From the NCBI GenBank assembly GCA_964407685.1, contig CAYOWI010000001.1, positions 34,169-98,168 of the forward strand: DNA of 64,000 nt, in the 5' to 3' direction. Below are positions 1-64,000 of the stretch, in pieces. The notes under the pieces are model-generated. The model had not been told where the DNA came from and did no database searches. It was given only the letters and a program-made list of their open reading frames with translations. This stretch comes from an uncultured Muribaculaceae bacterium (lineage in GTDB: Bacteria > Bacillota_I > Bacilli_A > RF39 > UBA660). Every line of letters begins with the position of its first letter. Position 1 is the first letter of the stretch. The position numbers were made by a program, and so were the translations under genes.

Positions 1-1
1 G

Positions 2-1444
2 AGTAAAAAAGAAATAACAATTGATGATTTACTGGAAAATCTTAAGATCTATAATGAAGAGTCTATATCAAAAGTTCGTAAAGCTTATGATATGGCAAAT
101 ACACTTCATGCTGGTCAATTAAGACAAAGTGGTGAGGACTATATAATTCATCCGTTAAATGTGGCTTACATTCTATCAGGATTGAGGGCAGATTCTGATA
201 CTATATGTGCAGGGTTATTACATGATACTTTAGAAGATACAAACATCACTAAAGAAGAAATTGCAGAAAATTTTAATAGTGATGTAGCTAATTTAGTAGA
301 TGGAGTAACTAAAATAAGTAAGATGAATTTTTCATCTAAGCAAGATCAAAATCTTGCTAATACTAGAAAAATAATAACTGGTATAACAACTGATGTAAGA
401 ATAATATTAATTAAACTTGCTGATAGATTACATAACATGAGAACATTACAGTTTAAAAGTGAATTTAAACAAAAAGAAAATGCATTAGAAACGTTAGATA
501 TATTTGTTCCAATGGCTTATTATATAGGAGCATATAGAATAAAGCAGGAATTAGAAGATTTATCATTAAGATATTTAAAATCTGATATGTATAAAAAGAT
601 AAGTGAGAAAAAGTTAAGGATAGAAGAAGAAAGCAATCCTTGCTTAGCAGAAATGTTACAAACAATAAAAAATATGCTTAATGATGAGAATATACCTAAT
701 GAAATAAAGGTAAGAACCAAAAACATATATGGAATATATAAGAAGCTATCTGAGGGTGGAAAAATATCTGATATACATGATTTGTTAGCACTTAAAGTAA
801 TGGTGGATGAAGTAAACAACTGTTATCAAACATTAAGACTTGTCCACAGTAAATATAATCCTGTTAATGGAATGTTTAAAGACTATATTTGTAATCCTAA
901 AACAAATATGTATAGATCACTTCATACTACCGTGTTTGCACCAGATGATAGATTGGTTCAAACGCAAATAAGAACATTTGATATGGATAAAGTGGCATCT
1001 TTTGGATTATCAACCTATTGGGATATTGAAAAGGGTAATGCAAGAGAAGTTATGCAAAAGGATTTAAAAGATAAATATCAGTTTTTTAATTCATTAGTAG
1101 AAATGGATAAAGTTTTTGGAGATAATAAAGAATTTGTATTACAAGTAAAAAATGAGTTATTTGCAGATAAAATATATGTTTATACAACCAAAGGAGAAAT
1201 AATAGAATTACCAAGAGGTGCAACACCAATAGATTTTGCTTATAAAATACATACTGATGTAGGTAATACAATGGTATCAGCTATAGTAAATGATGAGTAT
1301 GTGGATATAGATAAACCACTTAAAAACAAAGATAGGGTGAGAATAATAACCGATGATTTATCATTTGGTCCAAGAGCGGACTGGGAAGATAAAGCAGTTA
1401 CAACATACGCCAAAAGAAGAATAAGGGAGTTTAATAGGAAGTAA
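2..1444 (+). CDS. RelA/SpoT-family (p)ppGpp synthetase/hydrolase, 5'-partial at the window edge, ends ~35 aa after the TGS domain
   Basis: HD hydrolase motif (HDTLEDT), synthetase region (RSLHTTVF), TGS domain (YVYTTKGEIIELPRGATPIDFAYKIHTDVG). The frame is open from position 2, so the gene starts outside the window. No helical linker or ACT/RRM C-terminal half follows. Confidence 0.8.
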   Translation, partial: SKKEITIDDLLENLKIYNEESISKVRKAYDMANTLHAGQLRQSGEDYIIHPLNVAYILSGLRADSDTICAGLLHDTLEDTNITKEEIAENFNSDVANLVDGVTKISKMNFSSKQDQNLANTRKIITGITTDVRIILIKLADRLHNMRTLQFKSEFKQKENALETLDIFVPMAYYIGAYRIKQELEDLSLRYLKSDMYKKISEKKLRIEEESNPCLAEMLQTIKNMLNDENIPNEIKVRTKNIYGIYKKLSEGGKISDIHDLLALKVMVDEVNNCYQTLRLVHSKYNPVNGMFKDYICNPKTNMYRSLHTTVFAPDDRLVQTQIRTFDMDKVASFGLSTYWDIEKGNAREVMQKDLKDKYQFFNSLVEMDKVFGDNKEFVLQVKNELFADKIYVYTTKGEIIELPRGATPIDFAYKIHTDVGNTMVSAIVNDEYVDIDKPLKNKDRVRIITDDLSFGPRADWEDKAVTTYAKRRIREFNRK

Positions 1445-1504
1445 GATGTGAGTTTATAGTGATCTCTTATAAAAAAACTAAATCTAATTAATAAGGAGGC
1501 TAAT

Positions 1505-1561
1505 ATGAGAAAATTAATGAGAAAATTCAATAGAAAATACGATATGTTATGTACAGCATAA
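1505..1561 (+). CDS. 18-aa small ORF (MRKLMRKFNRKYDMLCTA): candidate leader peptide or short precursor peptide
   Basis: ATG preceded by AAGGAGG at 7-nt spacing. Basic peptide ending in Cys-Thr-Ala. Sits immediately upstream of the YcaO/radical SAM operon. Confidence 0.35.
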   Translation: MRKLMRKFNRKYDMLCTA

Positions 1562-1585
1562 TAAATCTTATTTACTTGGATTTTA

Positions 1586-1626
1586 TGTCACAATAGTATA
1601 CTGTTTTTTAATATACTATTGTGACA
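1586..1626. promoter_or_regulatory. Perfect 15-bp inverted repeat TGTCACAATAGTATA-N11-TATACTATTGTGACA (operator or attenuator hairpin) in front of the operon
   Basis: Seen directly in the sequence between the small ORF and the GGGAGG ribosome-binding site of the 1648 gene. No T-run immediately follows the stem. Confidence 0.6.
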
Positions 1627-1647
1627 ATAATTAGGGAGGCTTAATAG

Positions 1648-3261
1648 ATGGGAAATATAAAAGGTAAAATATTACCAGAAGAAATGAAAAAAGATATAGA
1701 TGATATTTTAGAAAAGCAATTATTTAATGCAAATAGGTATTATGCAGAATCAAATTTTAATATTAATAATTTAATGCAAAAAGAATTAATTGAAAACCCA
1801 GTTATATTTTATAAGAGATTAGTAGAACGTTGGAATTGGCATAATTTTTATTATGAAAACTTGCTTGAACCTGCATATCAATCTATTATTAGAGATAATG
1901 TTAAGGAATTATCAATAAGTGAAATTGATAATTTAATCAAAATATATGAAACATCATGTTTGGTGGATGAAGCAACATTGGTGATGTCAGGATCTATTAA
2001 AAAACATTTAAATTACTATTTGGATAAAATATCTATTGAGGATGAAAATATATCCTACGACGATGCTAAAAATATGCTAATAACACCACCGATAGAAACT
2101 TATTTTGCCAGATATCAAATTGACCATTTATATTATATATATTTGTTAAAAAAGAAGGATGAAAATGTCTTGAAATTTAAAGATTATTTGAAAAATAAAT
2201 ATCATGCATCTGATGAAATTATTTTTCAAAATAGGTTTAGAAAGAAATTTCAAAATTATATGAATATACCAGAAAAAGATTTGTTAAATGAAATAAAATC
2301 ATATAAAATATCCGATTCATATAAAGTACAACATTTTTACTTTACACTTGAACACCCTGAGAGGGCTGCTATCAGAGATATTTTAATATATGATAATTTA
2401 TATGAAAAATTAATTGCTTCCAATCTGATTGGAATATCAGGATTTTTGCTAAGAAGTAAAATTTTAGAATATTTAAACGATAGTAAAATTTTACCAAATA
2501 AAGGGTATATTTATGAATATAGTAATGAGGTTGTTATAAAGTGTTTAAAACAGCTTAAATTAGAAAGGAAAAAATATATGGAAAAAGATGTTAAACCTTA
2601 TAAGCAAAAAGGGGATACATGTGCTATTGCTTGTATGATGATGGTTTTAGAATATTATAAATTGATGGAAAAGGCCAACTGGTATGATGAAAAAAGGTAT
2701 TATAAAAAATTTGGTTCTAAATTCATGCCAGGTACACCATTTTCAGCTATAGCTTATTATTTTTCAAAGAGTGGATTGGATACTACAATTTATCATTCAG
2801 ATGAAAACAGTTTCAATAATGATAAAGGTGCTTTAAGTGAAACGATTTTTAATCTAGCAATGGAAGAATATACCGATTATTTAAAACTTGCAAAGTTAAA
2901 GGGAACAAATATAATTTGTGGTAGTGATATTAACAGTGATATATTGCGAAAAAATTTAGAAAATGGAAATTTAGTTATAATTGCTGGAGAATTATCAGGT
3001 GGATATCATGCGATATTATTGTGTGGATATGATAATGATGAATTTATTGTTTGTGATCCTTTGTTTAAACAAAAACAAAGAAGAACTATTGAGGAAATTA
3101 ATAGTTTTATGAATACTAGTATTGGAAAATGGTTCATATCAGTGAGTGATGTAAAAGAAAAAAAACTTGATTTGGTTAATAGTTTAGGAGATTATAACAA
3201 TAAATCAACTGAATATTTAAATAATACTCACGAAAAGGGAGTAAACTATGTCAAAAAATGA
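1648..3261 (+). CDS. Protein with a C-terminal C39-like papain-fold Cys peptidase domain; ~320-aa N-terminal region of unknown function
   Basis: KQKGDTCAIACMMMVLEY matches the Q-x4-DCG-AC catalytic Cys motif of bacteriocin-processing C39 peptidases. A downstream His (GGYHAILLCGYD) is consistent. GGGAGG ribosome-binding site. Confidence 0.55.
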   Translation: MGNIKGKILPEEMKKDIDDILEKQLFNANRYYAESNFNINNLMQKELIENPVIFYKRLVERWNWHNFYYENLLEPAYQSIIRDNVKELSISEIDNLIKIYETSCLVDEATLVMSGSIKKHLNYYLDKISIEDENISYDDAKNMLITPPIETYFARYQIDHLYYIYLLKKKDENVLKFKDYLKNKYHASDEIIFQNRFRKKFQNYMNIPEKDLLNEIKSYKISDSYKVQHFYFTLEHPERAAIRDILIYDNLYEKLIASNLIGISGFLLRSKILEYLNDSKILPNKGYIYEYSNEVVIKCLKQLKLERKKYMEKDVKPYKQKGDTCAIACMMMVLEYYKLMEKANWYDEKRYYKKFGSKFMPGTPFSAIAYYFSKSGLDTTIYHSDENSFNNDKGALSETIFNLAMEEYTDYLKLAKLKGTNIICGSDINSDILRKNLENGNLVIIAGELSGGYHAILLCGYDNDEFIVCDPLFKQKQRRTIEEINSFMNTSIGKWFISVSDVKEKKLDLVNSLGDYNNKSTEYLNNTHEKGVNYVKK

Positions 3262-3565
3262 TTATTTATTTTATAGAAATTATATAAAATATAGAAAAAT
3301 CTCTAAAGAAAAAATATTGATTACAAGAACAAATAATTCATATTTAATTGGTCCAATTATAAATAATAAATTTGATGAGGAATCATTTTATAGGCGATTA
3401 ACATCTAATAGTATTTATTCACGAAGATATTATAAAAAAATGTTTAAATTAACTGCAAATAGTCTAATAAAAAAATATATGGATTATTTAAATAGTAATG
3501 AGGTATTAGAAGTATTTAAAAATGGTGACACAAAAATACACAAAATTATAAAAGTTCCAAAATAA
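3248..3565 (+). CDS. Small basic Tyr/Arg-rich hypothetical protein (105 aa)
   Basis: ORF overlaps the upstream stop by 14 nt (translational coupling). No recognisable domain. Confidence 0.4.
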   Translation: MSKNDYLFYRNYIKYRKISKEKILITRTNNSYLIGPIINNKFDEESFYRRLTSNSIYSRRYYKKMFKLTANSLIKKYMDYLNSNEVLEVFKNGDTKIHKIIKVPK

Positions 3566-3625
3566 TAATTAAAAATAGTTTTATTAAATGGTATTTTTAC
3601 GTGTAAACGAAGGGAACAAAATTTT

Positions 3626-4900
3626 ATGAAAAATAAATTGATTTTAGATAGAGATGAAATAATTAATATATTAGGTGATAAGTATGCAAGTTTATCTGAT
3701 ATATTTAGCGATAAATTTGGTATTGTAAATGCTATGTTAGAAAGACATGAACTGGATAAGTATAATCTTTATATGTATCAATGTTTGAGTGCTAATGTTA
3801 TGGAACTATTTGATTTAACTAGGGAAGTTTCAAGTGGTGGACTTGGAGTTCATGAGGATAAAAAAATCGCAATGATAAGCTGTTTAGCAGAAGCATTAGA
3901 AAGATATTGCATGTCTTTTATTCCTAGAGGCGATTTAATTACTTGTAGAAAAAGTGATTTGGATAAAAAATATGTTTTTCCGTCTTTTTTTACTTATAAT
4001 AAGGACCAATATTCTCAAAATAAAAAATTTTTGGATCCTAATAATGATATTATTGAATGGACGAAAATAGTTAGTCTAAATAATAAAAAAGAATTCAAAT
4101 ATTGGCCAGCAAGTTTAATATATTTGCCATATGAAATAAACTCTGTTGTAGCAGAAACTACATCTACTGGTATGGCAGCAGGCTTTGATATAAATGAATG
4201 TGTTGAAAGTGGATTAATGGAATTAATTGAAAGAGATAGTTTAATGATTAATTTTATGCAAAGGCTAAATCCCCCGGAAATTAATTTAGATACAATTGGC
4301 GGTAGAAATAAAGAACTTATTTCAAAGATAAAAAAAGAATATAATATAAAAATATATCAATTATATTCTGATATAGATGTACCAATTTATCTTTCTATAA
4401 TTTATAAAGAAAATAATAAAGATACACATTATGGTATTGGAGCTTGTGCAAATTTTGATTCCGATTACGCAATTAATAAGTCTTTAAAAGAATGCTTGTT
4501 TACATATTTTTATTCTTTGAATATATTGGATGCGAAGGTTGAAAATCCTAATGATATTAAAGCTTTGTATGAACATTTTTTATATTATCAAGGGAATAAT
4601 TTTAAGGATTTATTATTTGATAGTAAAATTATTAAATATGAAAGAAAAAAAACTTCGTTAAAAAAGGTGCTTGAAGATTTGAAATCTAAAAATATTGATG
4701 TATTTTATAAAGAATTAACAACAAGTGATATTAAAGCGACAAAAATAAAGGTGTTGAAGGTAATTGCTCCAGGGCTTATAGATATGCATAAAAGCCATAC
4801 ATTACCACGTTTAGGAGCTGAGAGATATTGGAGTGTTCCTAGAAAATTAAATTTAAATTATTTTAAAAAATTATTTGATAAACCGCATCCTTTTCCATAA
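3626..4900 (+). CDS. YcaO-domain protein, azoline-forming (cyclodehydratase) type
   Basis: SSGGLGVHEDKKIAMISCLAEALERYCMSF matches the YcaO ATP-binding/Ser-Gly and ExxER signature. The protein ends ...KPHPFP, the PxPxP C-terminal motif typical of azoline-forming YcaOs. Confidence 0.85.
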   Translation: MKNKLILDRDEIINILGDKYASLSDIFSDKFGIVNAMLERHELDKYNLYMYQCLSANVMELFDLTREVSSGGLGVHEDKKIAMISCLAEALERYCMSFIPRGDLITCRKSDLDKKYVFPSFFTYNKDQYSQNKKFLDPNNDIIEWTKIVSLNNKKEFKYWPASLIYLPYEINSVVAETTSTGMAAGFDINECVESGLMELIERDSLMINFMQRLNPPEINLDTIGGRNKELISKIKKEYNIKIYQLYSDIDVPIYLSIIYKENNKDTHYGIGACANFDSDYAINKSLKECLFTYFYSLNILDAKVENPNDIKALYEHFLYYQGNNFKDLLFDSKIIKYERKKTSLKKVLEDLKSKNIDVFYKELTTSDIKATKIKVLKVIAPGLIDMHKSHTLPRLGAERYWSVPRKLNLNYFKKLFDKPHPFP

Positions 4901-4921
4901 CTATTTGTGAGGTATTTAAAA

Positions 4922-5887
4922 ATGAAAAATAAAAAATTAGTAAATCTATTTGTTGAATTATTAAATATTATTGATAGAAGTCAAATAGATAAAATTAAAT
5001 TAGAAATTGATTTAAAAGATGATAATATTTATTCAATACTTGATAAAATTTGTTTACATTTTAATACATTATATAATTCTGGCTCGATAACTGTAGGGAA
5101 ATACAACATGATATTAAATGTTATTAATAAATATTATGATGAGCGGGATGATTATATTTATAATAGGATAGATTGGATTAATGAAGCATATCTAAATAAT
5201 CCCAAGATTACTTTAGAGAATCATCATCAGCAATTATTGTCATATTTTCAAAAAATAAATAATATTTTGGATAAATCTGGAATTGATTATTTTCATGCAA
5301 GTGGATTTATGGGTTATATATTATCAGGCAAAGAATTAGAAAGATATCATCATGATATTGATTTGTATATAAATGAAAGGTGTTTAAATAATTTAATTGA
5401 TATTTTTTTAAAAGAAGATTTTAATGTTATTCACACCCATGAAAAATGTAGAGAAAATTTATTTAGACATGGCTTTAAAATAGAAAGCAATAGTGTGGAT
5501 ATTCCTATATGGTTATCTTTTTATGAACTTCTTTCAGATGGTGCAATATACGTTAAAGAATACTATGAAGACAAAGACAAAAATTATATTACAAAAAGAA
5601 ATTATAATACATCATTATGTACATTATTGAGTTTGACTGAGGGTAATTATAATGGTACAAATTTTAAATCTATGAGTTTAGAGGCACTTTATTGTAGTAA
5701 AAATGGTAATCGAAAAAAAGATATTTATGATTGTAATGTTATAAAAGAATTAATAGATATAAATAAAGTTGAGACACTAAAACAAGAATTGATATCAGAG
5801 TGGGAAATACTAAATTATATACCAATTTCAATTATAGACGGAATTGATAAAATCGATTGCAGAAAGGAGTTGAAGTACTATAAATAA
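4922..5887 (+). CDS. Nucleotidyltransferase-fold protein (Lnu/LinB-like, Pol-beta superfamily)
   Basis: YFHASGFMGYILSGKELERYHHDIDLYI fits the hG[GS]-x(9-13)-DhD nucleotidyltransferase motif, as in lincosamide nucleotidyltransferases. GTGAGG ribosome-binding site 9 nt upstream of the ATG at 4922. Confidence 0.5.
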   Translation: MKNKKLVNLFVELLNIIDRSQIDKIKLEIDLKDDNIYSILDKICLHFNTLYNSGSITVGKYNMILNVINKYYDERDDYIYNRIDWINEAYLNNPKITLENHHQQLLSYFQKINNILDKSGIDYFHASGFMGYILSGKELERYHHDIDLYINERCLNNLIDIFLKEDFNVIHTHEKCRENLFRHGFKIESNSVDIPIWLSFYELLSDGAIYVKEYYEDKDKNYITKRNYNTSLCTLLSLTEGNYNGTNFKSMSLEALYCSKNGNRKKDIYDCNVIKELIDINKVETLKQELISEWEILNYIPISIIDGIDKIDCRKELKYYK

Positions 5888-5933
5888 ATTACCAAAAAAT
5901 GAATATAGAATTTCAATAACCTCATCATGCAAT

Positions 5934-6755
5934 ATGAAATGCACGTATTGTCATAATGAAGGTAATAAAAGGATTAGCAAATTAAGCATAGATGACATTA
6001 GATGTATTGTTGAAAATTCAAAAGGATTAAATCTAACTAATATGAGATTAACGGGCGGAGAACCACTAATACATCCTGATATTTATAAAATTTGTAAAAT
6101 GCTTTCAGAAGAATATAATCTTAAAGTAGGTATTAATACTAATTGTATTGAAATCGATAAAATTATTTACATGATAAAAAAGGGCTGGATTGATAGAGTA
6201 GTTGTAGGTTTAGACTATTTTGATGGTGTCGTATCTAAACAATCATCAGTAGGAAAAAGTTCAAAGGAAATTTTATCTAATATATTAAAAATAAAAAGAT
6301 TAGGTTGCAATGTTTCAATTTCAACTGTATATAATAATGATTATGATAATATATTTAAATTAGTTGATTGGTGTGTTAATAATAAAATAAGAATTAAAAT
6401 TATAGAATTAATAAAAAATGAAATACATAAAAAATCTGATTTAAATTATATAAAAATGAGAGATTCAATCATTAAAGATTATAAATTTAGGGTTAAGATT
6501 GATAAATTGGAAGAATATAATTGTTTTATAGAGAATTTCAATGTAGTATCTTTTTTTCCATCATTATGTAGATTAAGAAGATGTGATATATGTAAGAAAG
6601 TACATCTTAGAATTACAAGTGAAGGTAATATAAAGCAATGCATTCATTATGGAAAAAATGATAAAAGTGTAATAGGAAAAGATAGTAGAGTAAATATATT
6701 AGAAGAAATAAATCATGAGGTTGATTATCATTATGAGGTTAAAAATGAAGTATAA
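5934..6755 (+). CDS. Radical SAM enzyme with C-terminal Cys-rich auxiliary (SPASM/twitch or MoaA-like) region; start codon uncertain
   Basis: CNMKCTYC is a CxxxCxxC motif, GGEPL is an SAM-binding motif, and the C-terminus reads CRLRRCDICKKVHLRITSEGNIKQC. The first Cys of the cluster lies upstream of the first ATG (see findings). Confidence 0.8.
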   Translation: MKCTYCHNEGNKRISKLSIDDIRCIVENSKGLNLTNMRLTGGEPLIHPDIYKICKMLSEEYNLKVGINTNCIEIDKIIYMIKKGWIDRVVVGLDYFDGVVSKQSSVGKSSKEILSNILKIKRLGCNVSISTVYNNDYDNIFKLVDWCVNNKIRIKIIELIKNEIHKKSDLNYIKMRDSIIKDYKFRVKIDKLEEYNCFIENFNVVSFFPSLCRLRRCDICKKVHLRITSEGNIKQCIHYGKNDKSVIGKDSRVNILEEINHEVDYHYEVKNEV

Positions 6756-7104
6756 AATATTTTGTCATGGTTTTTTAAGAAATAAAAATAGAATTTTATA
6801 TTTAAAAAGAGGAAAAGATAAAATTTATCCATATAAATGGGATTTACCAGGAGGATTTTGTGAATCGAATGAGACGTTCCAAAATTGTATTGTGAGAGAG
6901 TTTAAGGAAGAAACTAATCTAGATATATCTGTTATAGATTTGATTGATTTAAAATGCCAAATTTATAATGATGAAATTATAATTGTTCTTTTATTTGATG
7001 TGAAGCTAGAATCCAAAAGAAATATTAATTTAAATTTTGAACATATAGATTATGAATATTCAGATTGTTTAAAAGGTAAAGACATTATATGGTATTTAAA
7101 ATAA
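6745..7104 (+). CDS. Nudix hydrolase
   Basis: Nudix box GGFCESNETFQNCIVREFKEETNL (GX5EX7REUXEEXGU). ATG at 6745 with a GAGG ribosome-binding site. 4-nt overlap with the radical SAM stop. Confidence 0.75.
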   Translation: MKYKIFCHGFLRNKNRILYLKRGKDKIYPYKWDLPGGFCESNETFQNCIVREFKEETNLDISVIDLIDLKCQIYNDEIIIVLLFDVKLESKRNINLNFEHIDYEYSDCLKGKDIIWYLK

Positions 7105-7120
7105 TTAGAGGAGGTATAAT

Positions 7121-7765
7121 TTGATTAATTATCAATTTAGTGGTATTAATCCTGAAAAGGGTTTTACAAAAAAGCAAGCTGATTGCTTAAAAAAAGATAT
7201 CAAAGACAATTCAAATATAGTTTTTATCGCTAGTATATTTAGTGATTACAAGAAGAATGATGAGTTATTTAAAAATTATATAGAATATTTTGAAAACAAC
7301 AATATTAAATTTAGAAAATCAAGTATTATTGATGATAGAATTTCTATTACTTTAGCCCATGAATTAATTAATGATGCTGATATAGTATTTTTACTTGGTG
7401 GAAATCCGGAAATGCAAATGAAATCAATTAATAAATATGATTTAAAGAAATATATAAAAAAAGTAAACATAGTAATAGGTGTAAGTGCCGGTTCCATGAA
7501 TCAGTCTAAAAGAGTTATGTATAAAGATGATTTTGAAAATTTTAAGATGAAGGATTATGAGGGATTAGGATTAGTGAAAATAAATATTTTTCCGCATGTA
7601 GATTTAAATAATAGTTCTATTATGAATGAGGTGACTGAAATAAGTAAATACATGGAGCTTATTTTATTACCTAATGATTCGTTTATAAGGGTATATAATA
7701 ACAATATAAAATTCTTTGGGAATTATTATTTAATCAAAAATAAAAATTTAAAAACAAATGTTTGA
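7121..7765 (+). CDS. Peptidase S51 family (dipeptidase E / cyanophycinase-like) protein
   Basis: GGNPEMQ and GVSAGSM (nucleophile Ser) motifs. TTG start with a GAGGAGG ribosome-binding site. Confidence 0.65.
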   Translation: MINYQFSGINPEKGFTKKQADCLKKDIKDNSNIVFIASIFSDYKKNDELFKNYIEYFENNNIKFRKSSIIDDRISITLAHELINDADIVFLLGGNPEMQMKSINKYDLKKYIKKVNIVIGVSAGSMNQSKRVMYKDDFENFKMKDYEGLGLVKINIFPHVDLNNSSIMNEVTEISKYMELILLPNDSFIRVYNNNIKFFGNYYLIKNKNLKTNV

Positions 7766-8047
7766 CAAAAAGAATAAAATATATTAGAATTGGTTTATAT
7801 TTTTAAATTGCTGATTTGGAGAAGTAAATATTAAAGAAACTTATAGAAAGTAACTGGCAGATGGAAAGTTATAGTGGATTAATATTGAATGGACCAATGA
7901 GAGTTTTTCTGAAATTATATTATAAAGAGTAGGTAAAATCGGAATTTCTATCCGTTATCAAATGAACATATATGATGGTATATGATTTTAATCTATTTTT
8001 AGGTGGCACAAGACTCTTGTCCTATTTTGGGTGGGCAGAGTCTTTTT
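7762..8047 (+). promoter_or_regulatory. Sigma-A promoter (TTGACA-17-TAGAAT) plus T-box riboswitch leader with Trp specifier, controlling trpS
   Basis: Specifier-like UGGA in the stem I region. T-box-like AGGTGGCACAAG. Terminator hairpin GACTCT...AGAGTC followed by TTTTT at 8012-8047. Confidence 0.7.
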
Positions 8048-8136
8048 ATATTTTAAGGAGTTGATAAGAATGTTTTTATTAACCAAACGATGGTATTTTG
8101 TATTTTTGTTTTAAAATAAAATAATTAGAAAAGAGA

Positions 8137-9138
8137 ATGAGTAAAATGAAAACAATGATTACAGGAGTTAGACCAACAGGTATTATAACTCTAGCAAATT
8201 ATATTGGGGGAATTAAAAAATTTGTCCAACAACAAAGGGATTATAATTCATTAATTTTTATAGCGGATATTCATGGCCTTACTACTTATATTAATCCGGA
8301 TGAAATACAAAATAATATCCTTGATATTACTGCCCTTTATTTAGCCTGTGGTATAGATTTATCTCACACCATTATTTTTCAACAAAGCGATGTTTTAGAA
8401 CATTGTAATTTAGGTTTTTTGATGGCATTTCAATGTGGTGTTGGTGAATTATCTAGAATGACCCAATATAAGTCAAAAAAGTCAGAACTGTCTAAAGCGA
8501 ATAAAGATATGGGATTATTCATATATCCAACATTAATGGCAGCGGATATTTTATTATATGATGCATCGGTTGTTCCGGTTGGCGTAGATCAAAGACAACA
8601 CATAGAAAAAACAAGAGATTTAGGTGAAAGATTTAATAAAGTTTATGGTAAAACATTTGTACTTCCAGAGTATCAAATTCCTAAAATAGGAGCTAAAATA
8701 AAGAATCTACAGAATCCTCAAATAAAGATGAGTAAATCTGCCCCGAAAGATGATAAGGGTACGATATTCATTTTAGATGATGTTGAAATAACAAAAAAGA
8801 AAATAATGATAGCAGTAACGGATAATGAAGGAAAGATTTATTTTGATGAAAAAAATAAGCCTGGCATATCAAATCTTTTATCTATTATAGCTGTTATAGA
8901 TAATTTGAGTATTGAAGAAGTTTCCTTAAAATATAAGGATTACACTTATAAGGAATTTAAAATAGAAGTTGCTGATAAAGTTGCAAAATTTATTTTGGAT
9001 ATTCAAGATAAATTTTATAGTTTCAGAAATGATGAAAGATATTTAAAAAAAGTATTAAATGATGGAGCAGCTAAAGCAAAAAAACTTGCAAGTAAAAAGA
9101 TGAACCAAGTTAAAAAGTTAGTTGGAATAAAAACATAA
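8137..9138 (+). CDS. trpS: Tryptophan--tRNA ligase
   Basis: Class I aaRS with KMSKS motif (KMSKSAPK) and TrpRS-like N-terminus. T-box with UGG specifier upstream. Confidence 0.9.
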   Translation: MSKMKTMITGVRPTGIITLANYIGGIKKFVQQQRDYNSLIFIADIHGLTTYINPDEIQNNILDITALYLACGIDLSHTIIFQQSDVLEHCNLGFLMAFQCGVGELSRMTQYKSKKSELSKANKDMGLFIYPTLMAADILLYDASVVPVGVDQRQHIEKTRDLGERFNKVYGKTFVLPEYQIPKIGAKIKNLQNPQIKMSKSAPKDDKGTIFILDDVEITKKKIMIAVTDNEGKIYFDEKNKPGISNLLSIIAVIDNLSIEEVSLKYKDYTYKEFKIEVADKVAKFILDIQDKFYSFRNDERYLKKVLNDGAAKAKKLASKKMNQVKKLVGIKT

Positions 9139-9279
9139 AGATTCGTTAAAATAAAAAATCTCACATAAAATATTTGACAAGGACTAAAATATTTGTTAAG
9201 GTTATAACAACAGTGAGTTTGAGAAAGAAATTATTTTTAATTTCAAGCCTCAAAGGGTGAAGAACCTACACGTACTATT

Positions 9280-9317
9280 GCACGGAGTCACTTTTATAGT
9301 GATAACGTGCTTTTTTG
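9280..9317 (+). terminator. Intrinsic terminator/attenuator hairpin inside the leader of the GNAT gene
   Basis: GCACGGAGTCACT-TTTAT-AGTGATAACGTGC followed by TTTTTTG. Lies downstream of a TTGACA promoter-like element and upstream of the GNAT ribosome-binding site. Confidence 0.5.
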
Positions 9318-9348
9318 TTTATCACTATTAGATAAGGAGGTGAATTTT

Positions 9349-9915
9349 ATGATACATAAGGGAACTAAGACTTTAGAAACAGCTAGGTTATTGCTTAGAA
9401 GATTTAAATTAGAAGATGCACAAAAAATGTACGATAATTGGGCTAGTAATCCAAACGTTTCTAAATATGTTACGTGGGATGCTCATAAAGATGTTAATGA
9501 AACCAAAGCTTTGTTAGAAGAGTGGGTTAAAAGATATGATAGTTTAGAGACTTATAAATGGGTTGCTGAACTAAAAGATACAAAAGAGATAATTGGTTCA
9601 ATAGACGTTGTATCAAAAACGTTTTTACCATATGGTGTCTGTGAGATAGGTTACTGTTATGGTGAGGACTTTTGGGGTAAAGGTTATGGTACAGAATGTT
9701 TAAAGGCGGTAATTAGATACTTATTTGAAGAATGTGATGCTGATGTTATATGCGCAGGACATTTATCACAAAATCCTGGTAGTGGTAAAGTAATGATAAA
9801 GAGTGGTTTAACTTATGAAGGAACTCAAAGAGGCAGGTTTATTGATTCTGATGGAATAAGAAATGATTTGCTAACATATTCTTTGACTAAAGAAGAGTAT
9901 AAAAAAATGAAATAA
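9349..9915 (+). CDS. GNAT family N-acetyltransferase (RimL/RimJ-like)
   Basis: RLLLRRF...ED N-terminal region and GNAT core (IGYCYGEDFWGKGYGTE). AAGGAGG ribosome-binding site. Confidence 0.75.
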   Translation: MIHKGTKTLETARLLLRRFKLEDAQKMYDNWASNPNVSKYVTWDAHKDVNETKALLEEWVKRYDSLETYKWVAELKDTKEIIGSIDVVSKTFLPYGVCEIGYCYGEDFWGKGYGTECLKAVIRYLFEECDADVICAGHLSQNPGSGKVMIKSGLTYEGTQRGRFIDSDGIRNDLLTYSLTKEEYKKMK

Positions 9916-9925
9916 GGTAATTATT

Positions 9926-10651
9926 ATGAAAATATTTTTAACTAGTGATTTATTAAATTATAAAAAAGTAAACAATAAACATATTCCTACTAAGATAAAC
10001 AATGATAATGGTATAGTAGATCAATTAAAAGAAAACTTAAAAGGCAATAGAGATATAGTATTTTTTGCCTCGTCTAAAAGTGATTACTCTAAAACCGATA
10101 ATTACGCTAATATCTTGTTTGAATCTTTGAAATTATCTGGTATTTCGTTTTATAATTACTATATTATAGATGATAGGTTTAAAGGTAGTATAAAAAGTAT
10201 AATAGATAAATGTGATATGGTATTTATTGCGGGTGGAGATACTTTAGAAGAAATGAAATTTTTTAATGATATAGAATTGAAAGATTTATTAAAAGGTTAC
10301 AATGGAGTTATTATGGGAATAAGTGCAGGAGCAATCAATTTGGCATATGATGTTTATAATAGTCCAGAATTTAAGGAAGATTTAGAAAAAGAATCAAAAT
10401 GGAAGGGTTTATGTTTAACTCATATTAATATAGAACCACACTTTGTGTATTCTGATAAAAGTTTTACTCAAAATGAAAAATTGCAAAGAAAAGAAGTCTT
10501 AAAGGAATCTTATAATAGGGTATTATATGGCCTTTTAGATGGAAGCCATATAACTGATATTGATGGAAGAGTGAATTTTTATGGTACTTGTTATAAAATA
10601 TCAAATGGAAAAATCACTTTGATATGTAAAAACAATAAAAGAAGTATATAG
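9926..10651 (+). CDS. Peptidase S51 family protein (paralogue of the protein at 7121-7765)
   Basis: IAGGDTLEEM and GISAGAINLA motifs, with the same architecture as 7121-7765. Confidence 0.6.
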   Translation: MKIFLTSDLLNYKKVNNKHIPTKINNDNGIVDQLKENLKGNRDIVFFASSKSDYSKTDNYANILFESLKLSGISFYNYYIIDDRFKGSIKSIIDKCDMVFIAGGDTLEEMKFFNDIELKDLLKGYNGVIMGISAGAINLAYDVYNSPEFKEDLEKESKWKGLCLTHINIEPHFVYSDKSFTQNEKLQRKEVLKESYNRVLYGLLDGSHITDIDGRVNFYGTCYKISNGKITLICKNNKRSI

Positions 10652-10744
10652 CTATTAATTATAGCCTATATATTTTTTTAAATTAAAGTGGAAATAAAAC
10701 ATAATTTATAGTATAATTGTATCGTATAGGAGGCGAATATAATA

Positions 10745-11212
10745 GTGCCAAAGATAAAGAAGTTCATAAAAAAATATAATAAACAGCTTAAAATAGGGAT
10801 AGTAATTTTGTTAGTATTAATAGTACTTTTAATACTTTATAAGTCTTTGTTTTATTCTAGTTCTGAAAAGGCTGCTTATGGTGTTAGATTAAGAGATATA
10901 AAAGAAAATGAATTTACCAGTAAAGAACAAAAGGAAGTAAAAGAAAAATCATCTTCCATTGATGGTGTTTCTTCACTTAAAATAACTGTTAAAGGAAGAC
11001 TTATAAAGTTTTTTGTTAGTTTTGATGCTGGTGTTAGTAATGGAGATATAAAAAATAAGTTTAATGAAATGGTAGGCTTTTTTAGTGAAAAGGTAAAGGG
11101 TTATTATGATATTACTTTTTATGCGATCCAAGATAAAGAAGGAAAAGAAACTTATCCTATAATTGGGTATAAACATAAAAGTAAAGAAGCAATGACTTTT
11201 GACGAACTTTAA
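10745..11212 (+). CDS. Membrane-anchored hypothetical protein
   Basis: GTG start after AGGAGG. N-terminal TM helix followed by a soluble domain. No recognised family. Confidence 0.45.
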   Translation: MPKIKKFIKKYNKQLKIGIVILLVLIVLLILYKSLFYSSSEKAAYGVRLRDIKENEFTSKEQKEVKEKSSSIDGVSSLKITVKGRLIKFFVSFDAGVSNGDIKNKFNEMVGFFSEKVKGYYDITFYAIQDKEGKETYPIIGYKHKSKEAMTFDEL

Positions 11213-11224
11213 GAGGTGGTAATA

Positions 11225-13288
11225 ATGAGAAAGAAAAAAAATAGTAAGTGGTTAGTTGGTCTTTTTATAACACTACTTGTTGTAGTGCTAATTATTCTCA
11301 TAAACTTTAGTAAGGGTTCAAAAGAAAATACCAAACTAAATTTAACCGAAAAAAAATGGATTGAGAATAATAAAAAAGATGTAATAAATGTTTCGATTGC
11401 AAATAACATACCGGGTTTTAGTAGTGAAGGAGAAGGGGTATTTTTTGACTATATTAAAAAATTAGAAGAAAAAACTGACTTATCTTTTAACTTGATTTCT
11501 TACGATGCTGATGAAGATACAACTACAAATGATTTATATTTTGAAGTTGTAAAAGGAGATTTAGTAAATAAATTATCTGATGATGATATGGTGTTTTTTA
11601 AAGACTATTATGTATTAGTAAGCAAAGATGAAGATAAAATAACTGATCCTGGTAACATAATAAATAAAAAAATAGGTGTATTAAGTAGTGATTTAGCACT
11701 TGTTAGTTATTTTATACCATCATCTAACGGAATATCATATACTTCGTATCAGAATTCTTCTGAAATAAAAAATGCGCTTACGAGTTCTAGTGTTGATTAT
11801 ATTGCCATTCCAAAAACTAGGTATTCATCATATATAATATCTAATTCATATCACGTTGTATACAACATGACTGAGTTAAAGGAAGCGTATGTATTAAAGA
11901 CTTCTAAAGATACAAATAAGAATTTATCCAGCATTGTTAGAAAAAACTTTATAGAGTATAAAAATGATACGTTACAGAACGTATATAATGAAACTTTAAT
12001 GGGATTATTGTTAGAGGAAAATAATATATCTGAAAAATCAAAAGCGGACTTTTTAAGTAAAAAATACGTTTTTGGATATTTAGAGAACGAACCATATACT
12101 AACACTATTAATAATAAACTAATTGGTCTTGATAGTACGTACATCAATTCGTTTAGTTCGTTAACTGGGGCATCCTTTACCATCAAAAAATATCGTTCTG
12201 TTAAAGATTTAGCTAACGATTTTAACAATGGTAAGGTTGATGTTGCACCTAATTATTATAATTATTCCAATTTAAAGGGAAATTATGCAAAAACTATTTC
12301 TCCATATGATGAAGAGTACGTCGTTTTAGTTTATAATACGAAAACTAATGTTGTTGTTAATTCAGTAAGGTCATTAAAAGATAAAAACGTCGTAACAACT
12401 AATAGTACTTTGGCTAGATTTTTGGAAAAAGAAGGAAAAGCTAAAGTAAAAGCATATGATAGAGTTAGTCAGTTAATTAAAAATATAAATAAAGATAGTT
12501 TAATTATATTAGACAAAAACGTTTATGAAATGTATAAAGATAGTGAGTTATCTAAGTACCGTGTAATTTATAACGATAAAGAAAACCTTGAATATGGTTA
12601 TATAATAAGAGATGTAAACGAAAATAGTACATTTAAAAAATTATTCATAACTTATATGGAAATGTCTAATTATAAACAGTTATATAATGTTGCATGGAAA
12701 GAGTTTAAGGTTGATTCTAAAGAAATAAGTTATACTTATTTATACATAATTGGAGCTTTAATACTAGGATTTATAGTATGGCTTTTTGCAAAGAAGAAAA
12801 TAAAGATTAAAAAGAAAGCAAAAAGAGAAGAAACAATTAGATATATAGATCCACTTACTTCTCTTAAAAATCGTAATTATTTAAATAAGAACTTTAAAAG
12901 ATGGGAAAATAATTCTATTTATCCTCAAGCAATAATAGTTATTAATTTAAATAATTTAAGACACGTAAATGATGTATATGGTCATGAAGAAGGAGATAAA
13001 TTAATTAGGTTAGCGGCTAATGTTTTAATAAAAAATCAGTTGGATCAAAGTGATATTATAAGAACCGATGGTAATGAGTATTTAATTTACATGGTTGGGT
13101 ATGAGAAAAATAAGGTTGTTACTTACATGAGAAAGTTATATAAAGAATTAGGGGAACTTCCTTATGGTTATGGAGCAACGCTTGGTTATAGTATGATAGA
13201 AGATGATATTAAAACGATTGATGATGCTATAAATGAAGCTGTTTTAGAAATAAGAGCAAATAAAGAAATGAATAATAAGGGTAAGTAG
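11225..13288 (+). CDS. Membrane sensor with periplasmic solute-binding-like region and C-terminal degenerate GGDEF domain
   Basis: N-terminal TM, ~480-aa extracytoplasmic region, second TM, then a GGDEF-like domain (RYIDPLTSLKNRNYL...). The signature is RTDGNEY instead of R[YF]GG[DE]EF. Confidence 0.7.
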   Translation: MRKKKNSKWLVGLFITLLVVVLIILINFSKGSKENTKLNLTEKKWIENNKKDVINVSIANNIPGFSSEGEGVFFDYIKKLEEKTDLSFNLISYDADEDTTTNDLYFEVVKGDLVNKLSDDDMVFFKDYYVLVSKDEDKITDPGNIINKKIGVLSSDLALVSYFIPSSNGISYTSYQNSSEIKNALTSSSVDYIAIPKTRYSSYIISNSYHVVYNMTELKEAYVLKTSKDTNKNLSSIVRKNFIEYKNDTLQNVYNETLMGLLLEENNISEKSKADFLSKKYVFGYLENEPYTNTINNKLIGLDSTYINSFSSLTGASFTIKKYRSVKDLANDFNNGKVDVAPNYYNYSNLKGNYAKTISPYDEEYVVLVYNTKTNVVVNSVRSLKDKNVVTTNSTLARFLEKEGKAKVKAYDRVSQLIKNINKDSLIILDKNVYEMYKDSELSKYRVIYNDKENLEYGYIIRDVNENSTFKKLFITYMEMSNYKQLYNVAWKEFKVDSKEISYTYLYIIGALILGFIVWLFAKKKIKIKKKAKREETIRYIDPLTSLKNRNYLNKNFKRWENNSIYPQAIIVINLNNLRHVNDVYGHEEGDKLIRLAANVLIKNQLDQSDIIRTDGNEYLIYMVGYEKNKVVTYMRKLYKELGELPYGYGATLGYSMIEDDIKTIDDAINEAVLEIRANKEMNNKGK

Positions 13289-13295
13289 GATAGTT

Positions 13296-14147
13296 ATGAA
13301 AAAAAGTAAAGAAAAAATAAAGGGTAGGATAACTGAAAACATAAGGTTAATGAGTACTCCGTTAATGTCTATACTGCCAGGACAAATATCCTTTTTCGTA
13401 ATATTATCTATTATTCCACTAGCTAGTATACTAGCTATGTTAATATCAAAGTTATCATTTAACTTTGATGCGGTAACTGATTTTGTTTCTCATTATTTGC
13501 CTAGTGGTGTAACAAACATGATACTACTTATTTTTGAACAACAAAAAGTTACAACGTTTGATTTATTCTTTATAATAATGGCGTTTTACTTGGCATCAAA
13601 GGCAACTCATTCGATAATTATTGCTTCAACCCAGATTTATAACGGAGAGCAAAAAGATTTTATTAGAACAAGAATTAAAGCCATTTTAATGCTTATAATA
13701 TTAGTTTTATTAGTAATAACGTTAGTTGGAGTTTTAACTATTGGTGGTAGGTTAGTAGATTATTTAAGCGTTGTAAACGGAAATATTCATCCAATTATTA
13801 ACTGGATATACTTGGTTTTAAAATGGCCTTTTATGTTTTTTATGGTTTTCTTTACAATAAAGGTAATTTATACTATTGCGCCAAATGTTAATATTCCTAG
13901 TAGTAGTGTTAATAAAGGAGCTTTATTAACGACGGTGGTATGGGTAGTATCTACTTATGGTTTTTCATTTTACGTAACAAATTTAGCAAACTATACTAAG
14001 TTTTATGGTAACCTTTCAAATCTTATTATCCTTATGATTTGGATTTACTGGTTATGTTATATATTTGTTTTTGGAATGACCATCAATGAATACAAACTTA
14101 ATAATAAGGAAAGCTTTTCTTTGAAAAAAGAAATAAATGGTGATTAA
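13296..14147 (+). CDS. YihY/BrkB (virulence factor BrkB / former RNase BN) family membrane protein
   Basis: Six-TM topology and family-typical N-terminus (LPGQISFFVILSIIPL). Confidence 0.7.
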   Translation: MKKSKEKIKGRITENIRLMSTPLMSILPGQISFFVILSIIPLASILAMLISKLSFNFDAVTDFVSHYLPSGVTNMILLIFEQQKVTTFDLFFIIMAFYLASKATHSIIIASTQIYNGEQKDFIRTRIKAILMLIILVLLVITLVGVLTIGGRLVDYLSVVNGNIHPIINWIYLVLKWPFMFFMVFFTIKVIYTIAPNVNIPSSSVNKGALLTTVVWVVSTYGFSFYVTNLANYTKFYGNLSNLIILMIWIYWLCYIFVFGMTINEYKLNNKESFSLKKEINGD

Positions 14148-15018
14148 TATGGGAAAAAAATTTGTTTTAACAGTTATAACTTTTTTGACATTAGTAATTT
14201 TTATGCCGATTAGCGTAAAAGCAGAAAATAGAGTTTATTTTGAAAAAGAGGAAATTAATATAGCGCCAGGCGAAACAAAAAAGATTAATATAATAGTAGA
14301 TTCTGATGAGGACTTTACTAAAGTTAATTTTAGTTTGATTACGACTTCTAATAATGTTAATTTTAAATCAGTTGACTTTGTGGATTCCTTCGTAAGAAAT
14401 AGTACGTCGTCAACTGGAAGTAATTATGAACTACAATCAAATGAACCTCAAAAATCAGGTACGGTAATAGGTAGCGTTACAATCGGTGCAAAAGATACAT
14501 CACAATTAGGTGAAGAAGGTTATATAAGGTTAATTAAAACGGCTATAACCTCTAGCAAATTAATTAATTTATCAAATGCACAGTTAAAGTTTACCGTTAG
14601 TAAAGATAAATCTAGTAATAATTATTTATCTAATTTATCCTCTAATATTACGGAGATTGATTTTAAAAAAGACGTTTTAGACTATAATGTTACCGTTGAT
14701 GAAAACATCGATAAATTCGATTTGATGGCGGTTGCAGAAGATTTATCCGCTAGTGTTAACATTTCAGATCAAACTTTGGATAAGGATGTTAATTTAATAA
14801 AGGTTACGGTTTTATCAGAAACGGGAAAGGAAAGAATATATAAAGTTACGGTAAATAAAAAAGGATCAGAAAAAAAGGATCCTAAAAAAGTTACAAAAAC
14901 TACAGAAGTTAAAAATAATAGTAAGGAAAGACCTGGTAAATCATCATGGATTATATTATTGGTATTTTTAAGTAGTGTTATAATATTAGATATTTTATAC
15001 ATAAAAAAGAAGCGATAA
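14137..15018 (+). CDS. Cell-surface protein: signal peptide, possible cohesin-like N-domain, cadherin-like beta-sandwich domain, C-terminal TM anchor
   Basis: Signal peptide. LSNLSSNITEIDFKKDVLDYNVTV...YKVTVNKK matches the cadherin-like beta-sandwich pattern. C-terminal TM plus KKKR. Paralogous in architecture to 52496-54016. Confidence 0.5.
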   Translation: MVINMGKKFVLTVITFLTLVIFMPISVKAENRVYFEKEEINIAPGETKKINIIVDSDEDFTKVNFSLITTSNNVNFKSVDFVDSFVRNSTSSTGSNYELQSNEPQKSGTVIGSVTIGAKDTSQLGEEGYIRLIKTAITSSKLINLSNAQLKFTVSKDKSSNNYLSNLSSNITEIDFKKDVLDYNVTVDENIDKFDLMAVAEDLSASVNISDQTLDKDVNLIKVTVLSETGKERIYKVTVNKKGSEKKDPKKVTKTTEVKNNSKERPGKSSWIILLVFLSSVIILDILYIKKKR

Positions 15019-15112
15019 TACTTCTTTTTCTTTTATAAATAATTAATAAAGTTGATATCTGTTATAGTAATTGAAACCTTTTTATGCTATAATGTTTTTA
15101 CGGGTGATTTAC

Positions 15113-16531
15113 ATGAAGAAATTATATAAAATTATTAAAATTGTTTTTAGTTTTCTTTTATTAGGCACATATTTATATCTATTATATTTATTAAATGATT
15201 TTGGTTTTTTTGCAAACAAAATGTTATTAACCATATTTTTAATTATAATTTTCTTTATGATATTTATTTTGTTTTGTATCTTTAAAATCAAACAGAAATT
15301 TTTAAAGGTACTACTATTTATAATTGGACTAATGGGAATTATATTTAATTTTATAGGTATATATTACTTGAACAGTACTATAAACTTTTTAGAAAATTTT
15401 GGTGATAATAAAGAAGAATACGATTATTACTATGTATTAGCTTTGAAAAAGAGTGGTTATAAAACGATAGATGATTTAGAAAATAAAAAGATAGGTCAAG
15501 TAGAGGGAATGGATTCTGAAGCCTTAAAAAAGATAAAAATTAAATATGATAAAAAAACGTATGAAAAAGTAGAATCATTACTAGATAATCTTAATAATGG
15601 TAATTTAGATGCCATTATTGTAAGTGATATTGAGGAGTATATTTTAGAAGAAGAAAACGAAGACTTTTCTAAAAAGGTGAAGGTTATTTTCACTATAAAG
15701 ATGAAAAAAGAAAACCAGGTTGAAAAATCTGTAAAAGATACATCAGAGGAAAGTTTTTCCGTATATATTAGTGGTATTGATACATCGGGAGCCATATCTA
15801 AGGTATCAAGAAGTGATGTTAATATAGTAGTTACGGTAAATCCTAAGACTAACCAAGTGTTATTAACTACTATTCCAAGAGATTACTATGTACAATTACA
15901 TGGTACTACTGGAAGAAAAGATAAACTAACGCATGCTGGTATATATGGAATTAATATGTCTATTACTACGATAGAGGATTTACTTGATATGGATATAAAT
16001 TATTATGCAAGGGTTAATTTTGATACGGTTGTTCATTTGGTAAATGAGCTTGGTGGAATTAGTATATATTCTGATAGAAACCTACATTTTTGCGATATTA
16101 AAGAAGGATATAATTATTTAATGGGAGATTGTGCTCTTAGGTTTGCAAGAGAAAGAAAATCGTATGAAACCGGAGATAGACACAGGGGAGAAAATCAAGA
16201 AGAAGTTATAAAGGCAATAATAAATAAGCTGCAAAACTCTAGTTCTTTACTAACAAAATATAATTCAATATTAAAAAATCTTGAGAATGATTTTCAAACT
16301 AATGCTTCGCAAGATGAAATAAAAAAACTTGTTAAATTACAGGTTAGTAGCATGCCAAAATGGACCGTTAAAACGTATAATTTAAATGGTAGCGATTCAC
16401 ATAATTATACTTATAGTGGGGGTAACAGAATGCTATATGTTATGGAACCTGATATGACAACGGTTAATAAAACAAAAGAAATTATAAAATCCGTATTAGA
16501 AGGAAAAACTTTTGAAGAAATTGGAATATAA
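15113..16531 (+). CDS. LCP (LytR-CpsA-Psr) family glycopolymer phosphotransferase with extended multi-TM N-terminus
   Basis: LCP core VTVNPKTNQVLLTTIPRDYYV...ARVNFDTVVHLVNELGGISI. Confidence 0.8.
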   Translation: MKKLYKIIKIVFSFLLLGTYLYLLYLLNDFGFFANKMLLTIFLIIIFFMIFILFCIFKIKQKFLKVLLFIIGLMGIIFNFIGIYYLNSTINFLENFGDNKEEYDYYYVLALKKSGYKTIDDLENKKIGQVEGMDSEALKKIKIKYDKKTYEKVESLLDNLNNGNLDAIIVSDIEEYILEEENEDFSKKVKVIFTIKMKKENQVEKSVKDTSEESFSVYISGIDTSGAISKVSRSDVNIVVTVNPKTNQVLLTTIPRDYYVQLHGTTGRKDKLTHAGIYGINMSITTIEDLLDMDINYYARVNFDTVVHLVNELGGISIYSDRNLHFCDIKEGYNYLMGDCALRFARERKSYETGDRHRGENQEEVIKAIINKLQNSSSLLTKYNSILKNLENDFQTNASQDEIKKLVKLQVSSMPKWTVKTYNLNGSDSHNYTYSGGNRMLYVMEPDMTTVNKTKEIIKSVLEGKTFEEIGI

Positions 16532-16543
16532 GGAGTTGTTTAA

Positions 16544-17218
16544 ATGGAAACTATAGATTTAAAAGAAATGCTAGATTATTTCAAATCTAAAATATCAATT
16601 ATTATTTTGATAACTGCGGTAGTTGGAGTGTTAGGATGTGTATATGGGCTTTTTATTCAAGTTCCTAAATATCAATCATCTAGTACAGTATTATTAATTG
16701 GTGGAGCCTCAAGTGATTCGGCCCTTACTTATAATGATGTTTCGTTAAATAAAAACTTAGTTAGTACTTATTCGGAAATAGTTAAAAGTAAAAGGGTGTT
16801 AAACCAAGTAATAGATAACCTAGGATTGGATTATAGTTATTCAAAGCTTTATTCAATGATAAGCGTATCATCGGTTACAAATACTGAGTTAATTAAAATA
16901 ACGGTAACCGATACTGATAAAACAAACGCAATGGATATAACAAATGAAACCACAAATGTATTTGCTAAGGAAATACCAGAGTTATATAACATATCAAACG
17001 TTAACATACTTGATGAAGCAGAAGAAGCATCTAATCCTTCAAACGTAAGTGTTACAAAGCAAGCTATATTATTTATTATGGTAGGGTTAGTATTAGGATT
17101 AGGCGTAGTATTTTTAATATATTACTTTGATAGAACAATTAAATCAGTAGAACAAGTTGAAACGAAATTAGGACTACCTGTTTTAGGTACCGTACAAGAG
17201 TATAAAGGGGGAAAATAA
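16544..17218 (+). CDS. Polysaccharide chain-length determinant / tyrosine-kinase modulator (CpsC/YwqC-like, Wzz)
   Basis: Two TM helices flanking an extracellular loop, with an N-terminus typical of CpsC. Followed directly by the kinase gene. Confidence 0.8.
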   Translation: METIDLKEMLDYFKSKISIIILITAVVGVLGCVYGLFIQVPKYQSSSTVLLIGGASSDSALTYNDVSLNKNLVSTYSEIVKSKRVLNQVIDNLGLDYSYSKLYSMISVSSVTNTELIKITVTDTDKTNAMDITNETTNVFAKEIPELYNISNVNILDEAEEASNPSNVSVTKQAILFIMVGLVLGLGVVFLIYYFDRTIKSVEQVETKLGLPVLGTVQEYKGGK

Positions 17219-17219
17219 A

Positions 17220-17894
17220 ATGAAAGATGAGTTAATAGTTAAAACAAGACCTAAATCAATAATTAGTGAAGATATTAGAACCATTCGTACTAACTTAGAA
17301 TTTTCACTATCAGATGATGATAAAAAGGTTATTATGATAACTTCATCTAACCCTTCAGAGGGTAAAAGCTTTATAAGTAGTAATTTAGCGGTTGCTTTTG
17401 CTCAAAATGATAAAAAAGTTTTACTTATAGACTGTGATTTAAGACTAGGAAGGACACATAAAATATTTGAACTTTCGAATAAAAAAGGGCTATCTAATTT
17501 AATAGCAAAATATGATGAAGAAGTGGTTTATGAAGATTATATACAAAAAACAGATATTAAAAATTTAATAGTTTTATCAAGAGGGGCAGTACCACCTAAT
17601 CCATCAGAGTTATTATCATCTAAGAAATTCAAAAGAATAATTAAGGATTTTGAAAAAATATTTGATTACATAATATTAGATAGTGTTCCTGTAAACGGAC
17701 TTCCTGATGCTTTGGTATTATCTAAAATGGCAGATAAAACAATTATAGTAAGTAAGTATGGTTCTACTGATATAAATAGCTTAGAGGATGCTAAAAAAGC
17801 CTTAGAAAACGTTAATGCAAGTATAGCAGGGGTAGTAATTAATAAGATTCCTAAAGCTAGAAGTAAATATGGGAATTATTATTATGGAGAATAA
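17220..17894 (+). CDS. BY-kinase (CpsD/YwqD-like protein tyrosine kinase)
   Basis: Walker A (SSNPSEGKS), Walker A' (LLIDCDLR), C-terminal Tyr cluster (YGNYYYGE). Confidence 0.85.
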   Translation: MKDELIVKTRPKSIISEDIRTIRTNLEFSLSDDDKKVIMITSSNPSEGKSFISSNLAVAFAQNDKKVLLIDCDLRLGRTHKIFELSNKKGLSNLIAKYDEEVVYEDYIQKTDIKNLIVLSRGAVPPNPSELLSSKKFKRIIKDFEKIFDYIILDSVPVNGLPDALVLSKMADKTIIVSKYGSTDINSLEDAKKALENVNASIAGVVINKIPKARSKYGNYYYGE

Positions 17895-17896
17895 TT

Positions 17897-18622
17897 ATGA
17901 TAGACATACATTCTCATATAATATATGGTATTGATGATGGCTGTAAAACGATTGATGAGTCTATAAATACAATTATAAACTTAAAAAAAATAGGCTTTGA
18001 TAAACTAATATTAACACCTCATTACATAAATGGGTCTAATTATAATAAAAATAATAAAGAAAAGAAAGAAAGATTAAACGTTTTAAAAGAAGAACTTTTA
18101 AAACGTAATATAGACACCTATTTATATTTAGGAAATGAAATATACGTAAATGATGAAATAGATGAATTAGTATTATCTAAAGAAGTAACCACGTTAAATA
18201 AATCTAGATATTTATTAATAGAATTTCCTTTGTATAATAAAGTAAATAATGTTTCTGATTATATCTATGAACTTCAAATAAAAGGTTATAAGATAATAAT
18301 TGCACATCCAGAAAGATATGAGTATTTTAAAGAAAATTATAAAGAAGTGGATAACTTATATGAAAGTGGTGTTTTATTTCAGTGTAACTACGGAAGCTTA
18401 ATTGGAAAATATGGAAAAGAATCTCAAAAACTAATAGAATACCTACTTAAAAATAATATGGTTACGTTTATGTCAACGGATATACATAGACCAGAATCTT
18501 CTATAATAGATAATTTTTCTATTATAAAAGAAAAAATAGAAAATTATATTGGAATAGATGGTTTTAAAAAGATATCACATGATAATGCTTTAAAAGTTAT
18601 AAACGATGAAACAATAGAGTAG
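17897..18622 (+). CDS. PHP-domain Mn-dependent protein-tyrosine phosphatase (CpsB/YwqE-like)
   Basis: MIDIHSHIIYGIDDG N-terminal His motif of CpsB phosphatases. Confidence 0.85.
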   Translation: MIDIHSHIIYGIDDGCKTIDESINTIINLKKIGFDKLILTPHYINGSNYNKNNKEKKERLNVLKEELLKRNIDTYLYLGNEIYVNDEIDELVLSKEVTTLNKSRYLLIEFPLYNKVNNVSDYIYELQIKGYKIIIAHPERYEYFKENYKEVDNLYESGVLFQCNYGSLIGKYGKESQKLIEYLLKNNMVTFMSTDIHRPESSIIDNFSIIKEKIENYIGIDGFKKISHDNALKVINDETIE

Positions 18623-18708
18623 CTATTGTTTTTTTAAGTATTAAGACAATAATTTACATTTTTTTTAATAAGAGTTCATATAATAGATGCTTAAAAAGGA
18701 GATATTAT

Positions 18709-19605
18709 ATGAACTACTATGATGAAATAAAAAAAGAACTAATAAACAATGAAGTATATAAAAAAGTAAAAGATTATTCTAAAAATAAAAGCGATTTAAA
18801 TACTTATTATAACGTTGGTAAACTATTAATAGAAGCACAAGGTGGATAGAAAAGAGCTAAATACGGGGATAATTTAATAAAACAGTATTCTAAAAAATTA
18901 ACCTGTGAATTAGGAAAAGGATATTCTGAACGAAATTTAAAAAATATGAGAAAGTTTTACTTATACCAAAAAGGGCAACCAGTGGTTGCCGATTTAACCT
19001 GGTCTCATTATATTATACTATTATCTATTGAAAACGAAGATGAATTAAGTTATTATATAACCCAAACTATAAATAGGAATTTAAGTAAGAGAAAATTACA
19101 GGAAATAATTAAATTAAAAGAATATCAAAGATTACCTATAAAAACCAAAGAAAAATTAATAAAACAAGAAAAAACAATTATAAGCGATTTTATAAAAAAT
19201 CCAATAATTATAAAAAATAAATATGATTATAAAGATATATCAAAGAAAATTCTAAAGCAATTAATAATAGAGGATTTAGATAACTTTTTATTAGAATTAG
19301 GGGAAGGTTTTACCTATGTTAAAAGTGAATATAAAATAAAAATAGGGAATAATTATAATTACATAGATTTACTTTTATATAATTTAAAATTTAATTGTTA
19401 TGTAGTAGTAGAATTAAAAGTTACGGAATTAAAAAAGGAACATATTGGTCAAATAGAAGTTTATATGAACTATATTGATAAAAATATAAAGGATATAAAT
19501 CAAAATAAAACAATAGGAGTGATAATATCTAAAAAAGATAATATGTTCATAATAGAATATGCATCAGATAAAAGAATATTTAATTCCATGTATGTTTTAA
19601 ATTAA
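18709..19605 (+). pseudogene. DUF1016/YhcG-like (PD-(D/E)XK nuclease-related) gene disrupted by an in-frame TAG; copy 1 of 4
   Basis: MNYYDEIKKELINNEVYKKVKDY... is interrupted by TAG at ~18849, then resumes as the 18946-19605 ORF. Paralogous to 61792-62802, 54131-54392 and 63931-64000. Confidence 0.6.
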
Positions 19606-19726
19606 TGTTCTTTTTTTATAAAAAATATAATAATTTATAATATAATACAAAAAAATAATAATAATAACAAAAATCGACATAATAATTATAGAGCTTCTAT
19701 TATAGTATACAACTTATAAAGAAAGG

Positions 19727-19858
19727 AATGATTATTATTAATAGTTTTTTAATATTTTTAATAGGTGTATTTGTGGGTGGATTATTTATGACGTTTGTAA
19801 TGTGTGCATTGCAAATAAGTAGAATAACAGAATATGAAGAAATATACAAAAAATAAGA
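19727..19858 (+). CDS. 43-aa single-TM small membrane protein
   Basis: MIIINSFLIFLIGVFVGGLFMTFVMCALQISRITEYEEIYKK. Followed by a near-perfect hairpin TCAATTATTAATTAAG...CTTAGTTAATAATTGA plus a T-run. Confidence 0.3.
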
Positions 19859-19930
19859 AGTGTATCAATTATTAATTAAGTTATTAATGCTTAGTTAATA
19901 ATTGATTTTTGTTTTGTAAAAAATTGGTAT

Positions 19931-19959
19931 TTGTTTTTAGAACATATATGTGATATAAT
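19931..19959 (+). promoter_or_regulatory. Sigma-A-type promoter with extended -10 (TTGTTT-17-TG-n-TATAAT) for the capD-like gene
   Basis: TGATATAAT at 19951-19959 and TTGTTT at 19931-19936. Confidence 0.45.
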
Positions 19960-19990
19960 TTTTAACGTTAAGTTTGAAACAGGTGAGATA

Positions 19991-21865
19991 ATGCAAAGGA
20001 TAAATAATGTAGCAAGTAAAAAAACAACAAAAATACTGGTATTTGTACTATTGGATTTATTAGCGTTAATACTATCTTCTGTAGTAGCGGTAGGCTTAAG
20101 GTTTGATTTTAGTAATATTCCTACTAATTATTTTAATAACTCATATCTTTATTTAGTATATGATTTTATAATAATGGTAATCATCTTTGTGTTTTTCAAG
20201 CTATATACTAGCATGTGGTCTTATGCTTCAATAATTGAATTAATAGATATAATATTTTCTTGCATTTGCTTTGAAAGTATAACTTATGCATATAAAGGTA
20301 TATTTGAAATAGCCATGCCAAGAAGCTATTATATAATACAATTATTACTTTTGGTTTTATTTGTGTGTATGTCTAGATTTTCTTTTAGATTTTTAAGATT
20401 TTTAGTAGTTAACGTAGAAAATAAAAGAAAAAATAATAATACTATGATAATTGGAGCAGGATCAGCGGCTAGGTTATTAATTAATGAAATTAATAATAAC
20501 CAAAAGGGATTTACTAATAAGATAAAGTGTATTATTGATGATAATAAAAATAAAAAAGGAACTTATATAAATGGTATTCCTGTTGTAGGTGATAGAAAAA
20601 GTATATTAAAGTATTGTAATAAATATAATATAAACGAAATTATTATAGCAATACCATCGGCATCTAAAGAAGTAATAGAAAAAATTTCTGATGAATGTTC
20701 AAAGACAAAATGTTCTATAAAAATATTACCTGCAATGACAGCATTTATGAATGATGATCAATCAAAAGAAATTTTTAATAAAATGAGACCATTGTCGTAT
20801 GAAGATTTTTTAGGTAGGGATCAAATAGTTGTTGATACAAAAGAAATAGAAAATTCGATTAAAGATAAAGTTATATTAGTAACAGGTGGTGGAGGTTCTA
20901 TTGGTAGTGAATTATGTAGACAAATAGCTAAATGTAATCCAAAGCAGTTAGTTATCTTTGACATATATGAAAATAATGCTTATGATATAGAGCAAGAATT
21001 AAAAAGAAATTATCCAAATTTAAATTTAAAAGCAATAATTGGTTCAGTAAGAGATTATGATAGGTTAGAAGACGTATTTAAAACTTATGAACCTGAATGT
21101 GTATTTCATGCGGCGGCACATAAACATGTACCTTTAATGGAAGTAAGCCCTAATGAGGCTATTAAAAATAACTGTTTAGGAACACTTAATGCAGCTAAAC
21201 TGGCAGATAAATATAAAGTTAAAAGGTTCGTCCTTATTTCAACGGATAAAGCTGTTAGACCTACTAATGTTATGGGTGCAACAAAAAGAATATGTGAAAT
21301 GATAATACAAACCTATGATAAAAAGTCTAAGAATACTGATTATGTTGCGGTAAGATTTGGTAACGTATTAGGAAGTAATGGATCAGTTATACCTCTTTTC
21401 TTAAAACAAATAGAAAATGGTGGCCCAGTTACCGTTACTCATAAAGAAATAACTAGATTCTTTATGACAATACCAGAAGCAGTAAGCTTAGTGCTTCAAG
21501 CTAGTGTTTATGCTTTAGGTGGAGAAATATTTGTTCTAGACATGGGCAAACCAGTTAAAATATATGATTTAGCTAAAAAGTTAATAAGGTATAAAGGTTT
21601 AGAACCAAATGTAGATATAAAAATAGAAGTAACAGGATTAAGACCTGGAGAAAAGTTATATGAAGAAATATTAATGGATGAAGAAGGTTTAAAAGAGACT
21701 CCTAACAAATTAATTCATATAGGTAAGCCAATTCGTTTTGATTCTAAAAAGTTTGAGAAGAAACTAGATGAACTAATAAAAGTGTCATATAAAAATGGTA
21801 GTGATATAAAAGAAAAGGTAGCAGAAATAGTTACAACTTATAAGATTGATAAGAAAAACATTTGA
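19991..21865 (+). CDS. Membrane-bound UDP-N-acetylglucosamine 4,6-dehydratase (CapD/WbpM/PglF-like)
   Basis: Four N-terminal TM helices and an SDR core with VTGGGGSIGSEL Rossmann motif. Typical CapD length. Confidence 0.85.
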   Translation: MQRINNVASKKTTKILVFVLLDLLALILSSVVAVGLRFDFSNIPTNYFNNSYLYLVYDFIIMVIIFVFFKLYTSMWSYASIIELIDIIFSCICFESITYAYKGIFEIAMPRSYYIIQLLLLVLFVCMSRFSFRFLRFLVVNVENKRKNNNTMIIGAGSAARLLINEINNNQKGFTNKIKCIIDDNKNKKGTYINGIPVVGDRKSILKYCNKYNINEIIIAIPSASKEVIEKISDECSKTKCSIKILPAMTAFMNDDQSKEIFNKMRPLSYEDFLGRDQIVVDTKEIENSIKDKVILVTGGGGSIGSELCRQIAKCNPKQLVIFDIYENNAYDIEQELKRNYPNLNLKAIIGSVRDYDRLEDVFKTYEPECVFHAAAHKHVPLMEVSPNEAIKNNCLGTLNAAKLADKYKVKRFVLISTDKAVRPTNVMGATKRICEMIIQTYDKKSKNTDYVAVRFGNVLGSNGSVIPLFLKQIENGGPVTVTHKEITRFFMTIPEAVSLVLQASVYALGGEIFVLDMGKPVKIYDLAKKLIRYKGLEPNVDIKIEVTGLRPGEKLYEEILMDEEGLKETPNKLIHIGKPIRFDSKKFEKKLDELIKVSYKNGSDIKEKVAEIVTTYKIDKKNI

Positions 21866-21960
21866 TTTACTTTTTAGGTAAATTAAATGTTTTATTTTTT
21901 AACTATTTATGATATAATTTAATTAACCAATTACGTTAATCAAAAAGAAAGGAGGAATAA

Positions 21961-22293
21961 ATGAAATTAACATATAAAAATGAAAAACTTAAAAATATTT
22001 GTGAAAATCCCAAATATAATAAGGAATTGGTTAAAAGATATGGAATAGAAGTTGCAAAAAAATTGCCACAAAGAATAAAAGAGTTAAAAGCTTTTAATTC
22101 ATTAAGCGATGTTCCAACTAATCCTCCTTTTAGGAGACATAAATTAAAAGGTGATAGAAAAAATTATTTTACAGTGAATATTACTGGGCAATATAGATTA
22201 ATTTTTAAGCAGAAAGAGAATAATTTAATAATAGAAGATTTAAAAGAAATAAAAGAAATAGAGATAATGGAGGTGTCTAAACATTATGAGTAA
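21961..22293 (+). CDS. higB: HigB-like toxin (RelE/ParE superfamily, killer protein)
   Basis: RRHKLKGDRKNYFTVNITGQYRLIF matches the HigB hkLkGdr...w.i.v...wRi.F core. Confidence 0.7.
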   Translation: MKLTYKNEKLKNICENPKYNKELVKRYGIEVAKKLPQRIKELKAFNSLSDVPTNPPFRRHKLKGDRKNYFTVNITGQYRLIFKQKENNLIIEDLKEIKEIEIMEVSKHYE

Positions 22294-22552
22294 ATTAGAT
22301 AAGTTTGAAGAATATGTAATAGCGCCGGGAGAAACAATTTTAGAATTACTAGAGACTAATTGTATGACGCAATTAGATCTTGCAGATAAAACCGGAATAA
22401 ATAAGAAAACAATAAATGAAATTATCAAAGGTAAAGCACCTATAACTACTTCAACAGCTTTAAAACTTGAATATGTATTTAATATACCTGCAAGTTTTTG
22501 GAATAATTTAGAAAGTAGCTATCGTGAATCGATAGAAAGAAAAAAGATATAG
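22286..22552 (+). CDS. higA: HigA-like antitoxin (XRE-family HTH)
   Basis: PGEILLE...TQLDLADKTGINKKTINEIIKGKAPIT HTH. 8-nt overlap with higB. Confidence 0.7.
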   Translation: MSKLDKFEEYVIAPGETILELLETNCMTQLDLADKTGINKKTINEIIKGKAPITTSTALKLEYVFNIPASFWNNLESSYRESIERKKI

Positions 22553-22602
22553 AATCAATTAAAGAAGATGAAAAATATTTAATTAATATACCATATGCCG
22601 AA

Positions 22603-23355
22603 ATGGCAAGGCGTAATTGGGACTGGATTGTAAAAACAAAAGATTCATATGAGAAAGTTATTAATTTAAGAAAATTTTTTTCTGTTGCTTCTCTTGGATT
22701 TGATACAGAATTAAAAAGAAAATTAGCTTTTAGAAAAAGTTATAATGAAAATTTTTCTTATGACTCATTATATTGCTGGCTAAGATATGGTGAAATTCAG
22801 TCTAATAAAGAGCAATATCCAAAATTTAATATTAAAAAATTAAAAGAAAATTTATGTAAAATTAGAGAACTTGCAAGTAAATCTTTTTTTAAGCAGTTTG
22901 AAAACATTAAAAAAAATCTAAAAGAATGTGGTATAGCATTAATATTTGAACCACATTTACCCAATACTTATGTTAATGGAGTATCATATAAAATAACGTA
23001 TGATAAAGCTATTATAATGATAAGTGATAGAGGTAAAAAAGATGATATTTTATGGTTTACTTTATTTCATGAAATTGCTCATTTAATTAAACATAGCAAA
23101 AAAGAAGTGTTTATAGATTTAGAAAATGGAGAATCTAATAATATGGAGATAGAAGCCGATGAATTTGCTAGAAATATTTTAATACCTGATAATATATATA
23201 ATAACTTTGTTCAAAGTAATGCTGTATATAATGAAAAATTAATTAAGGATTTTTCTATTGAAAATAATATTTCAACAGGAATTGTTGTGGGGCGATTACA
23301 AAAAGATGGAATAATAGGATGGAATCAATTTAATAATTTAATAACAAGGATTTAA
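22603..23355 (+). CDS. ImmA/IrrE-family (M78, DUF955) zinc metallopeptidase
   Basis: HEIAH zinc-binding HExxH motif in an ImmA-like context. Directly follows the XRE-HTH gene. Confidence 0.65.
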   Translation: MARRNWDWIVKTKDSYEKVINLRKFFSVASLGFDTELKRKLAFRKSYNENFSYDSLYCWLRYGEIQSNKEQYPKFNIKKLKENLCKIRELASKSFFKQFENIKKNLKECGIALIFEPHLPNTYVNGVSYKITYDKAIIMISDRGKKDDILWFTLFHEIAHLIKHSKKEVFIDLENGESNNMEIEADEFARNILIPDNIYNNFVQSNAVYNEKLIKDFSIENNISTGIVVGRLQKDGIIGWNQFNNLITRI

Positions 23356-23502
23356 AAAATAATCATTGTTTAATGTTGAATGAAGGTTATAAAAAATATT
23401 AACTAAATGAAATAGTTAATATTTTTTTGTAATTCATTGTGAAATTTAACGATTGGTAGTATAATAAATTCGTATTCTATATAAAAGGATGGAGTAAGTG
23501 AT

Positions 23503-24714
23503 ATGAGTAATAAAAAAAATATTCCTTTTTCACCACCGGATATATCTGAAAAAGAAATAGAAAATGTAATTGAATCTTTAAAGTCCGGGTGGATAACTAC
23601 CGGACCTAAAACAAAGGAATTTGAAAGAAGAATTTCACAATATTGTAACACTTCTAAGACTGCTTGTTTAAGCTCTAATACGGCCTGCCAAGAATTAACA
23701 TTAAGAATTTTAGGTGTGGGTCCAGGCGATGAAGTTATAACTTCGGCTTACACTTACACCGCAAGTGCAAGTGTAATTAATCATGTTGGTGCTAAAGTAG
23801 TACTTGTAGATACACAAAAAGATTCATATGAAATGGATTATGATGCTTTAGAGAAAGCTATCACAGATAAAACAAAAGTTATAATACCAGTTGATATAGC
23901 TGGAGTTATGTGTGATTATGATAAAATATTTGAAATAGTTAATAGAAAAAAGAGTTTATTTAAAGCTAGTAATGAAATCCAAGAAAAATATGGAAGAGTA
24001 ATTGTATGCGCTGATGGAGCTCATTCTTTTGGAGCAACATATAAAGGTAAAAAGTCGGGAAGTGTAGCTGATTTTACAAGCTTTTCATTTCATGCGGTTA
24101 AAAATTTAACAACTGCTGAAGGTGGCGCAGTAACATGGAAATCAGTAGATGGCTTGGACGATGAGTATATATATAAGCAATATATGTTGTATTCTTTACA
24201 CGGTCAATCAAAGGATGCTTTATCTAAAACAAAACTTGGTGCTTGGGAATATGATATTGTTTACCCAGCTTTTAAATGTAATATGACAGATATATCGGCA
24301 GCTATTGGATTAGCGCAATTAGATAGGTATGAAGATTTGTTAAAGAGAAGAAAAGAAATAATAGATTTATATAAAAAATTATTAAATAATGAAAAATTAG
24401 AAATAATAAATCATGAAAATGGTGATAGTATTTCTTCAAAACATTTAATGCTTACTAGGGTTAATAATATTAATGAACAAAAAAGAAATGAAATAATAAC
24501 GTTATTAGCAGAAAATGGAGTTTCTTCAAATGTACATTATAAACCACTTCCTATGCACACGGCATATAAAAATTTAGGATTTAACATTAAGGATTTTCCT
24601 AATGCATTTAATTTATATAAAAATGAAATAACTTTGCCACTTCATACTTTGCTATCAAATGAAGATATTGAGTATATTTGCGAAAAATACAATGAAATAT
24701 TAAAAGAAATATAG
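23503..24714 (+). CDS. DegT/DnrJ/EryC1/StrS-family PLP-dependent sugar aminotransferase
   Basis: N-terminal PFSPPDISEKEIE...SGWITTGPKTKEFE, with a Lys-containing region typical of sugar-nucleotide aminotransferases. Confidence 0.85.
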   Translation: MSNKKNIPFSPPDISEKEIENVIESLKSGWITTGPKTKEFERRISQYCNTSKTACLSSNTACQELTLRILGVGPGDEVITSAYTYTASASVINHVGAKVVLVDTQKDSYEMDYDALEKAITDKTKVIIPVDIAGVMCDYDKIFEIVNRKKSLFKASNEIQEKYGRVIVCADGAHSFGATYKGKKSGSVADFTSFSFHAVKNLTTAEGGAVTWKSVDGLDDEYIYKQYMLYSLHGQSKDALSKTKLGAWEYDIVYPAFKCNMTDISAAIGLAQLDRYEDLLKRRKEIIDLYKKLLNNEKLEIINHENGDSISSKHLMLTRVNNINEQKRNEIITLLAENGVSSNVHYKPLPMHTAYKNLGFNIKDFPNAFNLYKNEITLPLHTLLSNEDIEYICEKYNEILKEI

Positions 24715-24734
24715 TTTATAAGGTGTGATATTAT

Positions 24735-25427
24735 ATGAAAAGATGGAATGATATTCCAGATTTTATGAAGAATAAAGAAGTAAAAAAATATTATGATATA
24801 TTAAGTAGTAAAAAAATTGATTTATTTTTTAAAAGATTATTTGATGTTATAGCAAGTCTCTTAGGATTAATTATAGCATCACCAATTTTATTGGTATTAG
24901 CGATAGCTATAAAAATAGATTCAAAAGGGCCTGTTTTTTATAGACAAGAAAGAATAACTAGGTATGGAAAAAAATTTAAAATATTTAAATTTAGGACGAT
25001 GGTATGTAACGCAGATAAAATAGGAAGTTTAATTACGGTTGAAAATGATTCTAGAATTACTAAGGTAGGAAATTTAATTAGAAAATCAAGGTTAGATGAG
25101 TTTCCTCAATTAATAAATGTTTTAATTGGTGATATGACATTTGTTGGAACAAGGCCTGAAGTAGAAAAATATGTAAACAAATATGACGATAAGATGAAAG
25201 CCACTTTATTAATGAGAGCCGGCATTACATCTAATGCATCTATAGAGTATAGAAATGAAGATGAAGTTATAAATAAGTATTTAAAAAAAGGTGAAACAGT
25301 TGATGACATATATGTAAATAGGGTTTTACCTAAAAAGATGAAATATAATTTAGAAGATATTGAAAAGTTTAATATATTTAGGGAACTTAAGATATGCATC
25401 AATACTGTTATAGCAGTATTGAAATAG
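24735..25427 (+). CDS. Small bacterial sugar transferase (PglC/WbaP C-domain-like initiating phosphoglycosyltransferase)
   Basis: Single TM helix plus PVFYRQERITRYGKKFKIFKFRTM motif. Confidence 0.85.
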   Translation: MKRWNDIPDFMKNKEVKKYYDILSSKKIDLFFKRLFDVIASLLGLIIASPILLVLAIAIKIDSKGPVFYRQERITRYGKKFKIFKFRTMVCNADKIGSLITVENDSRITKVGNLIRKSRLDEFPQLINVLIGDMTFVGTRPEVEKYVNKYDDKMKATLLMRAGITSNASIEYRNEDEVINKYLKKGETVDDIYVNRVLPKKMKYNLEDIEKFNIFRELKICINTVIAVLK

Positions 25428-25443
25428 AAAAGGATGATTTATT

Positions 25444-26256
25444 ATGAAATATAGTGTTTTAATGACGGTATATAAAAACGATAATCCAAAATATTTTAAT
25501 CTGGCTTTGGAAAGCATGATAAATCAAACTTTAAAAGCAGATGAAATAATATTAGTAAAGGATGGCCCTATTACTAATGATTTGCAAAGCGTGATTGATA
25601 GAGCAAAGAAAAAATATAAAAAAATTATCGAAGTAAATTTGTCTAAAAATGTAGGATTAGGTCTTGCACTTAATGAAGGGCTGAAATTTTGTAAAAATGA
25701 ATTAGTTGCAAGAATGGATTCTGATGATATTTCAGAATTAGATAGATGTAAAAAGCAAATTAAATTATTTGAGAATGATAAAGATTTAGATATCGCAGGA
25801 TGTCCCGTTAAGGAATTTATTGATACAAAGGATAATGTTATTTCTTATAGAAATGTACCATTATCAAATGAAGCAATATATAAATATGCAAAAACTCGTG
25901 ACCCATTTAATCATCCAACTGTTATGTATAAAAAAAGTAAAGTTTTAAAAGTTGGTGGATATGGTGATTATAGAAAAAATCAAGATACAGATTTATGGAT
26001 TAAAATGTTAAATGATGGATGTAAATGTATAAATACTAAAGAATATTTATTAAATTTTAGATTCGATGAAGGAACTTATAAAAAAAGAAAAAGTTGGATT
26101 AATACTAAATTGTTAATAAGAATAAGGTGGAATGCTTATAAAATAGGTTTCACATCATTATCTGATTTTATTAAAATATTTATTATTCAATTAGGAATAT
26201 ATATAATGCCAGCAGGATTTCAAAAATTTATATATAAAAAAATATTAAGGAGATAG
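25444..26256 (+). CDS. Glycosyltransferase family 2
   Basis: YSVLMTVYKNDNPKYF...DGPITND and DSDD motifs. Confidence 0.75.
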   Translation: MKYSVLMTVYKNDNPKYFNLALESMINQTLKADEIILVKDGPITNDLQSVIDRAKKKYKKIIEVNLSKNVGLGLALNEGLKFCKNELVARMDSDDISELDRCKKQIKLFENDKDLDIAGCPVKEFIDTKDNVISYRNVPLSNEAIYKYAKTRDPFNHPTVMYKKSKVLKVGGYGDYRKNQDTDLWIKMLNDGCKCINTKEYLLNFRFDEGTYKKRKSWINTKLLIRIRWNAYKIGFTSLSDFIKIFIIQLGIYIMPAGFQKFIYKKILRR

Positions 26257-26259
26257 ATT

Positions 26260-27549
26260 ATGAGATTAGAACAATATATTAATAATTTTCTAAATAGGAT
26301 TCCTTTTTTTAAAAGAATTATTAAGAGGATGTATCAAATTGGAATGTATGCAATATCTCCAAAAATAAAGAGTGAAGGGAAAATAAAAAAAGTTTCACCA
26401 AACGATAAGGAACATGAATATTTTTTTGGATATTATGATAAGTCTCCATGGGATAAAGAAGATAGATATATTTTATGTTTAAGAGCTAATAATACATGGA
26501 AAGATGTTAATCCAAAAGAAAAAGCAGACATTATTATTATAGATACTAATAAATCTTATAGTGATAAAAGTAGAGTAAAAAAAATTGCTGAAACGTCTGC
26601 TTGGAATGTGCAACAAGGATGTATGTTGCAGTGGCTTGGGCCCGATTTTTCGAGCAAGATAATTTATAATGATTATAGAAATAAAAAATATGTTTCTGTT
26701 ATCTTAGAATTGTCTACGGGAAAAGAAAAGATAATTGATAAACCAATTTATTCTGTTTCAGAAGACGGAAAATTTGCATTAACGCTTGATTTTTCAAGAT
26801 TGTATAATTTGAGACCAGGATATGGTTATTATAATGAAGAAGAAAAAACTAAAAATATATTATTGCCTGATTCAACTGCTATATGGAAGATAGATTTACA
26901 TAAAAATAAAGTTGTACCATTATTAAAATATACAGATTTTGCAAATTTCAAACCAAGAAAAGAAATGCGAGAAAATGGAAGTATTCATAAAGTAAATCAT
27001 ATAATGTTATCCCCAAATGGAAAAAGGTTTATGGTGTTGTATAGGTGGTTTAATGGTCAAAGAAAATATACAAGATTGATTACTTGTGATATAAATGGAA
27101 AAAATATGTATTTATTAAGCGATGATAATATGGTTAGCCATTGCTTTTGGAAAAATGATAAAGAAATCTTAGCATTTGAAAATAAGAAAAAGACTGGACA
27201 TGGATATTATTTAATGGAGGATAGGACTAATAAATATAAGCATTGTTGGCCACAATTTTCGAATGATGGGCACCCAAGTTATTCACCAAAAAGAGATTTA
27301 GTTGTTACGGATTCATATCCAAATAGATTTAGAATACAGGAAATAAATATAATGAATGGTGATGAGAAAATAAAAAATAATACTACTATAGCAAAAGTTT
27401 TTTCACCATTTAAGTATGATAATGATACAAGATGTGATTTGCATCCTAGATGGAATCATAATGGTGATAAAATATGTTTTGACAGTGTTTTTGAAGGAAA
27501 AAGAGGATTATATATTGTTAAAGTAAGTGAGATGAATTCAAATGATTAA
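26260..27549 (+). CDS. Hypothetical protein (possibly beta-propeller fold), function unknown
   Basis: No motif recognised. Embedded in the glycosyltransferase operon with 3-nt spacing. Confidence 0.4.
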   Translation: MRLEQYINNFLNRIPFFKRIIKRMYQIGMYAISPKIKSEGKIKKVSPNDKEHEYFFGYYDKSPWDKEDRYILCLRANNTWKDVNPKEKADIIIIDTNKSYSDKSRVKKIAETSAWNVQQGCMLQWLGPDFSSKIIYNDYRNKKYVSVILELSTGKEKIIDKPIYSVSEDGKFALTLDFSRLYNLRPGYGYYNEEEKTKNILLPDSTAIWKIDLHKNKVVPLLKYTDFANFKPRKEMRENGSIHKVNHIMLSPNGKRFMVLYRWFNGQRKYTRLITCDINGKNMYLLSDDNMVSHCFWKNDKEILAFENKKKTGHGYYLMEDRTNKYKHCWPQFSNDGHPSYSPKRDLVVTDSYPNRFRIQEINIMNGDEKIKNNTTIAKVFSPFKYDNDTRCDLHPRWNHNGDKICFDSVFEGKRGLYIVKVSEMNSND

Positions 27550-28507
27550 ATATAGTATAATAACACCTAATTACAATGGATTCGATTTAATGGCTGATTA
27601 TTTTAAATCGCTGGAGAATCAAACATATAATGACTTTGAAGTTATTATTGTAGATGATTGTTCAACTGATGATTCATATAACAAACTTTTAGAATACAAA
27701 AAAAATAGTAAATTAAAGTTATATGTGTATAAAACAAATGTAAACTCTGGCCCAGGAGTTGCAAGAAATATTGGTATTAATAAATCAAACGGAGAGTATA
27801 TTACGTTTATAGATAATGATGACTGGGTAGAAAAAAAAATGCTAGAAGAAATTAATAATATAATTATAAAAAAAGAGTATGACTGTGTAATATATGATTA
27901 CTCTTTAGATTTTGAAAATAAAACAACTGACTCATCTTCTGTATATGGAGATTTTAATAAAAAATTAAAAAAAACTGATGCAATAAGATATATAAGAAAC
28001 CATTCAGTATGTAAGTTTTATAAAAATTCCATAATTAAGAAAAATAATTTATTATATCCAAAATTAAGAAGACATGAAGATATAGCTTTTGTAGGGAGTG
28101 TATTAACTAAATGTGAGTCTTTCTATTATTTAAAAAAATCTTTATATCATTATGTACAACGAAAAAAATCATTATCAAAAAGTACTTTCATTAATGAAAG
28201 TACTCTTGTTGATGCATATAATGTACTTAAAAAAAATTATTCAAAAAAATATGAAAAAGAATTAAAAGAAAAATCAATAATGGATTTGTTATATAATATG
28301 GTTTTATTAATGTGTAAAAATAATAGAAAAAATTCTGAGATAAGAAAATTTATTATAGATTTTGAAAAAGATAATCCTAATTGGAAAAAATATGACATAA
28401 ATAATTATATTGGAGTTTCAAAAAAGATATTTTTAAAATTAATACACTATAAATTTATTATTATTTTAAAAATATTATCTTTTATTCACACATTATTAGG
28501 AGGATAA
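27542..28507 (+). CDS. Glycosyltransferase family 2
   Basis: YSIITPNYNG...VIIVDDCSTDDS and FIDNDD motifs. Confidence 0.75.
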   Translation: MIKYSIITPNYNGFDLMADYFKSLENQTYNDFEVIIVDDCSTDDSYNKLLEYKKNSKLKLYVYKTNVNSGPGVARNIGINKSNGEYITFIDNDDWVEKKMLEEINNIIIKKEYDCVIYDYSLDFENKTTDSSSVYGDFNKKLKKTDAIRYIRNHSVCKFYKNSIIKKNNLLYPKLRRHEDIAFVGSVLTKCESFYYLKKSLYHYVQRKKSLSKSTFINESTLVDAYNVLKKNYSKKYEKELKEKSIMDLLYNMVLLMCKNNRKNSEIRKFIIDFEKDNPNWKKYDINNYIGVSKKIFLKLIHYKFIIILKILSFIHTLLGG

Positions 28508-28508
28508 T

Positions 28509-28997
28509 ATGAATATTATTAATAATTATCAGTATAGATTTAATTATAAAAATTATTTAAAAAAAAGATATAAGATTCAATTTTTAAAAAATAAAATTAT
28601 AAAATATTTTTTTTTAATATATTTAAGAAGAATTGAAAATAGTATGAATTCTAGCACTGGATTGGGATTAGGAACAAAAAAAAGTCCTTGTTGCTTTATA
28701 GGTACTAATTTAATGTTGCCACATCGATTAAATAATATAATAATTGCTAGAAATGTTGAAATTGGAAATAACGTAACAATTTATCATAATGTTACTATAG
28801 CGGAAGAAAATCCTAAAAAGAAAACTATAATACATGATAATGTAATAATTGGTGCTGGTACTGTTATTTTGAATAATGTAGAAATTGGTAGAGGCGCAGT
28901 TATAGGAGCTAATTCAGTAGTAACTAAAAATGTTGAAAAAAATTCTATTGTGGCGGGTAATCCAGCTAAAGTTATAAAGGAGAGAAAAGTAATATGA
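28509..28997 (+). CDS. Hexapeptide-repeat (LbH) sugar O-acetyltransferase
   Basis: Repeated [LIV]G-x4 hexads (IGNNVTIYHNVTIAEE...IGAGTVILNNVEIGRGAVIGANSVV). Confidence 0.7.
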   Translation: MNIINNYQYRFNYKNYLKKRYKIQFLKNKIIKYFFLIYLRRIENSMNSSTGLGLGTKKSPCCFIGTNLMLPHRLNNIIIARNVEIGNNVTIYHNVTIAEENPKKKTIIHDNVIIGAGTVILNNVEIGRGAVIGANSVVTKNVEKNSIVAGNPAKVIKERKVI

Positions 28998-30067
28998 AAA
29001 TATTATTTATAGGATATTTACATGGATTTGGAGGTGCTGAAAAACAAATGATTTTACTAGCTAATGAAATGGCTAATAGAAATCATGATGTTAATTTTAT
29101 ATCATTGTATAAAAATAATGAATGCTATGGTATAGATGAAAGAATTAAAAGAAAGTTTATTAAAGATAGGGGCTTTTCAATATTTAAAATATTAAATAGA
29201 TATATAGAATTAAGAAGTGAAATAAAAAAAATAAAACCAGATTTAATTATAAACTTTTGGTTTCAATCTGCTTATTTTACTGCTTTAATGCCTAAAAAAT
29301 ATACTGGAAAAATAATATATTCAGAAAGAGGAGATCCCGGAGATAAAGAGTATAATGGAATGCTTGGTTTTATAAGAAAAATAATTTTTCCTAAGATAGA
29401 TGGATTTATTTTTCAAACAACAGGAGCAAGAAGTTATTTTGGAAAGAAAATCATAAATAAAGGAATAATTATTCCAAATCCTGTTAGTGTTGAAAATATA
29501 AGTGTAGTGGATTTTAAAGATAGAAAAGATAAAATTGTATGTGTAGGTAGATTGCATGAACAAAAAAATTTATCATTAATTATAAAAGCATTTAATGATA
29601 TTAAAAATAAATATAAAAGTTATACATTACATATATATGGAGATGGGGAATTAAAAGAAGAACTTGATGATTTAATTGAAAATTTGAATGCAAAAAATCA
29701 AATCTTTTTAGAAGGTGCAAAGAAAGATGTTTTAAATTATATAAAAGATGCAAAATTGTTTGTTTTAAGTTCAAATTACGAGGGTATGCCAAATGCGTTA
29801 CTGGAGGCTATGTCAATTGGCATTCCGTGTATAACGACAAACTGGAGTCCTGGTGGAGCGTATGATATATTGTCAGATAAAAATAATGGATTAATAGTTC
29901 CAAAAAATGATAAAAAAGAGCTTTCAAAAGCTATAGCATATATGCTCGATAATACCGATTTTTCTAGAAAATGCAGCATTCAAACAATTAAGGAAAAAGA
30001 AAAATATTCGGCGCAAAAAATATATGATAAATGGGAAATATATTTTAAAGAAATAATAAAAAAATAA
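28994..30067 (+). CDS. Glycosyltransferase family 4
   Basis: GT-B fold, C-terminal EGMPNALLEAMSIGIPCITT (E-x7-E region). Confidence 0.8.
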   Translation: MKILFIGYLHGFGGAEKQMILLANEMANRNHDVNFISLYKNNECYGIDERIKRKFIKDRGFSIFKILNRYIELRSEIKKIKPDLIINFWFQSAYFTALMPKKYTGKIIYSERGDPGDKEYNGMLGFIRKIIFPKIDGFIFQTTGARSYFGKKIINKGIIIPNPVSVENISVVDFKDRKDKIVCVGRLHEQKNLSLIIKAFNDIKNKYKSYTLHIYGDGELKEELDDLIENLNAKNQIFLEGAKKDVLNYIKDAKLFVLSSNYEGMPNALLEAMSIGIPCITTNWSPGGAYDILSDKNNGLIVPKNDKKELSKAIAYMLDNTDFSRKCSIQTIKEKEKYSAQKIYDKWEIYFKEIIKK

Positions 30068-30086
30068 AAAATATTTGGAGGTTAAT

Positions 30087-31328
30087 ATGGAAAAAACATC
30101 AAAATTAAAGAATTATTTTTTATACTTGAATATTATTTCTTTAATATTAATATTAATTGCAGAGATATGTTTCTATACAATGAATAGCGCAATAATATAT
30201 AGAATAATGTCTTTTCTAGGTGTTATAATATCTTTTTTTGCTAATTTAAAAAAGAATAATTATAAGATTTCAAAATTTTCAATTTGGCTTACATTAATTT
30301 ATTTGATGTTTGTTATTTATGGAATGTTTTTTTTAAGAAAGGGATCATTTCAATTATATACAATAATATTTAGATATGTTGAAATTATTTCAATATATAA
30401 GTCGCTTAAATTCATTATTAGACAAAATCCAAAAAAAATATATATTCCATTCATAGTATCAGGTATTTTTTCTGCTATATATTTGTTTATAATGGAAGGA
30501 ATGAATTTTATTAATGGTAGTTCAAGAATTGGTGATACATTAAGTGGAAATGTTAATACTGTTGGTTTTAATATGGGAATTATTTCAGTTATAATTATGT
30601 GGTGGTATTGTAAAGAAAAGAAAATATATAAATTACTTTTATTTTTGTTATTTGCCTTTATTGTATTAGTTACTGGTTCTAAAAAAGCATTCATAATTCT
30701 TATATTTGATTTTATAATACTATTTTTGTGTTCTAAGAATAATATCAGTAAGCCAATTAAGTTATTGTTTGTTTCGTGTTTATTATTTTTTATTGTTTTT
30801 AATGTACCATATTTTTATAATATAATAGGTGTAAGATTGGAAAGTATGTTTGATGTGTTGATAGGTAATAATACATTATACTCGTATTCGACAGATGTAA
30901 GAGATATTATGATCAAAGAGGGATCTAACTTCTTTTTACAAAATCCAATATTTGGTGGTGGTTGGAATTATTTTTATTATAAAACATCTACTATTTATGA
31001 ATATTCTCATAATAATTATATTGAATTGCTGTGTAGTTTTGGAATTATAGGCTTTTTAATTTATTATTATAGATATTTTAAAAATTTATTTTTTACAATA
31101 AAAAGAATTAAGAATAAGAAAAATATAATTTATGATGAGGTAGTTGTGGCTTTTATACTAATTCTTATAGCATTAGCTATAGAGTACGGTGCAGTTATTT
31201 TTAGCGCACAATGTATTTGGTATTTACCTATAATTATTTCAACAGTGTTGATTGAAGATATTTCAAATAGAGAAAGGGATGGATTAAATGAGCAAATTAA
31301 AAACATTGATAAATATGTTGAAGCATGA
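30087..31328 (+). CDS. Wzy-type oligosaccharide repeat-unit polymerase / O-antigen-ligase-like membrane protein
   Basis: About 10-12 predicted TM helices with a large loop. Sits among glycosyltransferases. GGAGG ribosome-binding site. Confidence 0.55.
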   Translation: MEKTSKLKNYFLYLNIISLILILIAEICFYTMNSAIIYRIMSFLGVIISFFANLKKNNYKISKFSIWLTLIYLMFVIYGMFFLRKGSFQLYTIIFRYVEIISIYKSLKFIIRQNPKKIYIPFIVSGIFSAIYLFIMEGMNFINGSSRIGDTLSGNVNTVGFNMGIISVIIMWWYCKEKKIYKLLLFLLFAFIVLVTGSKKAFIILIFDFIILFLCSKNNISKPIKLLFVSCLLFFIVFNVPYFYNIIGVRLESMFDVLIGNNTLYSYSTDVRDIMIKEGSNFFLQNPIFGGGWNYFYYKTSTIYEYSHNNYIELLCSFGIIGFLIYYYRYFKNLFFTIKRIKNKKNIIYDEVVVAFILILIALAIEYGAVIFSAQCIWYLPIIISTVLIEDISNRERDGLNEQIKNIDKYVEA

Positions 31329-32232
31329 TAAGTCACAAATTAAAATAGCTTTATATAATAACATAGTGCATACAGGTATTACTAATTTTTTTAATGATGA
31401 AGCATATTTAAAGTTAACATATAAAATAAACTTTGGGAAGAGGTTAAACTTAGAAAATCCTACCTCATTTAATGAAAAATTACAGTGGCTAAAATTGTAT
31501 GATAAAAACGAAAAATATATAAATATGGTCGATAAAATTTTAGTTAAAAATTATGTGTCAGATAAATTAGGTAAGAATATAATAATTCCTACGCTAGGAA
31601 TATATGATAAATTTGAGGATATTGATTTTAAGTCTTTACCAAATAAATTTGTCATTAAGTGTAATCATGATTCTGGAAGTATAGTTATATGTAAAGATAA
31701 AAATAACTTTAATGTAAACAAAGCAAAAAAGATAATTACTAAAAAGTTAAAATATAAATCTTTTTATTGGGGAAGAGAATGGCCATATAAGAATGTAAAA
31801 CCAAAAATAATAATAGAAAAATATATGGAAGATAAAAAATATAGTACAATGCGAGATTATAAATTTTTTTGCTTTAATGGAGAACCAAAAATTATGTATA
31901 TTTCGGAGGGACTTGAAAATCATAATACTGCTTCTATGAGCTTTTTTGATATGGATTTTAAATTAATAAATTGTAAAAGAAAAGATTATAAACTATTAGA
32001 TTATACCCCAGAAAAACCTAAAACCTTTGAAAAAATGAAAGAGTTTGCAAGTATTTTATCAAAAGATATTCCACATGTAAGAGTTGATTTTTATGAAATT
32101 GATGGTAAATTATATTTTGGCGAATTAACATTTTTTACCTGTTCTGGCCTTATACCATTTGAATCTGAAGAATGGAATAAAATATTAGGCTCTTGGATAG
32201 ATTTAAGTTTGGTGGATAAAAATGAGAAGTAA
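31288..32232 (+). CDS. TupA-like ATP-grasp protein (amidoligase family seen in glycopolymer loci)
   Basis: NPTSFNEKLQWLKLYD and the overall ~310-aa pattern resemble the TupA-like ATP-grasp family (recalled, not searched). Confidence 0.5.
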   Translation: MSKLKTLINMLKHDKSQIKIALYNNIVHTGITNFFNDEAYLKLTYKINFGKRLNLENPTSFNEKLQWLKLYDKNEKYINMVDKILVKNYVSDKLGKNIIIPTLGIYDKFEDIDFKSLPNKFVIKCNHDSGSIVICKDKNNFNVNKAKKIITKKLKYKSFYWGREWPYKNVKPKIIIEKYMEDKKYSTMRDYKFFCFNGEPKIMYISEGLENHNTASMSFFDMDFKLINCKRKDYKLLDYTPEKPKTFEKMKEFASILSKDIPHVRVDFYEIDGKLYFGELTFFTCSGLIPFESEEWNKILGSWIDLSLVDKNEK

Positions 32233-33742
32233 AAAAGCTATTTATAACATTACAACTAATTTAATTTTACAGTTAGTTATAGTTGTTTATGGGTTTATAA
32301 TTCCTAAAATAATAATTCAATCTTTTGGATCTAGTGTGAATGGTTTGGTATCATCAATTACTCAGTTTTTAGCATATATAACTTTGCTTGAGTCTGGAGT
32401 AGGTCCTGTGGTAAAAGCAGCATTATATAAGCCAATAGCAAAAAAGGATAATAAAGGTATTTGTAATATACTTAAGTCATCTGAAAAGTTTTTTAAGACA
32501 ATATCTTATATTTTTATTGCATATTTAATAATACTTGCGATAGTGTACCCGCTATTAGTTACTAAAGAATTTGGATATTTATTTACATTTTCATTAGTAA
32601 TTATAATTTCAATTAGTACTTTTGCTGAGTATTATTTTGGAATGACATATAGGTTGTTTTTACAAGCAGATCAAAAAACATATGTTATTTCAATTATTCA
32701 AATTATTACTTATTTATTAAGTATTATTTCCATTGTTATGATGGCTAAATTTAATTTTTCTATTCATTTAATAAAATTAATAAGTGGATTAATTTTTGTT
32801 GGTAGACCATTATTCCAAAATATGTATGTTAAAAAAAAGTATAAGATTAATTTTAAAGATGCAGATAATAATTATAAGTTAAAACAAAAATGGGATGGTT
32901 TAGCTCAACATATAGCAGCGGTTATTCATAGTAATACAGATGTAACAATATTAACTATATTTTCTTCATTAGCAGAAGTTTCCGTATATACGATATACAT
33001 GCTTGTATTAAAAGGAATAAATTCTTTAATACAAGCGTTTACCGGCGGAATTGATGCTTCATTTGGGGATATGATTGCTAAAAATGAGCATGACAACCTT
33101 AATAAAAAATATAATATGTATGAGACGATATATTTAACTATTACTTCTATATTTTATATTTGTTCATTAGTATTAATAGTACCATTTATTAAAGTTTACA
33201 CAAAGGGAATTACTGATGCTAATTATATAAGACCTTTATTTGGATTTTTAATTACTATAAGCGAATTTATGTGGGCAATTAGATTGCCATATAGTTCTAT
33301 TACCTTAGCAGCAGGCCATTTTAAAGAAACTAGAAAGGGTGCTTGGATGGAAGCTATTATTAATATTGTAATATCAATTGTTTTAGTAAGTAAATATGGT
33401 ATAATTGGTGTTGCTATTGGAACGTTCATAGCCATGCTTATTAGGACAATAGAATTCGTATATCATACTAATAAATATATATTAAAAAGAAATATATTTA
33501 TTAGTGTAAAGAAAATTTTATTATGCGCTATAGAAACTACTTTAGTTTTATTTATAATCCACTTTATACCAAATATAAGTGGTGATACATATATTTCGTG
33601 GGGATTATATGCAATAATAGTATTTGCTATAACAGTGATTATTACATTAACTATTAATTCTATTTTATATAATAAAGATTTTAAACAATTACTAAATACG
33701 CTTAGTATATTTAGAAAGAAGGGTAATCATGCAAAAAATTAA
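32222..33742 (+). CDS. Wzx-type polysaccharide flippase (MOP superfamily)
   Basis: About 12-14 TM helices and polysaccharide-biosynthesis-protein-like organisation. Confidence 0.75.
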   Translation: MRSKKAIYNITTNLILQLVIVVYGFIIPKIIIQSFGSSVNGLVSSITQFLAYITLLESGVGPVVKAALYKPIAKKDNKGICNILKSSEKFFKTISYIFIAYLIILAIVYPLLVTKEFGYLFTFSLVIIISISTFAEYYFGMTYRLFLQADQKTYVISIIQIITYLLSIISIVMMAKFNFSIHLIKLISGLIFVGRPLFQNMYVKKKYKINFKDADNNYKLKQKWDGLAQHIAAVIHSNTDVTILTIFSSLAEVSVYTIYMLVLKGINSLIQAFTGGIDASFGDMIAKNEHDNLNKKYNMYETIYLTITSIFYICSLVLIVPFIKVYTKGITDANYIRPLFGFLITISEFMWAIRLPYSSITLAAGHFKETRKGAWMEAIINIVISIVLVSKYGIIGVAIGTFIAMLIRTIEFVYHTNKYILKRNIFISVKKILLCAIETTLVLFIIHFIPNISGDTYISWGLYAIIVFAITVIITLTINSILYNKDFKQLLNTLSIFRKKGNHAKN

Positions 33743-34778
33743 TTTAGAAGGTAAAACAATACTAGTAACAGGATCATCTGGATTTATAGGGGCTAATCTT
33801 TGTAAGAGATTACTTAATGAATTTAGTGATTGTAAAGTTATTGGATTAGATAATATGAATGATTATTATGATGTAAAAATAAAGGAATATAGATTAAATG
33901 AATTAAATACTTTTAGTAATTATACTTTTATAAAAGGTGATTTATCAGATAAATTTTTGGTAGATAGAATATTTAAAGAAAATAAACCTAGTGTTGTAGT
34001 TAATTTAGCAGCACAAGCTGGTGTTAGGTATTCTATTACTAATCCTGATGCTTATATAAGTTCTAATTTAATAGGTTTTTATAACATTTTGGAAGCTTGT
34101 CGTAATAATCCCGTTGAACATTTAGTATATGCTTCATCAAGTAGTGTCTATGGCTCTAATAAAAAAGTACCATATAGTACAGAAGATAAAGTAGATAATC
34201 CAGTTAGTTTATATGCTGCAACTAAAAAAAGTAATGAGTTAATGGCTCATGCTTATTCAAAATTATATAATATACCATCTACAGGTCTTAGATTCTTTAC
34301 TGTATATGGTCCTGCTGGAAGACCAGATATGGCTTATTTTGGTTTTACTAATAAGTTAATTAATGGTGAAAAGATAAAGATTTTTAACTATGGGAATTGT
34401 AAAAGAGACTTTACTTATATAGATGATATAGTAGAAGGAATAGTAAGAGTAATGCAAGGAGCTCCTGATAAAGTAACTGGAGAAGATGGACTTCCAATAC
34501 CACCATATAATGTATATAATATTGGAAATTCTAATCCAGAAAATTTACTTGATTTTGTAAATATACTACAAGAAGAATTAGTTAGTGTTGGTGTCTTACC
34601 TAAAGATTATGATTTTGAAGCTCATAAAGAATTAGTTGCTATGCAACCTGGTGATGTACCAGTAACTTTTGCTGATACTACTCCTTTAGAAAGAGATTAT
34701 GGTTTTAAGCCTAATACTTCGTTAAGAGATGGATTAAGATCGTTTGCAAAGTGGTATAAAGAATTTTATATGAATTAG
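33729..34778 (+). CDS. NAD-dependent UDP-glucuronate 4-epimerase (extended SDR; Cap1J/WbnF-like)
   Basis: TGSSGFIGANL, YASSSSVYG and YAATKKSNE (YxxxK) motifs. Confidence 0.8.
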   Translation: MQKINLEGKTILVTGSSGFIGANLCKRLLNEFSDCKVIGLDNMNDYYDVKIKEYRLNELNTFSNYTFIKGDLSDKFLVDRIFKENKPSVVVNLAAQAGVRYSITNPDAYISSNLIGFYNILEACRNNPVEHLVYASSSSVYGSNKKVPYSTEDKVDNPVSLYAATKKSNELMAHAYSKLYNIPSTGLRFFTVYGPAGRPDMAYFGFTNKLINGEKIKIFNYGNCKRDFTYIDDIVEGIVRVMQGAPDKVTGEDGLPIPPYNVYNIGNSNPENLLDFVNILQEELVSVGVLPKDYDFEAHKELVAMQPGDVPVTFADTTPLERDYGFKPNTSLRDGLRSFAKWYKEFYMN

Positions 34779-34800
34779 TGTCGATATTCGACACTTTTTT
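34778..34800 (+). terminator. Intrinsic terminator GTGTCGATATTCGACAC + T6
   Basis: Perfect 7-bp stem overlapping the epimerase stop codon, followed by a T-run. Confidence 0.7.
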
Positions 34801-34868
34801 AATTTTTCTTAATTGTTATATATCGCTTAATAGGTTATACGTTTAAATGAGGTAATGAAAAAAGGAAA
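34778..34868. repeat. Direct repeat copy A (terminator plus ~55 bp, including a remnant of a dinD 5' end)
   Basis: Aligns with 37943-38015 (cgacac-Tn-a[at]ttcttg-taatt[ga]ttatatatc[ga]cttaa[tg]aggt...tttaaatgagg). Confidence 0.55.
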
Positions 34869-34998
34869 AATAGAAAATAAAATATATAACTTAATTGTAT
34901 ATAAATTACTACTTAATAATATTAAACAAATAATAAGTTAAGTTTACTAACTGTAAGAATAATGCTATAATTATTTTGCAGTAAAAAAGGAGCGTATT

Positions 34999-36171
34999 AT
35001 GGAAAGTTTTAATGATAAGTTTAAGGAATTATATCATGTAAAAAATGAATTTGAAGCATTTTGTCCTTATAGGGTGTGTCCTGTAGGGGCTCATTCTGAT
35101 CATCAATATGGTCATGTTACTGGATTTGCAATAGATAAGGGTGTTCATGTTTTATATAATGTAAATGGTGATGATAAAGTATTTGTATCAAGCGCTAATT
35201 TTATCGGTACAGAAGAATTTAATATAAGTGAGTTAAAGGAAAAGAATGATTGCTGGGCTGATTATGTAATGGGAGCTTGTAAAGTCTTATATGATGAATA
35301 TAAAATAAAAAAAGGAATAACTGCTTTAATAGTAGGAACTATGCCAATAGGTGGTCTATCATCTTCTGCGGCAGTTATAATATCGTTTATGAAAGCTTTA
35401 TGCAAAGCCAATAATCTTTCTTTAACAAAAGAGCAAGTAATAAAACTGGCATTAAAGGTAGAAAATGATTTTATTGGAATAAGTGTTGGAACGCTAGATC
35501 AATCTTGTGAAATGTATTGTAAAAAGGATAATTTGTTATATTTAGATACTAAAGATGGAAGTTATGAATTAATACCACAAAGTAAAAATATGCCAGAGTA
35601 TGAAATATGTGTACTATTTAGTGGGGTTCAAAGAGCATTAGTGGGAAGTGCATTTAATATGCGTGTTGATGAATTAAAATCCGCGGCTTACGCTTTAATG
35701 GCTTTTTCTGATATGCCTTATGGAAAATTTAAAGATGCAAGATTAAGAGATGTTCCATACCAAGTTTATATGGAGCATAAAGATAAATTACCAACTAATT
35801 GGAGAAAAAGAGCTGAGCATTATTATACTGAAATGGATAGGGTAGAAAGAATGAAAGATGCATGGCAAAATGGTGATTTAAAGTTAGTTGGTCAGATAAT
35901 GTTTGAAAGTGGCGATAGTAGTATATACAATTATGAAACAGGTTCTGATGAATTAAAAACCTTAAGCGAAATATGTCATAATATAAAAGGGATTTATGGT
36001 GGTAGATTTAGTGGCGCAGGTTTTAAAGGTTGTTATGTTGCTATTATAGATCCTAAATATAAAGAGGATATAAAAAAACAGGCTACAGAAATGTATTTAA
36101 ATAAATATCCTCAGTATAAGGATAAATTTGAAGTTATCTTCTGTAAAACCGCAGATGGTTGTGAATTTTAA
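34999..36171 (+). CDS. GHMP-family sugar kinase, galactokinase-like
   Basis: Galactokinase-signature-like RVCPVGAHSDHQYG and GHMP motif PIGGLSSSAA. Confidence 0.7.
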   Translation: MESFNDKFKELYHVKNEFEAFCPYRVCPVGAHSDHQYGHVTGFAIDKGVHVLYNVNGDDKVFVSSANFIGTEEFNISELKEKNDCWADYVMGACKVLYDEYKIKKGITALIVGTMPIGGLSSSAAVIISFMKALCKANNLSLTKEQVIKLALKVENDFIGISVGTLDQSCEMYCKKDNLLYLDTKDGSYELIPQSKNMPEYEICVLFSGVQRALVGSAFNMRVDELKSAAYALMAFSDMPYGKFKDARLRDVPYQVYMEHKDKLPTNWRKRAEHYYTEMDRVERMKDAWQNGDLKLVGQIMFESGDSSIYNYETGSDELKTLSEICHNIKGIYGGRFSGAGFKGCYVAIIDPKYKEDIKKQATEMYLNKYPQYKDKFEVIFCKTADGCEF

Positions 36172-36207
36172 AAGAAAAAATATAGGATTTAGGAAAGGAT
36201 TTTAAAC

Positions 36208-37380
36208 ATGAAAATAGCAGTTGCAGGAACAGGATATGTAGGATTATCGTTAGCCACATTACTAAGTTTAGATAATGAAGTAGTAGCTCTTGATGTTATA
36301 CCTGACAAAGTTGAAAAAATAAATAATAGGATTAGTCCAATTAAAGATGAGTATATTGAAAAGTATTTCAAAGAAAAGAATTTAAATTTAAAGGCGACTT
36401 TAGATTATAAAGAAGCTTTTAAGGGTGCAAAATTCGTAATAATTAGTACACCAACTAATTATGATGATAAACTTAACTTTTTTGATACATCATCTGTTGA
36501 AGATATAATTACTAAAGTAAATGAAGTTTGTGATCCATCATTTACTACTATGGTTGTTAAATCAACAATCCCAGTTGGATTTATAGAAAGTATTAAGAAA
36601 AAATATAATATACAAAATATTTTATTTTCGCCTGAATTTTTAAGAGAAGGAAATGCATTGTATGATAATTTATATCCATCAAGAATAATTGTTGGAGAAA
36701 AAAGTAAACGTGCAGAGGAATTTGCAAATCTTCTTAAAGTATCTTGCAAGAAAAAAGATGTTGTTGTAAAGTTTATGAACTCTACAGAAGCTGAAGCAGT
36801 TAAATTATTTGCTAATACATATTTAGCTCTTAGGGTTTCATACTTTAATGAATTAGATACTTACGCTGAATTAAAAGGATTGAATACAAAAGATATTATT
36901 GATGGTGTTTGTTTAGATCCGAGAATAGGTACTCATTATAATAATCCATCTTTTGGATATGGAGGATATTGTTTGCCTAAGGATACAAAGCAATTGAAAG
37001 CTAATTATAAAGACGTTCCGGAAAATCTAATTAGTGCAATAGTCGCAAGTAATTCAACAAGAAAAGATCATATAGCAGAGGCAATTATTTTAAGGAATCC
37101 AAAAGTAGTAGGGATTTATAGACTTACCATGAAATCAGGTTCAGATAATTTTAGGGCTAGCGCTATTCAAGGTGTTATGAAGAGAATAAAGGCTAAAGGA
37201 ATTGAAGTGGTTATTTATGAACCAACTTTAGTTGATGATAACTTTTTCAATAGCAAAGTTATAAAAGATATTGATGAATTTAAAAACATTTGTGATGTAA
37301 TAATTGTAAATAGATATGATGAAGTATTAGATGATGTTAAACATAAGATATATACTAGAGATATATTTTTAAGAGATTAA
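36208..37380 (+). CDS. ugd: UDP-glucose 6-dehydrogenase
   Basis: [19 protein letters not shown] Rossmann motif and catalytic Cys region [10 protein letters not shown]. Confidence 0.9.
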
Positions 37381-37382
37381 TT

Positions 37383-37826
37383 ATGAAAAAAATAATTAAA
37401 TTAATATTAGTTATATTATGGATGGCTCTTATATTTATATTTTCTAATCAAAAAGCTGATGACTCAAGTAAATTAAGTGATGGATTAATAATTAAAGTAG
37501 CAAATGTATTTGTTGAAAATGATTTATCCACAGCAAAAAAAGAAGAAGTATTAGATAGATATACAACTATTGTTAGAAAAACAGCGCATTTTACTATATA
37601 TTTAATACTTGGTATATTAGTTATTAATTTGCTTATGGAATATAACATTAAACATATTATAATAATATCTTTAATAATATGTTTCTTATATAGTGCATCT
37701 GATGAATTTCATCAATTATTTGTTGATGGAAGAAGTGGCGAAGTAAGAGACGTATTAATAGATGCTACTGGATCATTAGTTGGTATATATGGTTATTATT
37801 TAATAAAAAGAAAATGTAAAAGTTGA
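37383..37826 (+). CDS. VanZ-family membrane protein
   Basis: Four TM helices, HFTIYLILG motif. Confidence 0.6.
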   Translation: MKKIIKLILVILWMALIFIFSNQKADDSSKLSDGLIIKVANVFVENDLSTAKKEEVLDRYTTIVRKTAHFTIYLILGILVINLLMEYNIKHIIIISLIICFLYSASDEFHQLFVDGRSGEVRDVLIDATGSLVGIYGYYLIKRKCKS

Positions 37827-37942
37827 AATATGTAAAAATTTATCATATTATAATAGTTAAAATATTACAAAAGGAATTAATCATTAATTAAGTGAAGGAT
37901 TAAGTCTATTTGAAAAATAGTATAAAGAGTTTTATATGAGAA

Positions 37943-37967
37943 AGTGTCGAATGTCGACACTTTTTTT
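37943..37967 (+). terminator. Intrinsic terminator AGTGTCGAATGTCGACACT + T7 (sequence-related to the 34778 terminator)
   Basis: Hairpin followed by a T-run. Forms part of direct repeat copy B (37943-38015). Confidence 0.7.
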
Positions 37968-38000
37968 ATATTCTTGTAATTATTATATATCACTTAAGAG

Positions 38001-38850
38001 GTGATGCATTTGAATGAAATAGAATTATGCAAAGAAAAATTATTTGAGGATATTAAACATATTGATAAAAATGGAAATGAATATTGGGAAGCAAGAGAAT
38101 TGCGAATTGTTTTGGATTATAAAGAATGGCGAAAGTTTGATGGTGTTATTAATAAAGCAAAAAATGCTTGCATTAATAGTAATATTAATGAAATAGATCA
38201 TTTTGTCGACGCCGACAAAACGATAAAAATGCCTAAAGGGGCTTCAAAATTAATTAATGATTATAAGTTGTCTAGATATGCTTGCTACCTGATTGCTCAA
38301 AATGGTGATAGTAGGAAAAAGGTTATTGCGCTTGCACAGACATATTTTGCGGTTCAAACTAGAAAATAAGAATTAGCGGAATTAGAATATGAGAATTTAA
38401 CCGAGGATGAAAAAAGGTTTTATCAAAGAAATTTAACTAGAAAAGGGAATTTTTCATTAAATCAAGCAGCAAAAAATGTAGGTGTTAAAAACTTTGATAG
38501 ATTTCATAATTATGGTTATAAAGGGCTTTATAATGGAGAAACCGCGAATGATATAGCTAAAAGAAAAAATTTAAGATATAGAGAAGACATTTTAGATAAT
38601 ATGGGAAGTGAAGAATTAGCGGCTAACCTTTTTCGTATTACTCAAACTGAGTCTAGGCTAAAGAAAGATAATATTAAGGGAGAAAACAATGCAAATCAAA
38701 CGCACTATAATATTGGAAAAAAATATTAGAGAAGTTATAAAAAAGAATGGTGGAATAATGCCAGAAGATTTACATACGCCTAAAAAGAGTTTAAAACAAA
38801 TAGAAAAAGAAAATAAAAAAGAACTTATAAATATTGATAAATATCTGTAA
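38001..38850 (+). pseudogene. dinD: DNA-damage-inducible protein D (DinD) homologue disrupted by an in-frame TAA and a frameshift in an A-run
   Basis: Collinear similarity to E. coli DinD from memory (EYWEARELR...DHFVD...LSRYACYLIAQNGD...QTYFAVQTRK | ELAELEYENL...HNYGYKGLYNG...SEELAANLFRITQTE). TAA at 38367 where DinD has Q. The frame shifts near 38720 within GGAAAAAAATAT. Confidence 0.7.
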
Positions 38851-38944
38851 AGAGGTATAAATTTTTTGTGTTCAAGTTGAAATTTACTTATAACTCTTTT
38901 CGTGCTATAATTATAATACTCTGATTTTATACTAGGAGGGTATT

Positions 38945-40996
38945 ATGAAAAAAGTCAAAGATAAAATTATAAATTTATTTGTTACTATAAAAAAAAGATT
39001 AAAAGAAATAAGTTTTGTTTTATATGTTAAAACGAACATATTATTTATTACCTTTGTTGTTATTAATCTACTTAATTCTTGGTTGCTAAGAATAGTAACT
39101 ATGGGTAATTATTTTAGTTTAAAGGCAATGATATCTGATCTAGCATTTATTTTAATCATTGGATCTTTTGCGTATTTAGTAAAACCGAAAAAGCAATTTA
39201 AAATTTTGATGCCACTTACCGTAATTATGTTTTTAATTTGCATTATAAACGCAATATATTATGAAAATTATGTTTCGTTTGCATCTTTTTCGTTATTATC
39301 AACGGCATCATTTTTAGGTGAAATGGATGGTTCAATAGTAACTGGATTAATAAAGTTTAAAGACTTATTGTTAATTTTTCCACTTATTGTTTTACCACTT
39401 GTACATGTTTATTTGAAAAAGAAAAAGTACTATGAAAAAGTTGAAAAAATAGAAAGAGGTAAAAAGAGGTTTTTAAATACTATTATTTTAGGAGCTTTAA
39501 CCATTTTTATAACGATTTCTCTTATGAAATCATCGGATTATAGTAGGCTTAAGAAACAGTGGAACAGAGAGTATTTAGTTGAAAGGTTTGGTATATATGT
39601 ATACCAGTTAAACGATGCCATAAAAAGTACTGAATCAAAGTTCACTAGTCTTTTCGGTTATGATAATGCTTCTAAAACAGCAAGGGAGTTTTATGAAGAA
39701 AAAAAGATAAATGATCCCGTTTTGAAAAATGAATATTCAAATGTTTTAGAGGGTAAGAATATCATTGTTATTCATGCTGAAAGTATAATGACACATGATA
39801 TGACGTTATCATTTAACAATGAGGAATTAACACCTAACTTAAATAGACTAGCAAGTGAGGGACTATTTTTCTCTAATTATTATCCACAAGTTAGCGTAGG
39901 TACCTCAAGTGATACAGAGTTTACCTTTAACACATCACTTCTTCCAGCTTCAACTGGTACGGTATTTGTTAATTATTGGGATAGAACGTACGAGTCAATG
40001 CCTAATATTTTAAGACAAAAAGGTTATTATACCGCTAGCATGCACGCTAATAATGCTTCTTTTTGGAACAGGAACGTAATGCATAAGACACTAGGGTATG
40101 ACAAATTCTATGCAAAAAGTAGCTTTGATTATTCTGATGATAGTAAAATACTAGGTATGGGACTTTCTGACAAAGAGTTCTTTAAACAGTCCATAGAAAA
40201 AATTAAAAATATTAAAAGCGAAAATCAAAATTATTATATAACAATGATTACCTTAACAAACCATACGCCTTGGGACGAGAAAGAAAAATACGGAGATTAT
40301 ACCGTGGATCATAAAACTACCATAACCGATGAAGCGGGTAATGTAACATCTGTTACTTATCCTTATATGGAAGGAAGGGAGTTAGGTGATTATTTCAAAG
40401 CCGTTCATTATGCTGATTCGGCAATTGGTGAGTTTATTAGCCAGTTAGATAATGAAGGACTGCTTGATAATACCGCCATTGTTATATATGGTGATCATGA
40501 TGCAAAAATATCTAAAAGTGAATATCGTTATTTTTATAACTATGATCTAGAAACTGGAGAAGTATATGATAAAGATGATGAAAGATACGTTGATGTTGAT
40601 TATTATAACTATGAATTAAATAGAAAAGTTCCGTTTATAATATGGACTAAAAATAGCAAGGGAAATAAGCTTTTAAATAAAAAAATTGATACGGTTATGG
40701 GAATGTATGATGCAATGCCAACACTTGCTAACATGCTTAATTTCGATTATGAGTATGCTTTAGGGCATGATATATTTAGTATGAATCAGAACATTGTAGT
40801 ATTTCCTAATGGTAACTGGGTAACGGATAAGATGTATTATAATGCGCAAAAAGAAGAGTATTTATTACTTAAAGATAGCGTTGTAAACGAAGATGAAATA
40901 GAAAATAATAAATCATACGCGAACAAACTATTAGAGGTTTCGGATTCAATAATAGTGTATGATTTGGAAGAAGGGCAGAAAAATGAAAAAGAGTAA
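38945..40996 (+). CDS. LTA synthase family protein (LtaS-like phosphoglycerol transferase; sulfatase fold)
   Basis: Five TM helices, then an extracellular sulfatase-like domain (ITMITLTNHTPWDE, VIYGDHD). Confidence 0.8.
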   Translation: MKKVKDKIINLFVTIKKRLKEISFVLYVKTNILFITFVVINLLNSWLLRIVTMGNYFSLKAMISDLAFILIIGSFAYLVKPKKQFKILMPLTVIMFLICIINAIYYENYVSFASFSLLSTASFLGEMDGSIVTGLIKFKDLLLIFPLIVLPLVHVYLKKKKYYEKVEKIERGKKRFLNTIILGALTIFITISLMKSSDYSRLKKQWNREYLVERFGIYVYQLNDAIKSTESKFTSLFGYDNASKTAREFYEEKKINDPVLKNEYSNVLEGKNIIVIHAESIMTHDMTLSFNNEELTPNLNRLASEGLFFSNYYPQVSVGTSSDTEFTFNTSLLPASTGTVFVNYWDRTYESMPNILRQKGYYTASMHANNASFWNRNVMHKTLGYDKFYAKSSFDYSDDSKILGMGLSDKEFFKQSIEKIKNIKSENQNYYITMITLTNHTPWDEKEKYGDYTVDHKTTITDEAGNVTSVTYPYMEGRELGDYFKAVHYADSAIGEFISQLDNEGLLDNTAIVIYGDHDAKISKSEYRYFYNYDLETGEVYDKDDERYVDVDYYNYELNRKVPFIIWTKNSKGNKLLNKKIDTVMGMYDAMPTLANMLNFDYEYALGHDIFSMNQNIVVFPNGNWVTDKMYYNAQKEEYLLLKDSVVNEDEIENNKSYANKLLEVSDSIIVYDLEEGQKNEKE

Positions 40997-41648
40997 AAAA
41001 ATATTAATATTTATAATTATTGTTTTTGTAGTTGCTATTTTTGGTTTTTTAGCATATTACTTTTTAAATTCTACTCCTTCTAAAACTGAAGTTAAGGTAA
41101 TAAAGAAAATAGACGGATATGGCTATAATTTAAATGAAAATGAAACGGATTTATACAAAGACGAATTTGATGAACTATCTAAAATACTTTCTAAAGATGA
41201 TGTTGATTATGAGGCATATGCTAAATCTATTGCAAAGTTATTCATCATAGATTTTTATACATTAAATAATAAATTATCTAAAAATGACATAGGTGGCACC
41301 GATTTTATTAAAGAGGATATGAGAGATAACTTTATTGATGAAGCTAGAAGTACGTTTTATAAATACTTAGAAGTTGATAGTAAAAATAGAAATCAGGATT
41401 TGCCAGAAGTAAGTGAGATAAAAGATGTTAGTTTAGAAAATACAAGTTTTGTAATTAAGGATACTAAAACAACTACTACATCTTCAAAAGTTAAATCTAA
41501 AACTGCAAATAAAAATGTAGGAACAACCGTTGATGCCTATAAAGTAACTATCACTTGGGATTATAAAGAAGACTTTGGTTATGAAAATAATGCTAATATG
41601 ATAATTATAAAAAAGGATAAAAAATTATACATAGTAGAGATGGACTAA
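40983..41648 (+). CDS. Membrane-anchored hypothetical protein
   Basis: N-terminal TM helix. No recognised domain. Confidence 0.45.
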   Translation: MKKSKKILIFIIIVFVVAIFGFLAYYFLNSTPSKTEVKVIKKIDGYGYNLNENETDLYKDEFDELSKILSKDDVDYEAYAKSIAKLFIIDFYTLNNKLSKNDIGGTDFIKEDMRDNFIDEARSTFYKYLEVDSKNRNQDLPEVSEIKDVSLENTSFVIKDTKTTTTSSKVKSKTANKNVGTTVDAYKVTITWDYKEDFGYENNANMIIIKKDKKLYIVEMD

Positions 41649-41733
41649 AAGGTTAGAAAATCTAACCTTTTTCTTTTACTCAAATATTATATATGTTATA
41701 ATTATGATGTAATAAAATACGAGGAGAGTAGTT

Positions 41734-43116
41734 ATGAAAAAGGAAAAAAATGTTTTATCTAGTATGTTTATGTATTTAACAATAATTGTTTTTAGCGTTA
41801 TATCACTGTTATTTTTGGTAAAAAATAATATTATATTATCAGTTTTAGCATTTATTATAGTTACGTTTATTTCTTTAAAAGTAGATATAAAAAAGTTTCC
41901 CATTATATTATTTATAACTAGTTTAGTAATTAGGTTAGTAATGATACTTTTATTTAATTTTCCTCAAGTATCTGATTTTGAAACTTTACTTAATGCCTCT
42001 AACAGTTTTACTAAGGGTGATTTTTCCTTTCAAAATGACGCCTATTTTAGTATGTGGGGATATCAAACTGGTTTTGTAATCTATCAGGGTATAATCTTGA
42101 AATTATTTAATAGCACTTTTGTTCTTAAATTATTAAATGCTATCTTTTCTTCAGGATTGTGCGTACTTATATACGTATTTGGTAAGAAACAAGTTTCTGA
42201 AAAAAGTGCTAAAATGGCTTCATTATTATATATGATTTTTCCTTTCTCACTATATTTAAACACGGTTTTAGCAAATCATCATCTATCTACATTTCTTATG
42301 TATATAGGAATATTTTTCCTACTTAAAAAAGATAAAAAAACAAAGGATTATGTATTAGCGGGGGTATTAATTAGCTTTGGAAACATAATAAGGCCAGAAG
42401 GTATAATAGTTGTTACAACATTTATTATATTTGAACTATTAAACTTAAAAAAAGATAGAGTTAAAATGGTATTAAAAAACATATCGGTATTTTTAGTCAT
42501 TTATTTCCTTGTTGGTACGTTTTCTTCATTTTTGGTTACTAAAACAGGAATAAATGAGCAAGGTTTAAAAAATAATAATCCAAAGTGGAAGTTTGTTTTA
42601 GGATTTAATCATGATTCATGTGGTTATTATGATGCATCTGATGAAAAATATTTAAATGATGAAGAAAAAGAAATAGAAGTTATAAAAGAAAGAGTGTTAG
42701 TTAACCCAATAAAAATGGGAAAACTAATGACTTGTAAAGTTAATAAGTTTTGGCTTCAAACTTCTTTATCTTCAAAGAACAAAATGTATACTGATAAAAC
42801 TTATCACATACTTGGCTTTGATATAAAGTTTACTGATATAGAAAACATTGTTGTTTCATTCAATACTATTCTTTATATAATTACTTTATTTATGTGTATG
42901 ATAGGGGTAATATTTAATCGAAAGAAGATAATTAAAGATAATTCATTTTTCTTCGTTATTATGATGATGGTTACCTTTGGTGTTTACTTACTTATTGAAA
43001 TACAACCTAGGTATGCATACTTTATTCATGTTAGTATATTTATATTATCAGCATATGGATATGACTTTGTATTAGATAAAATTAAAAATGTATTTAAAAA
43101 GAAATTAAAAAGATAA
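41734..43116 (+). CDS. GT-C-fold membrane glycosyltransferase (ArnT/PMT-like)
   Basis: About 11 TM helices with a periplasmic loop. Resembles 4-amino-arabinose/mannosyl transferases. Confidence 0.5.
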   Translation: MKKEKNVLSSMFMYLTIIVFSVISLLFLVKNNIILSVLAFIIVTFISLKVDIKKFPIILFITSLVIRLVMILLFNFPQVSDFETLLNASNSFTKGDFSFQNDAYFSMWGYQTGFVIYQGIILKLFNSTFVLKLLNAIFSSGLCVLIYVFGKKQVSEKSAKMASLLYMIFPFSLYLNTVLANHHLSTFLMYIGIFFLLKKDKKTKDYVLAGVLISFGNIIRPEGIIVVTTFIIFELLNLKKDRVKMVLKNISVFLVIYFLVGTFSSFLVTKTGINEQGLKNNNPKWKFVLGFNHDSCGYYDASDEKYLNDEEKEIEVIKERVLVNPIKMGKLMTCKVNKFWLQTSLSSKNKMYTDKTYHILGFDIKFTDIENIVVSFNTILYIITLFMCMIGVIFNRKKIIKDNSFFFVIMMMVTFGVYLLIEIQPRYAYFIHVSIFILSAYGYDFVLDKIKNVFKKKLKR

Positions 43117-43128
43117 GGAAGTGTTAAA

Positions 43129-44394
43129 ATGATAAAAAAAATTAATGTTTTTTTAGAGAAAAAGACTTTAACACTTTTTTATCTTTTTCTTTTTATACAA
43201 CCTATATTAGACTTACTTATATCCCTTTTTAATCATTATAATATATCATCTAGTATGGTTTTAGTTATTAGAACTTTGTTTTTAGGATACTTTTTATACT
43301 ACCTATTATTTATAAGAAAATGTAGTATAAAATACGTAATTGCATTATTTATTTATGCTGCTATCTTTATTTTAATAAACCTATTTAGTGGCGGAATAAG
43401 CGAGATATCATATGAGATAAAGTCGCTAATTAAAGTAATATATTTTCCTATAACACTTTTATTTGTTATGGAATTATTTAAAGATAATGATATTAAAAAG
43501 AAGTATTTATACATTATTTTACTTATTTACTTGTTACTTATTTTTGTGCCTGATATTTTAAATGTTGGTTTTGAAAGTTATTTGTATGATAAAGTAGGGA
43601 GTATTGGCCTTTTTTACTCTGCTAATGCAGTAGGCAACATAATAAGTATGCTTGCGCCACTTTTTATTTTCTACTTGTTAAAAAACGAAAAAATAATAAG
43701 TTTAATCTTATTTTTAGGCTTATATTTTTACGTACTTTTAATGATGGGTACTAAAGCACCTTTTTTAACTGCTATGATAATTGTTTTATATTTAATTATT
43801 TTACTTATAATTAAGCTTATTAAAGAAAAAAAATATAAGTGTATACTTATATTTGTAATTGCTTTTATACTAGGTGTAGGTATCATGATTAAAATATTTC
43901 CTGAAACATCATTTTATAAAAATTTAATCATCCATGCTAAAAACATGGGTGTTGAAAGTTTAAATGATATGTTAAATTTTAAAAAACTAGATGATTATAT
44001 TTTTAGTGGTAGACTCTCATTTCTTAAAGATTCTTTAAATATATTTATTAATAGGCCATTAGTGCAAAAATTATTTGGTATGGGATACATAGTAGGTGGA
44101 AAAGTTATAAAGACATCTGAAATGGATTACTTTGTTATGTTACTTCATCAAGGAATATTAGGATTTATTATTTTATATTATAAATATTTTAACAAAATAG
44201 CATGTATTTTTAAAAAATACGTAGAAAAATTTAAATCTAATTTTCTTAATTTAGAAAAAAGCGGTGTTTTAATAGCACTTATTATTTCCATATTAAATGC
44301 TTTATTGGTCGGACACGTACTTGATGTTCCATCAGTATCAATTTTTGTATCTATGATTATTGTTATAGCGTGTAAACAGTTAAAGGATATATAA
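43129..44394 (+). CDS. Second Wzy/O-antigen-ligase-like polytopic membrane protein
   Basis: About 10-12 TM helices. No soluble domain. Confidence 0.45.
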   Translation: MIKKINVFLEKKTLTLFYLFLFIQPILDLLISLFNHYNISSSMVLVIRTLFLGYFLYYLLFIRKCSIKYVIALFIYAAIFILINLFSGGISEISYEIKSLIKVIYFPITLLFVMELFKDNDIKKKYLYIILLIYLLLIFVPDILNVGFESYLYDKVGSIGLFYSANAVGNIISMLAPLFIFYLLKNEKIISLILFLGLYFYVLLMMGTKAPFLTAMIIVLYLIILLIIKLIKEKKYKCILIFVIAFILGVGIMIKIFPETSFYKNLIIHAKNMGVESLNDMLNFKKLDDYIFSGRLSFLKDSLNIFINRPLVQKLFGMGYIVGGKVIKTSEMDYFVMLLHQGILGFIILYYKYFNKIACIFKKYVEKFKSNFLNLEKSGVLIALIISILNALLVGHVLDVPSVSIFVSMIIVIACKQLKDI

Positions 44395-44409
44395 GGAGTA
44401 TTAAAGTGT

Positions 44410-46632
44410 ATGAAAAGATTAAAGAAGATATTAAAAAGTAATGCTTTTAAAGCTTTTTTCTTATCATTTTTATTAGGAACCATAATTATTTTACCTAATA
44501 TAATTAAAGGAAATGGAATATATAGCTTAATAGCAGACTTTAATGTTCAACAAATACCATTTAATAAAATAATAAATGAGTCCATAAAAGAAGGATCTAT
44601 TTTATGGTCTTGGTATAATGAACTAGGTAATAGTTTTATAGGTTCTTTTAGTTTTTATAATTTATTTAGTCCATTTAATATTATTGGTTATTTATTTCCG
44701 GCATCATGGTTTGAATATTTAATAGGTCCAATATTTATTTTAAAATATGCTGTGGCTGGTTTAACTTCTTATTTATTTTTAAAAAGATATGTTAAAAATA
44801 AGAATTATGCAATATTAGGCTCATTATTATATTCATTTTCAGGTTTTCAATTAACGAATATGATGTTTTATCATTTTCATGATGTAGTAGCGTTGTTTCC
44901 ACTTATTTTATATGCGCTTGATAAACTTGTATATGAAAATAAAAGATTCTTATTTTCTTTTACGGTATTCTTACTTGCCATAACAAACTTTTTCTTCTTT
45001 ATTGGTATAACCTTTTTTGTATGTTTATATTATATCGTAAAGATTATTTGTAAAAGTTACGAATTTAACTTAAAGACATTTTTTATAATTTTGTTTGAAT
45101 CTATTTTAGGAGTAGGTGTTGCAGGGATAGTACTTATGCCATCTATATTATTTACGATGACTAATCCAAGGGTTAGTTCTAATTGGACATTAGTTACAAG
45201 TTTAAGACATGCTACTAATAACTATTTAGAAATATTAAGAGGAGCACTTTTTCCTCCTGAAATAATGAGTTATAGAGCGATTATTACGGAGCATAATTAT
45301 CAAAGTATAGAACTTTATTTACCATTTGTAGGACTCATTTTAGGGACTGCTTACTTTTTAAAAAATCCAAAAAAGTGGGATAGTATTTTTATGCTATTAC
45401 TTGTTATAATAATGATTTTCCCAATTTTAAATAGTATGTTTTTTGCATTTACAATAACTTATTATGCTAGATGGTTTTATATGGCAATATTGATATTTTC
45501 ACTTACCTCTATAAAATGTTTAGAAGAAAATATAAAGTTTAAAAAAGCTATAATAATAAATGTTATTTTAGTATTGATATTTATAATTGGATGTTTTGTT
45601 TATACTAAGTTATTTAAAGAAGAACAGTTTTTCTATGATAAAAGCTATTTAATAACAATGGTGATATCCTACTTTATAAGTATTATTTCATTATTGATAA
45701 TAGATGGTTTTAAAAGTAGTGATAGAAAGTTAAAGATAATATATATCATGGTAATTATATGGGTATGTTTTTGGGGTAATTATGTAACTTATAAGTACAA
45801 AATGGCATCAGGTGTAAGTAATGCTGATTATAGGGAATACTTAAGTATAAGTCAAAAGGTTAATTTAGATAAAATAACTAGATTTAATAGTTCTCTAAGT
45901 TGTAATTATAACTTAGGCTTACTAACTAAAAACGGTGATATTAAGGCATTTAATTCTAATATTAGTGGGTCATTGTTTAAGTTTTATAGAAGTATTGGTT
46001 ATGATAGGGGAGTGTCAACAAATTTAGGCATAGATGATAAAAAGCTAAATGATTTTTTAGGAGCGGAATATATTTTGTCTTGTGGTAGCGATGATATTAG
46101 TTATTTAAACTATGAATTAAAAAAAGATTATGGTACGTTTAAACTATACTATAACGATAACTATAAAAAACAGGGATTTGCTGTGGATAAATATATATTA
46201 GATGAAGATTTTGATAAGTTAAATTATGACGAAAAAATAAATGTATTAAATAATAGTGTTGTGTTAAGTAAAAATCAAATAAATGAATATAAAAATTTAT
46301 TTAATAAAGAAACTATATATGACGAGTATGAATTTAGCTATGTAAATAATGGTATGAAATCTAAAATAGTTTCTAATAAAGAAGCACTTGCTATATATAC
46401 CGTTGCTTATGATAAAGGCTGGAGGGCTTACGTAAATGGTGAAAAGATAAAAATAGAAGAAGTAGATAATGGTTTTATGGCTATAAAAATAAATGAAGGA
46501 GAAAATAATATAGAATTTAAATATTTTCCTTCCGGACTACTTTTAGGTTTTATAATTTCGGGCATTTCATTGTTAATATTTATAATTTATGTTATTTTAT
46601 ATATGAAGGAAAGTAGGTGTAAGTGTGAATAA
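44410..46632 (+). CDS. YfhO-family membrane protein (glycosylates teichoic acids using C55-P-sugar donors)
   Basis: Long polytopic protein with a C-terminal extracellular domain and YfhO-like N-terminal region. Followed by a GtrB/CsbB-like gene. Confidence 0.75.
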   Translation: MKRLKKILKSNAFKAFFLSFLLGTIIILPNIIKGNGIYSLIADFNVQQIPFNKIINESIKEGSILWSWYNELGNSFIGSFSFYNLFSPFNIIGYLFPASWFEYLIGPIFILKYAVAGLTSYLFLKRYVKNKNYAILGSLLYSFSGFQLTNMMFYHFHDVVALFPLILYALDKLVYENKRFLFSFTVFLLAITNFFFFIGITFFVCLYYIVKIICKSYEFNLKTFFIILFESILGVGVAGIVLMPSILFTMTNPRVSSNWTLVTSLRHATNNYLEILRGALFPPEIMSYRAIITEHNYQSIELYLPFVGLILGTAYFLKNPKKWDSIFMLLLVIIMIFPILNSMFFAFTITYYARWFYMAILIFSLTSIKCLEENIKFKKAIIINVILVLIFIIGCFVYTKLFKEEQFFYDKSYLITMVISYFISIISLLIIDGFKSSDRKLKIIYIMVIIWVCFWGNYVTYKYKMASGVSNADYREYLSISQKVNLDKITRFNSSLSCNYNLGLLTKNGDIKAFNSNISGSLFKFYRSIGYDRGVSTNLGIDDKKLNDFLGAEYILSCGSDDISYLNYELKKDYGTFKLYYNDNYKKQGFAVDKYILDEDFDKLNYDEKINVLNNSVVLSKNQINEYKNLFNKETIYDEYEFSYVNNGMKSKIVSNKEALAIYTVAYDKGWRAYVNGEKIKIEEVDNGFMAIKINEGENNIEFKYFPSGLLLGFIISGISLLIFIIYVILYMKESRCKCE

Positions 46633-47584
46633 AACATTATACGTAGTCGTGCCATGTTATAACGAAGAAGAAGTATTAGAAGAAACAACAAAAAGATTAA
46701 AAGAAAAATTAAGTAAACTAATAAATGATAAAAAAATATCAAATAAAAGTAAGGTAATGTATGTAAATGACGGTTCAAAGGATAATACTTGGGAACTAAT
46801 AAAGAAAATAAATAAAAAAGAAAAGCTATTTACAGGAATAACTCTATCAAGAAATAGAGGACACCAAAATGCGTTATTAGCAGGTCTTATGACTGCTAAG
46901 ACTTACGCTGATGTAGTAATAAGTATGGATGCAGACTTGCAAGACGATATAAACGCTATAGATGAAATGATAGATAAATATAACGCAGGATGTGATATTG
47001 TTTATGGAGTTAGATCCTCAAGAAAAAAAGATACTTGGTTTAAAAAGACTACCGCACAAGGATTTTATAAGTTTATGAAGTTAATGGGAGTAGATGTAGT
47101 ATATAATCATGCGGATTATAGATTAACAAGTAAAAGAGTGTTAGATGAGTTTGAAAACTTCAAAGAAGTAAACTTATTCTTAAGAGGAATGTTTCCTTTG
47201 GTAGGTTATACGTCAGATGTTGTATATTATGAAAGAAATGAGAGATTTGCAGGGGAGTCAAAGTATCCATTAAAGAAAATGCTTAACTTTGCATGGGATG
47301 GAATAACATCATTTAGCGTAAGACCAATAAGAATGGTATTAAATGTAGGAATAATAATATTTGCGATAAGTTTATTAGTATTATTATATTGCTTAATAGT
47401 TAAATTACTGGGAAAAACAGTTGAGGGCTGGACCTTTATAGTAGGATCAATATGGTTAGTTTCAGGAGTACAAATGTTATCAATTGGAATAATTGGTGAA
47501 TACATAGGAAAGATATATAGTGAAACAAAAGCAAGACCTAGATTTATTATTTCTGAAAACTTAGAGGAACTAAAAAGGGATTAG
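46625..47584 (+). CDS. GtrB/CsbB-like GT2 (undecaprenyl-phosphate sugar synthase) with two C-terminal TM helices
   Basis: VVPCYNEE...YVNDGSKDNT, DADLQDD and two C-terminal TM helices. Confidence 0.8.
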   Translation: MNKTLYVVVPCYNEEEVLEETTKRLKEKLSKLINDKKISNKSKVMYVNDGSKDNTWELIKKINKKEKLFTGITLSRNRGHQNALLAGLMTAKTYADVVISMDADLQDDINAIDEMIDKYNAGCDIVYGVRSSRKKDTWFKKTTAQGFYKFMKLMGVDVVYNHADYRLTSKRVLDEFENFKEVNLFLRGMFPLVGYTSDVVYYERNERFAGESKYPLKKMLNFAWDGITSFSVRPIRMVLNVGIIIFAISLLVLLYCLIVKLLGKTVEGWTFIVGSIWLVSGVQMLSIGIIGEYIGKIYSETKARPRFIISENLEELKRD

Positions 47585-47594
47585 ATAAAATTAT

Positions 47595-48149
47595 TTATTT
47601 ATCTAATCCCTTTTCTTTATTAAATTTATCCCATATATAGTTTATCACTGATTCATGATTTGGATATAATCCGTCTTCATTAATTATTTTTCTATTATTT
47701 ACGTATTGGTTAAAAGTACTAATTATTTTGGCAGGATTACCTCCTACAACACTATTATCAGGAACATCTTTAGTTACTATAGAACCCGCTGCAATAATAA
47801 CGTTATTTCCAATTTTAACGTTTGGCAATATAGTTACGTTACATCCGATAAATACATTATTTCCAATCTTTATTGGTGCACAGTTATAATAAAATTTAAA
47901 ATCATAGTTCATTTTATTTAATACTTTATCAATTACATCATGTGTTACAAAGGTAACTCCAGATGCCACAACAACGTTATTTCCAAAACTAATTAATTTA
48001 GGTTCATCTGGTATTATCCTTGGTTGAAAAAAGAAGTTTTCACCTACATGTTTAAATATATTATTTTTAATTAGTATTTTAGTCCTTTTATTAGCGTTTG
48101 GTATTAAATACATTTTAAGTTTTGTACTATATTTCATGTTGTCCTCCAA
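47595..48149 (-). CDS. Maltose/galactoside O-acetyltransferase-like hexapeptide-repeat acetyltransferase
   Basis: [46 protein letters not shown]. Confidence 0.75.
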
Positions 48150-48313
48150 TATATTAATATTATAACATTTGTTTGATAAAAAATCATTTAATATGTTATT
48201 TTTTGTTTTTTTTAAGTGATTTCAAAAGATATGTAGAATAATAAAAATGAGAGAACCTAATAATGGGTAGTTACTTTCCATCTTTTTTAAAAGAATAAAA
48301 GGGTGGTGATATT

Positions 48314-48394
48314 ATGAAAAGGGAGAATAAGTTTCTTAAAGTAATAATCTTTCTTTTGATTTTAATAATAATCATACTAATATTTAAAATATAA
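48314..48394 (+). CDS. 26-aa hydrophobic peptide MKRENKFLKVIIFLLILIIIILIFKI (copy 1): candidate type I toxin-like or small membrane peptide
   Basis: Ribosome-binding site at 7-nt spacing. Charged N-terminus plus a single TM segment. Terminator immediately downstream. Confidence 0.4.
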   Translation: MKRENKFLKVIIFLLILIIIILIFKI

Positions 48395-48648
48395 AAGAAA
48401 AAGTACAACTACCCAAAGGGGGTATTGTACTTTTTCCTATTTTACAAATAGGAAAGTAACTAACCTTAAGTTAGGTTCTTTCACTAACTAAATTATACAA
48501 AAATATTTATTTTATGTAAATAAAAAGTTTAAATATTATATTTTTTTAAAGTGATTTTAAAAGATATGTAGAATAATAAAAATGAGAGAACCTAATAATG
48601 GGTAGTTACTTTCCATCTTTTTTAAAAGAATAAAAGGGTGGTGATATT

Positions 48649-48729
48649 ATGAAAAGGGAGAATAAGTTTCTTAAAGTAATAATCTTTCTTTTGATTTTAA
48701 TAATAATCATACTAATATTTAAAATATAA
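48649..48729 (+). CDS. 26-aa hydrophobic peptide (copy 2, identical peptide)
   Basis: Same as copy 1. Confidence 0.4.
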   Translation: MKRENKFLKVIIFLLILIIIILIFKI

Positions 48730-48864
48730 AAGAAAAAGTACAACTACCCAAAGGGGTTATTGTACTTTTTCCTATTTTGCAAATAGGAAAGCAACTAACC
48801 TTAAGTTAGGTTCTTTCATTAATTAAATTATACAAAAAATAAACTAATATGTAAATAATTACAA

Positions 48865-50490
48865 CTAATGTTTGTAAAATCCTTTTCCTATTTGTGTACT
48901 TTGGTATGGATTGTTTATTGAAAATGAAAATTCTTTGTCCATCTCTGGTTTTTTTAATTCCAAGTTTATTTTCATTGCATCAGTTATTTCTTTTAAACTT
49001 TCCTTATAATATTCGAAATAATAAATATTATTTATGTAATTATCATATCCTGATAGGTATAACCTTTGCGTTCCTATGAAATCATCATTATGGATGTTTT
49101 TTGAGTTAAAGATTATGTTTTTAAAAGTATCAAATCCTGTTATCATGGTATCTTTTTCAATGTTAGTATCAATGTTATCTCCGACTATATCTAATATGTC
49201 ATATATTTGAGATAAACTCTTAATACTTTTTAGTTTGTTCATAATTGCATTTACTATTTGTTGTTGATTTTGTCCCCTTATAAAATCATTACTATTATAA
49301 TTAGAGTATTTTTTTCCACAGTATGCTGGCCATGGATGACGATTTCTTGCGAAGGCTAAGGTTTGTTCACCATTTAAAGTCTGCATGCCTTTTTCTAAAT
49401 ATATAGTGTTATTACCAAATCTTCTTTTTGAATCACTTTCACAAAAAGCATATGGTATGTCAACTTCTATTCCACCTAGGGCGTTTACTAGTGATATTAC
49501 ACCTTGAAAGTTTATTTTAGCCCAATAATCAATTTCTATTCCGGTAAAATTAGTTATTGTATCCATTACGCAATCAGCACCATATAATGCAGCGGAATTT
49601 ATCTTATTTTTTGATTTGTTTTTGGTGCAAACAATTGGAACCCTGGTATCCCTTGGAATGCTAAGAATAGTAGCATTCATGGTGTTAGGATTAAAGGTAA
49701 TTAGCATTAACGTGTCACCGTTAAATGAGTTGCTTTTTGATAGGGAACTAGAACTTGAATCAACTCCCATAAGAAGAATAGTAAAAGGCTTATCTAAAGT
49801 TTTACCATTTTCAGTTTTTTTATTTGTGGTCTTCTTGCTTTTTTCTAAGATAACTTTTGTTTCACTGGCGATATTTTCAAAACCTTCTTCGTTTGCGAAT
49901 AAAGATACGTAAGAAGAACTAACAAACATTGCGTCTATTTTATTATTATATAAATCAGTTAACATTTCATTATAATTATCATAAGTTGCTAAATTTTCTT
50001 TATTAATGTTTTTTTCTTTTACCATTTCCATGGCAATGGTATAACCTTCTATGTTTGCTTTATCATTAATTATTCCTATTTTACCTTTTTGCAAGTTAGA
50101 AGCCAAGTTAAATGGTGATTCCTTTAAAACTATTAAACTAGTTGAATAGCCAGTTTCACTCTTGGTTATTTTTGATAGTGAATTACTTATTTTATTAATG
50201 TTAATTGAGATAAATAACTCTAACGTGATAAAAATAGCGATAATAATAAAATACCAAACGTAGCTTTTTGTCTTATTTTTTTTGATACATCTAAGACCAG
50301 TATAAGTAAATAAAACTAAAAGCAATGCCGTTAAAATAATTATTCCGTAAACTACGTAGGTCATAAAGCTCTTTGATGAATTATAATAATATATTTCATT
50401 TGTGAAATAAGCGCTTGAAGCGTAGTAAGCTATCAAAAATAAAAATACAAAAATAGACGCTTTCTTAAATTTCTTTTTTTTATTTTCCAA
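48865..50490 (-). CDS. LCP (LytR-CpsA-Psr) family protein, second copy
   Basis: N-terminal TM helices, then LCP core ILLMGVDSS...GDTLMLITFNPNTMNATILSIPRDT...AKINFQGVISLVNALGGIEVD. Confidence 0.8.
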   Translation of the reverse strand: MENKKKKFKKASIFVFLFLIAYYASSAYFTNEIYYYNSSKSFMTYVVYGIIILTALLLVLFTYTGLRCIKKNKTKSYVWYFIIIAIFITLELFISININKISNSLSKITKSETGYSTSLIVLKESPFNLASNLQKGKIGIINDKANIEGYTIAMEMVKEKNINKENLATYDNYNEMLTDLYNNKIDAMFVSSSYVSLFANEEGFENIASETKVILEKSKKTTNKKTENGKTLDKPFTILLMGVDSSSSSLSKSNSFNGDTLMLITFNPNTMNATILSIPRDTRVPIVCTKNKSKNKINSAALYGADCVMDTITNFTGIEIDYWAKINFQGVISLVNALGGIEVDIPYAFCESDSKRRFGNNTIYLEKGMQTLNGEQTLAFARNRHPWPAYCGKKYSNYNSNDFIRGQNQQQIVNAIMNKLKSIKSLSQIYDILDIVGDNIDTNIEKDTMITGFDTFKNIIFNSKNIHNDDFIGTQRLYLSGYDNYINNIYYFEYYKESLKEITDAMKINLELKKPEMDKEFSFSINNPYQSTQIGKGFYKH

Positions 50491-50710
50491 AATATCACCT
50501 CAAATACCTTGTAATTATACAACAAAATGCTACAAAAAACAACGCTGCTTCAAGTGGATGTTAAATATCTATTTATATGATGCTTTTAAAATAAAAGAAT
50601 ATTCTAAAATCTTTTGACGAAAGTTTACATATTTAAACAAAATTATATATTATATTTCATTATAGGACTAATTTCTATGTTATAATTAATTAAGAATAGG
50701 AGTTGGTCAT

Positions 50711-52486
50711 ATGAAGATATTTAGTAATAAAAAGAATCTATTACTTACTTTTACGATAGTTTTCTCATGCTTTATGATGTTACCAAAACTAAATGCTGCC
50801 TCATATGACGTATATACTGTAAAAAGCTCTATGGGTAAAAAGGATTGCCCGATAAGAACAGGTCCAGGAACTAATAAAGAAATTATTAAAAATGGAAATG
50901 ATAACGTTTATGTCTATGCGAATCAACAATTAGAATATATTAAAACAATGACAGGTCCAAATGGTGGTAAAAATGCCAATTGGTACGCGGTTAAATTTGA
51001 TTATGCTGCAAGGGAATATACTGGATATGTAGTAGAGGCTTGCGTTAATAAGACTACTTATTCGTATAATGATGATGATTCATTTGAGCAAAGTATAAAA
51101 GACTTTCCGGATAGTTATAAGCCGTATTTAAGGAAACTTCATGCTATTCATCCTAATTGGTCTTTTTCGATAGATAACACTAATCTTGATTGGAATGATT
51201 CGGTGACCGCAGAAAGCAGAATTAATCAAAGTGCTATTTCGCATCTTTATCCATCTTTGTTTTATAAAGATGAACAAAACCCTAATGGTATAGTAGTGGA
51301 TGGTACTAGTTGGTATGCCCCTTGTTATGATGCCGTGGGTTATTATTTAGATCCAAGAAATTTTTTAAATGAAAAGAATATATTTATGTTTGAAAGCTTA
51401 TTATATAATCCAGCACAAGATAATTCTGTACAAGGAATATTAAATGGCAGCTTCATGGCTAAAACATTTACGGAAAATGGTTATGATAAGACTTATTCTG
51501 AGGCTTTTATAGAAGCCGCTAAGGAGTCGGGCGTAAGTTCTACACACTTAGCATCACGTGCATTACAAGAAATGGGTGTAACAATGTCATCGGCAGCAAG
51601 CGGAACCGTTCCAGGTTATGAAGGATATTATAACTTTTATAACATTGGTGCATACTCTGGAGTAAACAATTATATAAACGGATTAGAATATGCAAAAAAA
51701 GAAGGATGGAATAGTATTCAAAAGGCAATAACCGGTGGGGCTAAGTTCATAAGCGATAAGTATGTTAACAATGGAAAAGATACTTTATATTTTCAAAAGT
51801 TTAACGTATCTTCAGATAGAAAAACCGCACCTTATACATACGAATATATGACTAACATAATGGCTCCATCATCTGAATCAGCAAGTATATATAATTCTTA
51901 TAAGAACAATGGAAAACTAAATGATGCTTACGCTTTTAAAATCCCAGTTTATAATAATATGACTGCTAACGCATATAAAGTGTCCAGAACGGATACCGTA
52001 GGGGGAAAAGAAGAGGATAATGGCGGTAATACCGAAAATAAACCAACTGAGCCAGAAACTCCAAAAGTAAGTGTTGAAACTAAAATCTCTAACGCTGGTT
52101 ATTTACTTTTGGACGGTTATTTAACAAAAATTAATATTGGTGAAGACATGAGTTTATTAAGACAAAAGTTAACTAATCAAGGGGCTTTAGTTGCAAGTTT
52201 AAATAGTTCATGGAATTCTAAAACGTCTGGTAAGGTTGCAACCGGAGATATAATAGAAGTAGATAAAACAAAAAGATATGAAGTAGTTGTTTATGGTGAT
52301 ATAGATGGTGATGCGGATGTATCAGTTGTAGATTTATTATATTTAAAAAAATATATATTAGGTGATATGAATTTAAATTCTGCTAATAAAAAAGCGGCAG
52401 ACATATCAAAAGATGGAAAAGTAGATGTTGTTGATCTATTACTATTAAAAAAACATATTTTAGGTGAGTATACCATTATTCAATAG
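50711..52486 (+). CDS. Secreted SH3b + GH73-like N-acetylglucosaminidase with C-terminal type I dockerin
   Basis: Signal peptide. SH3b-like segment (...NWYAVKFDY...GYVVEACV). Glucosaminidase-like GYYNFYNIGAY. Dockerin duplicated Ca-binding segments DIDGDADVSVVDLLYLKKYILG and DISKDGKVDVVDLLLLKKHILG. Confidence 0.6.
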   Translation: MKIFSNKKNLLLTFTIVFSCFMMLPKLNAASYDVYTVKSSMGKKDCPIRTGPGTNKEIIKNGNDNVYVYANQQLEYIKTMTGPNGGKNANWYAVKFDYAAREYTGYVVEACVNKTTYSYNDDDSFEQSIKDFPDSYKPYLRKLHAIHPNWSFSIDNTNLDWNDSVTAESRINQSAISHLYPSLFYKDEQNPNGIVVDGTSWYAPCYDAVGYYLDPRNFLNEKNIFMFESLLYNPAQDNSVQGILNGSFMAKTFTENGYDKTYSEAFIEAAKESGVSSTHLASRALQEMGVTMSSAASGTVPGYEGYYNFYNIGAYSGVNNYINGLEYAKKEGWNSIQKAITGGAKFISDKYVNNGKDTLYFQKFNVSSDRKTAPYTYEYMTNIMAPSSESASIYNSYKNNGKLNDAYAFKIPVYNNMTANAYKVSRTDTVGGKEEDNGGNTENKPTEPETPKVSVETKISNAGYLLLDGYLTKINIGEDMSLLRQKLTNQGALVASLNSSWNSKTSGKVATGDIIEVDKTKRYEVVVYGDIDGDADVSVVDLLYLKKYILGDMNLNSANKKAADISKDGKVDVVDLLLLKKHILGEYTIIQ

Positions 52487-52495
52487 GAGGATGAA

Positions 52496-54016
52496 ATGAA
52501 GAATAAAACTAAAAAAATATTAGTAGGAGCATTAGTTCTCTTTCTTGCTTTTATTATAAAACTGCCAAGTACTTTTGCAGCATGTAGCATTAGTGTATCA
52601 TCTACTAGTAACGTAGTGGTTGGAAATACTTTTAAAGTAACTACCACGGTTTCATCTGACGTTGGTTCTTGGTATTATGTGCTTGGTTATGATCCTTCAA
52701 AGGTACAACTTATAAGAGGCAACGTAAAAGTAGTTGGTGTAATAGGAGATAGTAAAACTAATACATATACTTTTAAGGCTTTAAAATCGGGAGTAGCTAC
52801 GTTTAGTACCACTAACGTATCACTTGCAAGTAACAGCACTAACGCTCAGTGCTCACCTAGTACTGGCAAGGCATCGGTTACGATGAAAACACAGGCTGAA
52901 ATAGAAGCTAGTTATAGTAAAAACAATAATTTAAGTTCACTTTCGGTAGAAGGAGCAGAGCTTTCACCGGCTTTTAATAAAGATGTTACCGAGTATTCTG
53001 CTAGCTTACCAGTTGATACTACAAAAGCTAAAGTGCTTGCAACAGCCGAAGATAAAACAGCTTCGATTTCGGGTGCTGGTGAAATAGATGTTGTAGATGG
53101 TATAAATAAGTTAGAAGTTACCGTTACCGCTCAACATGGAGAAAAAAAGACCTATGTAATAAATTTAACGGTTGAAGAACTTGACCCGATATCCGTAACA
53201 GTTAATAATAAGAAGTACACCATAGTAAGAAAGCCTGGGCAGATAGAAAATATTCCGGTTGGGTTTGTTGAAAGTAAGATAAATATACAAAATCAAGAGA
53301 TAACGGTATATAAAAGCGAAGTTACAAAATTAACGTTAGTAGCACTAAAGGATGAAGAAGGAAACATTGGTTTATTTATTTATAATCCATCAAATAAAAC
53401 GTTTAAAGAGTTTAAAGAAGTTAAAGCAAGTTCTGCAAACTTAATAGTGTTAAATGAAAAAAATGTTGATGTTCCAGATGACTTTGAAAGAACTACTTTT
53501 GATTATAATGAAATAAAAATAGAAGGATATAAGTTTAAAAAGGATAATGAAAATAGATACTTCTTAGTTTATGCTCAAAATCTTGAGAACGGAACAACTG
53601 GTTTTTACTTATATGATAGTAGGGAAGGTACTTTTCAAAAGTATTATAATAACATTGTTAATTTTAAAAATAATGCCATAAAAACAAGAGAATATATAAT
53701 AATTGGTTTTATAGTACTATTCGTATTTATGATGTTAATTAAGTTATTAAAATTATTTTCCTCAAAAGAGGCTAAAATAAGAAAATATGAAAATAAAATT
53801 AAAAAATTAAAAAATGAAACTTCAAAAGAAGATTATTATGACATTGATGAAGTATTAGTAAAGGAAGAACCAGTAATAAAAAAAGTCGAAGACGACGAAT
53901 ATGTTGTTCCTAAAAAAACAAGAAAACAGAAAATAAAGGAAATAGAAGAAGCTAAGAAAAAGCTTGATAAGACAAAACCGGCTTTTAGAAGAGTATCTTT
54001 AGAAGATGATGAGTAG
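52496..54016 (+). CDS. Membrane-anchored surface protein: signal peptide, cohesin-like N-domain, cadherin-like beta-sandwich, TM, K/E-rich cytoplasmic tail
   Basis: Cohesin-like pattern (VVVGNTFKVTTTVSS...YVLGYDPSKVQLIRG...YTFKALKSGVATFS). Cadherin-like beta-sandwich (LSSLSVEGAELSPAFNKDVTEYSASLPV...). TM IIIGFIVLFVFMMLIKLL. Confidence 0.45.
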   Translation: MKNKTKKILVGALVLFLAFIIKLPSTFAACSISVSSTSNVVVGNTFKVTTTVSSDVGSWYYVLGYDPSKVQLIRGNVKVVGVIGDSKTNTYTFKALKSGVATFSTTNVSLASNSTNAQCSPSTGKASVTMKTQAEIEASYSKNNNLSSLSVEGAELSPAFNKDVTEYSASLPVDTTKAKVLATAEDKTASISGAGEIDVVDGINKLEVTVTAQHGEKKTYVINLTVEELDPISVTVNNKKYTIVRKPGQIENIPVGFVESKINIQNQEITVYKSEVTKLTLVALKDEEGNIGLFIYNPSNKTFKEFKEVKASSANLIVLNEKNVDVPDDFERTTFDYNEIKIEGYKFKKDNENRYFLVYAQNLENGTTGFYLYDSREGTFQKYYNNIVNFKNNAIKTREYIIIGFIVLFVFMMLIKLLKLFSSKEAKIRKYENKIKKLKNETSKEDYYDIDEVLVKEEPVIKKVEDDEYVVPKKTRKQKIKEIEEAKKKLDKTKPAFRRVSLEDDE

Positions 54017-54042
54017 GAAACCAATTATTGGTTTCTTTTTTT
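54017..54042 (+). terminator. Intrinsic terminator GAAACCAATTATTGGTTTC + T7
   Basis: Perfect 8-bp stem and T-run directly after the stop codon. Confidence 0.65.
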
Positions 54043-54130
54043 CTACAATTTTTTTGAAAATAGTCTATACAATAAATGACCAAAAATAAAGGACAAATAT
54101 AAGAACTATTTTAATGAAATAAAAAATTTT

Positions 54131-54392
54131 ATGTAGATTTAGTTTTATTTAATTATAATTTAAACTCTTTTGTAATATTAGAATTAAAACTTGATAAAGC
54201 AAAATATAAAGATGTTCATCAAGTACTTTTATATCGTGATATAATTGATAAAACGATATAAAAAGATTTTCATAACAAAACTATTGCAATATTAGTATCA
54301 AAAGAAAACGATAAATTTATATTAGAATACGTAAGTGATATGGAAGTATTTTTATCTACTTATGAATTTTATAATACTATAAATAATATATA
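54131..54392 (+). pseudogene. C-terminal fragment of a DUF1016/YhcG-like gene (copy 2 of 4) with internal stops
   Basis: ...NKTIAILVSKENDKFILEYVSDMEVFLSTYEF aligns with the C-terminus of the 18709-19605 copy (NKTIGVIISKKDNMFIIEYASDKRIFNSMYVL). Confidence 0.45.
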
Positions 54393-54423
54393 ATTTATGC
54401 TATAATTTAATTAGGAGAATTTT

Positions 54424-54894
54424 ATGAAAAAAGTAATGTTTATATCAAGCATGGGTGGGCATTTGACCGAGCTTATGCAACTTAAGGGGATTTTTAAAGA
54501 TTATGATTATAAAATAGTGACGGAAAAACACAAATCTACGATTGGACTTAAGGCAAGGTATAAAAGTAAGATAGATTATCTTTTAACCGGAAATAAAGAT
54601 CATATGTTAAGATATTTATTTGTTATTCCGTATAACATTATTAAAAGTTTAATAATATTTTTAAAATTTAAACCAGATGTTATTGTTACAACGGGAGCTC
54701 ATACGTGCGTTGCTATGTGTTATATAGCAAAAATATTTAGAAAAAAAATAATATATATAGAATCATTTGCAAATATAGAAACAAAAACACTTACTGGAAG
54801 ATTGGTTTATCCGATAGCAGATGTATTTGTTGTACAGTGGCATTCGATGCTTAAGTTATATCCAAAAGCTAAGTATGAAGGGTGGATATTTTAA
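54424..54894 (+). CDS. Alg14-like glycosyltransferase membrane-anchoring subunit (Cps14F/PssD-like)
   Basis: About 150 aa, MFISSMGGHLTELMQL, with the typical pairing to a downstream Alg13-like gene. Confidence 0.7.
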   Translation: MKKVMFISSMGGHLTELMQLKGIFKDYDYKIVTEKHKSTIGLKARYKSKIDYLLTGNKDHMLRYLFVIPYNIIKSLIIFLKFKPDVIVTTGAHTCVAMCYIAKIFRKKIIYIESFANIETKTLTGRLVYPIADVFVVQWHSMLKLYPKAKYEGWIF

Positions 54895-55373
54895 TGATAT
54901 TGGTATTATTAGGAACGCAAGATAAACCATTTGAAAGGATTTTAAAGGCGGTAGAAAAAGAAATTGAAAAAGGTAATATAAAGGATAAGGTAATTGCACA
55001 AACTGGTTATACTTCTTTTGAAAATAAAATAATTAAGACGTTTGACTTTGCGCCAAAAGAAGAGATAGAAAGCCTAATTGAAAAGGCTAAAATAATAATT
55101 ACTCATGCTGGCGTAGGTAATATAACCGATTGTATTAGTAAGCAAAAAAAAGTAATAGTTGTACCAAGATTAAAGAAGTATGGTGAACATACTAATGATC
55201 ATCAATTACAAATAACAAAAGAATTTGCTATGAAAAATTATGTGTTACCACTTTATGATACTAAAAATTTAGCTAAGGTTTTAGAAAAAATCAATGGTTT
55301 TAAACCGGAAAAGTATGAATCTAATACAGAAAAATTTAAATTAAAAATAAAAGATTACATAGACAATATTTGA
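54894..55373 (+). CDS. Alg13-like GT28 C-terminal-domain glycosyltransferase (Cps14G/PssE-like)
   Basis: TAATG overlap with the upstream gene. LGTQDKPFERIL...ITHAGVGNI motif. Confidence 0.7.
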   Translation: MILVLLGTQDKPFERILKAVEKEIEKGNIKDKVIAQTGYTSFENKIIKTFDFAPKEEIESLIEKAKIIITHAGVGNITDCISKQKKVIVVPRLKKYGEHTNDHQLQITKEFAMKNYVLPLYDTKNLAKVLEKINGFKPEKYESNTEKFKLKIKDYIDNI

Positions 55374-55462
55374 TTTGTCTTTTTCTTTACATTTTTTTTA
55401 CCTATGATAGCCGATTTTTTGACGATTTATCTAGCTTTTAGTATAATTAAGTTGGTGATGAT

Positions 55463-56590
55463 ATGAAAAAAGTAACTATATTAGCTCTCCATTTAGGTTA
55501 TGGAGGAATAGAAAATGCTATAACAACGCTAGCTAATACCTTAGTTTCTAAATATAATGTTGAAATATTAAGCGTATACAGATTATATAATGAACCTGTA
55601 TATAAGTTAGATGAAAAGGTAAAAGTTAGTTATATATCTAATATTAAACCAAATAAAAAAGAAATGATGTATTATTTAAAAAAGAAAAATTTTAATATGT
55701 TTTTTAAAGGAATTGGTCATAGTATTAAAACTGGTTTTGTTAAATATATAAAGACACCAGCTGTTTTAAGAAAAATCAATACAGATGTTATTATTTCAAC
55801 TAGAACTGTTCATAATTTTTTAATATCGAAATTCGTAAGTAATGATATAAAAAAAATAGCGTGGGAGCATAATCATCATAATGATAAGAAAAAATATATT
55901 AATTCGCTTGTAAAGTCTTGTAAGAACGTTAATAACCTTGTTTTAGTCTCTAGTGAGTTATCCTTATTTTATAAAAAATATTTAGGAGATAAAGTAGTTT
56001 ATATTCCTAATTGTTTAGATAAAATGCCTAATAAACTATCTAAATTAGATTCTAAAAACTTAGTTGCGGTTGGAAGGCTGTCAAAAGAAAAAGGCTTTGA
56101 TGATTTGCTTAAGTTATTTAAAAAGATTAGTATAAAACATCCGGACTGGAAATTAAACATTGTTGGCGATGGCATGGAAAAAAATGACCTTCTTGATTTA
56201 GCTAAGGAATTAAAGCTTGGTGATAAAGTTGTTTTTCATGGATATCAAAATAAAGATTACATTAACAATCTTTTGCAAGAAAGTTCAATTTACGTAATGA
56301 CATCTCATACGGAAAGTTTTGGTCTTGTATTAATAGAAGCTATGAGTTATGGGGTTCCTTGTTTATCATACACCTCGGCACAAGGTGCTAATGAAATTAT
56401 CGATGATGGTCAAAATGGATATTTAATTAAAAATAGAAGTGAAGAAGAAATGATATCTAAAATAGAATTATTAATTGAAGATGATAAGTTAAGAAATAAG
56501 TTTGGAAAAAACGCCCGTGCTAAATCAAAGAATTATAGTAATGAAGTTATTTTAGAAAAATGGCAAAAATTAATAAATAAAAGAAAGTAG
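55463..56590 (+). CDS. Glycosyltransferase family 4
   Basis: GT-B fold. C-terminal ESFGLVLIEAMSYGVPCLSY. Confidence 0.8.
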   Translation: MKKVTILALHLGYGGIENAITTLANTLVSKYNVEILSVYRLYNEPVYKLDEKVKVSYISNIKPNKKEMMYYLKKKNFNMFFKGIGHSIKTGFVKYIKTPAVLRKINTDVIISTRTVHNFLISKFVSNDIKKIAWEHNHHNDKKKYINSLVKSCKNVNNLVLVSSELSLFYKKYLGDKVVYIPNCLDKMPNKLSKLDSKNLVAVGRLSKEKGFDDLLKLFKKISIKHPDWKLNIVGDGMEKNDLLDLAKELKLGDKVVFHGYQNKDYINNLLQESSIYVMTSHTESFGLVLIEAMSYGVPCLSYTSAQGANEIIDDGQNGYLIKNRSEEEMISKIELLIEDDKLRNKFGKNARAKSKNYSNEVILEKWQKLINKRK

Positions 56591-56599
56591 GAGAGTATT

Positions 56600-57493
56600 A
56601 TGCAATTATCAGTTATTGTTCCGATGTTTAATGAAGCATCTACTTTAGATGAGTTTTGTAAATCGGTTACCGAAGCTTTAAAAAAAGAAAAGATAACGTA
56701 TGAGTTAATCATGGTTGATGATGGTAGCAGTGATGATACAATGGAAAAACTAAAAAGCATCACCATGGAAAATAAAAATATTAAGGTAATTAGTTTTTCT
56801 AGAAACTTCGGAAAAGAATCAGCGATGCTAGCGGGATTAGAGCATGCTAGTGGTAAATACGTAGCAATAATGGACGCTGACTTGCAACATACACCAGAGG
56901 TTTTAATAAGTATGTATAATAAACTAATCCAAAATCCAGAGTATGACGTTGTTTCTTCTTATAAAGAATCGAGAAATACTGAAGCGCCTTTCAAGAGGAC
57001 TTTAACTTCAATTTTTTATAGAATAAATAACATGTTATCTGATGTTAAGCTTCTTCCAGGGGCTAGTGACTTTAGGGTGGTTAAATCATGTGTTAAGGAT
57101 GCTATTATTTCTATGCCGGAAAAAACAAGATTTTTAAAAGGAATTTTTTCTTGGGTAGGTTTTAATACAATATACGTTCCTTATACTCCAGAAAAAAGAA
57201 TGTATGGCTCTTCAAAATGGTCTATATTTAAGCTTATTAAGTATTCTTTAGGTGGAATTATATCATTTTCAACAAAACCAGTTAAGAGCGTTTTTGTAGT
57301 AGGGTTTTTATCTTTTATAATTTGTCTTACTAACTTTATATTAATGGGAAATTTATCCCATAGAACAATAATATTATTAATTGGCACTCTTTTATTATGT
57401 GTTGGTATAATAGCCCTTTACATATCAAGAATATACAGTAACATACTTAATAGACCATGTTATATAATAAAACAAAAAATCGGATTAAATTAA
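56600..57493 (+). CDS. GtrB/CsbB-like GT2 with C-terminal TM helices (second copy)
   Basis: VIVPMFNE...MVDDGSSDDT, DADLQH and two C-terminal TM helices. Confidence 0.8.
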   Translation: MQLSVIVPMFNEASTLDEFCKSVTEALKKEKITYELIMVDDGSSDDTMEKLKSITMENKNIKVISFSRNFGKESAMLAGLEHASGKYVAIMDADLQHTPEVLISMYNKLIQNPEYDVVSSYKESRNTEAPFKRTLTSIFYRINNMLSDVKLLPGASDFRVVKSCVKDAIISMPEKTRFLKGIFSWVGFNTIYVPYTPEKRMYGSSKWSIFKLIKYSLGGIISFSTKPVKSVFVVGFLSFIICLTNFILMGNLSHRTIILLIGTLLLCVGIIALYISRIYSNILNRPCYIIKQKIGLN

Positions 57494-57559
57494 TAAACAG
57501 CTAAATAGTATGGCTGTTTTTGTTTTTTTGTGTTATCATTGTTATAGTGTGGTGATTAT

Positions 57560-58690
57560 ATGAATGACAAGATAATTGTGGTATTAAAAATAGTTTTGTC
57601 GGTAATGTGTGTAACAAGTTTGTTTTTCCCAATTGTAAAATGGATAGCAAACCATGTTAACGCACTTGATTATCCTAACGAAAGAAAGGTTCATAAAAAA
57701 CCAATGCCTTTATTAGGCGGTCTTATGATGTTTTTTGGCTTTTTATTCGGGTACATGTTTTTTGCACCTCAAAACACTCAAATGCTTGCCATATTAATGG
57801 CTGGATTTATTGTTATTTTAACCGGTATGATTGATGATATAAAGCCTTTAAAGGCGAGGGAAAAGTTAATAGGACAAATAATAGCAGCGTTAATCGTAAC
57901 TTTTTATGGAAATATTTTGCTTAATGATATAACATTTTTTGGCTTTTACTTTGATTTTGGACCACTTGCTTACCCACTTACCATAGTATTTATAATTGCA
58001 CTTATGAACTGTATTAATTTTATTGATGGTTTAGATGGATTAGCTTGCGGTATTTCTACTATTTTTTTCGCAACTATAGGTGTTATTGCTTTTATTTTAC
58101 ATAACATAGGAAGTCTTGAGATAACCATTACGTTTATAATGCTTGGTGCATGTTTAGGATTCTTAATTTTTAATTTCAATCCCGCTAAAATATTTATGGG
58201 TGAAACTGGATCTATGTTTCTAGGCTTTATGATAGCGGTTGTTTGTTTAATGGGATTTAAGGCTGTTACTTTAACTTCGCTTGTTGTGCCAATGCTTATT
58301 TTAGCTATTCCAATACTTGATACTTTATTTGCAATAATTAGAAGGATAATTCATAAAAAACCTATTTATATTGCTGATAAACAGCACTTACATCACCAGT
58401 TATTAAATAAAAAATTTAGTCAAAAAACAACGGTTTTAATAATATATGCGGTAAGTATTTTGTTTTCTTTGGCATCAATATTTTATGTTTTAAAAGATAG
58501 AAAATATGGAATAATAATATATACCATTATAATGATTTTAATAACTTGGATAATATTATCTACTGATATATTAACTGATAAAGCTAAAATACACATAAAA
58601 ATGCCTAACGTAATAAAAAAACATACGAAAAAGAAAGCAACTGTTAAAAATGATAAACAAATAAAAAAAGACTATATAAATAAAAAATAG
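57560..58690 (+). CDS. MraY-family UDP-GlcNAc:undecaprenyl-phosphate GlcNAc-1-phosphate transferase (TagO/WecA-like)
   Basis: Polytopic protein. Motifs VHKKPMPLLGGL and NFIDGLDGLA. Confidence 0.85.
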   Translation: MNDKIIVVLKIVLSVMCVTSLFFPIVKWIANHVNALDYPNERKVHKKPMPLLGGLMMFFGFLFGYMFFAPQNTQMLAILMAGFIVILTGMIDDIKPLKAREKLIGQIIAALIVTFYGNILLNDITFFGFYFDFGPLAYPLTIVFIIALMNCINFIDGLDGLACGISTIFFATIGVIAFILHNIGSLEITITFIMLGACLGFLIFNFNPAKIFMGETGSMFLGFMIAVVCLMGFKAVTLTSLVVPMLILAIPILDTLFAIIRRIIHKKPIYIADKQHLHHQLLNKKFSQKTTVLIIYAVSILFSLASIFYVLKDRKYGIIIYTIIMILITWIILSTDILTDKAKIHIKMPNVIKKHTKKKATVKNDKQIKKDYINKK

Positions 58691-58764
58691 TATGGTCTTT
58701 TTTTAATAAAACCAAAATGATGAATATTTTATGTTTGATAGCTATTATATAAGTGTTATAGTTT

Positions 58765-58793
58765 TTGACTTTTTGAATAAAATATGGTATATT
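58765..58793 (+). promoter_or_regulatory. Near-consensus sigma-A promoter TTGACT-17-TATATT driving the ncRNA
   Basis: Seen in sequence. Predicted transcription start near 58800. Confidence 0.5.
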
Positions 58794-58799
58794 GTTTAG

Positions 58800-59400
58800 C
58801 CGTGGAGCAGTATTCTAGTTTGAATTGCACTATGAGGACGGGCCTAAAAATCCGTTAAAGAGCATACCTGTGAAACGTCTTGTGCTTGCTTCTTTCGCCC
58901 AGATTGGGGTGAGTGCTGGATATGAGTTTGCTGGGCTAGCTGTAATGGCATACAGATTATCAAGACCCATCAATACGCGGAGACTTAAGTGCGTGCAAGG
59001 CGTAGGACTTTGTACGGCTTGAGATTAAACCTACTATGTGGCTTGCGCTATGAGTAGTGTAGCTTGCCTTGAGTGAGGGTATTGGGAAGAAGGATCAGGT
59101 CTTTTCATCTAGGCATAGATTAAGGACTATTGCCTTCTGAAATTTCCCTTGCAAAAAAGAGCTAGTAGTGATTTGTTCATTTGAAGAAATTTCCTAGACT
59201 GTGACTTTCATGGAATTGCAGTGCGTACTAAGTGGTAATCAAGTAATGCTTGTCGCAAGGAAGCATGCCTTTTCTTAAATGGGAACGGCCGGATGGTAAC
59301 AGAAGGTGAAAAGGTGGGAAATCCAACTTGACCTAAGACGCAAAGTTTGTCATGAAAGATTCCACGCTATTTTAATTGTACTTATGTACAATCTTTTTTT
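58800..59400 (+). ncRNA. ~600-nt structured non-coding RNA candidate (OLE-like or ROOL-like large ornate RNA; class not confirmed)
   Basis: Local GC ~43% against ~27% background. No credible ORF. Own promoter and intrinsic terminator. Many locally self-complementary GC-rich segments. Followed by a 4-TM ~22 kDa protein gene. Confidence 0.55.
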
Positions 59401-59403
59401 TTT
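59374..59403 (+). terminator. Intrinsic terminator ATTGTAC-TTAT-GTACAAT + T10
   Basis: Seen in sequence at the 3' end of the GC-rich block. Confidence 0.6.
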
Positions 59404-59442
59404 GTGATATTATTATCTTATATGATAGTAGGAGGTAGGCAT

Positions 59443-60018
59443 ATGTACGATACCAATTCTAAAATAAAGTTTTATAGTTTAGGAAGTGAAAAAATAGACT
59501 TTTCTAAAATAACAAATAATGAGCAGTTAGATTCATCTAAGCCGGTAATAGCCTCTAAAGGTTTTAATAAGGCTTTAAAAAGTGTAATAGATAAAGATAT
59601 TGCGTTTTTATCAGATAAAGTAAAAAGTATAATTATGGAAATACAAAAAATTCTTGTTACAAATGGGTTCGTAGATGAAATGATAAGTGATAAGATAGAA
59701 AATATAGATGATATAGTAAACGAAGTGGAAGTTATTATAAGTAAAGTTATAATTGAAAAAGAAAGTATCAAGTTTAATTTATTTAGTACTAATAAAAAGC
59801 AGAAAAAACAAAGATATAAAAAATTAGAAGAATCAGTTGAAGCTTTATCAAGATATCAAACAGAACTAATTTCAATAAAAAATGAATATGATAAATTAGC
59901 GCAAAGAAAAATGGTTTTAAAAGATACCATATTTGATGATGATAATACTGAAACTACTAAAGAAGATCCTTTGGAGAGGACCATTAATTTTTACATGAGC
60001 AAGCAAAAAGAAATTTAA
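59443..60018 (+). CDS. Hypothetical soluble coiled-coil protein (191 aa)
   Basis: AGGAGG ribosome-binding site. K/E-rich helical sequence. No recognised domain. Confidence 0.5.
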   Translation: MYDTNSKIKFYSLGSEKIDFSKITNNEQLDSSKPVIASKGFNKALKSVIDKDIAFLSDKVKSIIMEIQKILVTNGFVDEMISDKIENIDDIVNEVEVIISKVIIEKESIKFNLFSTNKKQKKQRYKKLEESVEALSRYQTELISIKNEYDKLAQRKMVLKDTIFDDDNTETTKEDPLERTINFYMSKQKEI

Positions 60019-60047
60019 TATTTCTTTTATTTTCTACGGAGGTTTTG

Positions 60048-60641
60048 ATGAAGATTAAGTCTTTTAATGAAAAATATGAAAAAAAGGTAAAAAAAATAGA
60101 TAAAATTCCTAAGAAGTTTGTTGATTACAAATGGGTGGTAACAATAACGATTTGTGCTTTTTTTATATCATTATTATTTTCTAGTTTAACCGATGCTATG
60201 ATATCACACCTAAACGCTATCATTGGTATTGTTATAGTTTTTTTAATTATTATTGTAGGTGTTATGTTTGATATGATTGGTGTTGCCGTAACCGCCGCGT
60301 CTATAAAACCCTTTAACTCCATGGCATCTAAGAAAATAAGGGGAAGTAAAACCGCTATTTTTTTAATACGCAATGCTTCTCGGGTTTCGGCGTTTTGCAA
60401 TGATGTTGTAGGGGATGTATGTGGTATAATTTCTGGTTCGGTTGGAATTCTTATTTCATCAGAGATTGCTTTAGAATTTAACTTTAATACTGGATTTGTA
60501 AGTCTTATTTTAACCGCTCTTATCGCTGCTTTTACGATTGGTGGAAAAGCAATGGCAAAGAGTTATGCAATCAATAAAAGTGACGTAATAGTTTTTAGGT
60601 TTGCTAAGATAGTTAGTTTTTTTAAAGGGGAGGTAAAATAA
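60048..60641 (+). CDS. Four-TM small membrane protein (~22 kDa), candidate OapA-like ncRNA partner
   Basis: ACGGAGG ribosome-binding site. Four predicted TM helices. Lies immediately downstream of the ncRNA. Confidence 0.55.
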   Translation: MKIKSFNEKYEKKVKKIDKIPKKFVDYKWVVTITICAFFISLLFSSLTDAMISHLNAIIGIVIVFLIIIVGVMFDMIGVAVTAASIKPFNSMASKKIRGSKTAIFLIRNASRVSAFCNDVVGDVCGIISGSVGILISSEIALEFNFNTGFVSLILTALIAAFTIGGKAMAKSYAINKSDVIVFRFAKIVSFFKGEVK

Positions 60642-60643
60642 AA

Positions 60644-61642
60644 ATGAAAGTTTTGTTATATTCGGAAGGTCTAAAGACGATTGGAAAATCAGGACTTGGA
60701 AAAGCTATTAAACATCAAATGAAAGCGTTAGAATATGAAAAGATAAGTTATACTTTAAATCCTAATGATGATTATGATATTTTACATATTAATACTTATT
60801 TTCCAAAATCTTACTTTTTTGCGAAGAAAGCTAAAAAAATGGGTAAAAAAATAGTTTATCATGCACATTCTACAGAGGAAGATTATAAAAATGGTTTTAT
60901 CTTTGCAAAGCAAACGTCTAAATTATTTAAAAAATGGCTTATCAAATGTTATAGCTTAGGAGATGTAATAGTAACACCTACGCCATATTCAAAAAAACTT
61001 TTAAAAGGATATAAAGGTTTAGAAGATAAAACCATATATGATGTATCTAACGGTATTGAACTTGAGTTTTTTAAAAAGGATAAAAAGCTTGGAGAAAAGT
61101 TTCGTAAGACTTATGGATATACTAAAGATGATAAGGTTATATTTGGGATAGGGTTATATATAGAGAGAAAAGGAATTACCGACTTTGTAGAACTTGCAAA
61201 AAGATTACCACAATATAAATTTATATGGTTTGGTTATAGCCCTTTAGCTGCTACTACAAAAAAGGTTAGAAAAGCTGTGAATACAAAGTTAGATAATTTA
61301 ACGTTTGCAGGCTACGTAGAACCAGATGTAATAAAGGGGGCTATGAATGGTGGCGATTTATATCTTTTCCCAACGCTTGAGGAAACAGAGGGAATTCCTA
61401 TTATTGAAGCCTGTGCATGTAAAAAAGATGCTATTGTAAGAGATATCCCAATCTTTGATGATTGGCTTACCAACGAAGTAAACGTATATAAGGCAAAAGA
61501 CTTAGATGATTTTGAAAAAAAGATAAAAATGTTTTTTTCAGGTAAGCTTCCTAGTGTTGCAGAAAAATCTTATGAAGTTGCTAAAGAAAGAGACTTAAAG
61601 AAAATTGGCAAAAAATTAAAGAAAATATATGAGAGCTTATAA
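60644..61642 (+). CDS. Glycosyltransferase family 4 (possibly a glycolipid/diglucosyl-diacylglycerol-type synthase)
   Basis: GT-B fold. C-terminal EETEGIPIIEACACKK (E-x7-E-like). Confidence 0.65.
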   Translation: MKVLLYSEGLKTIGKSGLGKAIKHQMKALEYEKISYTLNPNDDYDILHINTYFPKSYFFAKKAKKMGKKIVYHAHSTEEDYKNGFIFAKQTSKLFKKWLIKCYSLGDVIVTPTPYSKKLLKGYKGLEDKTIYDVSNGIELEFFKKDKKLGEKFRKTYGYTKDDKVIFGIGLYIERKGITDFVELAKRLPQYKFIWFGYSPLAATTKKVRKAVNTKLDNLTFAGYVEPDVIKGAMNGGDLYLFPTLEETEGIPIIEACACKKDAIVRDIPIFDDWLTNEVNVYKAKDLDDFEKKIKMFFSGKLPSVAEKSYEVAKERDLKKIGKKLKKIYESL

Positions 61643-61666
61643 TACCCTATTTAGGGTACTTTTTTT
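61643..61666 (+). terminator. Intrinsic terminator TACCCTA-TTT-AGGGTA + T7
   Basis: Seen in sequence directly after the stop codon. Confidence 0.65.
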
Positions 61667-61791
61667 ATGCTTTAAGAGTGTTTTTAAGTAAAAATAGAAT
61701 AATTAAATAGGAGGTGGAAGAAAGGTATGATTTCAAATATTTATATTTAAATTATTAAAATACATGTTAATAATTTGGAAAGGGATTATTT

Positions 61792-62802
61792 ATGTTACAA
61801 AAAATTAATATGAAAATGATTGAAGAAATAAAAGATGTAATTACAAGTAGCAGAAATAAAATAGCTTATGAAGTAAATAATACGATGCTGCTAGCGTATT
61901 GGAATGTTGGTAGAATTATTGTGGAAAATGAACAAAATGGAAATATTAAAGCCGAATATGGCAAAAAAGTTTTAAAAGAGCTTTCAAAAGAATTACGGAA
62001 AATTTTAGGATCAGGTTTTTCAGTATCGAATCTTCAATATATGCGTAGATTTTATCTAAAATATCAAAAACAACAGACACTGTCTGTTAAATTGAGCTAG
62101 TCACATTATTGTGAGCTATTAAGCATTGAAAATGATGATGAAAGATGTTTTTATGAAAGGGAATGTATAAATTCTAACTGGAGTGTTAGGGAATTAAAAA
62201 GACAATTAGAAACATCATTATTTGAAAGATTATTATTATCTAATGGAAAAAATAATAAAAAGAAAATTTATGAATTATCAAAAGTTGGACAAACAATGGC
62301 AAAACCTAATGATATTTTAAAAGAACCATATGTTTTTTAATTTTTAGGTATTAAAGAAACTAAACCTATTCTTGAAAAAGACTTAGAAAGAAAATTAGTA
62401 AAACACATGGAAGAGTTTTTGTTAGAATTGGGTAAAGGGTTTATGTTTATTGGTATTCAGCAAAGAATAACTCTTGGAAATACTCATTATTATGTAGATA
62501 TGGTTTTTTATAATAAGATTTTAAAATGCTATGTTTTAATTGACTTAAAAATAGGAGGGATGAAACCAGAATATGCTGGTCAAATGAATATGTATTTAAA
62601 TTATTATACTGAAGAGATTAATGATGAATTTGATAATAAACCGATCGGTATTATACTTTGTAAAAGTAAAAAAGAAGTTGCTATGGAATATGCTTTAGGA
62701 GGATTATCAAATAACGTTTTTGCATCAACTTATACTTATTATATTCCAAATAAATATGAGTTAATTAAAGAAGTTGAGAAAGTTTTAAATGATAGTTATT
62801 AA
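61792..62802 (+). pseudogene. DUF1016/YhcG-like gene (copy 3 of 4) disrupted by in-frame TAG (62098) and TAA (62338)
   Basis: SVKLS*SHYCELLSIENDDE aligns with VADLTWSHYIILLSIENEDE of copy 1 (TGG to TAG at the W codon). C-terminal PD-(D/E)XK-like region YVLIDLKIGGMKPEYAGQMNMYLNYY. Confidence 0.6.
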
Positions 62803-63152
62803 ACCTTAGATGATTTGATATTTGAAATAAAAAAGTAAAAGATAATATTATCTCTTACAATTATTGTTTCTATTACAATTACAGTTACAGTTGTTATTAT
62901 TACAAAAACAAGAAAATATAGCGTTTATAACTATAAATAATAAAGCAAATGGTAATAGAATTATGCAAACTGGTATAAAAAATATAAATAGTATTAAAAA
63001 TATACACCACATAATTATTTCAACTCCTATTAAATTAGATGAAGCAAAAATAAACTTGACGATAATATAATACTATGTTTAATTAAATAAAATAAATATT
63101 CATAATTATTAAATATATGATATAATTTATTTAGTTGTTTGGAGGTATTATA

Positions 63153-63860
63153 ATGGATAATAAAATCCCAAAACACGTTGCTATAATAATGGATGGGAAC
63201 GGAAGATGGGCACAAAAAAGAGGTTTAAAACGTACTAGGGGCCATCAAAAAGGCGCAGAAGCTCTAAAAAAAATATCAGAGTACGTTTATGATAAAAATA
63301 TTAAAGTTTTAAGTGTTTTTGCGTTTTCTACTGAAAACTGGAAAAGAGATAAAGAGGAAGTTGATTATTTAATGGATCTTTTCATTAAAGCTTTTAAAGA
63401 AAACTTTGATGTAGTTAAGAAAAAAGGCGTTAAAGTTATTTTTTCGGGAGTTAAGGATAAATTAAGTGAAAAAGTAATAAACTCAATGAAAAGGATGACC
63501 GAAGAAACTAAAGATAATACTAATGGCATTTTTAACATATGTTTAAACTATGGTGGTCAAGATGAAATAATAAATGCTACTAAAAAAATTAGTAAAGACG
63601 TTAAAGATGGAATTATAGATTATAATGATATAAACCAAGATTTATTCAGTAAATACTTATTTAATGATTTGCCGCCAATTGATTTGCTTATTAGAACAAG
63701 TGGTGAATATAGAATTAGTAATTTTATGTTATGGCAAATGGCTTATGCGGAGCTTTATTTTACTGATATTTTATGGCCCGATTTTGATGAAAAGGAAATG
63801 GATAAGGCAATAGACTCTTATAATAAAAGAGATAGAAGGTTTGGAAGCGTTAAGAAATAG
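63153..63860 (+). CDS. uppS: Undecaprenyl-diphosphate synthase (isoprenyl transferase)
   Basis: HVAIIMDGNGRWA, FSTENWKR and the C-terminal RFG motif. GGAGG ribosome-binding site. Confidence 0.9.
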   Translation: MDNKIPKHVAIIMDGNGRWAQKRGLKRTRGHQKGAEALKKISEYVYDKNIKVLSVFAFSTENWKRDKEEVDYLMDLFIKAFKENFDVVKKKGVKVIFSGVKDKLSEKVINSMKRMTEETKDNTNGIFNICLNYGGQDEIINATKKISKDVKDGIIDYNDINQDLFSKYLFNDLPPIDLLIRTSGEYRISNFMLWQMAYAELYFTDILWPDFDEKEMDKAIDSYNKRDRRFGSVKK

Positions 63861-63878
63861 GAAACTATTTCTTTTTTT
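63854..63878 (+). terminator. Intrinsic terminator GAAATAG-GAAAC-TATTTC + T7
   Basis: Overlaps the uppS stop codon. Confidence 0.55.
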
Positions 63879-63930
63879 AGCGTGTTTTTAAAAGTTAAGA
63901 GGAATAATTATATTGGAAGGAGTAATTGAA

Positions 63931-64000
63931 ATGGATTACTATAACAATATAAAACAAGAACTAATAAATAACGAAACATATAAAAAAGTAAAAGATTATT
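63931..64000 (+). CDS. 5' end of a further DUF1016/YhcG-like gene (copy 4), truncated by the window edge
   Basis: MDYYNNIKQELINNETYKKVKDY... is almost identical to the N-terminus of the 18709 copy. Confidence 0.5.
   Translation, partial: MDYYNNIKQELINNETYKKVKDY

What the first reader, a model, noticed from the sequence alone, without database searches (positions are those of the whole stretch)
58765..60641. ~600-nt GC-enriched structured non-coding RNA with its own promoter and terminator, followed by a 4-TM ~22 kDa membrane protein (OLE/OapA-like arrangement)
Region 58800-59400 has ~43% GC in a ~27% GC genome. It has no credible ORF and a near-consensus TTGACT-17-TATATT promoter placing the start near 58800. 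A clean intrinsic terminator sits at 59374-59403. Internal GC-rich self-complementary segments are abundant. The size and genomic behaviour fit the large ornate RNAs of Firmicutes (OLE ~600 nt, ROOL ~580 nt). The second gene downstream encodes a 198-aa protein with four TM helices. That is the size and topology reported for OapA, the membrane partner encoded immediately 3' of OLE RNA. The upstream context (tagO rather than ispA/dxs) is atypical for OLE, so this may be a divergent member or a different large RNA class.
Basis: partly seen in the sequence, partly recalled or inferred. Interest (0 to 1): 0.75.

Follow-up and report, generated by a model that had tools for sequence, protein, structure and literature searches.

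The report
OLE RNA gene with split oapA partner
The GC-rich non-coding stretch is a textbook full-length OLE RNA, a known large membrane-associated bacterial RNA, with its known membrane partner gene oapA nearby; the only unusual points are an extra small gene wedged between the two and a cell-envelope gene neighbourhood.

Summary
Rfam's OLE model (RF01071) matches window 58786..59381 (+) end to end at 374 bits against a cut-off of 50 (E 2.5e-106). It is the only Rfam hit in the 64 kb. The promoter (58765..58793) and the terminator (59374..59403) are both present and are conserved in nine related uncultured gut Bacilli genomes. No reading frame stays open across the RNA.

The 197-aa protein at 60048..60641 is OapA. 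It has four hydrophobic helices, the DxxxD motif and a weak CNNM match. Its best structural match is CorB 7M1U, as published for H. halodurans OapA. Its homologues sit directly 3' of OLE in about 60 of 75 loci from other species.

Three things are unusual but minor:
- A 191-aa helical protein with no known family, ORF-X (59443..60018), separates ole from oapA in this clade only. Related genomes keep ORF-X in the same glycosyltransferase cluster but lack both ole and oapA, so ORF-X does not depend on OLE.
- The locus lies inside a teichoic-acid and glycolipid gene island.
- The P9.3 kissing loop is a non-palindromic GGCA.

Verdict: a known system, correctly recognised. Interest is low to moderate.

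The parts
58765..58793 (+). Sigma-70-type promoter of ole: TTGACT, 17-nt spacer, TG-extended TATATT. The predicted transcription start is near 58798-58801.
   Evidence: 10/12 match with TG. (conserved in all 9 clade members, while upstream sequence is not alignable). The transcription start is inferred, not measured.
58786..59381 (+). OLE RNA gene, as the extent of the Rfam RF01071 match. The likely transcript runs from about 58800 to about 59403. P1 pairs 58801-58806 with 59361-59366.
   Evidence: 374 bits, E 2.5e-106, model positions 1-616 of 616. (RNAalifold on 16 OLEs: 160 pairs, 93 of them with compensatory changes). (no conserved reading frame).
59104..59117 (+). Apical loop of the long P9/P9.3 hairpin, reading UA-GGCA-UA. 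It is not palindromic, unlike the GGCC, AGCU or GUAC of other OLEs.
   Evidence: alignment of 75 OLEs. The loop is invariant in the 10 clade members and the stem below it covaries. PMC12286853 describes the palindromic loop as dimer bridge B3.
59374..59403 (+). Intrinsic terminator of ole: a 7-bp A/U-rich stem, a UUAU loop and U10. It is probably leaky.
   Evidence: -6.5 kcal/mol, z -7.7. (conserved; relatives have an 8-bp stem at -9.9 kcal/mol). The leakiness is inferred.
59385..59413 (+). Possible secondary promoter for orfX-oapA: TGTACA, 17-nt spacer, TG-TATTAT. It overlaps the descending arm of the terminator.
   Evidence: 9/12 match with TG. (the TGTGTTATTAT block after the T-run is conserved). 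This is weak evidence and the feature is hypothetical.
59443..60018 (+). ORF-X: a 191-aa, 22-kDa, acidic, all-helical soluble protein with no known family. Conserved motifs are KIKFYS, FNKAL..VI.KDI and a C-terminal DPLERTINFYM. The ribosome-binding site AGGAGG lies at 59430-59435.
   Evidence: no Pfam, NCBIfam or PHROG family. (81 clusters). (65 representatives among 1.84 billion). (alignment). (AF2 pLDDT 80.5, four helices). (no structural relatives).
60048..60641 (+). oapA: a 197-aa, 21.5-kDa, pI 9.8 membrane protein with four transmembrane helices and a CNNM-like fold. The DxxxD motif is DVVGD at residues 119-123. A basic loop spans residues 91-112.
60644..61642 (+). IagA/BgsA-type glycosyltransferase for the lipoteichoic-acid glycolipid anchor. 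Its start codon lies 3 nt after the oapA stop, so the two are probably co-transcribed. This gene is context, not part of the OLE RNP.
   Evidence: NF053513, 467 bits against a cut-off of 460.. Spacing read.
57560..58690 (+). TagO/WecA/MraY-family polyprenyl-phosphate sugar-phosphate transferase immediately upstream. This gene is context.
   Evidence: PF00953, 135 bits..

Best explanation
Window 58800-59403 encodes a genuine full-length OLE (ornate, large, extremophilic) RNA, and 60048-60641 encodes its obligate membrane partner OapA.

Shown here: the RNA matches the curated OLE covariance model end to end. Its helices are supported by compensatory changes. It has a conserved promoter and terminator of its own. 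The protein has the sequence, topology and fold features published for OapA.

Inferred from work on Halalkalibacterium halodurans and on Clostridium OLE RNAs: the RNA is abundant and dimerises. The conserved A-rich L4 loop and the L5/L6 loop sequences that mediate this are all present here. The dimer is held at the membrane by OapA dimers, which are CNNM-like and possibly Mg2+ transporters. The resulting ribonucleoprotein helps the cell cope with stresses such as excess Mg2+, alcohols, cold and poor carbon sources.

Local peculiarity: in this clade of uncultured gut Bacilli, ole and oapA are separated by one gene, orfX, and are embedded in a cell-envelope glycopolymer operon. The order is TagO-like transferase, ole, orfX, oapA, IagA/BgsA glycolipid transferase, then UppS further on. 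OapA is most likely expressed by read-through of the weak ole terminator or from a weak promoter that overlaps it, and it is co-transcribed with orfX and the glycolipid transferase. ORF-X is best read as a resident of the glycosyltransferase cluster and not as an OLE-dedicated subunit. It persists at the same position in relatives that have lost both ole and oapA.
For: - OLE identity: (RF01071, 374 bits against a gathering score of 50, E 2.5e-106, model 1-616/616, the only Rfam hit in the window). One search gives the same model at 347-374 bits in relatives L003, L005 and L085.
- Structure: (160 consensus pairs, 93 with compensatory double changes across 16 OLEs).
- Not coding.
- Promoter and terminator.
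- OapA sequence features: four hydrophobic segments, DVVGD matching DxxxD, basic loop; sub-threshold CNNM. PMC11332333 describes the same features for OapA.
- OapA gene position. OLE lies upstream on the same strand in 75 of 81 loci. The gap is 220 nt or less in about 60 of them, including Clostridium, Fictibacillus and Thermoclostridium.
- ORF-X distribution: (present only in the 7 closest genome loci). Searches give OLE-ORFX-OapA in L085, L086 and L093., together, give the same glycosyltransferase synteny without OLE or OapA in L082, L083, L084, L087, L089, L091 and L092.
- Envelope context.
- Mechanistic background: PMC12265935, PMC11332333, PMC12286853 and PMC7936274.
Against: - Nothing argues against the OLE and OapA identification.
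- No expression, localisation or phenotype data exist for this organism. All functional statements are transferred from H. halodurans and Clostridium.
- The P9.3 loop is GGCA and not a palindrome, so one of the three published dimer bridges may not form here.
- Whether this genome encodes OapB or OapC cannot be told from 64 kb.
- Neither terminator read-through nor the internal promoter has been demonstrated.
- The ORF-X tree is a neighbour-joining tree of a short protein with midpoint rooting, so the loss-versus-gain direction is only suggestive.
Confidence: 0.93

Rival explanations
1. ORF-X is a clade-specific additional subunit or adaptor of the OLE ribonucleoprotein. It would sit between ole and oapA because the three products act together, for example by linking the RNP to lipoteichoic-acid or glycolipid synthesis.
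For: The order ole-orfX-oapA is strictly conserved in every OLE-bearing member of the clade, across ORF-X identities from about 48% to 92%. Intergenic gaps are tight and the three genes are probably co-transcribed. ORF-X has strongly conserved motifs and no other assignable function. The literature explicitly leaves room for further membrane-associated partners (PMC12265935).
Against: ORF-X is retained at the same position in at least seven loci that have neither OLE nor OapA beside it (OLE absence). It therefore has an OLE-independent role. It has no transmembrane segment and no recognisable RNA-binding fold. It is absent from the roughly 65 other OLE loci examined.
Confidence: 0.12
2. The OLE copy is a decaying, non-functional remnant, or was recently acquired by horizontal transfer.
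For: ole and oapA have evidently been lost in sister lineages. PMC11332333 mentions rare defective OLE genes. The P9.3 palindrome is lost, and the small hairpin at model positions 424-435 is missing.
Against: The match is full length at 374 bits with all highly conserved blocks intact. Nine relatives score 347-374 bits or have equivalent nhmmer scores, with compensatory changes in stems. Promoter and terminator are conserved. oapA is intact and conserved. The missing hairpin is absent from all gut Bacilli MAG OLEs examined, so it is a lineage trait and not decay.
Confidence: 0.03
3. The region is a different large structured RNA (ROOL, GOLLD, raiA, RNase P, tmRNA or a group II intron), or it hides a protein-coding gene.
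Against: cmscan of the whole window against all 4227 Rfam families returns OLE alone. ARAGORN finds no tmRNA or tRNA. Every frame has 6-19 stops in each clade member.
Confidence: 0.01

Closest known systems
OLE RNA (Rfam RF01071), e.g. from Halalkalibacterium halodurans, Clostridium acetobutylicum and C. botulinum
   Same: Full-length match to the covariance model. All highly conserved sequence blocks are present. P7 and P8 are present, so this is the 'full-length' type. The A-rich L4 loop and the L5 GCCCA and L6 AAUGGCAU loops are conserved. The P13 GNRA loop (GCAA) with its single-nucleotide bulge, and the P14.1 GUAA loop, are present. The RNA is paired with oapA and the host belongs to Bacillota.
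   Different: The RNA has its own promoter and terminator, whereas in H. halodurans it lies within a processed polycistronic transcript. The L9.3 loop is GGCA, not a palindrome. The small hairpin after CCUAGACUGU (model 424-435) is absent, as in all gut Bacilli MAG OLEs examined. oapA is not the immediate 3' neighbour. The neighbourhood is teichoic-acid and glycolipid genes, not ispA/dxs.
OapA (OLE-associated protein A, BH2780 type)
   Same: About 200 aa with four transmembrane helices. It has the DxxxD motif, a basic cytoplasmic loop and weak CNNM/DUF21 similarity. Its best structural match is CorB 7M1U. Homologues lie directly 3' of OLE in most species.
   Different: Here it is separated from ole by orfX, and it is likely translationally and transcriptionally coupled to an IagA/BgsA glycolipid glycosyltransferase.
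MpfA/CorB/CorC CNNM-family Mg2+ transporters
   Different: There are no CBS or CorC_HlyC domains. OapA has four helices, not three. It has the DxxxD motif. The Pfam CNNM score is below the gathering threshold (23.7 against 28.4 bits).
OLE variants 1 and 2 of uncultured gut lineages (TANB77, RF39; PMC11332333)
   Same: The host is an uncultured gut member of Bacilli with low GC. Some neighbouring lineages in my locus set (L007, L023, L054) do show truncated P9 regions.
   Different: The window's OLE keeps P7, P8, a long P9 and the P13 OapB-site features, so it is not one of those reduced variants.
ROOL and GOLLD large ornate RNAs
   Same: Large, GC-enriched, highly structured non-coding RNAs of Bacillota and their phages.
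   Different: There is no match to their Rfam models. These RNAs are not associated with OapA.

Membership tests
OLE RNA (RF01071) | Scores above the curated gathering threshold of the OLE covariance model over its full length | tested here: met
   374 bits against 50, E 2.5e-106, model positions 1-616 of 616, not truncated.
OLE RNA (RF01071) | About 600 nt with many helices supported by covariation | tested here: met
   Promoter to terminator spans about 600 nt; 160 consensus pairs, 93 with compensatory changes in 16 sequences. This includes P1, which pairs the 5' and 3' ends.
OLE RNA (RF01071) | Highly conserved sequence blocks: GCAGUAUUCUAGU, CCUAAAAAUCC, GCCCAG, AAUGGCAU, CCUAGACUGU, ACUAAGUGGUAAUC, GGGAAAUCC and GACCUAAG | tested here: met
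   All are present in the cmscan alignment and in the alignment.
OLE RNA (RF01071) | Co-occurrence with an oapA gene, normally the immediate 3' neighbour | tested here: met
   oapA is at 60048..60641, on the same strand, 645 nt after the terminator. Co-occurrence is met, but immediate adjacency is not, because one gene intervenes.
OLE RNA (RF01071) | Dimer-bridge elements seen by cryo-EM: the A-rich L4 loop, complementary L5/L6 loops and a palindromic L9.3 kissing loop | tested here: inconclusive
   The L4, L5 and L6 sequences are conserved. L9.3 is GGCA and not palindromic, invariantly so in the clade. Dimerisation itself cannot be tested here.
OLE RNA (RF01071) | [quoted passage not shown] | tested here: met
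   The alignment shows the P13 loop GCAA with a bulged U. These criteria come from PMC7936274. Whether this genome has an oapB gene cannot be tested from the window.
OLE RNA (RF01071) | Host in Bacillota, typically an anaerobe or extremophile | tested here: met
   The closest loci are uncultured gut 'Bacilli', 'Mollicutes' or 'Tenericutes' MAGs from human, rabbit and other guts.
OLE RNA (RF01071) | High cellular abundance, membrane localisation and stress phenotypes on deletion | not testable with these tools
   These need RNA-seq, imaging or genetics in a cultured representative.
OapA | About 200 aa with four predicted transmembrane helices | tested here: met
   197 aa, with hydrophobic segments at about 27-47, 55-84, 117-142 and 146-170; long helices 27-52, 57-83, 110-144 and 148-176.
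OapA | DxxxD motif, stated to be distinctive of OapA versus CNNM domains (PMC11332333) | tested here: met
   DVVGD at residues 119-123. D119 and D123 are invariant in 32 homologues.
OapA | Distant CNNM/DUF21 similarity in sequence and structure, with best PDB match CorB 7M1U | tested here: met
OapA | Conserved cluster of basic residues on a cytoplasmic loop | tested here: met
   Residues 91-112, SMASKKIRGSKTAIFLIRNASR, contain 6 K/R. The cytoplasmic orientation is not tested.
OapA | Orthologues encoded directly downstream of ole across species | tested here: met
   OLE lies upstream on the same strand in 75 of 81 loci found with this protein. The gap is 220 nt or less in about 60.
OapA | Binds OLE RNA cooperatively and localises it to the membrane | not testable with these tools
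   This is a biochemical assay (Block et al. 2011, as cited in PMC12265935).
MpfA/CorB-type CNNM Mg2+ transporter (considered for the 197-aa protein) | A CNNM domain above the Pfam threshold, followed by tandem CBS and CorC_HlyC domains | tested here: not met
   CNNM is below threshold and no CBS or CorC domain is found. The protein is only 197 aa.

The most novel reading that the evidence does not exclude
In this clade of uncultured gut Bacilli the OLE ribonucleoprotein may be wired into lipoteichoic-acid and wall-glycopolymer synthesis. ole, orfX, oapA and the IagA/BgsA glycolipid-anchor glycosyltransferase would form one transcription unit between a TagO-like transferase and UppS. ORF-X would be a clade-specific adaptor. 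Other gut Bacilli MAGs also place cell-envelope genes between ole and oapA. If this is functional and not merely positional, it would be genomic support for the recent proposal that OLE RNA spans the membrane and senses or acts on the cell wall.
Probability: 0.15. Interest if true: 0.55.

Novelty: already known. Interest (0 to 1): 0.25.

Why it matters
OLE is one of the largest bacterial non-coding RNAs whose biochemical function remains unknown, so every well-resolved locus adds comparative data. This one adds little that is new. It is a standard Rfam-detectable OLE in a lineage, gut Bacilli MAGs, that has already been surveyed for OLE (PMC11332333).

Three modest points may interest specialists:
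- ole and oapA flank a retained gene and appear to have been lost together in sister lineages. This is a clean natural illustration of their mutual dependence.
- The recurrent embedding of ole and oapA among polyprenyl-phosphate-dependent envelope genes fits the published speculation that the RNP touches the cell wall.
- A whole clade has replaced the palindromic P9.3 kissing loop with GGCA. This bears on how essential that dimer bridge is.

Tried and rejected
1. Other RNA families. cmscan of the whole window against 4227 Rfam families found only OLE. ARAGORN found no tRNA or tmRNA.

2. Protein coding within the RNA. This is rejected.

3. Assigning ORF-X to a family. Pfam gave only a sub-threshold chance hit to Anticodon_2. 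NCBIfam gave none and PHROGs gave none. A PDB profile search gave only coiled-coil noise such as keratin, haemagglutinin HA2 and LSD1. Foldseek against the PDB gave nothing below E 0.5. An exhaustive profile search of 1.84 billion representatives found just 65 proteins, all of the same small family. The afdb50 library was unavailable.

4. ORF-X as an obligate OLE partner. This is rejected because of the OLE-less, OapA-less syntenic loci.

5. A degenerate OLE hiding in the 550-740-nt slot upstream of ORF-X in OLE-less relatives. This is rejected. There is no cmscan or nhmmer hit, GC is ordinary, and a 142-187-aa ORF occupies the slot.

6. Naming the organism. The exact proteins are held only in an unnamed NCBI contig of 123,719 bp and in Logan assemblies. 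The closest GTDB species representatives are 66-79% identical in OapA and are labelled only 'Bacilli bacterium' or 'Mollicutes bacterium'.

7. OapB or OapC in the window. A look at the larger intergenic gaps found nothing relevant. This was not a systematic search.
Full report
**Observation.**
- The 58850-59299 stretch has 42-46% GC, against 19-34% in the flanks.
- A TTGACT-17-TATATT promoter with an upstream TG lies at 58765-58793.
- A hairpin plus T10 lies at 59374-59403. The pattern scanner skipped it only because its stem has fewer than three G-C pairs. It folds at -6.5 kcal/mol, far better than shuffles (z -7.7).
- The longest ORF inside the stretch is 65 aa.
- The second gene downstream encodes a 197/198-aa protein with four hydrophobic segments.

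**Identity of the RNA.** A cmscan of the whole 64-kb window against all of Rfam 15 gives a single hit. It is RF01071 (OLE) at 58786..59381 on the + strand, with 374 bits against a gathering score of 50 and E 2.5e-106. It covers model positions 1-616 of 616.

All the strongly conserved OLE blocks are there. The only model element missing is a 4-bp hairpin at model positions 424-435. That hairpin is missing from every gut Bacilli MAG OLE I aligned and is present in Clostridia and Bacillaceae, so it is a lineage trait.

P7 and P8 are present. The RNA is therefore the 'full-length' type and not the reduced variants 1 and 2 that Fernando and Breaker describe for TANB77 and RF39 (PMC11332333).

An independent RNAalifold run was made on 16 OLEs: the window, eight clade members and seven distant ones. 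It recovers 160 pairs, of which 93 show compensatory double changes. They include P1, which pairs 58801-58806 with 59361-59366. No frame is open across the region in any of nine clade members, with 6-19 stops per frame, and the 65-aa ORF is not conserved.

**Transcription signals.** In nine clade members, the sequence upstream of the -35 hexamer cannot be aligned. From TTGAC(T/A) through the 17-nt spacer to TGnTATA it is conserved. This phylogenetic footprint is better evidence for the promoter than the motif match, which on its own is no more frequent than in shuffles.

The terminator hairpin and T-run are also conserved in all nine. The relatives mostly have a G-C closing pair and a stronger stem, at -9.9 kcal/mol. 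A block TGTGTTATTAT just after the T-run is conserved too, and it coincides with a weak promoter-like site at 59385-59413. I regard that site as hypothetical.

**Identity of the membrane protein.** The protein at 60048..60641 is 197 aa, 21.5 kDa and pI 9.8. It has four hydrophobic segments, a basic loop at residues 91-112, and DVVGD at 119-123. The DxxxD motif is stated to be distinctive of OapA relative to CNNM domains (PMC11332333). Both aspartates are invariant in 32 homologues.

The operational test is gene position. I searched 185,579 species genomes with this protein and kept the 80 best loci. nhmmer with the window's OLE finds an OLE upstream on the same strand in 75 of 81 loci held. 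The gap from OLE to the OapA homologue is 220 nt or less in about 60 of them, including named Clostridium, Fictibacillus and Thermoclostridium species. The protein is OapA.

**The gene in between.** ORF-X (59443..60018, 191 aa) has a good ribosome-binding site but no Pfam, NCBIfam or PHROG family. It has 81 relatives at the 90% cluster level and only 65 representatives among 1.84 billion in an exhaustive profile search.

It is acidic, lacks transmembrane segments, and is predicted to consist of four long helices (pLDDT 80.5). It has no significant structural neighbour. Conserved motifs include an invariant C-terminal DPLERTINFYM.

Among the 80 genome loci, only the seven closest to the window contain ORF-X, always in the order ole-orfX-oapA. 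Two more distant metagenomic relatives have the same order: P0158 at 53% identity and P0171 at 50%. OLE was confirmed in them.

Six other ORF-X relatives, at 42-48% identity, lie in the same syntenic cluster: GT1, GT2, TagO-like GT4, ORF-X, IagA/BgsA-like GT and UppS. They have neither OLE nor OapA. The slot upstream of ORF-X is either about 70-80 nt long or holds an unrelated 142-187-aa gene of ordinary GC content. No OLE signal was found in these loci.

On a neighbour-joining tree of ORF-X, the OLE-bearing loci are paraphyletic and the OLE-less ones form one clade plus one separate branch. The simplest reading is an ancestral ole-orfX-oapA arrangement, followed by joint loss of ole and oapA at least twice while orfX stayed. 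This fits the published observation that OLE and OapA are almost perfectly mutually inclusive (PMC11332333). It also argues that ORF-X has a job that does not need OLE. The tree is weak, since the protein is short and the rooting is by midpoint, so the direction of change is only suggestive.

**Context.** The 25 kb upstream encode the following:
- an LtaS-type sulfatase
- a PMT_2 protein
- an O-antigen-ligase-like protein
- YfhO
- a family 2 glycosyltransferase (GT2)
- an LCP protein
- Alg14/Alg13-like proteins
- a family 1 glycosyltransferase (GT1)
- a second GT2
- a TagO/WecA-like transferase

Immediately after oapA, with its start codon 3 nt past the stop, comes an IagA/BgsA-family glycolipid-anchor glycosyltransferase (467 bits against a cut-off of 460). 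UppS follows 2.5 kb further on. The OLE locus therefore sits inside a cell-envelope glycopolymer island.

Other gut Bacilli MAGs likewise have envelope genes between ole and oapA. Examples are a GT2 with EamA-type small membrane proteins, an LtaS-like sulfatase, polysaccharide deacetylases, or a small single-pass acidic protein. Cell-wall genes are already listed among ole-associated gene classes, and recent reviews speculate that OLE domain 2 reaches the wall (PMC12265935). I found no paper linking OLE to teichoic acid specifically.

**A detail of the RNA.** In most of the 75 aligned OLEs, the apical P9.3 loop holds a palindromic tetranucleotide: GGCC, AGCU or GUAC, and also GAGCUC or GGCGCC. 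This matches the symmetric kissing loop (bridge B3) of the cryo-EM dimer and its reported covariation (PMC12286853). In the window and in all nine other clade members in that alignment, the loop is an invariant UA-GGCA-UA, while the stem beneath it covaries. The L4, L5 and L6 elements of the other two bridges are conserved. Bridge B3 may therefore be weakened or replaced in this clade. I could not test that.

**Mechanism.** Two things are shown here. This is an OLE gene with its own conserved promoter and terminator, and a genuine oapA lies 645 nt downstream in the same orientation. The rest is inferred from H. halodurans and Clostridium work (PMC12265935, PMC11332333, PMC12286853, PMC7936274). 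On that basis the RNA folds, dimerises and is bound by OapA dimers at the membrane. It may also recruit OapB, since the P13 GNRA loop and bulge are intact. The particle would contribute to tolerance of Mg2+, alcohol, cold and carbon-source stress. My own inference is that oapA is expressed with orfX and the glycolipid transferase, either by read-through of the weak terminator or from the overlapping weak promoter.

**Verdict.** The system is already known and is detectable by routine annotation. The locus-specific features are worth a note to OLE specialists but do not change what kind of thing this is. Those features are the interposed ORF-X, the joint loss of ole and oapA in sister lineages, the envelope-gene context and the non-palindromic P9.3 loop.

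Noticed in passing
window 59104-59117; also L002-L006, L026, L069, L085, L086: The apical loop of the OLE P9.3 hairpin is an invariant, non-palindromic GGCA in this clade. Other OLEs have palindromes (GGCC, AGCU, GUAC), which form the symmetric kissing loop of the cryo-EM dimer. The stem below the loop covaries, so the hairpin itself is maintained.
   Followed up: partly
window 59443-60018; L082-L093: ORF-X is a narrow family: about 65 representatives in 1.84 billion proteins, with no known domain and an invariant C-terminal DPLERTINFYM. It always sits between a TagO-like GT4 and an IagA/BgsA-like glycosyltransferase, whether or not ole and oapA flank it. It is probably an uncharacterised cell-envelope factor.
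   Followed up: yes
L084 4463-4927, L087 4351-4905, L089 4503-4931, L092 3498-3926: In OLE-less relatives, the position that OLE occupies in the window holds a 142-187-aa hydrophilic protein gene. It has no Pfam hit and ordinary GC content, and it is not an OLE remnant.
   Followed up: partly
L050 5386-5964, L060 5587-5967, L029 5598-5942, L016 5826-6011, L017 5785-6042: Another group of gut Bacilli MAGs has a small protein encoded immediately upstream of oapA. It is acidic, of low complexity, and has a single transmembrane helix. It is unrelated to ORF-X and could be a different lineage-specific OapA companion.
   Followed up: no
L022 2927-5969, L029 2330-5547, L032 658-1899, L016 341-5760: In several Bacilli MAGs, ole and oapA are separated by 1.4-5.8 kb of mostly envelope-related genes. 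These include a GT2 with two EamA-type small membrane proteins, an LtaS-like sulfatase, polysaccharide deacetylases, an AMP-binding enzyme and a hybrid histidine kinase.
   Followed up: partly
window 59199-59204 region; Rfam model positions 424-435: The small hairpin after the conserved CCUAGACUGU is absent from all gut Bacilli MAG OLEs aligned. It is present in Clostridia and Bacillaceae.
   Followed up: yes
window 61792-62100 and 62407-62802: A DUF1016_N domain and a YhcG_C PDDEXK nuclease domain lie in two separate ORFs about 300 nt apart. Relatives (L084, L085) have one intact 294-311-aa gene. The window copy is probably a disrupted pseudogene.
   Followed up: partly
window 38945-57493: A large cell-envelope glycopolymer island lies upstream: an LtaS-type sulfatase, PMT_2, an O-antigen-ligase-like protein, YfhO, GT2, LCP (on the - strand), Alg14/Alg13-like proteins, GT1 and GT2. 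It also contains a 591-aa protein with a C-terminal dockerin type I domain (50711-52486), which is unusual for a Bacilli MAG.
   Followed up: no
window 21961-22552: Two small overlapping ORFs of 110 and 88 aa look like a HigB/HigA-type toxin-antitoxin pair. The second has a helix-turn-helix-like sequence. A 250-aa gene follows.
   Followed up: no
L089 9378-9535: A glmS ribozyme (RF00234, 63.9 bits) lies upstream of a glmS-like gene in a related MAG. This is ordinary.
   Followed up: no
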